Source: Stegostoma tigrinum (Eukaryota). Taken from it: a DNA stretch of 64,000 bases. This document shows positions 1 through 64,000 of this stretch, piece by piece (the stretch's first letter is position 1; each line of letters opens with the position of its first letter). Made by a program: the position numbers and the translations under genes. The notes beneath the pieces were generated by a model, which searched no databases, had not been told where the DNA came from, and saw nothing but the letters and a program-made list of their open reading frames with translations. The DNA is taken from NCBI RefSeq assembly GCF_030684315.1, contig NC_081360.1, positions 9,156,599 to 9,220,598 of the forward strand, given 5' to 3'.

Positions 1-496
1 TAAAAGCTCGCTCAAGGAGCCAGCAGAGACACAGCAGGCCGAATGGCTTTCATTCATCCTTTATGATTCCTGTAGAGCCTGGTCAGAAATAACCCTCAGG
101 ACATCACAAAGGTGTGGAAAAACATATCCCAAACAGGGGCATGAGGACTGGGAGCTGGTGCTGAATGCTCAGTTGACAAGTTGGGACCTGTAAAGGTATA
201 TGAACAAGAAGAGAAAGGTAAAGGGGCTCACTATTTTAAGAGACCTTTTTTAATCTTCTTAAATGAAAATCTACGAGATCTTCTTATCCATTTTGGGCAC
301 ATGCAAAATGTTTCAAGAAATTCAGTTTCAATACACAAAAAACTGCCACTGAGTCATTTTTAATGCTAACAAGTTACAGTTTTAAAAGATAACAATTCAT
401 CAGTTGTGCTCTGTTCCCTAAGGTCCCACCTCAAGTCCTACAAAACATACTCCAGTGACTTATGAGAGAACTGCAGTCAAGGGAGTTTACATTGGC

Positions 497-693
497 AGTT
501 CGAAGGCAATGTTGGAGTCAGAGATAACAAGGTATGGAGCTGGAGGAACACAGTGGGCCAGGCAGCATCAGAGGAGCAGGAAAGCTGGCGTTTTGGGTCT
601 GAAGAAGGGTCCCGACCAGAAATGTCAGCTTTCCTGCTCTTCTGATTGCTGCCTGACCTGCTGTGTTCCTCCAGCTCCAAACCTTTTGTTGCC
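497..693. mobile_element. Palindromic Penelope-derived mini-element with hammerhead-like core
   Basis: Arm ggagctggaggaacacag...gaggagcaggaaagctg and its reverse complement surround CTGAAGA-AGGGTCCCGACCA-GAAATGTC (599-626). Confidence 0.75.
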
Positions 694-789
694 TTTACCT
701 TGGTTTGCATCTTTGACACAATATTTCTCGAGAACAGCAGTAATTTTAATGACTAAATATCATACTTGAGAATCAAAACAGCACTGAGG

Positions 790-1450
790 TCTTCAAAGAG
801 GAAATGCACACATTCTGATTATGAATAAGGAGGGCCAAAGATACACTGGCCTTTATCGCAATAAGATTTAAGTAGAGGACTAAAGATTTGTTACTTCAAT
901 TATATAGAATGTTGATGAGACACATCAAGAGTTTTGTGCACTGTTTAGTGCTCTCCCTAAGGAAGGACAATAAACGCCTTGGAGAGATTCAGCAAACAAA
1001 ATCCTCGGATGGCAGCACTGTTCTCTGAGGGAAGATTGAGGAGACGTGGCCTGCAATCCCGAGAGTTTAGAAAAGTTGTGACCCTGTTGAAATGTACAAA
1101 ATTCTTAAAGGACTGGACAGGGTAGATGCAGAAAGGAGGCTTTCCATTGCTGAAGGAAGTGGAATGAGGAGACGCAGACTCAAAATCAAGAGGAAGCTAA
1201 TTAGGACTGAGATAAAGATTTTTTTTTGCTCAGGGTGTAGTAAATGTTTAATTCTCCACCAGAGATGGCTGTGGAAGCTCAGTCATTGAATGTTTTCATG
1301 TCAGAGATTGTTAGTTTCCTAGAGATTGATAGTTTTCTAGATATGAAGGATACATGGGCATTACACTGAAGTAAATGATCAGCCATGATCTTGACTGCTA
1401 AGGTAGTTCAAGGGACTGAATGGCTTACTCCTGTTCCTATTTCCAATGTT
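790..1450 (+). mobile_element. Decayed CR1-clade LINE 3' fragment
   Basis: RT C-terminal remnant MYKILKGLDRVDAERR and CR1-type 3' UTR (gatcagccatgatc...gaatggcttactcctgttcctat). Confidence 0.75.
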
Positions 1451-1454
1451 CCAT

Positions 1455-3189
1455 AACAGGAAAAGGAGGGGCATCTAAGGCCTAAGCTCCTTAGATGAAT
1501 AAAAATAATGAGGTTATAATGAGGCAGGGAGAAAACATTAGATGAGGAAAAGGAGAAATCGAGTAAAGAACAAAGCTGACTACAGAAACTACAGAAGTAC
1601 CTAGAAGGTGTAAAAGTGGGATTAACAGGGACAAAGGGAATTTACAGATTAGCAGTTAACATCAAACAGAAGTCAAAACTGCTTCAAAATCTGTAAATAA
1701 TAAAACATGAGTGTTGTGGCCCAGAGGCATCAAAGAGGAGATATTCGTGAAGAGACAAAGGTCATGGCTGAGATCCTAAATGAAAACTTTGAGGAGGAGG
1801 TTGCTGTCAAAGTGGCAATGAAAGAGGAGGGAATAGTGAAGTTAATCAGATAAAAATAGATATACAGAAAACAAAAGGTTAGCAGTCTCAAAAGCAGGAA
1901 AGCCACCCAGTCTCAATGAGTTTACATCCTATATAACTGAGAGAAGCAAAGGTCAAAACAGCAGGAGCTCTGACCACAATCCTCCCGCATCCTGCTTGCA
2001 ATATGGGGATGGTGCTCGAGGACTGGAGGATTACAAATGATTATAAAAGGGGAAGGGAGTACACCCAGCAATAACAATTCAGTCTACCCAATGTTGAAGA
2101 TGAAGAAACTTTTAGCAATAATAAACCTTAACAAATTTAATTTGCATTAGGAAAGATATGGATGAATAAATGGAAGTCAAGTTTATTAATGTGACTGAAG
2201 TCCTTGAAATAACAAGGAAGGTTAAGTGTAGTAAGCATACACAGATTTCCAAGACATAAAGCTCCATAAGAACTGTGGACACTGGAAATCAGAAACCAAA
2301 GTAGAAATTGTTGGAAGAACTCAGCAGGTCTGGCAGCATATGTGGAGAGAAAACAAGAGATAAGGTCTACTGACCCTTCATCAGAACTTCTTCAGAACAG
2401 TTCTGTTGAACTCTACGTGAGTGAATGTGAGACCTGCTAAGGTCTTCCAGCAATTTCTGTTTTTGCTTGGATACATTTGATTTAGTTCCACATGACAGAT
2501 TTCTTACTGAGATTAATACACATGGAATTAAAGAAAGTTTGGTCAACTAACTGCTGGACTAAAAAAGCATAAAGATATAGAGATGAATAATTATTTTCAG
2601 ATTGGAAGCAAATATACAATGGTGACCCCGAGGGGTCAGTATTTGGGAACACTGATCTTTCTAATGTATAGTAATGACCTGTTCTTGTGTATACAGGGCA
2701 AAGAATTAAAGTCTGTAGATAACATGGAAATGTCAATGTAGTGCACAATGAAGGTAATAATGAAGGACATAGACACTGGTGAAATGAGCAGACACATAGA
2801 CAATGAAAATTAGCACAGAGGACTGTGAAGTCCTACATTATTTGTACTAGCGCAAAAAATAAAGAATAATAAACTAATTGACTCAATTTTTAAGAGGGTG
2901 AAGAAGCAGAAAGCTGGGGACACCTGTGCACGAATGTTTGAATGTGTCAGCACAACTAGCGGAGCATGTTAGGAAAGAAAACTAATTTCCTGGCTTTATG
3001 AGTTAAACAATGAGGTTTGAGAGCAAGGAAACATCTCTTGACAGAACTTCAGCTGGAGCTTTTACTCCAGTTTGGGCAATAATGTTGAGCAGATTTAAAC
3101 TTCCATAAAGTAAATCATATCAATATTTACATAAATAAACAGGTAAAAATGCATAGGGCTATGAGGAGAGAGAACAGAACTAGGAATGA
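1455..3189 (+). mobile_element. Old CR1 LINE ORF2 remnant, interrupted by later insertions; 3' tail resumes at about 5412-5492
   Basis: Degenerate CR1 motifs (gaggactggagg; aatggtgaccccgaggggtcagtatttggg, resembling GVPQGSVLG). Confidence 0.65.
2270..2467. mobile_element. Fold-back Penelope-type mini-element (second subfamily) inside old CR1
   Basis: agaaattgttggaagaactcagcaggtct pairs with agacctgctaaggtcttccagcaatttct; contains acccttcatcag (reverse of CTGATGAAGGGT). Confidence 0.6.
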
Positions 3190-5395
3190 GATAATATTTT
3201 CCGGACGCTGGAGAATCCGAGATAACAAGGTGTAGAGCTGGATGAACACAGCAGGGCAAGCAGCATCATAGGAGCAGGAACGCTGACGTTTCGAGCCTAG
3301 ACCCTTCATCAGAAATGCGGGAGGGGAAGGGGGTTCTGAAATAAATAGGGAGAGAGGGGGAGGTGGATAGAAGATGGATAGAGGAGAAGATAGGCGAAGC
3401 GTAGACAGACAAGTCAAAGAGGTGGAAATGGGGCCAGTAAAGGGTAAGAGGGTAGGTGGGGAGGTAGGGAGGGGATAGGTCAGTCGGGGAGGACGGACAG
3501 GTCAAGGGAGCGGGATGAGGCTAGTAGGTAGGAAATGGGTGTGCTGCTTGAGATGGGAGGAGGGAATAGGTGAGAGGAAGAACAGGTTAGGGTGGCTGGG
3601 ATGAGCTGGGCTGGTTTTGGGATGCGGTAGGGGGAGGGGAGATTTTGAAGCTTGTGAAGTCTACATTAATACCCTGAGGCTGCAGGGTTCCCAAGCAGAA
3701 AATGAGTTGCTGTTCCTGCAACCTTCGGGTGGCATCATTTTGGCACTGCAGGAGGCCCAGGACGGACATGTCATCTGAGAAACAGGAAGGGAAATTGAAA
3801 TGATTCGCGTCTGGGAGGGGCGGTTATTTATTGCAAACCAAGCGTAGGTGTTCTGCAAAGCGGACCCCGAGCCTCCACTTGGTTTCCCTGATGTAGAGGA
3901 GGCCACAACGGGAACAGCGGATGCAGTATACCACATTAGCAGACGTACAGGTGAGCATCTGCTTGATGTGGAAAGTCTTCTTGAGCCTGGGGTGGGGGTG
4001 AGGAAGGAGGTATGGGGGCAGATGTAGCACTTCCTGCGGTTGCAGGGAAAATTGCCAGGTGTGGTGGGGCTGGAGGGGAGTGTGGAGTGGACAAGGGAGT
4101 CATGGAGAGAGTGGTCCTTCCGGAAAGCAGACAAGGGTGGGGACAGAAAATGCCTTTGGTGGTGGTGTCGGATTGCAGATGGTGGAAGTGTCAGAGGATG
4201 ATGTGTTGGATCCGGAGGTTGGTGGGGTGGTATGTGAGGACTAGGGGGATTCTTTTCTGTTTGTTATTGCGGGGACAGGGTGTGAGGAATGAGTTGTGGG
4301 AAATGCAGGAGACACAGTTGAGGACATTCTCGATGACTGCGGGGGTGATATCGTGGTCCTTGAAAAACGAGGACATCTGAGATGTACGGGAGTGGAATGC
4401 CTCATCCTGGGAGCAGATGCAGCAGAAGCAAAGGAATTGGGAAGAGGAAATGGCATTTTTGCAGGAAGGTGGGTGGGAGGAGAAGTATTCTCGGTAGCTG
4501 TGGGAATCCGTGGGCTTGAGATGGATATCGGTGGTTGCCCGAGATGGAGACAGAGAGGCCCAGGAAGACAAGAGAGATGTTAGAGATGGTCCAGGTGATC
4601 CCTCCTCCGTACCTACACAGGCCCTAAACCCCACTTCTTCCTCTGTTACATAGATGACTGTATCGGCACCGCCTCGTGCTCCCACGAAGACCTCGAACAT
4701 TTCAGCCACTTCACCAAAATCTTCCACCCCAACCTTAAGTTCACCTGAACCATCTCTAACACCTCTCTCACCTTCCTGGACCTCTCTGTCTCCATATCGG
4801 GCAACCACCTAGAAAATGATATCCATTTCAAGCCCACCGACTCCCACAGCTACCTTGTATACACCTCCTCCCTTCCACTCTACTGTAAAAATGCCATCCC
4901 CTATTCCCAATTCCTTCGCCTCTGCCACATCTGCTCCCAGGATGAGGCATTCCACTCCCGTACATCTCAGATGTCCTCGTTTTTCAAGGACCACAATATC
5001 ACCCCCGCAGTCATCGAGAATGCCCTCAACTGTGTCTCCTGCATTTCCTGCAACTCATCCCTCACACCCTTTCCCAGCAATAACAACAAAAAAAAATCCC
5101 CCTCACCCTCATGTACCACCGCACCAATTTCCGGATCCAATGCATCATCCTCTGACACTTCCGCCATCCGCAATCCGACCCCACCACCAAAGACATTTTT
5201 ACGTCCCCACTCTTGTCTGCTTTCCAAAGGGACTACTCTTTCTGTGACTCCCTTGTCCACTCCACACTCCCTTCCAGCCCCACCAGATCTGGCACTTCTC
5301 CCTGCAACCGCAGGAAGTGCTACACCTGCCCCCACACCTCATCCCTCACCCCCATCCCAGGCCCCAAGAAGACTTTCCACATCAAGCAGATGTTC
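3190..5395. mobile_element. Penelope-like retroelement (RT + GIY-YIG), inverted composite insertion, decayed
   Basis: Minus segment 3190-~4596 with GIY-YIG (CTSANVVYCIRCSRCGLLYIRETKWRL..RFAEH) and 3' terminal hammerhead; plus segment ~4597-5395 with RT motif FLCYIDDCIG; 16-bp TSD ACAGAACTAGGAATGA at 3174-3189 and 5396-5411. Confidence 0.9.
3285..3312 (-). ncRNA. Minimal hammerhead ribozyme motif (Penelope-associated)
   Basis: Minus strand CTGATGA-A-GGGTCTAGGCTC-GAAAC-GTC. Confidence 0.65.
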
Positions 5396-6025
5396 ACAGA
5401 ACTAGGAATGACTAGATTCTTCTATCAAACAACTGATGGAGGAACGACAGGCCAATGTACTGTATTTCCTGTACTGTAAGATTTTATGATTTCACCTTCA
5501 GTCCTTGGTGAGAAGCAAACAAGTCTAAAGATGAGATACTCTAGGAATGGGAAGGAGCAACTAGCATAGGCTGGCCACAATTACCCATTGCCAGATGCAA
5601 ATCCAGCATTGAGATCTGTCCTTCTGTACTCTGCTCAATCTCTAAATGGGGCCTGGGTCCAATAAATCTGCCTCAGACACGACTTACAATTTTACATTCC
5701 TCTTCCCTTTAGGGAAGGAAATTTGCTGTCCTTACCTATATGTGACTCCAGAGCCACGACAATGTAGCTGTACCATGAACTCCCCTCTCAACTCCCCTGT
5801 GAAATGGCCCAGCAAACTTCTTAGATCGAAGGCAAGAATACATTTAAAAACCTGGCTGTTTTGGTCATTTCTGGGCACATTGAGGCTGCTGTCACCTTCC
5901 AGATGCTGCTTCCGTTTCTCTGCAAGGCAGGAGCACTGATGGCTGCCACCTGCCTTTGCCACTCATGTTCAAAAGACAGCTCCCCCTCCTGGCAATTTTT
6001 AGTAACCCAGATCCACCAGCGTGTT

Positions 6026-7064
6026 CATAGAACATAGAACATTACAGCACAGTACAGGCCCTTCGGCCCTCGATGTTGTGCTGACCTGTCATTCCGATCT
6101 GAAGCCCATCTAACCTACACTATTCCATGTACGTCCATATGCTTGTCCAATGACGACTTAAATGTACATAAAGTTGGTGAATCTACTACCGTTGCAGGCA
6201 AAGCGTTCCATTCCCTTACCACTCTCTGAGTAAAGAAACTACCTCTGACATCTGTCCTATATCTTTCACCCCTCAATTTAAAGCTATGCCCCCTCGTCAT
6301 CGCCATCCCCATCCTAGGAAAAAGCCTCTCCCTATCCACCCTATCTAACCAACTGATTATTTTATATGTTTCAATTAAGTCACCTCTCAACCATCTTCTC
6401 TCTAATGAAAACAGCCTCAAGTCCCTCAGCCTTTCCTCATAAGACCTTCCCTCCATACCAGGCAACATCCTAGTAAATCTCCTCTGCACCCTTTCCAAAG
6501 CTTCCACATCTTTCTTATAATGCAGTGACCAGAACTGTACACAATACTCCAAGTGCGGCCGCACCAGAGTTTTGTACAACTTCACCATAACCTCTTGGTT
6601 CCGGAACTCGATCCCTCTATTAATAAAAGCTAAAACACTGTACGCCTTCTTAACAGCCCTGTCAACCCGGGTGGCAACTTTCAAGGATCTGCGTACATGG
6701 ACACCGAGTTCTCTCTGCTCATCTACACTGCGAAGAATCTTACCATTAACCCTGTACTTTGCCTTCCGGTTACTCCTACCAAAGTGCACCACCTCACACT
6801 TGTCTGCATAAAACTCCATTTGCCACCTCTCAGCCCAGCTCTGCAGCTTATCTATGTCTCTCTGCAACCTACAGCATCCTTCGTCACTATCCACAACTCC
6901 ACCGACCTTAGTGTCGTCTGCAAATTTACTAACCCATCCTTCTACGCCCTCATCCAGGTCATTTATAAAAATGACAAACAGCAGTGGACCCAACACTGAC
7001 CCTTGCGGTACACCACTAGTAACTGGTCTCCAGGATGAACATTTCCCATCAACTACCATCCTCT
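6026..7064 (-). mobile_element. Young 5'-truncated CR1/HER1-type LINE
   Basis: Open 326-aa frame with VTSGVPQGSVLGPLLF and FADDTK RT motifs; (GTTCTAT)n 3' tail. Confidence 0.95.
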
Positions 7065-7892
7065 TTGACGAGGCTTTGACAGCGTGGCTGGGCATTGAAA
7101 CTTGGAAATTATGCCAACTTCAAGTTACCCTAGAATTGAAAATCATTTCCTTTTTGTTGCTGGGACTATTTGGGGTCATTGTCATATCAATTGCTGATGG
7201 ATCATTTTCTTATAGCATCAAGGCGCACTTTAACCTCAAGTACATACCTTCAGCACAGCCTTTCAACACCACCTTCAAACAGATGATTGATCTGTACTGA
7301 CCAGTAATAAGAGGAGTCTTTCTCCATTCATGTATGACATTGGTTACAGAGTGCTGATTGGCCCCTTCCCAAAAATATTGAGGACCCAATAGAGTAATTT
7401 GGATCAACAGAATTACACTGGGGCTTGTATTTTAATGAATTGGATAAACAGCTGGAAATGCAGTGAGATGTCAGGAGATAATGTCACTAGTTCCCAAAGT
7501 ATCCAAAAGCATTTTTGAAACAAATTAAATTACAGAGTTTATAAAGCAGCGCCAAATGATATTTAATAAGAAAGTATTACATTGTAAGCAAGCTGCTTTA
7601 ATTAAAGACAATATACCATTGTCTGAAATCACAGCTGTTTTTCCATAACAAATAAAAATTGTTATATTTTTACTCCTACCAAGGGAAATGCATACAGTAC
7701 TTCTAAATTCATCTCTCTCAAATTAATTCCATCGTTTTCCTTGCGCAATTAGTGGTTCTTAATTGTAAACAACCTATCCAGACTTTAACGAGAATCAAAG
7801 ATGTGACATTTTATCAAATTGAACAAGCCTCATTTAGGCAAAACAAAACAAAAGTGTGAAACAATTACCTTGTTGCAAACTTTGATTGGGAG

Positions 7893-8022
7893 CAGGATGA
7901 AGGGTCTAAGACTGAAATGTCAACCTTCCTGCTCCTCTGCTGCTGCTTGGCCTGCTGGGTTCGTCCAGCTCTATGCCTTGTTATCTCAGATTGTCCAGCA
8001 TCTGCAGTTCCTACTATCTCTG
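7893..8022 (+). mobile_element. Penelope 3'-terminal mini-element with decayed hammerhead
   Basis: gatgaagggtctaagactgaaatgtc...ccagcatctgcagttcctactatctct, homologous to 27208-27335. Confidence 0.75.
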
Positions 8023-8827
8023 TTCAATGCAGGGTTGGGATCCGGACTCTAGGATGAATCCATACTTGAGCTGTGTAGCTCTTGTGAATTTAATTTCAAA
8101 TGTAAATGGTCTAAGTCTCCAGGAATGTGAGCCCAACGCCAAATAAAGTAGCTCTCAGTGCCTTTTGGAGGAGGTGGCTGCCTGCCTGGCACCAGTGGCA
8201 ATGATAGGCAGCAGGCACAAAGGTGGCTTCCAAAGCTTTGCTGATTACAGATGGCAAGACCATGGAGGTGGAACGAGGTGAGAAGTATCTGAGAAACCGG
8301 GCAAGGACTAGCTACTGTGCTGGCAGAAGTTAGTATTGACGAACACGACAGCTGCGTTACACCCAGCAACAGTTTGGTTTTACTGAAAGAAATTTCGAAA
8401 TCGCAGGTGGGGATTGACAGGTACCTTAGCAAGCAACTCAAGGAGCTTAAGGAGGTGTTACCCAGTGCTGACAATGTTTCCAGCTTCTCCAATACATGAG
8501 TAGGGAATTAAAGAGGATATAGTAATTAAAGGGTTAAAAGGGGATTAAACAGGTACACTAGGCCACTCAAGATCCAAAAGCAGTGTGGGATCTCTGCAGT
8601 AAATGTACAAATGTCTTTACATTTCACTCTTCCAAGCAGCACAAGGGTCACATTTCCTAGTCACCAAGTGTTTGAAGTCATTGGTGTTTAATGGTTGCCA
8701 CAAACTTCTCACAAGGACACTGACAGCAGAAATACATGTCACATAACTATAGCAAGCTAGCTGGTTACACCTCTCCAAACATCCCCTTCTAGTAAAAAAG
8801 TAACATGCACTATCATCTGCAGTTCCA

Positions 8828-9049
8828 TGTTATGCAATTTACCCAATACATATGGTCGGAAGGAACCGACTGGGGCTGTTAATCTGGTCCAATCAGGGAG
8901 TCCTGGCTGATCGATATAAACAGGAGTGTCAGAGATTCTGTTCACTTTCAGAGCTGACTCTGAGGGAACTAAATCAATGTCAAAAACTCTTCACATGTAA
9001 ATAAAAGGTGACTTGGTGATGAGATACCAGCTTCTGTGGAGTTATTTCA
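8828..9049 (+). mobile_element. Solo-LTR-like element
   Basis: Starts TGT, ends TTCA; ordered CCAAT, TATAAA and AATAAA signals; no TSD seen. Confidence 0.55.
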
Positions 9050-9059
9050 CTCAGCTTTC

Positions 9060-11260
9060 TTCATACAGTGCACTGTTCTCAACAGTATGTCCTCAATGTA
9101 CATCTGTTTCCCACTTGTATGTCATGTCCAGATGCTATCTCTATATGTAGTAACATTCTTGGCAGACACTTGGAAGCTGATAGAAGCAGTTTGAGAAAAA
9201 AATTGTTGTGAAATGACATCACTGTCACTTTGTCCCTCTCAAACTGGTATCAATTAAACTGTTCACAATACAGGACAATCACCAGGATCTTTTCTTAATC
9301 TGAGTGTAATGTTGTTCTGTTTGCATTTGTTCCTTGGATGTAAATATAACTAATTGGTCTTGCCACATAAAGTTGGCATCACAGTGCAAAGTAACTTCTT
9401 CACTGACGTTGTAGCACCACAGCAGTTTGACTTCAAAGTCAAATGTGAAAATTCTGTGTGTTCTGGGCTCCAGCAGATCCTAGAAGCAAGCTTCCATTGT
9501 ATTCTGATGACAAATTAGAAAAGAAATATGCCTGATAGTTCAGGAATCCAACAAAACACGAGACTGCCTTCACATTGTTGATCACTGTTATAGCTCCCAC
9601 CATGTCAGGTTCAAGATGAAGTCCTCTGAGGTCAGTACAAGATCAACGTACTTGACTTCAGGGATTTGCAATCACATTTTTTACTTGCTCATATTGCGAG
9701 ACTTCTCTGGCAGTCGTATCAGATTCTGATCATGATCAGCAATGGTTTCTTCCATGGCTGTGTCTCCAAATCTATGCGCTAGCAGATCATCCATCCACTA
9801 TTGCTGCAACTTATGGAAGTCACCGACTATCTCATGCTCGTTGTGTTGATACTCTTCTCAAGCTGTGGAAATGCCAAACAGCATACACAACCAGCTGCAA
9901 CATCCAAATAGCATCTAGAGTGTAGTTAGAAAACTACCTAGAAAATAACTCCATTTGCCAGTAACCATCCTTCACATCAATTTCTAATGAAGTCCGTTGC
10001 CTTAGCAAGTTGAGGCAACATTTCCTTCCATGGTTGACATGGGGCAGTGAGATCTCTTCAAACTTTTACTGTGATCATTTGGGTCCATGGATGCTCTCAG
10101 CTTTCCAGATATCTTCACCACTGCCTTTCTGATAATCTGGTCTGTAGGTGTTGTCATTCCTAGCTCCTCTCTCCTGTCTCTCAAGCTGACTTGAAGACAG
10201 CTGGAACTCTCCACACCAGACGCTGGGTCAGTTTCTTACTCTCATCTACTTTGACATGATATTCACCAGGACAACATTCTGCGACCTGGTAAAACATCTT
10301 CAAAATATTTTAGGATCTCTTCAGCACCGGATGGTTTTGTGGCCTGCAAAGAACTTCAGATTTCTTCGGAGATTGTAGAACTGCCGATACTGGAGTCATA
10401 AATAATACAGCGTGAAGCTGGAGAAGTACAGCAGGCCAAGTGGCATCACAGAAGCAGGAAAGTTGATGTTTCGGTTCAGTACCCTTCTTTAGAAAATTCC
10501 TTTGGTCATGTTTAGAATTCTATGTCTAAGTCTTAGAGTTGCTTCAGTTGATGAAAGCTCAATTTTGCTAAATATTTACTATTAGGAACTCAACATCTTC
10601 ATTCTACCCATTGCATTGAGCTCCCAGCTTCAGTTGTCCTCTTGGCATAAGGAATGATCTACCATGTAGTCTCAACCTTACCTTTGAGGGTTTCCATTTT
10701 GAATCACTATCTTGAAAGACTTTGAAATTATGTGAAGCTTGATAATGTGGCATGAAGCACTGGTATCCATCTGACACTTCACTTTGACATGATGTCTGCT
10801 TTAGTCGCCATCTGAACAGTCACAAACTATTTGTCACCAGCCCCTCTACACCCCCACCCATGCCCTCCAACCCGGATTAGACAATGCCAACATGTTTGTA
10901 CGGTGTTAAATGATTTTGCAGACTCACTGGCTGACATCTTTATAAACTCTACTTTGGCACCTTACTAGCTAAACACCTGCATGCAAAGTGATTCCACTTC
11001 TTGCAGTGAGAGCCCCACTTTCCTTGTTCTGCACACGCCCCTTTTCTCTTGTGATATTTATGTTCAATCTCTGCCCTTGATCATTCAGCTGGCTTGTTAG
11101 CAAATATTCCTTTCTTTTCTCAATCTGTTGTTCTCATTCAGCCTGGAATGTCTCTTCATACAATGTAAAATCTTTTCTGTTTCCTATTAATGCAACCAAG
11201 CTGATGATTTACAAACTCAAGTTTCTGAACACTTCATTATCTTTCTTGAAAGTAAGTTTC
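9060..11260 (-). mobile_element. Decayed Ty3/Gypsy LTR-retrotransposon internal region (gag-pro-RT)
   Basis: Zn-knuckle-like ..GSHCKKWNHFAC (~10980-11030), protease-like VKCQMDTSASCHII (~10740-10785), RT-like GKLRASMDP, GYWQMEL and MLFGIS (~9865-10110); many stops and frameshifts. Confidence 0.75.
10368..10494 (-). mobile_element. Penelope hammerhead mini-element nested in Gypsy remnant
   Basis: gaagctggagaagtacagcaggccaag...gatgtttcggttcagtacccttctttag; degenerate flanking direct repeat atttcttcgg/attcctttgg. Confidence 0.7.
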
Positions 11261-11944
11261 TCCTCTCTCAACAGGTGTGCTCTTACAGCAGGATATCTTA
11301 TGCCTAAACTAATCCTATCTCTGACAAGATCATTCTTCAGTTATCCAAACTTACTGCATTCAGCTAGATGTACCAGTATGGTTATTCATTGATCAACAGT
11401 CTTCTTCTCCCAATGAGTTCTGAAGTTGAAAAAATGCCATTCATAAATAACAGCAATGTGTTCAAAATGTGTTTTCAAAGACCTCAACATCTCTCCTGTC
11501 TGGCTTTTCTGCTCTTCAGTGAAATGTGGACTCCTTTCCCCAGCACTGGCAGCAGGGATGCTACTTTTATTCGCCCAAGATTTAAAAATTAATTCTATAG
11601 CTATTTTGTATTTCTGCCACAGACAGTGGAAAAATTTCCAATTTTTTAATGTTTCCTTTAAATTCCACAGCAACAGGAAGTGGAAAATGTAAGGCCACTT
11701 TCACTCACCCAGTCATTCAAAACTCGAGTCTGCTATTATTCTAACCTTTCCCTTGCTGTATCTTCTAATGGCACTCTCAGAGCACCAATAACCCATACAT
11801 TTTCTACTATATGATTCCTTGAGTTGAGTGCCAACTGCATATAAATGTACTCAGCAGAAGAGGTCGCAGGACTATGACATGCTAAGAATGACTGCATTTC
11901 TTCAAATCCAGGCACTATCATTTTCCAGGAACTGCTGTCTACCA

Positions 11945-12490
11945 GGATCACAGAATTGTTACGGTGCAGAAAAAGGTTGTTCACTCTATCATGCCTGTAC
12001 TGTTTCTATCCCCTAGTGCCATCTCCTGTCTTTTCCCCATATCCCTGCACATCATTCTTATCCAAATAATTATCCAATGCCTTCTTGAATGCCTCAACTG
12101 AAACTGCCTCACCACATCTCCAGGCTCTGTATTCCATGCTCTAACGACATGTTAAGTCAAAAAGTTTCTCTCACATCACCCTTGCTTTTTTAGGACATCA
12201 CTTTAAATTTATACCCTCTCGTTCTTATTCCTTTAGTGTGTGGGAAAATATTTTCCTTATCTACTCTATCCAGCCCACTCATGATTTTGCAAACCTCTCT
12301 CAAATCTCTTCTCAACCGTCTCTCCAAGTAGAACAATCCCAACTTCTTCAATCTATTCTCCTAAGTGAAGTTCCTCATTCCTGGAACAATTCCTGTAAAT
12401 TGCTTCTGCACTCTGACAAGTGCATTCCCGTCTTCACTGCAATGTGGCTCCCACAATTGTTCACAATATTCCAGCAAAGGTCTAACGAAA
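11945..12490 (-). mobile_element. Decayed CR1 LINE 3' fragment
   Basis: tatccaatgccttcttgaatgcctcaa, ctttaaatttataccctctc and ctgcactctg, all reverse-strand CR1 ORF2 end/3' UTR motifs. Confidence 0.7.
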
Positions 12491-13592
12491 TGGTCCCATT
12501 CTTCCAGCCGGGAAATGATATTGCTATTTTACAATAACTGTTATCAACGAGTCAGGTGTGGAACACATCCTTTGCCTGGTATTATCAGCATCTTTTGTAA
12601 AGACAAAATAAGGAGTGTTCAACTAGCTCAGGAGGCTGAACATCACTGTGGGACACAGCATTGTCTGAGAGCTCTTGCCATCGCAGTAAGTGCAACAAGG
12701 CACCTCCACAATATCATGCTCTTTGCAAACACATCAGCTCTACAGCTGCTGAAATCCACATTCATGTCTTTGTTTCATCTAGATGTGAATGTATTAACTC
12801 ACTCCCAGGCAACTTCCCACATTCTGATATCTAGAGATCATCCAAAACTCTGACATCTGTATCCTAAACCTGACCAAAAAGGTGTTAACCTTCATCAATT
12901 TGTGTAAATCTCCTTTGCAATTTTGCAAATATCAATCAGCTCATTTCTTTTGGTTCCCAAAGTCAACAAACCTTATCTCGGAAAGTTTCCTCAGAATTTA
13001 TGTTCCTGATAAACAGGGTCACATCTGGCACTCCTTTTTTGTGCTAACTATTCTGATGCCTGAATTCTAACATGCTCCAATTCTCTTCCATTGGGCTTGC
13101 CCCACTACATTGGTTTCCAATTAAACAACAACTCAGTCTTAAAATTCTCATTATTCCTTTATCTGTGAATCTCCTCAAGCTCTACCATACTGTAAGACCT
13201 CAGCATTGCTTTAAATCTAGATTTGCAAGAACCCATGAGTTTAATTGCTCCACCATTGATGGCTGTGTCAATCACTGTATAAATTGAAAACTCTGGCATC
13301 CTTTCTCTAAATTATCAGTTAAATTCCCCCTTTCAGATACTTGTTAAAAACTCACTTGTTCATCAAGGCTTTGGTCATCTGATTTTATGTGGCCCAGTGT
13401 CATAGCTTGTTTCATGAAGGATCTGTGAAGTGCCTTGGGGTAGTTTATTACAACTATTTGTACCATTACAAGTTGTTACTGAGTTCTTCAAACAAATACA
13501 AGTCCTTTCTTTTGAATTTTTCAGTTACATGCTAGCTCGATGAACTGAACAACTGGATCAGAAAAATTGTGCGTGTGTTTTTTCAGACTTAC

Positions 13593-13725
13593 CCTTCGTA
13601 CAGGTTGCAAGATTCGATGCAAGTCCTGCCTCTACGGAAGAATCTGCAAGACAGGCACTGGTTTGGGCCTGGACCCCAGCACCCATCATCGGAGCACAAA
13701 GGGTCACACATCATCCTGTCAGAGG
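13593..13725 (-). CDS. ERBB4: ERBB4 exon 13 equivalent (Cys-rich domain IV start)
   Basis: 133 nt, ag|...|gtaagt; (T)[43 protein letters not shown](G). Confidence 0.96.
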
Positions 13726-13814
13726 CTGTGAAAGTAACAAAAATCTCACTCAGTAAATCTGCCTAGTTACACCAGTCATGACAGCCAACTATTTAATCAC
13801 CAGTAAGCAAAGAA

Positions 13815-13932
13815 TTACATATTTTTTCTTATCAACTGTTCAGAGATTTTGTTACACACCTCTGAAGCATGTGGGACTTGCACCTGGGACTCCTGGTCAA
13901 GAGACTGGGCAACTAACACTGCATCACAAGAT
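13815..13932 (-). mobile_element. tRNA-derived SINE fragment (same family as 37345-37455)
   Basis: Reverse B-box-like gggacttgcacctggg; homology to the plus copy at ~37345. Confidence 0.5.
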
Positions 13933-14759
13933 TATGTGACCTGCCTAGGGCCACTTCAACAAAAGAAAGACATGCCGTGCCTTCTACCATACTTCAACTG
14001 CATTAATGGTAAAGATCCATTCTATTTCCAATATACAGAAGGTGTGGACTTAGAGTTGCCAACTCTGATTGAATGTATCTCTGGAGGTTTCATCACATGA
14101 CTTGCCCCATGCTCCAGCCATCCTTTACCCAATACACCCACTCTCATGACCCACTGCCACAGAAGCACTCGGGCAGCACCACTATATGCAAGGACAGAAT
14201 GCCTGCAGTCCATGGTTTGCACTGTTTTTTTCAGAAGGGAGGAGAATGCTTCCCAAGTGTGGGAGGAGCCAAAACTGAGGACGAAATGTACAAAATAAGT
14301 GCTGGAGAAATTCAGCAGATCTGGCAGCATCTGAGGGGACAGAAACAGTTTCAGGTCCAGAATGGCTGAAATTTTATTTCACATTTCCAGAATCTGCAGT
14401 GTTTTGTTTTGATGACAGGCTATAAATATTAGATTGTCATTTATAAAGCCAATTGTTAAAAGAAAAACACCTTTACTCAGAGACAAAAAAATGAGAAAGT
14501 GGATGAAACAAAAAAACTTACATTTCTGAAATAAAATTAGTTGATGAGGAAAGAGGGTGCAGAATGATTTATTGAGATAAGGAAGATAAAACAGGACAAC
14601 AACCTTGGCAGATTAATTAGTTTGAATGGCCTGTTTCTGTGCTGATTAAAGATATGTCAGTGCATTGCACAGAAATATAATCACCAATTATATTCTATTC
14701 TACTTCAGCTGCAAAGGTGGGTCTCCTGTTGTGTGTGGTCATCCCTTTAAACAAAGGGA

Positions 14760-15395
14760 TGGGTTGTTAAGAAGGCATACAGTGTTTTAGCTTTTATTAA
14801 TAGAGGGATCGAGTTCCGGAAACATGAGGTTATGCTGCAGCTGTACAAAACTCTGGTGCGACTGCACTTGGAGTATTGCGTACAGTTCTGGTCACCGCAT
14901 TGCAAGGATGTGGAAGCTTTGGAAAGGGTGCAGAGCAGATTTATTAGGATGTTGCCTGGTATGGAGGGAAGGTCTTACGAGGAAAGGCTGAGGGACTTGA
15001 GGCTGTTTTCGTTAGAGAGAAGAAGGTTGACAGGTGACTTAATTGAGACATATAAGATAATCAGAGGGTTAGATAGGGTAGATAGGGAGAGCCTTTTTCC
15101 TAGGATGGTGACGGCGAGCACGAGGAGGTATAGCTTTAAATTGAGGGGTGAAATATATAGGACAGATGTCAGAGGTAGTTTCTTTACTCAGAGAGTAGTA
15201 AGGGAATGGAACGCTTTGCCTGCAACGGTAGTAGATTCACCAACTTTAAGTACATTTAAGTCGTCATTGGACAAGCATATGGACGTACATGGAATAGTGT
15301 AGGTTAGATGGGCTTCAGATTGGTTTGACAGGTCAGCACAACATCGAGGGCCAAAGGGCCTGTACTGTGCTGTAATGTTCTATGTTCTATGTTCT
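14760..15395 (+). mobile_element. Young CR1/HER1-type LINE 3' fragment
   Basis: 156-aa ORF nearly identical to the C-terminus of the 6115..7095 ORF; (GTTCTAT)n tail. Confidence 0.95.
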
Positions 15396-16427
15396 AAAAC
15401 TGACACTTGCTTTTGAAAATAACTTGCAAATGGAGTCTTCTAATGTAGGGAGGCTGTACACTGCAGCAACATATGGTTCTGGCTCACCAGGTTTACTGCC
15501 TGGCATAAGCAGATTGGAAGTATTTATAGATTGACATCCAACCTGTCTGTGTTGTAACTTCCTGCAGTCTTGCTCCATTTAAATAATATTCTGCTCCTCT
15601 AGTCTTCCATCCAAAATGTACTACCTCATATTTCCCAGTATTGTATTTCATCTGCCAAATTTTTATCCACCTGCAGCTTCTGTGTCATCCTCACCACTTG
15701 TCTTCCCACCAGTGTTTGTGTCAGCCACAAACCTGGCTATAATGCATTCAATTCCCTCATCCAAGCCATGAATGTTTACTGTAAATAACTGTGACCCCAA
15801 CACTGACTCCAGCGGCACACCACTATTTACAGATCTTCATCCTGAAAACACTGTTATCTCAAATTTCCATCTTCCATGAGTTGGTCAATCCTCTATCCAT
15901 GATAATATATTAGCCCCAAACATCAAGTCACAAGATAAACAAGATGTCAATTAAATTTACCAAGTATGCTGTTACTAATTTGGCTGTTTTACACAAGGAC
16001 TACATGTTTGTATTCAGTGACTATGTCACTCCTGCAAGAGATACACACATTCCCCATGACCTAGAGTGAACATTACTGTCCATGAAAGAGCATTGTTACC
16101 AGGGGCACATTGAGCTCCACATGCAACTTCATGCGGAATCTCTTAACTTCCCAATAAATGGATAAAAAGTGCACAACAGCTAACCAACAAACTGGTTTAC
16201 TTTTCATAAATGCATGAAGGAGTAAAATACATTCTTGACATCAATTTCCTCTTGCTTCATGATCCATGAAAATAATAAAAATCTGAGTGCAGCAGTAACT
16301 TCTATAGAAATAGACCATTTCAAGCCTGTTAATCACAAACAAAGTATTCCAGCTGCAAACAATGGCACTGCTCATGCCTAATGTGTCTCTGTTTGACTGG
16401 CCATTTAATAATTTAAAGTTATAATCA

Positions 16428-16710
16428 TATAATCCCTATAGTGTGAAAACAGGCCCTTCAGCCCAAGTCCACATCAACACTCACAGCATCACACCCAGAC
16501 CCATCCCTCTAAACTACACATCCCTGAAAACTATGGGCACTCCACCTAGTCCGCACATCTTTGGACTGTAGGAAGAAACTGGAGCACGCGGAAAAACCCA
16601 CACAGACACAGGGAGGAAGTGCAAACTCCACACAGACAGTCGCCTGAGGGTGGAATCAAACCCTGGTCCCTGGAAGCAGCAGTGCAAACTACTGAGCCAC
16701 TATGCTGCCC
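16428..16710 (-). mobile_element. HE1/V-SINE
   Basis: Reverse tRNA head (actgagccactatgctgccc, ggaatcaaaccctggtccct) and V-domain-like gcaaactccacacagacag. Confidence 0.85.
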
Positions 16711-17689
16711 AATGAGGTCTATTGCCCACTGTTAAGCCAAAGCTCTAACGTGGCCAGATTTTGCTCAGCCAACACCATCAAAATCCAAGACTGTCCACAC
16801 AATATCTGTTGCCAACCAGCTCCACATTCCATAAGAGTGTAATTCTGCAGATGCTGGAGGGTTGAAAAAAAACATATAAAGTGCTGGAAATATTCAGCTA
16901 TTCGGACAGCATCTACTGAGGATGGGATGGAGTTCACAGTTCATCTGGATGAGTGTTGGGCTGAATCTTCTGGGCCCACAGGAGGTCCGGAAAATTGAAG
17001 TGAGCAGCAGTCAGGCCTGGTAACCATCACCTTCTCGTCCACGCACTAGAATGTTCCAGACGAGAAGGACCAGGATGACATGCCTAAACTCACCTCCACT
17101 TAAATATCCTTAACTGGCTGGTTAAAGACCACCTCAAAGAATCTTCTCTTCAGGGGCAAAGTTTCTCAGCTCCTGGTGGGACAACTGACAAGTGGCTCAG
17201 CTGATAGGTAAACCTGTGTGGGCCATGTGTCAGTCAGAAGGAAAGGCCCTCATGGCACAGCCACGGAGCAGGTCAAGAAGAAGAACCGCTGAGAGTCTGA
17301 TCAGAGTTTGGGCTTCTCTCTCACCATAATAACTGCAAAGACTGCTCCTTTGACCTTAGATCACCCCTTGGTCCTGGGACACTGGGAGGAAGGGTGGACA
17401 GGGAGCAGGGTTTGTACCTGTGCCATGGGAGGGCTGAATGCCAACATTGACGATCTCTCATTGGTCAACAGCTCCAGCCGGTTTGGACACTGGCAGCAGG
17501 AAGGCCCTCTTCACTGGTGCCCTGTTCAGTGTTTGATTGGTATGAGATCCAGCCAGTACTTTCCTTGTAAGAGTGAGAATGGGCTTTTGAGCACAGTGCA
17601 CGAGACAGCAGCTAGGTTTAGAAGATTCCACCCATCAATATTGTTTCTTTCCACGGATTCTACATGAGCTACAAACATTGACTGTTGTC

Positions 17690-17880
17690 AACACAAACAA
17701 AGTTGCTGGAAAAGCTAAGCAAGTCTAGCAGCATCTGTGAAGGAGGAAACAGAGTTAACGTTTTGGGTCCAGTGACCTTTCCTCAGAAGGGTCTGTTCTG
17801 CAGCCAGGCCTGCTGCATTTGTCCAGCAAGTTGGCTTTTGTTCCTGATTTACAGCATTCACAGTTCTTTTGGTTTTTATG
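17690..17880. mobile_element. Fold-back Penelope-type mini-element (second subfamily)
   Basis: Minus core CTGAGGAAAGGTCACTGGACCCAAAACGTT (~17757-17786); inverted arms; short tgttgtc flanks. Confidence 0.65.
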
Positions 17881-18282
17881 TATTGTTGTCCAACTGGTTG
17901 CTGCACCAGATCCCACTGTGGGAATGGAAATGTGCTCGTGTCCTCATTTCTCACTCCTTTTCCAGGACAAACCTCTTTTAAGCTGCAATGCTCATAACCC
18001 TCAACCCTGTATTTTTATAAACCATCAAAAGATATTTGGAAGATGTAATATACAACAAAGTAAAATGATAAAGCAGAAAAACAGCAGGATTAACTTTAAC
18101 ATATCTCAAAGGCCAGAAACCTCAGTATCAGTATCATACCTCACCCAATATTACTCTGCAATTATTAAAATTAGACAGGGTGTAACAGTTATATTTGCTC
18201 CCAATTCTGTAAATTTTCATTTGAGTTGGTTCTGTTGAAACTATTTGCTCCAAATGCTTTTTCCCTGAGCCGTGTTACTTAC

Positions 18283-18482
18283 TGCAATTCTGTGAATTTC
18301 TGTTGTTCTTTATAACCGGTTTCTGCAAACTGGTTCTGAAGAGCACGGTCCAGTTGACTGTGTGATAATAGCACAGGTTGGGGTTGTCGGACACATACAC
18401 ATTGCCTGCGCTGATTTCCACCAAGGACTGGAAGTGAAGCGACGTTATCCACTGTTGCTTCAGAATCAGTAGTGAGATCCCA
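18283..18482 (-). CDS. ERBB4: ERBB4 exon 12 equivalent (end of domain III)
   Basis: 200 nt, ag|...|gtaagt; [66 protein letters not shown]. Confidence 0.96.
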
Positions 18483-21400
18483 CTGTACAAGGGGAGAAAA
18501 CATACACCTTGTGCATTAGAACACACAGCAGTCACATGTTACACCACCTCCCAAATTGTGACTGGCAATTTCAGAAGAAGGTGATGCCTATCAGAGAGTG
18601 CTGAGGGCACTTTACTTTCTTTTGCCCACAACTGCTCAGTCGATGCAGCCAGTAGGTCCAGCTGAATGCCCATTAACGAAGCAACTCGTGAAGCAGGTTA
18701 TTGGGGGTTAATTGACTGGGTTGATTCTAAAAAAGCGTATAGAAGTGGGCACCACGGGAACTGGGATTCATTCTTTCCCTCCCCTAACTCCATTGTAATT
18801 TCACCCCATCTCTCACTTCCTACCCTCCCTTTAATTGTCTCATTGTTGCACTGAGCCTGGTGAGCAGTAAATTGCTTTAATTTGTTAACTGGGTTAACTG
18901 GCAGTGGGTTCATTTTAAAAATAAACAAGTAAGATAGATGGAGTGGTATACCAAAGAAGCTGTAAGACTGAGTAGTCAAAAAAAACTAGATCCACAAAGC
19001 AAGTGTCTTGGCTTCGATGTCACTGGCTAGAGTCCAAATTGGCATACCTTCAGAAAATCAGTCTGCTGTCGGCAGAAATTCTGTTTGAACCATAATATCT
19101 CAACCTCCGTTTCCCCTTTGTTGCAAACATGGTCCTTTTTCAATGTGAGAAATTTTAATGCAACACCATACGTTTTGAGCTGTCAGTGTCAGCATCAGCT
19201 GATGCTTGCTTTGCCCCAAAGTCTCTCAGCTCCAGTCTCCGAAATTATCTATGTCAGTGTGACAGCACCTGGATGGCTGAGTGTTCCAATCCACCATAAC
19301 TCTGGGGCATCTTTAACACCCAGGCACCTAACAAAACTATACCCTCTTCCACACTTTCACATATCCTCAAACACTTAATCAAGTGTCAGTAATAGTGATT
19401 TCACACATAAACCTTACACTCGAGACGTTTTCCATTCCACGTGTCTTGAATTATTTTGAATCCAGATCCCAGAAATGATCATCATCAACCCTTATTTAGT
19501 CTTATTTATTTTCATGATGTGCACATTACTGGAAAGGCCATCAGTTATTGCCCAACCTTAATTAGTTGGAGAAATCAGTGCAGGAGCTTCTTTTTGAACT
19601 GATGCAATCCATCTGGTGCAGTTACTCATATGGTGATGTCAGGTGGCCCATTTCAGGACCCAACCACTTTGAAGGAATGGCAATATTGTACAAAGTTGAG
19701 ATGATGTGTGACTTAGAGGGGGTCTTGCAACTTGGGAGCCGCTGCCTGAAGTAACATAGTATTGGTGTGTATTCTTTTGTTTTCGTTTTGTTTGAAGAAA
19801 TATGGTTGTGGTAGGAAGTCCTGTCAAGAGAAAGCATTTCACTCCTACCAGTACATGTGACATTGATTGTATGTAACCACAGGATCTACAAGCCCATGGT
19901 GAATAATTGAGACGCAAAGCTGGATGTACATGGTGTGATCTTGCCTGTATTCCTTTGAGAAATGCTAAAAAAGCCCTGCAATTAAAGCAAGTACTGTAAT
20001 TATCTGAATTGCAAAAGAAAATACATATTGCGTGGAAGCTTGCAGCCATCCCATCCCACCTCGTCAGCGGCTGTCTGCATCATTATTTTAACAGCGTGTA
20101 ACAGCTTAGGGCATTTCCAAAAGGCAGCATGTCAGTTTGACATCAGACGGAGTTCTACAGGGTGGATGTGTGTTGGGGCAATGTAATGAGCTCATTCTGC
20201 TGGCCAGCTTACTAACTTGTAATTAGCTGCTCGAAGCAACTGGCAGAATGACATGGAACCTTTAGAATACGACTGTCAAGTGATCCCTTGGAGCTAAAGG
20301 TTTGTTTATTGCTTTGCCTGATCCTGATAGCTTACAGGTATCCTTCCATTAAGAAAAGCTGAAAATGAAAGGTAACATATGGAAAGCCTGTCAGTATTCT
20401 TCTCCTCGTCTTCAAATGATTAGCGTTGCCCAGGAATCACAATTTTAGGGCCTTGCCTGACAAATGTTAACGCGCATCTTTGTAATTCTCCTCTCCACAG
20501 TTAACCCATTAAATTTTAAAAAATGTTTGGAATGTTCAAAGCCTAATATTACACAGAGTAATTTCAGTATTTTGAGGGGTTTGGGAAGGCGTGGCTTAAA
20601 ATATTCTTTTAAACATTGGGCATTTATCGGCTAGTGTTCACACTCCCAGCTAGCTGTAAATGAATGGGACTGCAGGATTTTTATTTAGCTCTGTAATTTG
20701 TCCTGAGGCATGCACATAATTACAACAGATGACCAGTTGACCCTTTGTGATATTGCTCACCAGAATGAGTGCCTCCATCAGCAAGAGATTGTAATTACAC
20801 CATGACACATTTACATAGACAATTTCTATTGTTAAGCACAGACATTGAGATTCTGAATAGATAAGCTGTCAGCAGGTTTGCACGAGCATTAAAATTTTAT
20901 TGTTTTTATTGATCCATTAGCCTTTAAATTGTTAGAAAATTGTCCTCTATTTTATTGCCATACTACAGTTTGTTTCCCTTGAGTTTCAGGATCTTATTTT
21001 TCCCATGGTGCAAAATGTACAACCAATGTGGGCTTTGCCCCCAACAACTGCACTTTGACCGAGATTAAGGGCCACTGTACCACATTTGACTCTAACTCAT
21101 TCTTCCCTAGAAAATTACAAATGTGGAACCCAAGACCACCACCCTCCCACTGCTCCTTCCTCCCCATACATGTCTTCTTTTCTTCCAACATTATTTGAGT
21201 TGAAAACCATTCAAATAAGCCTCGATTTACTCCCTCTGCGTTTACTCCTTTCAACCCATGGATGATTTCCTGAGGTCCATGAGCCTGAGAAATCACTAAA
21301 TGTTACAATAATCATGTAATGGCTGACTCGGGCAACAGCTGTCCCAGTGTGAAAGAACTTACCAGGATTAACCCCAAAGTTTCATTGGAATTGAAAAATA

Positions 21401-21799
21401 GAGTGTAAAGGAGGGGTCATTGTAAAATTGATGCTCTTGGAGCACCCCTTAAAGCAAAATGATTCAGCATTCACTGTGGCTCAGCTTTGTTTGCTCATCT
21501 GGAAATTAGTCTATCACAAACCACAATGGTTTGTGGCCCCCTTAACATTCTCAGCTCTGGACTCAAGTGTAGTGTCGATGCATTTGTGAGGAAGGTCCAC
21601 ACTACATTATAACTGGGAATGCTGATGCTGATTGTGGCGGGTAGGGTAGGTGGGGGAAGGGGGGGAAGATTTGCAAAATAAACAACTCGTAAAATAATAC
21701 CTTCTATGCTCTCTATATGACACAAACTGGCTTTATGGCTAATGAGGTGTAGGTAACCGAGTTTTGACCCTGCAAGGTCCAAGAAGATCAATACGACAA

Positions 21800-22040
21800 T
21801 CTGTATTTGTGACGTTCATGCTGGGACAGGTTCCATCCAGTAACTCCCAGGAGAACCTTCCTGCTCTTCAAGTGCAGCTATGGAATTTTTATGTTCGGAT
21901 GACAGGGCAGACTGGGTCTCAGTTGAACAATTCAGTTTAAAGATAACACACCACAAAGTGCAGGATCGGAATCTCAGCCTAGATTTTATGTTGGAGTTGC
22001 TGGGACTAGGACATGAATGTTCAGCTTCTAACTTGGTTAA
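21800..22040 (-). mobile_element. Degenerate Deu-domain SINE-like remnant
   Basis: Reverse similarity to 52330-52530 (tcagcctagattttatgt, gacagggcagactgggtctcagttgaac). Confidence 0.45.
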
Positions 22041-22501
22041 AATTATTACTAATATGTCTCATATAATTATGCAATAAGCATGATGTGGGGTTGCTACATG
22101 TGGGGTGTGAAGAGAGACAACAGTAAATAGCTAAACAGGAAATAGCTCTACTTAATAATAGCTCTGAGAGCTTTTACAGGTTTTTTTTGTTAGGATATGG
22201 TGCAACATCAGCAAGGCAGCACTTGTTACTCAGCTCTAGTTGTCCTGCGTACGCTGAATAGTAAAGAGCTGGATCACCTTTGGGTCGGAATGACAAGTGT
22301 CCTTTTTTTAATGACAATCACACAGCTTTCATACTCGTCTACCACAGATGACTACATTTATTGAATTCAACTTCACAATGAGCCAAGGTGGGATTTGAGC
22401 ATGCCTCTGGATTCCTAATCCAGAACTGTAACCACTAGCCCAGTGCTTTCATGAACAAAACAGGTTGCATATAAATAATGATTATTGGTGGCCCAGCTTA
22501 C

Positions 22502-22592
22502 CTGTAAAGACTTCGACCACCTATTGTCACCAGGTTAGCAAACACGTTGAAGTCCGTCATATTCCTTGGCCAGGACTGAATATTCAAAAAAC
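22502..22592 (-). CDS. ERBB4: ERBB4 exon 11 equivalent (domain III)
   Basis: 91 nt, ag|...|gtaagc; [29 protein letters not shown](S). Confidence 0.96.
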
Positions 22593-24155
22593 CTAGAGAA
22601 AGTAAAAATTCCCAATAAACAAAATCAAAGACTCTGAGAATTCTGTTGTAGTTAATACAGGGGTTGTTCAGAAGAGGGTCCAATCTAATACTTAAGTAGT
22701 CTGTATAGTACCAACGAAAGTTTTACTCTTCCAAGACTGCCCATTCCCAACTATCACTGCTTGTAAATACTTGGTCTTAAAGCTATCCTGGTTATAATAC
22801 AGAGCTGAAATGGTAAAGGAATAGAAGTCAGTGAATACTTGGTTACACTGCAACTTCACACCATTCAGTGGTGCGAAAGATGTCTTGAAATATAAATGGG
22901 TAAGTGAATAATAATATCCTCCATGAATATGTGCCACAAAAAAACACTTCTGTAGCAGGAGTTGGAAAAAGTAAGTTCCAGTTCATTTGCACTGCCATGT
23001 AGGCTGACTGGTGTGTCAAATTGCATTCTGACTGTATCCTCCATATTCATGTAATGGTGTTCTTAAGAAAATAAATAAAACGAAATGATTTCCCATGCAG
23101 TTACTGAAGTGGAGAAAATAGTCATAGGCCATGGAATGATACAGCACATAAGGAACTTGCTCAGCTCACAGAGTTGTGCTTGTTCTGTGTAAAATCCGCC
23201 CAATTAGTCCCAACCCCTTTACTTTCCCCATTGCCCTCTGTTTCTCTGCCTTCAATGGCAGTTACAACACAGTGATTCGTAAACATTTTCTCTACAGAGA
23301 CCCGTGGACCACCCACACTGCCACAAAAAGCTCATCAGAAGGGGAAGAACAGGGGCTGTTTTTGATGAGATATCAAATCAGGTTCCAAGCTGGAGAACAT
23401 TAGTCTCATGTTAGGCTTCATGTGGTACCTGAACCTGCAGCACCCCATTCTGAGGAACGGACATTATCCGCTGAGCTGCAAGATCTGGGTGTGGTAACAG
23501 TAACATAAACATGGCTTATGAAACTCCATTATGGTTTTCACACTCACAACAACTTGCAAGTGGCAATCAGTCTGTTGTGTAGCGTCATGATTATAGTTGG
23601 GGTAGGTGTCCTCGTCTGTTCTTTTATGTGGACTTGGTTCCTGTGTTGTACATTAGTGGGTTGTACTTTGGTGGTTTGTAAAGTACACTTTGAGAGCTAC
23701 TGCCAGAGAATATCCCTCAGACAGGGTTCTTCCTGTGAGCATTAGCTTTATGTTGAAAGAAATTGAAATAAAAAATCCGATTCAGAGTATGACTGATCAT
23801 AACCCACAATTAAAAGCAAAGGCAAGATGAAAGATTCAAATATCAAGGGACATGAAGTGAAATATGTAGGAATTTAGGTGAAAAAAGGAATGCCGAACAA
23901 TATTTACTTTTGCCCTAGTAGAAAGAGTTACTGCAGAAGGACTTAGAAGTGGTTGGCACTGATAGGCTGAATTAAACACAGCAATAAGATTGTGAGGCAG
24001 GGTGAGATGAACTGTGAGATCACCAATGAAAAGGTAATTCTTTCCTTCTAGTAATAGGAGATTCATTGTGACACAAATTGCTTTTGAAAGACTGTAAAGT
24101 AAGATGTTAATTATTTAGATGGAAGAGCAGAAGAAACTTGCCCTGATTTCACTAC

Positions 24156-24229
24156 CTGTTATCTCTCGGACTGTACGGAAGACATTCAGCTTTTCTGGAT
24201 CCAACGCAGCAATATTATGATAGGGGTCA
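24156..24229 (-). CDS. ERBB4: ERBB4 exon 10 equivalent (domain III)
   Basis: 74 nt, ag|...|gtagtg; [24 protein letters not shown](G). Confidence 0.95.
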
Positions 24230-25774
24230 CTGGAAAGAAAGAAAAGCCAGCTCTGTTGAACAGTTGTCTCAAAAACCACTAACAGCAGTTTGCAATCACA
24301 TAGCACCTTCACAGCATGGACACATCTCTCGCACGTTGCTTAATTATTTGTTTGGTGTGGTTTAAATATAAACAAGCATCAATAGTGCTTTCTAGAAAGC
24401 CATATGACCAAAAATGTTGACAGCTCAAAAACAGTCTTCAGTATAAGCTTCAACATGTGAAAACAAAGAATTAGACTATAAGTGCATGGAAAATGGGCGA
24501 GTGACTCAAGGGTATACTTGATGTTGCTTCTCCAGTATTGAAACAAAACATGTATGCAACGAACATGTTTCTTGCTGTGTAAAGGTCATTAACCTTCATA
24601 CATGAATTTCCAAAAGGTACGCTTAACATTGACCTTCTCATGCCAGAGATATATATCTGGAACTTTGGCACAAAAATAAATTTGCCTTCTAGCTCTGAAT
24701 TTTCGAAATCAGCTTGACAGGTGAATCTCTCCAGTGAAAGCACAAATTCACGTAATGTGCATGTGTGTCAGCCTTGGCTCAGCTCTCAGCACTTCTGGTT
24801 CAGAAGGCTGTGAGTTAAACAGCAGGCAAAAATTTCAGTGCGACAAGGCTGCCACATAGCCTGAGGTGTCAGTAAGACCCCTTTGGGATTTAACATTTTG
24901 CATTTATATCACACCTTTCACAAAGTAGGACATCCCAAAGCAGGCCACCAAAGAGTGATCAAATAAAGATTGACACTAACCTTGGAGGAGATTTTTGGAC
25001 AGGTGGACAAAAGCATGACAAAATAATGGGTTTTAAAGCTTCTTCAAGGTGGGAAGGGGCTTGGAGAAATAGATAGAGAGGGAGAGAGATAGGGAGAAGG
25101 AACTCCACAGTTTTGGGGCGTATGACTGCACATACTAAAGCCGACAGCAAGGATAAAGAATTTGGCAGATGGTTAAGAGGACAGAGTTGTAAGAATACAA
25201 GAATGCTGAAATCTTGGAAAAGGGGGTTACAGAACACAGTGCAAAAAAACACATCCTTTATCTTATTTTGGAGTGGAGGCTGAGAATCAGAAAAAAATGG
25301 ATATATTTTAAAAAAGGGGGACACACGAGGATCTGTCTGTAGTTTTCTAAACATTGTTACTTTTGGATTTACTACACTTAGAGGAATTAGGGCTTCCTCA
25401 GTGCCTTCAGGGCAACCTCTGTCCATAGACAGATCTTTTGATTGGCTTTTCAATTGGCATTAGTCAGTGTGGGTTCAGGAGAGCTCAGCGGATAGAAACA
25501 ATTAGCTGCATTTGGGTATTTCTGAAGAGGGATCAAGGGGTGCTCACCGGTATAATAGAGGTCATCAGAAATTGGTGAGCATGACGCGGGCTGGGGTGCA
25601 TCATCAGCCCATAAAATGTTATTTTAATTTACTAAATTTCTGTTTTGTTAAATAATCCACTAAACTGTTAATCAGAGCTTTTCTTTTTGTTGTAGTGCCC
25701 CAGCAGATGCTCTTTAACTTGTTTTCTGACTTTCTGTTTAATAGAGTAGAGAGAGCTGTACTACATTCATGCCA

Positions 25775-27335
25775 ACACAACAAAATGTGAGACTGGATGA
25801 ACACAGCAGGCCAAGCAGCATCTCAGGAGCACAAAAGCTGACGTTTTGGGCCTAGATCCTTCATCAGAGAGGGGGATGGGGTGAGGGTTCTGGAATAAAT
25901 AGGGAGAGAGGGGGAGGCGGACCGAAGATGGAGAGAAAAGAAGATAGGTGGAGAGAGTATAGGTAGGGAGGGGATAGGTCAGTCCAGGGAAGACGGACAG
26001 GTCCGACGGACACCTCCTCCCACCCACCCTCCTGCAAAAATTCCATCCCCTATTCCCAATTCCTCCGCCTCCGCCGCATCTGCTCCCACGACAAGACATT
26101 CCACTTCCGCACATCCCAGATGTCCAAATTCTTCAAGGACCGCGACTTTCCCCCCACAGTGATCGAGAACGCCCTCGACCGCGTCTCCCGTATTTCCCGC
26201 AACACGTCTCTCACACCCCGCCCCCGCCACAACCGCCCAAAGAGGATCCCCCTCATTCTCACACACCACCCCACCAACCTCCAGATACAACGCATCATCC
26301 TCCGACACTTCCGCCATCTACAATCCGACCCCACCACCCAAGACATTTTTCCATCCCCACCCCTGTCTGCTTTCCGGAGAGACCACTCTCTCCATGACTC
26401 CCTTGTTCGCTCCACACTGCCCTCCAACCCCACCACACCTGGCACCTTCCCCTGCAACCGCAGGAAATGCTACACTTGCCCCCACACCTCTCCGCTCACC
26501 CCTATCCCAGGCCCCAAGATGACATTCCACATTAAGCAGAGGTTCACCTGCACATCTGCCAATGTGGTATACTGCATCCACTGTACCCGGTGTGGCTTCC
26601 TCTACACTGGGGAAACCAAGCGGAGGCTTGGAGACCGCTTTGCAGAACACCTCCGCTCAGTTCGCAACAAACAACTGCACCTCCCAGTCGCAAACCATTT
26701 CCACTCCCCCTCCCATTCTTTAGATGACATGTCCATCATGGGCCTCCTGCAGTGCCACAATGATGCCACCCGAAGGTTGCAGGAACAGCAACTCATATTC
26801 CGCCTGGGAACCCTGCAGCCTAACGGTATCAATGTGGACTTCACCAGTTTCAAAATCTCCCCTTCCCCAACTGCATCCCTAAACCAGCCCAGTTCGTCCC
26901 CTGCCCCCACTGCACCACACAACCAGCCCAGCTCCTCCACTCCACGCACTGCATCCCAAAACCAGTCCAACCTGTCTCCGCCTCCCTAACCTGTTCTTCC
27001 TCTCGCCCATCCCTTCCTCCCACCCCAAGCCGCACCCCCATCTACCTACTAACCTCATCCCACCTCCTTGACCTGTCCGTCTTCCCTGGACTGACCTATC
27101 CCCTCCCCACCTATACTCTCTCCACCTATCTTCTTTTCTCTCCATCTTCGGTCCGCCTCCCCCTCTCTCCCTATTTATTCCAGAACCCTCACCCCATCCC
27201 CCTCTCTGATGAAGGGTCTAGGCCCGAAACGTCAGCTTTTGTGCTCCTGAGATGCTGCTTGGCCTGCTGTGTTCATCCAGCCTCACATTTTGTTGTCTTG
27301 GATTCTCCAGCATCTGCAGTTCCCATTATCTCTGA
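25775..27335. mobile_element. Young Penelope-like element: inverted 3'-terminal copy (25775-~26003, minus) plus GIY-YIG body and 3' end (~26004-27335, plus)
   Basis: 289-aa open frame with Cys/His linker and GIY-YIG (NVVYCIHCTRCGFLYTGETKRRLGDRFAEH...RRLQEQQLI...NGIN); ~230-bp near-identical inverted arms; 16-bp TSD TACTACATTCATGCCA at 25759-25774 and 27336-27351. Confidence 0.93.
27206..27233 (+). ncRNA. Minimal hammerhead ribozyme motif
   Basis: CTGATGA-A-[GGGT-CTAG-GCCC]-GAAAC-GTC; palindromic ACGT stem III; GUC cleavage triplet. Confidence 0.7.
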
Positions 27336-27522
27336 TACTACATTCATGCCATAATTGTCATAGGAATGTTTGATGGGAATATTGTAAAGGAAGCTTTACA
27401 TTCAGTTTAAAAGAGTAGGAACAACCTTTGATTGGTCAGGTTGCAGTTTAACACAGACCCTGTAAGGTGGAATGAAAACAGAGAAGGCAGGAGACCCAGC
27501 AGATTGTAGGATCAATACTTCT

Positions 27523-27548
27523 TTCTCTCTCTCTCTCTCTCTCTCTCT
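27523..27548. repeat. (TC)n microsatellite
   Basis: Direct reading. Confidence 0.9.
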
Positions 27549-27959
27549 TTGTTCCATTGCTCTGAAAAATTGTTTTCTCCCATTCTCCAACCAAAGAGCA
27601 GGAAAAGCTGCATTCATACTTGCTGAAAGTAAAAAAATAAAGCTCACGGGAAGCAAAAAATGACCCTGGGTCTAACTGAACAAAGTGAACTAAAGATTGA
27701 TCATCACTGTACAAGTAACATTGAGGCATCATTGAAGAAAGGAAAAGGGATATGAAACCAATGCATCTAGGTTGGTTGTTGTTCATTGGCGGTATGGAAC
27801 TCTGCTTTTCTGACTATTTGCTTTTCCCTTCAATCATAAAATTCATGTTTGTTTTTCTTTGTGTGAGTGTGCATGCACATGTGTGCATGAGGGGATTTTA
27901 AAAGGAGTAAGATTTAAAATACATAAATCAGAAATCCTGTTGGATTTCTGCCTGAAAGT

Positions 27960-29270
27960 CTGTGTCCAGTCAGGTCTCACAGGGGTCAGTGTTGGAGCCC
28001 TTGTTGTTTGTGGTTTATATAAATAATTTGGTCTTTGAATGTAGGTTACCATAGAACCTGTACAGTGTGGAAACAGGCCATTTGGCCTATACAGTCCACA
28101 CTGACCATGCCTCTAAAGAGTAGCCCACCCAGTCCCACCCCCTATCCTATACCTGCATATCCCACGGCTAAACCACCTAGCCTGCACATCCCTGAACACT
28201 ATGGGCAATTTAGCATGACCAATCCACTAACCTGCATACCTTTTGACTGCAGTAGGAAACCAGAGCACCTGTTGGAAATCTATACAGACACGGGGGGGAT
28301 GTGCAAACTCCACACAGTCACCCGAGGGTGGAGTTGAACCCAGTTCCCTGGCTCTGTGAGTCAGCAGTGCTAACCACTGAGCCACCATACCATTGATCAG
28401 TTAAGTTCACAGATGAGACAAAAATTGGTGAGGGAGTAAACAATAAGGGGGATAGATTTAGGCTACAGGTGGATATGGATGGGCTGGTCAGATAGCCAGC
28501 TCAATGGCAAATGGAATTAAATCTGGATACAAGTAAAGTTGGGCTGGACAAACAAGATAAGGGAATAATGATGAATGTTAGAACCTTGGGAAGCACCAAG
28601 GATCAGAGGGACCTTGGTGAGCCTGTACACTAGTCCCGTAAGGTATCAGGATGGGTGGATAGAGTCGTTAAGAAGATATACCAGACAGATGTCTTTATTA
28701 GACAAGATGTAGAGTTGACAGCAGGGTGGTTATGTCCGAACTGTATAAAAAATTGGTTAGGCCACAGCTAGAGTACTGTGGACAGTTCTGGAATTTACAT
28801 TGTAGGAGAAAGAGAATTGCACTGGAGAGGGTGCAGCAGAGATTTACCAGAATTTTGCTGGGGTGGAAAGTTTCAGTTACAAAAACAAGTTGAACAGATG
28901 GGGTTGTTTTCCTTAGTGCACAGCATATTGAGAGGGGCTGTGACAGAATTTTGTAAAACTATGAGGGGTACAGACAGTGTAGAAAGAAAGAAACCTTATT
29001 CCGTTGATGGGAGGGCTGAAGGTTTAGAGGAGATGTGGGGAAAAAAATAATTTCCAGACAATGGTGGGAATCTGGAACTCATGCCTGTAACGGTGATAGA
29101 TGCTGAAACTCTCACAATATTTAAGAGGCATTTAGACCCCAAGGCGTATAAAGCTATGGGTCAAGTGATGGAAAATAGGATTAGAATAGTTAGGTGGTTG
29201 TTTGTGAATGGCGTGAACCCAATGGTCCAAAGGTCCTTTTTCTGGGCTGTAGATCTCTGTGACTATAAAG
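27960..29270 (+). mobile_element. Decayed CR1 LINE interrupted by a V-SINE
   Basis: caggggtcagtgttggagccc (QGSVLEP) before the SINE; cagatgagacaaaaattgg (ADETKI) after it; CR1 3' end near 29250. Confidence 0.75.
28050..28391 (-). mobile_element. HE1/V-SINE
   Basis: gcagtgctaaccactgagccacc head; gtgcaaactccacacag core. Confidence 0.88.
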
Positions 29271-29849
29271 GTTCAATCACCTGTGTAGGATTGCAGTCAT
29301 GCATAGGCTAGATCAAGCAGGTGGATTTGGGGTCAGGTTCTTTTCCTTGGTAAATACAAGCAACTTATTATGGAATGTTATAACAAGCACAAATGTGTTT
29401 ACCTACTTATTACTCGATGTATTAACTTCACAAATTTCCACAGAGGAATTCAAACATATGACTGTATTACTTATTCAGAATCATTGCCACTGGGCTACCA
29501 CGCAACATCAAGACAAGCTATTGACATATCCAGAACAAAATTGATTAAATGCAGCAGATAATTCACAGTTCTGCAAATTTAGAAAAATATCATTAAGTAC
29601 GACATTGTACTTATATAGTCGAGGAGAGTATTTCACCTTCATTATTTGCTTTCATGGCTGGAGACTGAAGCCTGTCGGAGTTAATTTAAAATGTGTGCCA
29701 TCAACTGTTTAAAACATACCTGAATCAAATTATCCTGACCTGTCAATGTAATATTTTTGCTTCAATTATTAGCCGAGAAAAACCTGAAGCTCTTTAGGAG
29801 CTGTTTCTGTATTTAATGCAGAAGCAATTATTGTTTTAAAATGTTTTCT

Positions 29850-30750
29850 TTTCATTCACTTATGGGATGAGGGCAATGCTGGCTGAGCCAGTATTTATTG
29901 CTCATTCCTATTTGCCCTTGAGAAGGTGCTGCCTTCTTGAACTACTGCAGTCCATGCACTGTACAGAGACTCACAACACCCTGAGAGAGGGAATTCCAGG
30001 ATTTTGACCCAGTGAGGAATGGTGATTATGGTGCAGTCTGAGGATCTTTGATGAATTTCTGTACTGCATCTGGTAGATAATACAGCTGCTTCTGTGCTTC
30101 AGTGTTGGAGGGAGTGGTTGTTTGCTAATGGGGTACCGTTAAGTGAGCTACTTTGTCCGGGATGGTGTCAAACTTCTTCATTGTTGTTTGAGCTGCGCTC
30201 ACCCAGAGAAGTGGACAATATTGCATCTCATTCCTGCCTTGTGCCTTGTGGATGGACAAGCATTGCGTAGTCAGGAAGTGGGTTACCCACCGCAACATTC
30301 CTAGCCTTTGACCTGCTCTTGCAGACACTTCAATTAATAAACTGAGTGCAGCTGAGCTTGGTTAACGGTAGCCCTGAGGATGTCAATAGTGGGGGATTCA
30401 GTGATGGTACCACTATTGAATGTCAAGTGGCAGTGGTTAGATTATTTCTTATGGGAGATAGTCATTGCCTGGCATTCGAGTAGTGTGAATATTATTATCA
30501 ACTTGTCAGTCCAAACCTGGATGATAGACCAGATGTTGCTTTTTAACATGGACTGCTGCAATACTTGAGGGATTGTGAACGGTGCTGAATATTTTGCAAT
30601 CATCGGGAAACATCCCCACTCTGAACTTATGATGGACGAAAGGTCATCGGTGAAGCAGCTGAAGATGGTTAGGCCTAGGACAGTACCCTGAGGAACTCCT
30701 GCAGAGATGTCCTGAGGTAGCAGGGTAAAGGAATCTGAAATGCCTTCAGC
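29850..30750 (-). mobile_element. Decayed CR1/L2-type LINE RT fragment
   Basis: ISAGVPQGTVLGLTIFSCFTDDL and ARAGQRLGMLRWVTHFLT in minus frames. Confidence 0.8.
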
Positions 30751-30914
30751 CATGCAGAAGGTGACATGCTACTGGTGGGCCACATCCAACTGCTCCATGT
30801 TCATTGTGTAAGTTGAGATCTGCCTGTCTCATCACGGGCACTGGGCAGGGGAACGGTCTGGCGAAACTCTCATGAATCCGATATTCTCAGATCAGCTCTG
30901 CCAGATCGCTCACA

Positions 30915-31205
30915 GGGTCACAGAATGCTTATGGCACCAAAGAGGCCACTTGGCCTCTCATGTCTGTGCCAGCCAAAACCAAACCACCCAGCCACATTTC
31001 ATAACCCAGCATCCAGTCCATAGCCTGGCAGATTATGGTATGTGAGGTACACACATCAAAGCGGTTAAGGTTTGCCGCCTCCATTGCCCTTTCAGGTAGC
31101 GAATTCCAGGCCCCTCTCATGGTCTGGCTGAAAAAGGTTTTCCGTACCCCCCCTCCAATCTTTCAACCAATCAATTTAAATCCATAGGCCTTCCTCACCG
31201 CTCTC
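30915..31205 (-). mobile_element. CR1 3' end fragment
   Basis: MRGAWNSLPERAMEA motif. Confidence 0.7.
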
Positions 31206-32161
31206 CCTCCTGGGGAGCAGAGTTCCATGGGTAGATTTCTAATGGGAGTTAAAACCCAAGCAAATCTGAGACGAACAAATTTGAGAACAGCCCTAGAGTA
31301 GTGTGTTATTCTCATCCAGTAATTCAGACATGACATGACTTACAAGAATCTTCGGCACGAAACACTGAATTTCCCCCTCTCACTCAACCATTGATCAGAC
31401 ATTTAGGACAGGGCTGAGGAGGAAGGTCTTCACTCAGACACTTATCAATCTTTGGAATTCTCTTACACTCCCCCCCCCCCATCCCCCACTGAGGCTTGTA
31501 GGTGTTCCTTCTCCTAAAGTCGAAGCAGGCAGAATTTTGAACTCTCAGAATCATGGGGCTTCTGAGGGGTGTGTGGGACTTCGTGCTTGCTATGGAATAT
31601 ATTTACTGGGGAAAGTAATGTGGTCAGCCAAGTGGACCATAGGATATGAGTTCCCTGATTTTGGCTGTTAAAAGACTCTGTGTCATTCAACAGGGAAACA
31701 GGCCCTCCAGTCCAACCAGTCTTTACTGAACATAATCTCAAACTAAACTAGCGCAGAGATAGTAGGAACTGCAGATGCTGGAGAATCTGAGATCATGAGA
31801 AAAGTTGGGCAGCTACAGGTGGGTAGAAGTATTAAAAATGTTGGGCAGATAATAGTTCACTTGGATAGGACAACAAAACGACTACACATCGTGTGCCCAA
31901 TTTACATCTAGAGACTCGAATGAATTGAATATGAGGTGAAATGTGTAACAGGATTTAGAGTAGACACTGCTTGTTTTATGTTACCAATCTGACAACAACA
32001 ACCCAAACATTAGTTTAACCTTTCAAAACTGAAGTGCTTGCAGCAGCTCATTTGTCTTTTCTCCTAAGCTATGTAACACTTTCTCTGACCTTGTGCACTC
32101 TCCAAAGTGAAGCCAGTATCATGTCTTTGAGTGAACAAAGCCATTTGATGGAAATACATAC

Positions 32162-32288
32162 CCCTCAATGCCAGTGATAAGAAAGATAAGGTTTCCATTG
32201 ATCTTGGTGCAGTTCATAAACTTGTCGATGTTGCTCGAGTCTACGGTTTTCGCCATCTGCAAACTTCCAGTTCCGATTCCATCACAAG
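32162..32288 (-). CDS. ERBB4: ERBB4 exon 9 equivalent (L domain III start)
   Basis: 127 nt, ag|...|gtatgt; (A)[41 protein letters not shown](G). Confidence 0.96.
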
Positions 32289-34084
32289 CTGTGAAAGGGA
32301 TGAAAAGGAGGAGCTGTTGAAATGGCATTGACTGGAAAATGGGGGCAGGGTAACAACAGGGAGTTATGGGGGGGTTTGGGGATGGGATTCATATTTCAAT
32401 TGCAGACAATATCACTGTTGCCCATGGCAATCAGGTTGTAGCGAATGAGCCAAGAGTTGAAGACATTGTGAGCAACACTGCACAGCACCATGCACACTCA
32501 GAAGATTTCCTATGGAAGATATGTGTCAGGGTCCTGTGATAAATAGCAAAAAAAACCAGGAAAGTGGCACAACCTTCAGTCATTTGCTAGTGTCAATGTA
32601 TGGACCCACTGTGCAAGCATTTCACTATCTTCCATTTCCATGATGCAATATCCATGGCTCAGTGCTTGCCGTCTTGTCTCCAATCAGCCACATTTCAGCA
32701 GGTAGCCATGACCTAGGCTGTACTGAGACAATTTTACAATATCAGAGGCACAGTCTTTCAGACTGGATGTTAAACCAAATCATAACCTGGTCGTCTGCTC
32801 TCCCTCCCAAAACCTGAGTGCAGAAGGTGCTCCAGGATAATTCATAGAGGAGCAAGGTGGGGGTAAGCCAGGGGTCCTGCCCTGTACTGAATGGTCAACC
32901 ACATTGTTAAGTGCCTGCCACTACCACATGACCATAATTTAATTCATTGTAAATGAAATTGTGAGGTCCTTTCTTTCAACATGCAATGGATAATATCAAT
33001 GTACAGGGTTTAAGAGAGGGTGTGTGTATGGGTTGTGTGGTGCAACGGGGAACCTCAAGCTATGAGTTCAAACCCCATCCCAGGACTTGATGATCAGGGA
33101 AGCTCCATTCATTATATAACCAAACAGGTTGAGGGTCAGCCTCAAAATCCCTCCAACACATGTCGATAGGCTTGAGGAGCGGGAGAGATTCGGTGGAGCC
33201 TCTCCCATCAGTATCCAGAGCTCCAGACTACAACATATTCATGCATGTTGCCACAGCAACCCAGACACCCCGAGTGAGTTGCATCTCTTCCCTCCCAACC
33301 CCACAAACCACCAAGGGAGGAGTACGGTTTCTGTTCTCTCCCTTTGAGAATGTGCTCAGGTACTTGGGCGCACAGATAAACTTTGCAGGTGGCAGGGTTT
33401 CTGGAGAACCTCAGTGTGGAGTGGCAGAGCCAGAAGTACGTTTGACATTCACACGTCAGTAGAATTGAAATGCTCATACGACTCTGGCAGCATTATGTGC
33501 TGACTGTATTCTGCGCGGAAGCAAATACCCTGGAAAGACAAAGCGGGGAGGAGGCAGAGGTTAACTGGACTAAATCATACAGATTACCCTTCAACATGAA
33601 AAAGCCTTTCAGGAGTGAAGTTCACTTAAACTGAATTAGGCATCTGCAATTAATTGCAAATGCTCTTTGAAGCCTGGTTTTCAGTCGGGAATTGGTGCCA
33701 CTTGCAATGACACGTGCAGAATTGTTCAAAGATGCAGCACGGCAGGTGAGATCCTCAGTTTCTGGGAGCTTGTCAGAAATGGTAAAGAAAGACTTGCTTC
33801 TATATGGATTCTTTCACGACCTCACAGCATTGTAAAGTGCTTTGCAATCAGTTGAATACTTTTGAAGAGTAGCCACTATCGCAAGGCAGGAGAGATGGCA
33901 GATGATCCGAGTGCAGCAAGATCCCACAAAAAACAATGGCATAAAAATCAGAGAACCTATGTTTGGGTATTGTTCGTCAATGGATCAGAATTATCAGTAC
34001 GCTGGGAAAGGGGAATTGATCTCCTTTGGAAAAGTGTCAGAAACTTTAACATCCACCTGAGAGAGTCATCAATTAACTTCTCTC

Positions 34085-34183
34085 AGTTAACACAGTGTGG
34101 AGCTGGAGGAACACAGTAGGACAGGAAGCGTCAGAGGAACACGAAAGTTGATGTTTTGAGTTTACACCCTTTTCATCAGGACC
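34085..34183 (-). mobile_element. Penelope hammerhead mini-element with 11-bp TSD
   Basis: ggagctggaggaacacag...gatgttttgagtttacacccttttcatcag; TAACTTCTCTC at 34074-34084 and 34184-34194. Confidence 0.78.
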
Positions 34184-36020
34184 TAACTTCTCTCTCCTGC
34201 TGGTGAATTACAGAATCTGCCAAAGTCATTCAGAAAATAAGTGAGTGTGATACATATATAAAGGTATACATCCACTGTCATGCTTATGGAAATGGTTGAA
34301 AATTCAGCTCCATCAGTCAAAAAGACCTTGGCCAGGACAATGCTAGTGATACTGCATGTGCCCTGAGTGCCACACTGTTTGTCGGTGAGCACTAGGGGAG
34401 TTGATGAAGTCTCTCATTTTTGACTATCTTTTCTTAACGATCAACTGCAATCCAATGTCACAGCATATTAAAGATAACAGTCCCATCTGAGGATTAAGGT
34501 CAATCCCATCCTCACTTGAGCTCTACTTTGTCTAGAGTGCTCACCAGCTCACCAGAATCTCTAGAAAATGGCTTCTCCTTAACCCTGGAGCACAAAGTTC
34601 GATCACAGATTTCACCCTAAACTCATCTGGTTGGTATGACTTACCCATACTGTGGGCAGTAGATTGACCCAGTACACCATTGGGTTATCTTGTCCACTAT
34701 TCCAGCCTCTATTTATCCTGTAACTGTCTCAACCTGCCCATAGCTGTGGGATAATTATCTTCAACATGCTCTGACATTGGCCTGCAATTGATTAATTTAG
34801 AGGAATACAGGCACTTGGCTAATCAGATTGGGAAGGCCATCTGTAGCATGTAACTAACTAAAGCACAAAATAAGAGCTTGCTTTGATGTGATGTAATGCA
34901 TTGACCATATTTCTTCAAGTGTGTGCATCCTAAACAGCTATCTATTTACTACTGCTAACAGGGCAAGACATGGTGTAGAATTCCATGACTTTGTAAAGAG
35001 AGTGCAGCAGTTGTACAAGTCCAGCATGTCTACTCAGCCTCCCAATTACCATTATCTATATAGAGTCTAAAAAATGCAAAGTCATTGCAGTTCCAGAGAA
35101 GTACAAGGCTGCTCTCTAATGATGGCGATGACTGATGGTAGTTTAACCTGAGGGCCACTACACTTTAGGTGAGGTTGAGAAGGTGGGACGTTCATGATAA
35201 ACTCAGCCAGAGTAGGAATTGAGCCCACATAGTTGGTGTCACTCTGCACTGCAAACCAGCCATCCAGCCAAATGAGCTGACCAACTTACAATACTAATTT
35301 CCCCATCCTTGTGTAGCATTGCTACATTTGCGACAAATTGATAAGTGCAACATTCTTCATGCATTGTTGGGATTTTCAAGAGGCATATCCTTCAAAATCT
35401 GCTTAAACAGTGAAGATTGCGGTCATGACCACAAGCGAAACATAAATCATTGCATTTTCAGAGAACACTTGCATCTTGAAGTGCCCTCACAGTCGCCCAT
35501 CTACAATGGCAGTGCCAACCTCCCACAGTAATGCTGTCAGCTATTCAAAGGAACAGGAACTCCCAGCTCTCCACCGGCCTGCAGAGCTTGGCCTTCATCC
35601 TTAATTGGACTGGCTACAGAAACTGGCCTCTGATTGGCATTCTCCCCAGAAACCCCCTCCACGCCATGCTCACTTCTGTTCTTGTCCCAGAATTCAGACT
35701 GTTCCGGCCAGCGCAGATGCTGTTACAAAAGACTCTTGTGGCTATGTCTCAGTTTCAGAGGTCAGTAAACAATGGAGATTCCATAGTTAGGTTGCGTTCT
35801 TGTGTGAAATGCTAGAGAAACTCTGGAAATGGTCAAACCATACATCATCAGCAACGAGTTGGTGCGTTGCAGTGAGCAAACGTGGAGTTTTCACGGAAGG
35901 AGTTCAGACTTAATCATTCTTTTCACAGATGTACCAGCGTCTTCTTCACATCGGATTATAGGATTCTGGTGTACTAAAGGATAGGGTCAGGTGTTTAAAC
36001 ATTCCTAAAATGAGGGTTAC

Positions 36021-36134
36021 CTTTAGGACAAATGTCCGTGCAGGGTTTACACACTTTGATTCCGTTTTCTTCCACTTCCATCTTGTTGCTCGGGCAAGCT
36101 CGTACACAAGAACTGTGATCCACCACAAAGTTAT
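36021..36134 (-). CDS. ERBB4: ERBB4 exon 8 equivalent (end of domain II)
   Basis: 114 nt, ag|...|gtaacc; [37 protein letters not shown]. Confidence 0.96.
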
Positions 36135-36904
36135 CTGGAAGGAGAGAGTGAAGGGTTCTGGCTGTTTAATGTAGCTGAACATTTTCAAAGGATTTATTCC
36201 ATTAAGATTCATAATAAGCAAGTTCTTTGCTGCCCATCAATATACATCATCCCCCCCCAGTAACCGCCTAAATGAAAGCTTTGACAGAGTTCACCCAGTG
36301 AGGTTTACCATTTGGCCAGTATATCAGAGACTTGCTCCGACTCAACATTCACTGGTAAACCTGCACACAACACAGAAATCCACTTCTAACAACACTACCT
36401 CTATCTGCCAAACCCTCCTACCTATACCTTTTGAGTGATTTACAAGTAAGCTTTATTTCTAATTCAGGCAGGACGGATTTTTGGCAGCAAACGTTTTCAA
36501 GTTATGTGGCACATATCTGCCAGTGCAGTGCCCAGTGTCACACCAAGTTTAATTTCACCATCCTGCTTTATGTTGAGCTCAATGCCTGACTGGATTCCTG
36601 TTACTTACTTTCCTACCTGACTGGATTTGTTTTACTCAGTTTCACTTGTTTGTCAATAAAGGCACTGGGAAGTGACAAGACTTGCAGTGAATACCCTGTT
36701 TGTGCCCTACCAATGAATATTCACATAGGATTAGAGCATGAACCTGAGAATTAGGGCTGTATTAAAGTGGACATACCTCTGAACCTTGCTCATTTGACCT
36801 CTGGGCATGCAGGATTGGGGGATTTATCTCACTTGTTTCTGCTATTTACGAATAATCAAGACAAATCCACCGTCTGACTGATATATAACCACTGAACAAC
36901 ATAT

Positions 36905-37238
36905 GGGTGGCTTGGTGGTTCAGTGGTTAGCACTGCTGCCTTACAGCACCAAGAACACAGGCTCAATTCCAGCGTTGGGTAACTGTTTGTGTTGAGTTTG
37001 CACACTCTCCTCTCATCTGCGTGAGTTTTCTCCAGGTGCTCCGTTTCCTCCCATAATCCAAAGTTGTGCAGTTTAGGTGGATTGGCCATGCCCAATTGGC
37101 CCATAGTGTCTAGGGATATGCAGTTAAGTGGATCCGCCATGGTAAATGTGCGGTTTCTGGGGCTAGGTCAGGGTGATAGTCTCTTTGGAATGTTGATGCA
37201 GGAATGGCCTGCTTCGGCGCTGTGAGGATCCTACGATT
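36905..37238 (+). mobile_element. HE1/V-SINE
   Basis: tRNA-like head gtggttcagtggttagcactgctgcc...ggctcaattcc; gagtttgcacactctcc core. Confidence 0.88.
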
Positions 37239-37344
37239 GACATGAATGCATCGTGTCAACAGCAGACAGCTCTTCCAAAGGCTCTTTTGGTAAAGCAAAC
37301 ATACGACAGTATTGGGAGAGGTTCTTGCGGTGTGAGTGCACACT

Positions 37345-37455
37345 TACAATACAGTGGTAGTGTCCTTAGCTCAGAATCAGAAGGTCTTGGTTCAAGTCCT
37401 ACCTGTTCCAGAGCTGCGCCATAATATATCTGAACATGTTGATTAAAAATATGTA
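37345..37455 (+). mobile_element. tRNA-derived SINE fragment
   Basis: cagtggtagtgtcc...ggttcaagtcc A/B-box-like sequences. Confidence 0.55.
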
Positions 37456-37498
37456 TAAAAGAGTCTGGAAGTCAAGTGGACTTCTACTGAATAGTTAA

Positions 37499-37600
37499 TA
37501 AAATGTGAAGCTGGATGAACACAGCAGGCCAAGCAGCATCTCAGGAGCACAAAAGCTGACGTTTCGGGCCTAGACCCTTCATCAGAGATTTTTAACCTCT
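37499..37600 (-). mobile_element. ~100-bp Penelope hammerhead mini-element with 18-bp TSD
   Basis: CTTCTACTGAATAGTTAA at 37481-37498 and 37601-37618; body nearly identical to the reverse complement of 27203-27291. Confidence 0.88.
37558..37585 (-). ncRNA. Minimal hammerhead ribozyme motif on the ERBB4 sense strand
   Basis: Exact reverse complement of 27206-27233. Confidence 0.7.
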
Positions 37601-38388
37601 CTTCTACTGAATAGTTAACTGGTCTCATTTGTAGAGAGAAAGCAGAACTAACATTTTGGGTTGGAACATTAACTTTGCTTTCTCTCCACAGATGTTGCCA
37701 GATCTGCTTTGTTCTTCCAGAAATTTCTGCTTTTATTTCTGATTTCCAGTATCCACAGTTCTTTGGTCTTTTGTCTGTGGAGGTGCGGAATTTGCTGGGA
37801 AGGGCTGGGGGTGAGCCGTTTCCAGGAATCCTCTCAAAGCGAACTTAGTGCCCTAGGGCGAGGTCAAATAGCTTTATGCTACCCTCAGAGTGAAGGGCGG
37901 CTCTGGTCCTACACAGTCAGACAGCCTGCCAACACTCACTGTCTAGAGATACACAGAAAGGCCAGAAGGGCTCCCTGATGGAACTGAGAGTCAGCACCGT
38001 TAGCAAAGGAAGCAATCTTAGTACACAAAGGTAGAAAAAGAACAAAAGAGAAATTGATGACTGAGAAAAAATGCATGACTGGAACAAGTGTGCTGTGATG
38101 TGCAGTGTCTGGCATGTGATTTTTTAATTTGTTTTCCAGGATAGATTTAGTTAAGGTTCAGTGTTTTTCATCACTGGCACAATTTAAAGATTGATAACAA
38201 ATTGATAATGTCCTTGACAGAAAGTAAAACCAGTTTTGCAAGATGACAATAATCTGTGTCTATCTCTGTTTCAAATGAAAGACTTTACTTGTAAGACAAC
38301 GCAGACATATGTAGACACTCACAGACCCCTGTACAGACACATACTACAGGTGTACAGACAATTTCACTGATGCACCCATACATACTCA

Positions 38389-38389
38389 G

Positions 38390-38421
<32 letters not shown>

Positions 38422-38425
38422 ACAC
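38389..38425. repeat. (CA)n microsatellite in a CA/TA-rich low-complexity tract
   Basis: Direct reading. Confidence 0.9.
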
Positions 38426-38929
38426 AGCAGAGACATCCAGATACACACATACAGTGATACATAAACAAAGACCCAAAGTATACACATATACACACATACC
38501 AATATATATGCAGGCACACAAAAGAACACAATATCCTTGTTCTATGGGTACATGTGGGATCTAGATCAACCGACCCACACCAGCAACTGCTAAGGTCACC
38601 AGTTAAAAGCCCTGCCTTGGTTCTCTGGCTGTGTTGTCGAATATTAGGCTTTCGACCCATGATCCCCCATCATGCCGCCATATCCCATCCACACCAACGC
38701 AGGCTGACACATGGCCCCACAGACACCCAATAGCCCCTCATACTATCCATGCAAATGAATGCCCCTCCACTTATCTCCATGGGCCCTTATAGCCCTAAAA
38801 CAAACTTAGTGCCAAAGCTCAACCCATACATACAAAGAGACACCCATACATACAATGATGGATGTAAACAAGCACAGAGAGAGATACACATATGTCATGG
38901 CATTACAAGATACTGGTGACAGCACATTT

Positions 38930-39702
38930 GAAGCACTGCATATAATCCTGGTTGCCCTGCTAATTGGAAGAACGTTATTAAAATGGAAAAGGTGCAAAAA
39001 AGATTTACAAGGATGTTACTAAGACTGGAGGGTTTGAATTATAAGAGGAGGCTGGATAGGCTGGGACTTTTATTGCTGGAGCATCAGAGGCTCAAGGGTG
39101 ACCTTACAGATCATGAGGGGCATGGATAGGGTGAATTGCCAAGGTCCTTTTCCCAGGGTAGGGAAGTTCAAAACCAGAGGAGAGAGATTTTAAAAAGAAA
39201 TAACAGGTAATTTTTTTACATAGAGGGTTATTCGCCTGAGGAAGTAGTGAATGTGGATCCAATTACAATGTTTAAAAGATATTTAGAAAAATGTATGAAT
39301 AGGAAAGGTTGAAGGGATATGGCCCAGAAGCAGGCAAGTGAGGCTAGTTTAGTTTGGAATTATGTTCGGCAAGGTTTGGTTGGGCTGAAGGGGCTACTTT
39401 CGGTGCTGTATGACTCCATGGCTCTACAGCACACAGGTTTAAGGTGAGAGGGGAAAGATTTAAAAGGGACGTGAGAGGCAACTTTTTCACACAGAGGGTT
39501 GTGCTTGTATGGAACAAGCTGCCAAAGAAAGTCATAGAAGCGAGTACAATTACAACATTTAAAAGACAGTTGAACAGGTACATGGTTAGGAAAGGTTTAG
39601 AGAGATATGTGTCAAAAATTGGTAAATGGAGCTAATTCAGTTTAGGAAACATGGATGAGCTGGGCTGAAAGGTTTGTTTCCATCGCATAAGAATCTATGA
39701 CT
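38930..39702 (+). mobile_element. Two tandem CR1 3' fragments
   Basis: RGERFKRDVRGNFFTQRVVLVWNKLP; two successive 3' tails at ~39420 and ~39700. Confidence 0.8.
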
Positions 39703-41912
39703 GTAAATACTTAGACAAACATACAAAAGCATATTTAGATGTGCACACACACAAATATACATACCTCCGCAGATAAAGATGTGCATATACCGACACATAT
39801 ATATATATAGAAAAATGTAAATACATTCCTACATCTGACAACTAAATCTTCCAGTGCATCTTCTCTTCTGAAAGCATTTTTAATATACAAGAGACAGTGA
39901 GGGAGGAAATGGAGAGGGAAAGAGTAGGAGATGAACACTGAGCACAAGGACACATAAACATAGAAATATAGAATGGAAGAGAGATGGACAAAAAAAAGAA
40001 CAAGACAGACAAAGTAAAAACAAAGTAGGAGAGAGAGAAAAACACGAAAGAGATGAAGTATGAAACATGAAAACAGACAATCTGAGAGATTCAGAAAGAA
40101 AGACAAAGAAACAACTCAGCGAATATTTGGGGCAGACAGAGAGAGTGAGAGTTAGACCACAAGAGATATATCGGAAGATGTAAGTGGTAATCATTCTCCA
40201 AACACCAGGTTATATGAAATTCTGCAAAATAAGGTTATACAACCAGGCCCAACAACTGACATGCTGCAATGAAGACAAATGCTTTGGAAAAGACATGGTT
40301 GAGTGAAGATTCTGTAATGCTTCAATACACATCTTTCTAATATTCTGATTTCTGGACCAGCATCAAAGTCTAATTGAATATACCTGAGGTCACCTGTCAA
40401 ATTAATCCAGATAAATTTGTTTCCTTTGATGGCTAATTTAAGTTTACTTTCATGTGTTAAATTTTAAATATCCTGAGTTTCACACATTTGAGCCACCTAC
40501 AGGTGCTAACGATGACGGGCCAAATGGCCTCCTCAATGCCGTACTGACTGTACGTGATAAGATAGTGAATAACTAATACAGGTTAAAGGTCTTTACACAG
40601 AAAGAGGTTACAATGTGAAAGTTAGTGCACATTGACTGATATGAATGGCAATAAAAGAAAAGTTAGATAAATACAAAGGCTGAAGGGAATGGAAAGCTGG
40701 TAGGATTAAACGACTTGGAGTGAATAGGAGCTTGGATACAGCATAAATACCAGTAAACGATCTGTTGGGTTGAATGGCCTATTTCTGGACTGGATATTTC
40801 ATATCAATCTTCACTTGCGAAGGTCATCTCTCCACACTCACACCATTCAATTCAGCTTCTAAGGCTTTTCTTACAGCCTGTTCCTTTACGCTCAGAATAA
40901 TTCTAATATCTTTTCTGTGCACCCTCACATGCATATCCCACTTACGGTGGAGACCACAATGAGTGCACATTGCACAACCTGAACGGCATTATGTTACCGT
41001 GTCCCAATTCTGGGTGACTCAATATTTTGTTACATTTGTTAATTACTTTCTCATGTTAGTAACTATGACAGTGCTTTTTTACAAATGCACATGAGCTCCA
41101 TGAAGAAGAGAAACACAGTCTTTTGGGAGGAGGTTGTAATTTAATGTGGGTAAGTCTGAAGCTATGAAATTTGGGAGAAACAAGATGGGGAGGCAACACT
41201 GGTGCTTTCAGTGAGTTAAAAATCTCATCCAATCTGTCCTGATTTACCCGACAGCTGTAGCCATTCAGTTTCGATACCATTCCAAGAATGGACATGTCCT
41301 GCTGACTGACTATAGAGTTTATTCTGTGACCCTGTGCTCCCAGCGAAAAATCACTGGCAGAAGGAGTAGCAGCTTGATAGAGGATCAATACCCTGGTTCA
41401 CTGACGCACCCTCCTCACCAGCCAATTCTCATGCTTGTCTTCAGAAAGATAGTTTAGAGAGCGAAGCTAGCCCCCATCCTCCAATCCAACTGAAAATCTA
41501 ACTACAAATACAGGTGGGACACTGAAATAACCAAAACAGCTTCAAGAGTACAATCAGCTCAATACCACACATGGTTTTGAATCAAATGCAACTCTAGAAA
41601 CATCAATTTGTGTGGTGGAAATGTCTTCATTTGAAATAATCTCACATTAGACCTGAAAAGCCTCGACGGATTTTTTAAATTTAATTCTAACCTAGTGTGC
41701 TATTTAACTAGGGAATTGCTGAGGTCAATGTTGTGTTATACAACAACTGGGTCTCCAGTGCATCCATAGCTGTTGCCCACTGGAACACTTGCATCTCAGT
41801 TCTTACTAATTACATCCTAGGCCTTTTTAGGCAATGCAGCAACATATAACAGTGGGATTTTATACTTATTCACACTGAGCTCATAGGCGACCAGTTTTTC
41901 TGGAAAACGTAC

Positions 41913-42054
41913 GTGGACACTTCTTGACACAGAATGCTCCATACGTATACTTGGCGTTGGGATTGGGCTCCACCTGGAAAGTTATAGTGTTGTAAAAGAA
42001 TGGCAAAGGGCACTGAATAACACAGGCTCCGCTGTCGTTGAAATTGGTACAGGC
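41913..42054 (-). CDS. ERBB4: ERBB4 exon 7 equivalent (domain II, dimerisation arm)
   Basis: 142 nt, ag|...|gtacgt; [47 protein letters not shown](H). Confidence 0.95.
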
Positions 42055-43114
42055 CTGCAAAGTAAAGAGATGTCATAATTACAGAGAATAAGTGCAGCCA
42101 TTACACCCTACTCAGAAAAACTGCAACTTGAGACTCTCAATGTTTGAGATACTGAGCGCCATAATGAAACAGAACTACAAATATTACAGCCAGGAAAGAG
42201 ACTTCTCAGCCCGTCTTGCCAGCCTGCTGCCAGCACTTTGACCTGAGCTATTACTTCAATGCAACCTCCAGATGCTCTTATTTTCTTCCTTTTTCAAATT
42301 TCTCTGGCAAATGATGATGTATTTTCAGTTTTGGGCTGGGACTATTACAATGGGAACCTCACCGTAAGAATCCTGTGTGAAGCAAGTACTTATTGCATGA
42401 CAAATCCCATTCCTAATTCAGATACTAAACAATCTCACTTAAAGACAGAAGTGGCAAGACATTCATAACTGAAGGGGAGTTTTGGAATACTTTGTTGGAG
42501 TAAAGTGTGAGAGAACTCCACCAGTATCCCTTCACCGAGTCACCCCTTATTTAAACATAGAGAGTCCTTGGCATTGAACCAGCTCCCTAAGGGCCAGCTT
42601 TCAGAGTGAACAGAACCTCTGGCACTCTTGCTCTTTTCTGTCAGCCAGGGTTTTCTGATGTGACCAGATGAACAGCACCAACCAAGGAACTCATTCTGTG
42701 AGGTCCATCTGGCTGACCTCAATACAATCATTGCATAGTGTGTAGCCTGTATCTAACCTTTGGCCACTGTAAAGGGTGCTTTATTCAGTAGCGAACTGGT
42801 GCAGTGGCTGGTCCTGGGAATAATTAACAACACAGAATCGGGTTTGGGTGTGTGGGCTGAATGGTCTTATTCTCCGTCATATATGTTTCAATGACCTTTA
42901 CTGGGAATGATTGATGGGCAGATCAGTAATCCCTTTTTATTGTAGGAATTTCTTATTTATTAAGTGCCTACAGGATGTGTTCCACAAATAGTAAAAGCAG
43001 TTTCGGGTTGACTCATAAATTTTCGTTCAGTAAGCAATAAACTGAAACTTCATCTTGATGCGCACTTGATTAGATCAGTTTGTTTCAGAAGAAAATTTAC
43101 TAGTACTATTCATG

Positions 43115-43712
43115 CGATGTGCTTCTGAGGCTTTATAAAGCTCTAGTTAGGCCCCATGTAGAATACTGTGTCCAATTTTGGGCCCCACACCTCAGGAAGG
43201 ACATACTAGCCCTGCAGCGTGTCCAGCAGAGATTCACACGGATGATCCCTGGAATGGTAGGTTTAACGTATGATGAACGGCTAAGGATCCTGGGATTGTA
43301 CTCATTAGAGTTTAGAAGGTTGATGGGAGATCTAATAGAAATGTAAGATAATGTATGGCTTAGAAGGGGTGGACACTAGGAAGTTGTTTCCGTTAGGCAG
43401 GGAGACTAGGACCCGTGGGCACAGCCTTAAAATTAGAGGGGGTAAGTTTAAAACTGAAATGAGACGACATTTCTTCAGCCAGAGAGTGGTGGGCTTGTGC
43501 AATTCATTGCCACGGAGTGCAGTGGAGGCCGGGACATTGGATGCCTTCAAGGCAGAGATCGACAAATTCTTGATATCAGAAGGAATCGAGGGCTACGGGG
43601 AGAGTGCAGGGGAGTGGAGTTGAAATGCCCATCAGCCATGATTTAAATGGCGGAGTGGACTTGATGGGCCGAATGGCCTTATTTCCACTCCTATGTCTTA
43701 TGGTCTAATGGC
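43115..43712 (+). mobile_element. CR1 LINE 3' fragment
   Basis: LYKALVRPHVEYCVQFWAPHLRKD...FFSQRVVGLCNSLP; tatgtcttatggtc tail. Confidence 0.9.
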
Positions 43713-44509
43713 CTTATTCCCAGTGAGAAAAGATCCTCATGATAATTTTAAACGTCTGTTTATTCCTTGGATCAGACAGACATAAAAAGGTTGGATGTTA
43801 CAAATTATAATAAATCCCCAGGTTGGGTTAATATTTCCAAACAAAGTTAGCTTAATCAGAATTACTTTTTACGACCTGTTTTAAGTCCTAATCTTTCTCA
43901 TGAACCAATGCATACATTTTTTCAAATAGTTCTTTGTACCAGAGAATTCACCCAGGGAAAACACATTCTCTAATTTAGGTTGTTCTCCCAGGACATCAGC
44001 CAGAAGGTCTAAAGGTTAAGTTTGTAAAGGTACATTATCATGCATTCATATACAGGTCAAGTGGTAATTAAAAATTAGCTTAAAGACAACTGTTGCTCTA
44101 TTAAAGAGTTATTGGACATGCATGTGTTTGGAATGTCACTACCGTCATGGCTGCAGGCAGGGTGTTGTCCCAGATACTTTATCAACCCCATCACTAATCT
44201 TTTGTACAGGTTGTAAAAAGTAAGAGGATACAAGTGGGAATTCACAGCAATAACAACCATCGAGCGAGGAACAACAAGTTCTTCTCTATTTAACTAGCAC
44301 AGCGAAGCACAATGGGGCACTGCATCATAATGGCGCTAGCCCTTTTAAAGCACTGCTACCTCTGCAAGGCACTTTTGCCTGTCTCAGATGATTCAGCAAT
44401 TCCTCATCTGGAAATGTATGTCCACAGTAGCAACAGTTCTGGGGACCACTTATATGAAGTTTTGTACCTTCTCAATTGTTGACATACCAATCCATGGGGG
44501 AAGCAATGA

Positions 44510-45095
44510 ATTAGTGATACTGTGACATGATTTAAATGTGCAAAGTTACTGTACTGAATGTGAAACCAGTCAGTGTTATTGTCATGAATGTGAAATAGAT
44601 CAGTATTACTGTAAGAAATATGAAATAGGCCAAGGTTACTGTAATGAACATGAAATGGGTCAGTGTTACTGTAATGAACAGGAAATGAGCCAGTGTCACT
44701 GTAAGGAACAGGAAATGAGCCAGTGTTATGTAATGTACATGAAACAGCCAGGATTTTCCTGCAATGAACTTGAAATGGGCCAGTGTTGCTGGGCCAATAG
44801 TGAAACATGATCATGTTTATTGTAAAGAACGTGATACGCGTCAATGGTGCTGTAATGATCGTGAAATTGTCCAGTATCACTGTAATGAACTTGAAATATG
44901 CCAGTGTTACCATAACAACTGTGAATTGAGATAATGTCACTGCAATGAATATGAACTGGGTTCACAATTATACCATACTTCATTTGCAATGGATCACTGT
45001 TACTACAGTGACCTTGATGCGCATCGGGCTACAGTAATGACCTTGAAATGGATTAATGAAACTGTAAAAAGCTCGAGATTGGTCAATGTTACTTG
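44510..45095. repeat. Degenerate 30-bp minisatellite (~18-19 units)
   Basis: Consensus approximately CAGTGTTACTGTAATGAACATGAAATGGGC; units start at 44571, 44601, 44631, 44661, 44691 and so on. Confidence 0.88.
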
Positions 45096-45106
45096 CAGTT
45101 ACGTAC

Positions 45107-45225
45107 AAAACAATCTGTGTCCTTTGGCCCTGAGCAGCCACCCGCACATTCCCGATGGCAGCAGTCGCTGACAAATGGGCTGAAGCATCGCTCATCACAC
45201 TGCTGGGCACACACCGTCTTCGTGA
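45107..45225 (-). CDS. ERBB4: ERBB4 exon 6 equivalent (domain II)
   Basis: 119 nt, ag|...|gtacgt; [39 protein letters not shown]. Confidence 0.96.
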
Positions 45226-45929
45226 CTGCAAAGAAAACCAAAGTGGTAATCCAAAGTGGGAGCACACCATTGTCAAACTTCCCTTTCAACAGAACATCCA
45301 ACATTCAGCATCTGTTTTCTGCTGTTAAATTACAGGCACACTTTAGAGGAATGATTTCACAATACGCTGGGAGCATGTCTTAGTGGGAGATAAATACATT
45401 TAAATGTTTCCAATTAATCTTTCCTACACCTAGTTACTGTATTCCCTGTGGATTGGCAAAATAGCTTTACATGAAACTTTTTTTCATGAATCACTCTTTA
45501 ACATTAAAAGCAAACTATTATTGAAAGCAAAGATGGGGCTTTTAGGAGATTGGCTCCTGCTCCCGCAATGTGCCCAAACATATTCACCATATTTAGACAA
45601 ACCTCAACTTTTTTTGTACACAAATCTAAAACACAGAATTTGTTTACATGTAAGTAAAGCAAGGCTGTGAAAATTATTGACAATTCAGGTGTCAGAAGCT
45701 GATGAGATAAATATTCTTACTGAGAAGTGTACTGAGAATTCGACAGGAGAAGATGAACAAATCACTACGGGGCCTCAAATTTAACTTATGCAGTAATCAA
45801 GGTACACACCACATCCACACGTGAGAGTAGTTAGCACATATATTTGTTACTCAACTACATTTAGGAGATCTTGTGGCACATCCCTCCCTAATAGTCAGAA
45901 GCTCCATTCCAAGGCTTTTTGTAAATATA

Positions 45930-46206
45930 AAATCCCCACAGTGTGGAAACAGGCCCCTAGGCCCAGCAAGTCCATACCAACCCTCAGAGCATCCCCTTAT
46001 AATCCACCTAATCTACACATGTGTGAACACTACCGGCAATTTAATATGGTCTGCATATCTTCGGACGATGGGAGGAAACCCGTAGGAAACCAACGCAGGC
46101 ATGTGGAGAACATGTAAACTCCGGACAGACAGTCACCAGAGGGTGGAATTGAACCCTGGCTCCTGGCGCTGTGAGGCAGCAGTGCTAACCACTGAGCCAC
46201 CATGTC
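45930..46206 (-). mobile_element. HE1/V-SINE
   Basis: ggcgctgtgaggcagcagtgctaaccactgagccacc. Confidence 0.88.
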
Positions 46207-46576
46207 AACAAAGGTGCATTCATAATGCAGTCAAACAGGTGGAATAACAACTTGTAAATCTATCCAACAAACACTAATGGCAGGGAGTAAGGGCTGATCC
46301 GATCTGGTCAGCTACATGATGAAAGAGATGTTGGAGCCTCCATCATCACGATCTGTAGCCCCAGGCCACAGCAACAGGGAGATCTTTTAGGAGGTTCAAT
46401 TGACCCGATACCTGATGCAAATCAAATTGGTGCAAGCAAAAAGGGGTTCAATCCCCATTCTGGCTGAGATTCAGGACCTACTCCCTTGCCCTACCCTGGT
46501 GGAGATCGTGTGGCTGTCAGTCGGAGCTGCCTTTTGGGCAGGGAATCTATATATATGCGTGTACATATTACAAACT

Positions 46577-46603
46577 ACATATATATATATATATATATAT
46601 ATA
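46577..46603. repeat. (TA)n microsatellite
   Basis: Direct reading. Confidence 0.9.
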
Positions 46604-47729
46604 CGCTTCTGCATTGTTGTAAAGTCCAACTGTGTAAATAAAAAGGCAAACTAGATAAATTACATATTATATATATGTGTATATATACATATGTCCAATG
46701 TATATTACACAATGAGACCTGGTATACTGTCACAGCAGAACATTCTACCAGGAGGAGGCAGTCACTGAGCTTGCCGATTGACAGTGTGATATTATAGAGA
46801 AAGCAGAATCGTTCAAGCTCACTTATAGTAAATGGTCAGCTGACTTGGAAATTGCTGTGCTCAATCTTGATTCAGAGACTCACCAATCTAAAAGAGGTGC
46901 AGAATGTTCAGCTTCTCTGAATTGGGAGCCTGACCTGGAACTTAACAACATACTTTGCAGAAAAGCGCTGAAAACCTAAGACTAACTGTTCACAGTAGCT
47001 GAGATGGAGTTGAGACTTCTAAAAGCATAATTTAAAAAATTGCAGTGAAGGTGCAGTCTGAGATTAGGCACTTTAGTTCTATGAGCTTTCAGTGATCCAT
47101 ACCGTGTATTCTTCTTTCTTTTTGTGCCATGGGTAATGGAGGATTAATACTGCAATTTTCATTATAAGTGGGCAGTAATTTTACCATTACGAGCATCTTC
47201 TTCCATTTGCCTATTATAGCAAGCCAACTGGCATATTGGTTTCTTTTCATTCTGTAAGTTGACCTTCATTACATCCAGTTTTTCAAAATTGTTTCCAACA
47301 TTTCTTATGCTTGAGTTTCCGTGTAGTGTCCCAGACTGAAAATGCTGTTAATCTGCTGTTGCTGCTCAAAAATGTTTGGAGAGACAGGCTCTGCTTTAGC
47401 GACTTCCCCTTGTGGCAGCTTCTCAGAGGGCACAAACTTCCAAAGGTAAGGTCTTCGCAGCTGGTTCAATGAAGATTCAATGTGCTCTAGCTGAGGATAT
47501 GGCACAGTGGAGGTCACTGTGATAACATGAATGCTTTCAGGCACATTACAGTTAGATTTCTAAATTAAAAAGCAAAACTGCTTCTAACTCTCCTTTCAAA
47601 TGATTACTAATGTGAACATCCATGTAAATAAACATAGGCAAATGTGTATGAGTGTACATATGTTTGTGTGCTTTGGTAAGTGCAATACACATATATGTGT
47701 ACAGACCATTATATATTTATGTATGTTTG

Positions 47730-48580
47730 AACATTAGAAATAGGGGCTAGAGCAAACTAACTGATCCCTCAAAGCTTTTCTGCCATTCATTATGATCATG
47801 GCTACATTTCACCTCAGGTCCACTATCCCTTGTATCCTTGGGAAATATATTTGCTTCAGCCTTGAACATATGTAATAATGGAGCACCCATGACCCTCTGG
47901 AGAAGCCAATCCCAAAGACTAACAACCCTCCAGGTGAAGAAATTCCTCCACAGTTTAGTCCTGAATGGTCAGCCCTTTGTTGTGTGAGTGCTCCTTGGTG
48001 TTTTAGATTTCCAAGCTGGGGAAACAGCGTCACAGCATCTACCTTGTATAGAACTCTCACCCCTTTTTCCTGTAGAGAGTGTCTCATGTATCAGCCAGTC
48101 ATCTACTGGCTGGGTGCTTTAGCCTCAAACAAAGTAATGAAAAAACCAGAGAGGAATTCCAGATGGATATCTCAAATTCCAGAGGCTGAGGAGAGAAATC
48201 TCAATCTGAAGAAGGTAGGTGTTGGGAGCCTCTTCATACAAAACCAACCCACACAGGGAGCAATTGCCAGATAGGGTAGTGGACGCTACTTAGGTGCTGC
48301 AACGGAAAATAAGGCCACAAGAAATAGGAACAGGAAGAGGCCATTCAGACCCTTCAACATGCTCCATTCTTCACTAGGATCACAGCTGATCTGACATTCC
48401 TCACATCCTACTTTTCTGCACTTTCCCCATAGTCCTCAATTCCCCTACTGATCAAGAATCTATCTATCTCAGCCTTAGACATGCACGAAGACTGTGCAGC
48501 ACTACATGCCCCCCCTACCCAAACTCCACCCCCTACAACTCACTGTGTCAGGGAGTTCCAAAGACTCGCAGCCCTGTATG
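47730..48580 (-). mobile_element. Two CR1 3'-end fragments (~47730-48060 and ~48320-48580)
   Basis: Reverse CR1 tails (gaaataggaacagga, atcaagaatctatctatctcagcctt, gtgaagaaattcctc). Confidence 0.7.
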
Positions 48581-51009
48581 TAAATGTGAATAGGCTCTGG
48601 ATTAATGAACTGTGCAAGGGCCAAATGGCCTTTTTGGTGTTTGCTCTCTCGTGACTGAGTGAAGCTTTAGTGTAACCACAATGAGACAGCTAGAAGAGAA
48701 TTGCGGGAATTTACCTACAACTGGCCCATTGTTCCCACCAGGAAAAATTAACAAGCAGGAAAAAAATAGGGGGACAATTCTGGATACGCAGTGATAATCT
48801 ATTGGATGACACGTGTTTTAGTTCAATTAGCCTTCGCAAGTAACAGTTACAGGTTCAATTCTGTTAATTGGCACAAGCAATACGTCAAATTTTCTCAAAT
48901 CCCTCTCCACCTTCCATTGCTACTTCATTCAGTCTGCCTTTGGGTGAGGAGTCAGAGAGTTTCACCCAGATCCTCCCAACTCAATGTCACAAAGAGAGGA
49001 AAGTAATTGTGACGCTGACCCCACTGAGAGGCAACTTATTTTTCAGGCTCCAGTGCGAGGCCTTGACTTAGTCAAACAGCCTGAAGTGATCAATCAATGA
49101 CATTTCCAAATCTGAAAGCTCACATTTGGTGCATTTTGTTATTACTGGAAAATTGATCACATAAAATATCAGAGTCCACATTAACATCGGGACAATATGC
49201 ATCGAGTTCCATCAGAAAGCAGCGCTGCATGATCCCCAGATAACTTGTGTGAATTTTCAATTGTCCATAAGCATAAAGGTCAAAATGGAAAATAATAAAA
49301 ATCAATGTAACCGCCGAACATACACATTACCATAGAAACACAAAGATTTCAATCAGACAGCTTCCTTATAGTGAAAGTGTAGTACTGCTCCCCATTGATC
49401 CAGCTTTTTGCTTCAATGATTTGGAAATCAGGTGCAGCGCTAGCAATCAGCTCCATTGACTGACTGGTTAAATAACAATCAGTCACAATGGCGTGAATAT
49501 CATCAGACCTGGAGCATTTTCAATCAAAATGTTTAACAGTTGTAACAATTTCTCATTTTAAAAACAAACTGAAATCCATAGCTATTAGTCTAGTACATTT
49601 TTTATTGTATTTTCTGACATTACCAACTTTAATTTGATTTTAAAAAATCACAAATTTGTTTCAAACTGCTGAACGAGCAAGCACACGCACACACCAAGCT
49701 AAAAGTATCACATCTTTCATAGAGAAACTCATGACAAGCATTAACAGGTGGGCTGAAATAAAACAGTGAGATGATAAATAACGTCAACAACCTGCATTGA
49801 TATCGTGCCTCTCCGTGCCTCATGAAAACTTCCCAAGGCACATCTCAGGACAGCAATCAAACAGAAAGTTGATATCGAGCTGCATAAAGTCACATTAAGA
49901 TAGCTGACCAAAGTATTAGTCAACGAGATAAGGGTCAGTCGAAAGAAAGCTTTAGGGAGAGAATTCCTGAGCTTAGAAACTAGGCAGCTGAATGCACAGC
50001 CACCCAATGCAGTACCAAGGAAAATTAGCAACACTCATTTGGAGGCATATAAAGATCAGAGAGGATCACGGTGGGAAGTTACAAATGTAGGGAAAGAGAG
50101 ACATTGCAGAGAGGAGAATTTTCATAATTGAGGCATTGCTGAATTGGATCTCAATGTTTCTTTTTCATCTCATCTAAGATTAGAAAAATGATAATTGCTA
50201 GTTTTAGAGTTTTTATGAGCTCTCAAACATCACCCTCCTCCACCTCACATTATTTTAACATCTAAACATATACTTACCACTAGTTGCTCAGAGTGCAAGG
50301 CCTGTCTCTGGACTGGGAGTCCTCTAGAGTTAATCAGGTAGGTTTGTCTCTGAGGAACTTGGAGGCAAGAAGAGGAGTCAGATTGGGTTGCTTCCCCAAC
50401 CATGAAGAACGGCATAAAGGCACGAAGTTCAGATTTCAAGCAAACAGTCACAGGATCTAATTAGATATACATTCAGATACAGATACTTTGAAGATTGTGA
50501 TATATTGAAGAATGAGACGCAGCTAGAACTGAGCTACAAAGACAGAGCAGGATTATTCCCAAACGAGATTTTCCTGCTCCAAACACTGTACTTATTCATG
50601 CACTCTTACAAAAAAAAATCCCATTTGCAACAAGTCTTGACCACAAAGCATTGCCCTGGTGCAAAAGTAGTTAGAAGTACTGTGCAAGTTTTGAACCTCC
50701 CTCTGCACATAACACACACAATTCCATATTTATAATTGCAGATGTATCTGGCATGGAAAAGGAGAATATGAGGATACAGATTATACATTTGCATTGTTCC
50801 ACATTTTTTTCAGGATCTGACCTGGAAGAAATGCACATTATAATGTGCACTATGATTCACATGATGTAATACTGTGTTTGTGTAACAAGTACTGAACAAT
50901 TTTGCATAAAATTTACAATATCAATGATCAGAATGATAGAGTGGGAGAGATTAACTTATTCCCTCTGATATTATTTACTGGTTTACAATTTTAAAATATC
51001 CATGTTAAT

Positions 51010-51790
51010 GCAGAGTCATTGAGTAATACAGCATGGAAACAAGCCCTTCGGCCCAAACTGGTCCATGGTGCCCAGTCAGCTAGTTCCAAATGCCTACATT
51101 TGGTCCATATCCTCCCAAACCCTTCCCACCTATGTACCTATCCAAATGCTTTTTAAATGTTGCTATTGTACCTGCCTCAACCACTTTCTCTAGGAGCCCA
51201 TTCCATTTACGTACCACTCTCTGCATGAAGAAGTTGCCCCTCTGGTCCTTAGATCTTTCCCCTCTCACCGTAAACCTGTACCTTCTAGATTTCAATTCCC
51301 CATTTTTGGCATTCATCCTGTCTATGCCCCTCATGATTTTATACACTCTGGAAGATCATGCCCCATTCTCCTATGTTCTAAGGAATAAAGTCCTATGCTG
51401 GCCAGCCTCTCCCTATATCTCTTACTAGTCCTGGCAACATCCTCTTCAATCTTCTTTGCACACTTTCCAGTTTAACGATGTCCTTCCTACAACAGGGAGC
51501 CCAAAACTGTACACAAAACTCCAAGAGTGGCCCAACCAATGACTTATACAACTATAAAATATTGTCCCAACTCCTACATTCAATACCTTGACTAATGAAG
51601 GCCTGTATGCTAAATGCCTTCTTCACCACCCTGTCTATCTATGTTGCCGCTTTCAATGATCTATGTATTTGTATTCCTAGGCCCCTCGGTTCCAGAATAC
51701 TCCTCAGGGCCTTACCACTTGCTGTATAAGTCCTACTTTGATTTGACTTTCCAACATGCAACACCTCACACTGCACAAACGTGCAAAACT
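51010..51790 (-). mobile_element. CR1 LINE 3' fragment
   Basis: MYKIMRGIDR...GNFFMQRVVRKWNGL; CEVLHVGKSN. Confidence 0.88.
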
Positions 51791-52329
51791 GTAACATAAG
51801 CAGAATGAGGAATATCCAATGAAACTTTGGAAAACATTGTATGAAAACATTGTATGGAAACCTGAGTGTGCAGGTGCACACCAGCAGGTCCTGTTCATTC
51901 ATTTCCACTGCTGAAGTCTGCTTATTCACTTCTGCAGTCTCATGAATAGTTCATTCAGTTTTTTGCTTCCCTCAAATTTGACCACTCAGCCTAATTTGCC
52001 TCGTGGCTGCAATGTCCCTGCCCATTATGACACGCAGAGAGGCACCCAGGAGTTCTCACACTTACCATGACTAAACAAATAGAACATTTTAACCTTTGCC
52101 TACTTCCTAGCTTTCCATGCTCTGACAAAGTCTGGTTATGCATGTTAATAACAGATGTTGCTGAGAATTGTAGACTCTTGTCATCCAGAACTCTACAGTC
52201 AGCAGAAAACAACGAGAACTGAATTAGGGGAACACTATCTGCTTTGCAGAATTGTTACAATCTTGAAGGAGGCTATTAGGCCTGCTATGTCTGTGCTGGC
52301 TCACCCTTAGCTCATGGGGAGCATTCTCA

Positions 52330-52620
52330 CCATCGAATCAAATGGTTATGGGTTGAAGTGTCAGTTCTGAATTTAAGCACAGAGACTAGGCTAATCCAAT
52401 GCAGGAGCAACGAAGTGCTGCAATATTGGAGATACCGTCTTTTGTGTGAGACATTAAACTTGAGCCCTCTGACTATAAAAGACCCCATGGTGCTTTTTGA
52501 AGAAATGCCTGGGGGTTCACTGGTCAATTAGTTAATTACTATTTGTTTCTCTCCTTTAGAATGATGACTGCACTTCATTGGCTGAATGTGGACAGGAATA
52601 TCATACTGTTTTGAAAGACA
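52330..52620 (+). mobile_element. Deu-domain (SacSINE/AmnSINE-like) SINE remnant
   Basis: gtgctgcaatattggagataccgtctttt...acattaaact...aaagaccccatggtgctttttgaagaa. Confidence 0.55.
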
Positions 52621-53054
52621 TTAAGCACAAACAAATTATTTCTTTTCTGCTGTGAACTGAATTTCAATCTGTTTTAATTCAATACTGACAAGTTGGTCCA
52701 GAGGTATGGTATATTGGTGCCTTGTTGGGATACGGTGAAGTTTGGAAGGGTGCAGGTAATTCCCCATACATTATTCACTGTGATCCTATTGTGGGGGCAG
52801 AGTGAAAGAGGTGGGAATGCACTAAATCAAAAAGGTAAATCAGACTGCTTCACATCCAAGTAATAAATGGAAGTTGGGCAAACGTGCCTTATCCAACTCT
52901 GAGAAATGGATTGCACTGGACTTGCTGTGTGAATAGGCTGTAAAACTATAAATGGTCAACCAAACTCACCATTTTCTTTAAGCATTTAGTAGAATGCTAT
53001 CTCATGAACATGCGTTTGAAGAGGGTTTGGATATAGTACATCCTGTTTCCAAGT

Positions 53055-53149
53055 CTGAGGCAGGGTCACCAGACCCGAATAGTTAACTGTGTTTTCTCCT
53101 TCATAGATGCCGCCAGGCCTGCTGAGCTTTTCCAGCAACTTTGCATTTG
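53055..53149 (+). mobile_element. Hammerhead mini-element (second subfamily) with ~15-bp TSD
   Basis: Begins exactly at CTGAGGCAGGGTCACCAGACCCGAATAGTT; flanks ATCCTGTTTCCAAGT (53040-53054) and ATCCTGTTTCTATGT (53150-53164). Confidence 0.75.
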
Positions 53150-54900
53150 ATCCTGTTTCTATGTTAGTGGCATTTCTACTAACAGCCGTGCTTTCAGAGG
53201 CAGGGTTCTGTTATTCGTGACCATGTCTCCAGTTACAGAGAAACAAACTCAGGAGATATCTGCCTGGGGTAACTGCGGTCCCTCACTAGCCAATGTCCTG
53301 GCAGAGCACAACAAGCCCAACTTTCTTTCGGTGCCAAATTTTAAACTTGTTTCTTCCCTCGGCAGACATCAACCAGCTGTTTTTTTCTGATTGACAGGAA
53401 GGTTTGCAGCATTCATGGTTTTCTTCTTGGCTGAGTACCTCCTTTCCCAGCCAAAATAATCCACGACTGAAATTGTAAAATTTGCAAGTTTAGGGATTTC
53501 AGAGAGTGCAGGGAAGCTTAAGTACAGCAAGTATCTACATGGTCTTGTTAAAAGAGGGAAATGAAACTGTTGGATCAATTGACATGGAATGCTCACCACA
53601 GAACCTGATATCAGAACAGGGGACAGGGGAAATAAATTTGCTTTTCCATCACCTTGAAGTGAAATCAGCTTTCCCAGCCTCTCGCAGAGTAGCGCTGCAA
53701 CTAATAATGCAACAGCAAAGAGTGGAGGAATTATTTTCTAAAAAAGGGTGTAGAACATATGAAGGGTAAGTATTTGACACCAAGAGTTAGCTGTCCCTAG
53801 TCAGCTGTCTCTCCATCACCCATGAAAGGTTAAGAGTGAAACTTACAAGGCGGAGGGGGGGGCAGTCAGGCAGATTGTACATCATTCAAACATGCTAACG
53901 GTATGTTTCACGGTAAGATACATCCAAGCAGCTTATATTTTTCCTGACAAAATGACCCAAGATTGAAATGTCCAGCCTAGTGATGTGTATGTGCATGGAT
54001 AGCCAGGACTGACCGAATTAAAGCAATTATTTTAATAGATAAATTTAAAACAAGCATCTTAAAATACAAAATATACCTAAAAATGTTCTGTTTCACAAAC
54101 ACTGCCTTTGCACAATAGTCATTACTAAGATTCTATTTTTGGATCATTAGTTAAATTCCTGCATGCTATTTTAACAGTCACTGCACATCTTAAATGGAGA
54201 ATTAGAGTCTTTTCAACTGTTAGATCTACTGAAAAATGTTGCCCATTGGAGTGAATGCTAGGTTTGATTTGTTTTCATTCATTTTGACTAACACAAGCTC
54301 TTTGAGGAAATAATTCATGAAATCCTTATAGACATACAATATTTGCTTCTTATTACCCAGTCCTCACCACTTGTTCAGTGATTAAATCAATTGAGGCTGC
54401 AGAACTAAAGATGCTAAATTACAAAGCAAACCCTCAGAATAAAAAAAAACTCAGCTGGTCACTTGTAATTAAAAACAGACAACACATCCAGCAAAACTGG
54501 GTCACAGATCTGATATGTTAGCTCAGTTTTTCTCTCCAAGTTTCTGCCTGACTTGTCATTTCTACTCGTATTTCAAATTTTCAACATCCACAGTATTTTG
54601 CATTTGCACAAAAAAAAATTATTTGCGTTTGATAAGGCTGCTTGTTCATTGTCAATGGAATGTATACATTTGGTTAGTCATTATGTCCATATGGCCATCC
54701 AAACACGTGCATTTACCATTTGTGTCAAATGGCCTTATTTTATGCATTGGTTCAATTAAACCATAAAAAGTGTTCTTGCAATTGTATTTAACAAGTCATA
54801 TTTAACTTGTGATTAAAAGTCAAGAGTATATGAACAAAGGATATCAATGGGCCCACAAAGTAAATGCATCTTGGCAAGATAATTTATGAAAGGTACTCAC

Positions 54901-54966
54901 GGGTCTGACATTGGTTCTCCGATGGTCCCCAGCATCGGCCATTGCATGTCGTGTGGCATCTCCCAC
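54901..54966 (-). CDS. ERBB4: ERBB4 exon 5 equivalent (start of furin-like Cys-rich domain II)
   Basis: 66 nt, ag|...|gtgagt; (C)[21 protein letters not shown](L); phase joins exons 4 and 6. Confidence 0.95.
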
Positions 54967-55115
54967 CTGTACACGGTAACCACAATTATGCTAAGTTAGT
55001 ACAGTCTAATACTGGCCTACCTTAACATAGTTAAGACATTTCAAATTTGTTTTCAACTATTATTAATTCCCTGGATGTGGACATTGCTGACAAGGCAAGT
55101 AATTGCTGTCCATCG

Positions 55116-55460
55116 TAGAATCATAGAATCCCTACAACGCATATACGGGCCTTTTTGACCCATTGGGCCCATGCCACCCATCTGAATAGCATCCCACCCA
55201 GACACACCAACCCCAACCTCGTAACCCAGCATTTACCACAGCTAACCCACCTAGACCACACATCCCTCAAAACTATCAGGCAATTTAGTGCTGCCAATCC
55301 ACCTAATCTGCACATTTTTGGACTGTGAGAGAGAAGCGAAGCACCCAGCAGAAGCCCACGCGGACACAAGGAGAAAGTGCAAACTTCACACAGAGGTTAG
55401 AATCGAACCCGGGTCTGTTGCGCTGGGAGGCGGAAATTCTAACCGCTGCAGTGCCATGAC
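55116..55460 (-). mobile_element. HE1/V-SINE
   Basis: agaatcgaacccgggtc B-box; ctgcacatttttggactgtg core; atagaatccctaca tail. Confidence 0.85.
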
Positions 55461-55969
55461 CTTAATAGATCATGATCTGTTTCTGAGAGGATGGGGAATG
55501 AACATTTTTCCTGAACAGCTGACCTATGCGTTGTAGGGTTTGCCTCACAATGCTTCTTATTGTCTCAATGTTATATAAAGGATAAAGCAGGAGAAAATGC
55601 TTTCAGACATGATAATAAATGGAAATCTTACACAAATCAGAGAAAACTGAAGATGCTAAAGCTCTTTTCTCCAGAACAGAGGGCTGAGAGAGATATACAA
55701 AACTCTGAACAGAACATACATTAGATCAGCAAATTGTTTCCACTTGGGGAGTCAACAACATAAATATAAGATACTGATTAATAAATTCAATAAAGAAGTT
55801 AGGAAAACCATCTTTAGCCAGAGAGTGGTCAGAATGTGGAGCTCTTTGCCTTTGGGAGTAGTTCAGTCAAACCACATAAACAGATTTTCAAAAATTGCAG
55901 ATATACATCAGATTTTACAGTCGCCAGGAGATATTGGTGCTTTACAGCCAATAGGCTATTATTGAAGGA

Positions 55970-56230
55970 TAGTCACTGTTGTAATATATATAAAAAAGTA
56001 GCCAATTTCTACACAGCAAGTTCCCATGAACTGCAAACATATAAGTCTGCTTTTCGTGATTTTGATGGAGGACAAAATGTTGGGCAGTGGCACCAGGGAT
56101 AACTCCCCTGCGCTTCTTTGAGATATTGCCAAGGCATCTTTTACATCCACCTGTGACATCAAGCAGAGCCTTTGTTTAACACTTCATCTGGGAGAAGGCA
56201 CCTCCAGCTGTGCAGTGCTCCCTCAGATAC
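55970..56230 (-). mobile_element. Deu-domain SINE remnant
   Basis: caccagggataactcccctgcgcttctttgag...ggcatcttttacatccacctg...tttaacacttcatctg. Confidence 0.55.
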
Positions 56231-58409
56231 ATCCATGAAGCAATAGAAGGACAAGCGAGGCTAAATGGCCTCTGCACTGTACAATCCCTGTTATCCTAAG
56301 AACCACTTGGTGACAGCCTGATTGTACAAAAGGCACAAAATAAATACAAATTGGTTTCTTTGTCTAAATGTCTGCTCTTTTGGGATACGTATATTTTCTG
56401 TATTGGAAGTATTATGAAGGATCAAAGATTTTCGACACAAACAAACAGCCTGCATGCAGAGATTTTGTTTTTAAATGCCCAGCAAGAAATTAGTGTCTGT
56501 ACATCTGATCAGATCACACTCAGTGATTTTCAAGCGATTAACCTAATGTTGAGGTTAACCCTGAAGAACGTCCTCACGGAACCACAGAACATGTGTTTAA
56601 ATGGTTTAGGAATTCAATAAAACCTCAATGATAAAAGCACAAGCATGGCTTGTAATGTTATGGCATCTTTTGCAGAGTGGGACATTGACCAGTGGTTTAA
56701 AGGCAGGACCCAAAGAGGTGACTTCCAGTAGGAAGAGCAGGAGCCTGTGGTAAATTTGGATTATTCTTTCGAAACCCGGCATACTGTTTCTCAACAATTG
56801 GTCCACATCATGTCAGAGCACGGCTTCAGTCGTTCAAATAATGCTTTGAGTAATATATTAACGGGTGCTGGGATATTTGCCAACATTTTCTGTCGTGAAT
56901 CTGTTGGTTGATTGTGGGATCTGATTCCACAGATACAGCAGCAGTCCGATCACTTTCTGAGCAGTCATTCTTTGTGCAAGGGCCTGGACACTAAGCATTT
57001 TGAAACTTCCAGGCTATTTAAGTCCGATTGGCAAGAGAAATAAAAGGTCAGTCCTTTAGGACTGAAGCAAGGAGGAATGTCCTCAAGCAGGCAGTTGTGA
57101 ATTTTTAGGAATCTCACCCTCAGGGAGCTGTTGTTGTAGATCAAGATGGAGATTTTTGAACAAACATGAGACTCTGGGAATTTGTGAATAGGGCACAGAA
57201 ATGGAGTTGAAACGTAAGATCAATCATGATTGCACTGAAGAATTCAACAGGCCATGTGAGCTACTTTGTGCATTCTATCAAATGCATTCATTATTCTAGA
57301 AAATGGGCACGCTAGCTAAACTGGCTCCATTTCTTCTGTTTTTGCAGGACAGGGTGCACATATAAGGGTTTCATAAAAGCATTGGAAAAAGGTTGAAAAC
57401 GCTGATCAAAACCAATCAACCAAACCCCAAATCATCATGTTGACAGATAAAAGTAAAGTCTCCTGTACTTTCTCACCACCCCCCCAGCTTTTTCTCGGTG
57501 ATGATTTAACATCTTCCTTCAAGTTCCCAAACCTAAACAACAAATGTGTGACAATTGTTCCTAAGCAAAGCCCAGCTAGCAAATGCCTGTCATCTCCAGG
57601 ATGTATCAATAACAATCTGTTCATCAGAGTTTAATCTGTCTTCCTTTTACGCCAGACCTCTGGGGAAAGAGCTTGGGGAGCAGGACTAATTAGCTAACTC
57701 TTTCACAGAGACGGAACAGGCACAAAGGGCTGAATGGCCCCCTTCTGTGCTAAGCGATTCTTTGATATAGATATCTAGTTACGCCAGATAAAAGCAGGCC
57801 GCACGGGTTCAGAATTTAAAAAAGTCACAGACCATCCACGGTGCATTTGTCTACCCTAGGTTGCTCTTTTTCAGCTGTTGCTCCCTGCAGAGGTTTGTAG
57901 AGACTTGCTCTCTTTAGGGTCATTCTTTTCCCTTCACTTCTCTAAAATGATATCTCAGTTGTTTGATGGGTTCAAAAGGTTATTGCTGTAATTACATATC
58001 TTGTCATGGGCCTTGTTTAAGTGTCACGTTGTTGCTGCATTAGAGTTCATTTGAGGTAATTATCTCTGCAAACTACGGTTGGCTGGCATCGCTTGTGTAT
58101 AATTTGCTGTCATTCCACACCATCTGTTTATTTGTACCACGCATGTATAAGTTGCTTATTCAAAATACATTTTAATGCACTTTGCAGGAAACAAAGACGT
58201 CTTCAGTTACTCTTGTTCTCTTTTTGAATGGGCTATCCTTCTTATAACCGCAAAACGAAATTGGCAATAATTTTAGCTGGTAGAATAAAAGTTCTCAAAC
58301 AAAACCAGACAACGGCATCTGTTCAATGTATTCAATACTTTTCTGGTAAAACATTCCTTCTGCCTTCCCTGCTTTCTTTAACCTGTCCATACCTTGCAAA
58401 TGCAATAAA

Positions 58410-58850
58410 ACCATAAGACCACAACAGATAGAGCAAGATTAGGGCATTCGGTCCATCAAGTCTCCTCCATCATCTGATCACAGCTGATATATTTCTCAAT
58501 CCCATTCTCTTGCTTTCTCCACATGACCTTTGATCCCCCTACTGATCAAGAACCCATCTATCTCTGTTTTAAATACACCCAATGACTTGACCTCCATAGC
58601 CTTCTGCAGCATTGAGTTCCACAGATACACCATCTGCTGGATGAAGAAATTTTTCCTCATCACAGTTCTAAAGATTTGTCCCATCACTCCGAGGGTGTGT
58701 CTCAGGCCCTAGTCTCTCCCATCGGTAGAAACATCTTCTCCACATCCACTCTACCCTGGCCTCTCAGTGTATTGTAAGTTTCAATCAGATCCTCCCTCAT
58801 CCTTCTAAATTCCATTGAGACGAGACTCAGAGTCCCCAGCCACTCTTACA
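58410..58850 (-). mobile_element. CR1 LINE 3' fragment
   Basis: FRTVMRKNFFIQQMVYLWNSML; cataagaccacaa tail. Confidence 0.85.
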
Positions 58851-61800
58851 TTTAAACTCTATGGAGCAGAAAAGCTTACTCAGATCTAATTGGTGTCCAA
58901 TCCAATTCCTTGCCTTTCTGCAATAGAAGGAAACCAAGAGTTCCTTTTTTTATTTTAATCTACTTATGCAGACAATCTTGAGGACATGTATCAACACGCA
59001 CTAAACCCATTCCAAAGTCTTGCTATGACACATTTCTTTGCCCTGTTCTATGTATTACTTGAATGCATTCAACTGCATCTGCCACATAACTCTTCATTCT
59101 GCTGGCCTATTCATATCCTCTTGCTCTTTTTCCCCACTCTAATTATAATTCAACTGTTCTAACAATATATCCAACTTTGTTCTCTTAAACTCCCACTACA
59201 CATTGTAGTAAATGAAAGTTCCTGACCTTCCTCCCACCCCCACCATCTCACCCCAGCCCTGTACACCCTTTTACTGTGGTGGACTGCTCACAACGTCTTT
59301 CCAGCTGACATAAAATCCCTTAACCTGACAATTTTCAGAGATGTGAAACACTACACTACAGAGCATTCTTTATACAGAAACCTATAAAAGCTTGCTTTCT
59401 TTGTGTGAATATGGTGCCCATTAATTCTTCAGCCATCTTCTTTAACAAGCAGGTAAGGTTCATGGAAACTTCTGGCTTAGCACCTCTTGCAAACTCAGGA
59501 TGTTCCAATTCTCTGTCAACTGCCGCATGGTATTCCAGTGAGTATAGCTAGTGGGTCGATCAGTGCAAGGATATTCTTAAGTGTCTTGCTCCATTCAAGC
59601 ACTACCTTGTGTATTAAACAAAAAAAATTCTAGTCCTCAACTGGCAGACTGTGCCACAGGCAATTCACTTGTAAACTTGTAAAATCAAACAGTTTTCAAT
59701 AACTAAATGTACAATCCTGTGAAAAGGAGAAATATTCAGAGAAATTTAAGGGTGGCTGGAGATGAGGCTTTCGATCTGTGAAGGCCAATTAAAAGGTGAA
59801 GCGGTGGGAAGAATGTTCGTTCAGATTCAAAATAATTTGAGTGTTTCCCCCGTCATCATCTGGTCGTGAGTCTAAAATGACTATTTCATTAGGTTCACAT
59901 ATGAGGTGCACTCGAACATTCACATAATTCGAATAATCTATCACCTGTCCCAATTATTCAAACTCATATCCAGCACCTTATATGTTCAAAGTGCTGAAGT
60001 GAAACGAATTAGGATAATAAGAACAAGGCTCAGAATTGAAAAACTGAGTACAAATTCGGTCGTATTTTAATTGTTTTTGACTTTCTGAAAGCAAGTCATC
60101 CTCATGAGAGTTAGAATGCATTTGCCACGTATTCCCACTAAATGTCAGCTAAGTTTAGTAAATAGCATTCCCAATTTTTAATAATAGCTGGTCATATTCT
60201 CACAGGGATCCACTGTTCATTAGGACGGCACATTTCAGCAGTCAGCTCCAGAAGAGCAAGGCAGCCAATGGCTTTGACCTTCCTGTGGTAAGGCTGAATA
60301 TGAAATATGCCTCTTGTGTTTCACTAATATGTCAGAGCTGTTGTGAAATGATTTCACCCCAGCAGGGAATTCACAAGCCTTATTCAGCAATAACAGCTGT
60401 AACCATAGATCATGGAGTGTTAATTAATGATCTCTAATTACTTATCGGGAGTCTCAGCAGCAAATTCATATTCATGGCATTGGATGGCTGCATTAGACAA
60501 CCTACATGAAAAGCAAGACAGTCCATCCATACTTGAAGCTTTTACCCCACCGTGTTACTTCAAATACACTGAATCTTTTTGTATTGGACAAGGAATGCGT
60601 ACGGCAGTCTCATTTCATCTATTTATGCCAAGTCTCAAAGGACTAGCACACAAATTGGGCTTCTGACAATTAAACAGAGTTGGGTCCAAATTAGCTCACT
60701 TGCTCTCTTTGTTTTCCCAGCTGAGACATGACCCCAACTGTTATTCCTATTGCATTGCTCATTGTTGCTCAGTGAGATCCCAGGAATGGCTCCTGTTTGA
60801 AATTTTTACAAAAAGGAAAACAACTAGACTGACAGAAAGCATTGTGTTTACTAAGCCTTCCTTGCAGGGTTCAGTGGGATACTTATTAGCACACTCTGCA
60901 ACGTTGTGATTAATCATTAATATTTAATTCTCTGCAAGAATTCTCGGAACACTCTCTGACAATTTTGACGGGTCCATTACCATCCCTACATGGGATCAAT
61001 TTCCCCTTGAAGGAACCAACGCTTTTTTTCAGTTTTGTAAGTATGTATGGTTTCTTCTCCCATTTTCAAATAATACCCATCTTAGAGGATAGTAGTACAA
61101 GTTATACAGAAGTGTGATCCTATTCATTTCCTGACACAGAAGAAAGGCCAGCAACCCTGAAACATTGTTCCTGTTGTACCATTGAATGGTGAGCTGCTAC
61201 TTTATACCATGTGTGCAACACACTCCTGGGCTTGAATGTGGCCTTGGCCTAGCATTAGATGTGGGTGACCAACAAACAATATTTTTTTTTTAACTTCATC
61301 TCCAAGCAGCAGCAAACAGCTGACATAAAAGTCAATTTCACAACCATCCTCTTCAGGGCTCGAGCTCTGTCTTTGTAAGGTGACAACTAGTAACAATACT
61401 GAAGAAATGCTATCCTGTTGTGATGACCACATTGCAATAAGATGGTAAAGCTAGATCCTATCTACTGGTTGTTGTGCTCATCATTAAAAACCTCACTGCT
61501 TAAAGAAGGGCAAGCCATAGCCCTCTCCAGCTAGTCAACACTTTTCCCATAACGAATATGAAAGTTGATCAATAATACATCCAATGGGATGATGAAGATT
61601 ATCACATCTACATAAAGAATAATCATGGTACTTCAATGTAATTTATGTGTGTGAAGTGCCTGGGATGTTTCTGATAGATGTGACATCAGTCTGTGAATAA
61701 ATGCAAGCCATTCTATCAGTACAGTGCTGTCAATTGAAATTGCTGACAAGGCATGGGAACGAACAACTTAGCCAAACTCACAACATCTAATGTAAAACTG

Positions 61801-61969
61801 CATTTTCCTGGCAACTGGAGTACTCTCTCTACCTGACTACAACACCCTCAGGGCACAAGTTAGCAGATGGTGGGTGCAGCTGAAACAACTCTCAAGAAAT
61901 TCAGCACTATCAAAGATACAATAGCTTTTTTTTAAATCAACAGCCCAAGCAACACCTTCAACATTCATT

Positions 61970-62175
61970 GTCAATACAATGTGGAGCTGCAGGAACACAG
62001 CAGGTCAGGCAGCATCGGAGGAACTGGAAAGTTGATGTTTCAGGTTGGAACTGATGAAGGGTCCTGACCTTTAACATTGACTTTCCTGCTCCTCTGATAC
62101 TACTTGACCTGCTGTGATCTTCCAGCTCCATATTGTATTGGGCTTTGACTGCAGCATTTGCAGTTCTTGCTATCT
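61970..62175. mobile_element. Palindromic hammerhead mini-element with 15-bp TSD, inserted in an old LINE 3' end
   Basis: Arms caatacaatgtggagctgcaggaacacagcaggtc and gacctgctgtgatcttccagctccatattgtattg around CTGATGAAGGGTCC (62051); flanks CCTTCAACATTCATT (61955-61969) and CCTTCAACTTTCATT (62176-62190). Confidence 0.82.
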
Positions 62176-62685
62176 CCTTCAACTTTCATTCCCTGCACCA
62201 CCAGTGCTGCAGCCTGCACCTTGTACAAGACGGAGCAATTACTGCAGCACTTTTACAGTACCTTCCAAACCTACGATTTGTACCACTGTCCTTCAAAGTT
62301 AAACATCATCTTAACTTAGGAAAACAAGATTATTTCTAGATCAATATCATTGGAACCCACAATCTAACAGGCCATATGGATGTACTTGTGCCATACATTG
62401 TGTAAGAAGTCAGCTACTGGCAGCCACATCCTAAGAATAAATTGTAATCATCAAAAGTACTTCACATACACTTACATAATACTAGGTGATGGACTTCACG
62501 TGTAGATTTCACACAACAAATATGAAACACAGAGAGGAAGAAACCAGGTACAACAATGAAAAAAAGTTACTCGTTCTGTCTTCACTTCATTAAGAAATGC
62601 ACAAAAAGATCGAAATGAAGATGAATACACAATCAAACTGGCATCTTAAGATTACATGTTGAACTACAGTGTCAATTACAAATTT

Positions 62686-63033
62686 GGGCAGCACAGTGGC
62701 TCAGTGGTTAGCACGGCAGCCTCACAGCACCAGGGACCCGGGTTCAATTCCAGCCTCAGGCTACTGTCTATGTGGAATTTGCACATTCTCCCTGTGTCTG
62801 TGTGGGTTTCCACCAGGTGTTCTGGTTTCCTTCCACAAGTCCAAAGATATGTAGCTAGGTGGATTGGCCATACTGAGTTGCCCATAGTGCCCAGGGATGT
62901 TTCGGTAAGGTGGGTCAGAATTGGGGAAATCAGGGATAGGGGAATGGGTTTGGGTGGGATGCACTCTGGAGGGGCGGTATGGCCTTTTTGGGCTGAATGG
63001 CCTGTTTGCACATTGTAGGGGTTTTATGTTCTA
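62686..63033 (+). mobile_element. HE1/V-SINE, full length
   Basis: gggcagcacagtggctcagtggttagcac...ggttcaattcc head; V-domain; LINE-like tail gggctgaatggcctgttt...tatgttctat. Confidence 0.9.
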
Positions 63034-63601
63034 TAGTTCTTTGATTAATTAATCAGAAATGCAGTCTTTAGCATTTGAATTGCCACTTTGCCACATGTTA
63101 CAATTGTCTAATATATTGGATACCACTGCTCAACAGTGTCTAGAAACAGGATTAAATAGATTAGTTGGAACAAGGTGAATACCAAGGTAGACCACCAAGT
63201 TTGACCTTTTCAAGGTCAGTGAGGGATGAGCAGCAAACGCTGGCCTTGTCAGTGGTGCTCACATCCCATGAAAGAAAGAAAAGTGGTCATCAATCACTCA
63301 CAAGCATGAGGGCACCAGTGTTGATTCCGAATTAGGCAATCCCATCATGGTATGATACTCACAGGAAAAAAGAACCAGTTAGCAAAACTAGGTCCTAAAA
63401 CGTTGAAGTTGCCTCTGTTAACATTCAACGGTGGAAAATGAGGCTGTTGTGAAGTGTGATTCTCCAACCAGAGTTTCCTTCAGTCTCAGTCCTCAATTAT
63501 GGAATCAATCAAGAGTTTGTTTGATACAAAATGGAACTTTTGTGAAAGTCACTTCATGTCCATATCCTATCTGAACAGAAAAGTGAAAGATTGTTACTTA
63601 C

Positions 63602-63736
63602 ACTCCACGGTGGTGTTGGTGGGAACAATTATAATATCTGTACTTGGTGGGTCACGCACAATATCTTGCCAATGAATAGTGTTGACATAGCAGAGAAATT
63701 TGTTCTGGTCAATATAGATGCCTCCATTCAGGATTT
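63602..63736 (-). CDS. ERBB4: ERBB4-type receptor, exon equivalent to human exon 4 (end of L domain I)
   Basis: 135 nt, ag|...|gtaagt; encodes (E)[44 protein letters not shown](C), matching ERBB4 [28 protein letters not shown]. Confidence 0.95.
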
Positions 63737-64000
63737 CTGTAGAAGAACAGAACACAGGATTGAAGATATACTGCAATCAATAAGCACATTTTTTTCATCA
63801 CTGGGTCTGATTGGGTCCAACCCTATCTTTCCCACCTCTTGTATGCTACATCAAAGCAATAAGGACATTTTAAATGTCTCAATGTCTATACAAACGTTGT
63901 TTCTTTACTCTTCCACAGGACACTTCCAGCTACTTTACCTTACTGATCTTGTTTGAGGGTGCCCTGGTATTTAATGCACTTTTATGTATTGTGCCCTAAT

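Follow-up and report, generated by a model that had tools for sequence, protein, structure and literature searches.

The Neptune and Nematis types of EN+ Penelope-like elements (PLEs) are defined by a CX2-5CxxC linker together with a CCHH motif (PMC8557442), and vertebrate PLEs are assigned to Neptune and Poseidon in a preprint (10.64898/2026.07.22.740005). For PAc, a Poseidon element of Anolis, PMC11167929 reports two internal start sites of reverse transcription (RT), one at each border of the tail and both early in the ORF, just behind the hammerhead. In the same system, cutting and extension take place on both target strands, and insertion persists when the ribozyme is mutated. In D. virilis the start of the Penelope transcript lies in the pseudo-LTR, whose 3' copy is able to act as a promoter; the promoter is described as internal and likened to TATA-less LINE promoters, with the start at 371 and an intron at 416-491 (PMC2377424). 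A TATA/Inr pair was noted in the Adineta pseudo-LTR (PMC3846280). A non-LTR retrozyme is described as tandem units with a complete hammerhead in each (preprint 10.64898/2026.07.22.740005; PMC7229834).

The insertion studied here lies at 37481-37618 of the window, by which we mean the whole 64-kb stretch of DNA that was analysed. It consists of the following features.

37481..37498 (+): left copy of the 18-bp TSD
37499..37588 (-): tail-less PLE-derived segment that begins 3 nt before hammerhead C3 and runs to the inner 3' end
37558..37585 (-): minimal type I hammerhead core, predicted from features as in PMC4209133
37589..37600 (unstranded): non-element filler of 12 nt at the 5' junction; homology ends at 37588
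37601..37618 (+): right copy of the 18-bp TSD

A sequence-only reading had described this locus as a 102-bp unit, with an intact ribozyme core and the Penelope 3' terminal segment, bracketed by a perfect 18-bp direct repeat. The repeat is indeed perfect (37481-37498 and 37601-37618); its 18-mer has no third occurrence within the 64-kb window, and its score was equalled by 1 of 250 random position pairs in the null of the direct-repeat search. The unit itself needs correction, since only 90 nt are element-derived and 37589-37600 is filler. Similarly, a Penelope 3' segment is present, but it stops about 38 nt short of the outer 3' terminus of the long copies described below. Between 37497-37588 and positions 27203-27294 of long copy A, 90 of 92 bases are identical (2 of these bases overlap the repeat). 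The filler can fold back onto the element start according to a folding prediction, and the folding of 6 segments revealed no excess stability (z from -1.1 to 0.9).

The ribozyme core was correctly read as intact and lies on the minus strand, with C3 at 37585 and the cleavage-site C at 37558. It is composed of CUGAUGA, an extra A, a helix II of 4-5 bp, GAAA, a loopless palindromic ACGU and the GUC triplet. The minimal hammerhead features described in PMC4209133 are found in it: the conserved core, the extra base before helix II, the G-C closing pair and the palindromic 15.2-16.2 are all present, but helix I in the target subfamily has only 2 bp, compared with 4-5 bp in the PLE type. Helix II is 89% paired, and covariation in alignment A1 was not above shuffles (413 of 500 shuffles were as high). 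From the sequence, an ATG inside the core here reaches a stop at codon 14. An Rfam scan, which had been proposed as a check, did not retrieve the ribozyme: over the whole window, the 4 matches at E<=1 all stayed below gathering and included no hammerhead, while for 201 nt the best hammerhead model scored 15.9 bits (E=2.3) against a gathering value of 56.3. Intact cores occur in the target copy, long copies A and B, and arm 599. The core is broken in 8 of the 12 arms examined and in 7 of the 9 short arms that reach it; for arms 25866 and 7894 this was seen on inspection.

Two long copies represent the parent family in the window.

25775..27335 (+): long copy A, a 5'-truncated PLE with a 16-bp TSD (25759-25774 / 27336-27351)
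3190..5395 (-): long copy B, an older 5'-truncated PLE with a 16-bp TSD (3174-3189 / 5396-5411)

Long copy A is preceded by an inverted tail-less arm (25775-26003) and then contains an RT-thumb/linker/GIY-YIG remnant from 26014, the 3' UTR, the hammerhead at 27206 and the tail. In long copy B, a tailed arm (3190-4598, -) stands head-to-head with another arm (4602-5395, +). The latter ends within the endonuclease region, right at the TSD, which suggests priming at an internal non-canonical site. The 340-codon frame of copy A matched Pfam GIY-YIG with E=0.0014 and 19.4 bits, below the 22.6 cut-off, and a CX4CX2C linker and a C-x2-C...H...H (CCHH-type) motif were read by eye in its protein. A search with this protein retrieved 75 longer homologues (best E=4.6e-84), the majority of which contain RVT_1. 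One of them is named from Chiloscyllium punctatum (64% identity, with 39% of the query covered), in agreement with a host among the cartilaginous fishes. The linker points to the Neptune/Nematis type of EN+ PLE, and Neptune is likelier than Nematis as the parent family because of its occurrence in vertebrates.

The hammerhead in the pseudo-LTR, the optional tail, the inverted 5' arm and the TSD expected of a PLE are all found. A full-length ORF is not, as the RT core is missing from both long copies: copy A matches homologues only from residue ~471-523, and copy B from ~405 in several frames. Therefore neither long copy is autonomous. They had been proposed as the likely autonomous partner, and what stands of this proposal is that they mark the parent family. 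By tblastn, the unit was unmatched in all 75 PLE homologues, and when the 50-aa open frame that crosses it was searched against proteins, none of 37 candidates proved to be a relative. Copy A also contains a stop-free 176-codon frame (26824-27354, +) that spans its 3' UTR, hammerhead and tail, and a 39-bp tandem (26857-26969) that is shorter in copy B.

For a census of the family, an HMM was built from 12 window segments, the search seeds beginning at the hammerhead, and nhmmer was run on the window and on the reversed window. At E<=5 there were 28 matches in the window versus 1 on the reversed window. The 22 matches with E<0.05 form 16 loci in the 64-kb window, 14 short and 2 long. The figure of about ten copies in the sequence-only reading was too low. 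Short copies make up ~3% of the window bases. Besides the target, they are as follows.

34085..34183 (-): single-arm short copy, tail-less, 11-bp TSD, broken core
53050..53149 (+): single-arm short copy of a divergent subfamily, tail-less, 10-bp TSD (13/15 extended), broken core
7893..8022 (+): single-arm short copy with tail, TSD not found, broken core
10368..10495 (-): single-arm short copy with tail, TSD not above chance, broken core
61970..62175 (unstranded): two-armed inverted copy, 14/15 TSD; tail-less minus arm (stop ~+17) and tailed plus arm (stop 0)
496..693 (unstranded): two-armed inverted copy, TSD not above chance; plus arm with intact core, stop -1, tail-less; minus arm with partial or decayed tail, stop +14
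17690..17885 (unstranded): two-armed inverted copy of the divergent subfamily; tail-less arm stop ~-2; 7-bp repeat not above chance
2248..2470 (unstranded): two-armed copy of the divergent subfamily; tailed minus arm stop -1 to -4; partner decayed
37625..37781 (unstranded): decayed copy of the divergent subfamily, adjoining the right TSD of the target; plus arm from ~+20, short inverted partner by eye only
31754..31793 (-): tail-only fragment of ~40 nt, TSD not found
14290..14410 (unstranded): decayed two-armed copy (HMM)
16845-16940 (-): decayed single match (HMM)
54499-54594 (+): decayed single match (HMM)

By HMM matches, at least 5 short loci are head-to-head two-armed, with a sixth by eye. 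The insertion at 31754-31793 is almost only PLE tail, that is, the stretch between the two RT start sites. An exact-pattern scan of bacterial and archaeal genomes for stray copies returned 0 matches.

The TSD search covered 17 boundary pairs at the 16 loci and was compared with 250 random pairs. Clear TSDs were found at 6 loci: the target (18 bp), 34085, 53055, 61970 and both long copies, whose perfect 16-bp TSDs were absent from the earlier claim. The three other repeats of that claim not called degenerate were confirmed, namely 11/11 at 34085-34183 (2/250 null pairs as good), 14/15 at 61970-62175 (1/250), and at 53055-53149 a 10/10 core (3/250) that becomes 13/15 once extended. At 10368-10494, a degenerate repeat does exist (best 9/11), but it is no better than chance (p about 0.6), and no TSD was found at 7893-8022, in agreement with the reading. 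These two belong to the other 11 boundary pairs, at which direct repeats were not above chance. The A+T content of the TSDs is 60-72%. In length, the TSDs of the short copies (10-18 bp) agree with those of the long copies (16 bp).

Two 3' end classes are found ~38 nt apart. Seven of the 15 printed 3' junctions are tail-less and lie at ~+86..+92 from C3, seven are tailed and lie at ~+126..+135, and one has a partial or decayed tail; a poly(A), A-rich or simple-repeat tail was found at none of the 15. In long copy A, 61970, 17690 and probably 496, one arm is tailed and the other is tail-less, and we take each arm to be a cDNA with its own priming event. In copy B the second arm starts further 5' than the first arm, and this, together with its end in the endonuclease region, is not obtainable by fold-back copying. 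The TSDs, the two 3' end classes and the inverted arms support the earlier claim that the short units are independent retro-insertions by the PLE machinery. The short units are real, separately inserted 95-135-base end pieces of PLEs.

The 5' ends were compared over 20 arms in this single window. These exclude arms 2430+ and 14368+, the short partner arm at 37630 and the arm of copy B that ends internally; where an arm was decayed, its stop was taken from the end of the alignment or HMM match, in part by eye. The 5' boundary had been proposed to lie non-randomly at the ribozyme core, and it is in fact sharper than claimed, with 9 of the 20 arms stopping at -3..+2 of C3 (3 of the 9 are from the subfamily without a long copy in the window). 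Eight arms stop earlier (+8 to +89), while three run on (-136, -1192, -1286). The stop rate is 0.15/nt in -3..+2, compared with 0.007/nt just before and 0.001/nt beyond, and 9 stops in 6 nt were matched by 0-10 of 50,000 simulations under 6 length models. Since the clustered arms include 4 tailed and 5 tail-less ones, position, not length, sets the stop. A TSD or an inverted partner arm marks the boundary of 7 of the 9 clustered stops; the remaining two have flanks with 17 and 19 pyrimidines in 40 nt, versus 32 in the long copies, and are without the pyrimidine-rich stretch found upstream there. A boundary at the GUC cleavage site, which the sequence-only reading had also denied, is rejected, as +27/+28 is without stops among the 20 arms. 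Two further candidates are disfavoured: a spliced-RNA origin, with the acceptor at -22 and no upstream exon common to the short copies, and, by inference, a G-quadruplex stop, as the stops come before the G-rich cDNA tracts.

We lean towards the reading that the short units are run-off cDNAs, by-products of ordinary PLE retrotransposition, our belief and our doubt being about evenly balanced. The units carry the marks of PLE integration: the 10-18-bp TSDs, the two 3' end classes and the head-to-head arms. RT would start internally at two sites, some 90 and 130 nt past the beginning of the hammerhead, a step established for Anolis Poseidon, and both nicked target strands could prime, giving two-armed copies. 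The pseudo-LTR promoter would start the RNA 3-4 nt before the core, 30-31 nt past a TATA-like box:

27172..27178 (+): TATA-like TATTTAT, -34 from C3, long copy A
3341-3347: TATA-like motif, -35 from C3, long copy B

TATTTAT, which we take to be a working TATA variant, is the only A/T run of at least 6 nt in the 360 nt upstream in copy A; in copy B the motif is one of two. The usual TATA-to-start spacing is 30-31 nt, and the box at -34/-35 would place the RNA start at -4/-3, where the arms stop. The motif can also be read as part of a 3' splice acceptor with its AG at -22/-23. The template could be the full mRNA, or short RNAs that any truncated copy makes from its own promoter. As the RT start is only 90-130 nt downstream, priming near the RNA 5' end would give a cDNA of exactly this size, 95 or 135 nt, which would run off the template and integrate, much like retroviral strong-stop DNA with a failed jump. 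Lacking the upstream box, most short copies should be inactive from the time of insertion and decay neutrally, the ribozyme being a passenger whose cleavage would be unneeded.

Besides the splice-acceptor reading, several points count against run-off. The start site is deduced from motif spacing, and the element here is Neptune-type while the in-vitro data are from Poseidon. In D. virilis, with its promoter likened to TATA-less ones, the intron end maps to helix I, which puts the start there ~120 nt before the ribozyme (PMC4209133, PMC2377424). Also, an RNA hairpin predicted in copy A (-11.4 kcal/mol) has its 5' foot exactly at C3, and a structural stop is therefore a live rival. In that rival, the RT is primed at the 3' copy of a long RNA and falls off at the hammerhead 5' edge because of RNA structure, a bound PLE protein or the C-rich tract that follows, with no transcript start there. 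The enzyme would be the same, and the short units would again be by-products. The hairpin, formed by the CUGAUG strand and the strand past the cleavage site, is predicted to end exactly at C3 in A, B and 34179, the stops of five more arms fall at +8..+20, within or beside helix II, PLEs are reported as highly 5'-truncated (PMC8557442), and palindromes at inverted junctions are known (PMC3846280). However, the RT would meet the hairpin from its 3' foot (+30), where no stop pile-up is seen; the corresponding hairpins in the cDNA have little stability (-0.9 to -4.4 kcal/mol), and the RNA hairpin is not predicted in the divergent 17786 and 53055, decayed copies that have the same stop. We consider such a truncation hot spot rather unlikely. 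Ordinary random 5' truncation, seen through a detection bias towards the conserved hammerhead, could be suspected because the search began there and because solo motifs have been ascribed to truncated PLEs (PMC4209133). It is hardly credible given that at most 10 of 50,000 simulations matched the clustering, that so many clustered stops (7/9) have a TSD or partner arm as their boundary, and that only 3/20 arms extend beyond -6.

Two rivals remain. The sequence-only reading held that the ribozyme module propagates itself as a SINE- or retrozyme-like family, and one may picture short master loci, modules of ~100-135 nt copied in trans by the PLE protein. This would agree with the ratio of 14 short to 2 long loci and the fixed 5' edge at the ribozyme boundary, and with a divergent subfamily (2248, 17690, 37659, 53055) that is without a long copy in the window. 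Animal retrozymes have been argued to be PLE derivatives and are present in a chondrichthyan (preprint 10.64898/2026.07.22.740005), pseudo-LTRs suffice in cis (PMC3846280), and Chlamydomonas has non-autonomous PLE derivatives (PMC8557442). Nevertheless, in a tree of 15 arms over a 128-column alignment (2430, 14290, 14368, 16845, 17793, 31754 and 54499, decayed or tiny, were omitted), the short copies split into several sequence subfamilies, the target copy, with its 90/92 identity, grouped with long copy A (support 99/97), and monophyly of the 12 short arms was rejected (p-AU 0.0144). A Pol III A box within one mismatch of the consensus was found in 0 of 12 arms, with 3 isolated one-mismatch B-like matches and hence no A/B box pair; there is no poly(A), the candidate promoter lies outside the unit, 7/9 cores are broken, and direct tandems, of which a retrozyme has two or more units, occur at 0 of 16 loci. 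With no tandems and with the SINE hallmarks missing, the units fall outside the definitions of both non-LTR retrozymes and SINEs. They work like trans-mobilised PLE ends, and a separate SINE or retrozyme lineage is not supported. Short masters are thus unlikely as a general explanation, although one may exist for the divergent subfamily. The short units could also be solo pseudo-LTRs, left where full-length insertions flanked by direct 95-135-nt repeats collapsed through recombination to one unit between TSDs. Solo pseudo-LTRs are on record from Adineta, with recombination or deletion given as their cause (PMC3846280). The Adineta solos are described there as having no TSDs, the repeats here are short, a full-length copy is absent from the window, and an RNA start near -4 would still be needed, which makes this origin very improbable.

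The run-off reading can be extended, tentatively and with more doubt than belief, to one in which the ~95/135-nt unit is the PLE counterpart of the retroviral R region and the short copies are strong-stop cDNAs left after failed jumps. An RT coming off the ribozyme edge would normally jump to the 3' copy of the unit, by which the upstream promoter would be regenerated and pseudo-LTR tandems would arise; PMC2377424 saw no obvious mechanism for regenerating the PLE pseudo-LTR promoter. Such copies may rank with the most common interspersed repeats in cartilaginous fish, and self-propagation as a ~100-bp ribozyme element may since have arisen in the divergent subfamily. In the literature found by our search, 'strong-stop' is absent from the Penelope-centred papers.

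Other repeats were also noted. To the left of the target TSD, on the strand opposite to the unit, 37355-37455 (+) has a tRNA-like head with A- and B-box-like motifs by eye and is 76% identical over 70 nt to 13816-13884 (-); it is probably a tRNA-derived SINE fragment, and no tRNA genes were found in the window. A dispersed ~300-bp repeat has at least 6 copies, 66-80% identical (16419-16712, 28050-28388, 36913-37148, 45919-46204, 55116-55448, 62684-63033). A LINE-like RT fragment at 6026-7119 (Pfam RVT_1, E=2.6e-14) has an inverted partial copy at 14761-15391 (93.5% identical) and further relatives near 43221-43490 and 51430-51553, and a 30/60/90-bp minisatellite lies at 44541-44960. The two-armed copy at 547-667 scores as the plant miRNA precursor MIR533 (E=0.0037, far below gathering). 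Hairpins of this two-armed kind could enter small-RNA pathways, or be mistaken for miRNA genes during annotation.

Should the window, with its 16 loci in 64 kb, be typical, the short copies would by extrapolation make up a considerable share of the genome. A sharp 5' end pile-up at the ribozyme edge would map an RNA start in DNA and make the model of run-off and template jump testable by counting ends in one shark assembly. The pile-up would also explain why most animal minimal hammerheads are solitary and decayed, and it would warn against labelling solitary hammerheads as SINEs or retrozymes. Our literature search, with subscription papers mostly outside its scope, found neither shark PLE hammerheads nor a fixed 5' stop, and the repeat may carry a Repbase or Dfam name.

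When compared with known systems, the elements here share with Neptune-type PLEs, as described in PMC8557442 and PMC3846280, the GIY-YIG domain, the CX4CX2C linker, the 3' minimal hammerhead, an optional tail of 30-40 nt, inverted arms and short TSDs. The 5' truncation reported for those PLEs is variable, whereas here we see a fixed stop at the ribozyme 5' edge and mostly ~100-bp insertions. Anolis Poseidon PAc (PMC11167929) likewise has two 3' ends bounding a tail downstream of the hammerhead, and A/T-rich targets, and its two-strand priming would explain our two-armed copies; it belongs to another PLE clade, and its ORF starts at helix II, whereas the core ATG here soon meets its stop. Schistosome SINE-like hammerhead elements (PMC6765202) are also short, hammerhead-bearing and non-autonomous, but are described as a promoter followed by the ribozyme, while the copies here have no Pol III boxes and a minimal, mostly broken core. 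Non-LTR retrozymes (PMC7229834; preprint 10.64898/2026.07.22.740005) resemble them in being non-coding, with a type I hammerhead, PLE pseudo-LTR ancestry, dispersed monomers and chondrichthyan occurrence. They differ by their tandem arrangement and circular RNA; the units here form no tandems, and their ends are RT start sites and the ribozyme 5' edge. The metazoan minimal hammerheads of PMC4209133 have the same motif features, are mostly single with some 100-700 bp apart on opposite strands, and are ascribed there to truncated PLEs. The window density of 4 intact cores in 64 kb would, if typical, exceed the 4,000-9,000 per genome given for coelacanth and Xenopus in that source. Tails, inverted arms, retrozymes derived from PLEs, and PLE hammerheads that stand alone or opposite one another are already known, and it is the fixed 5' end pattern that is apparently new.
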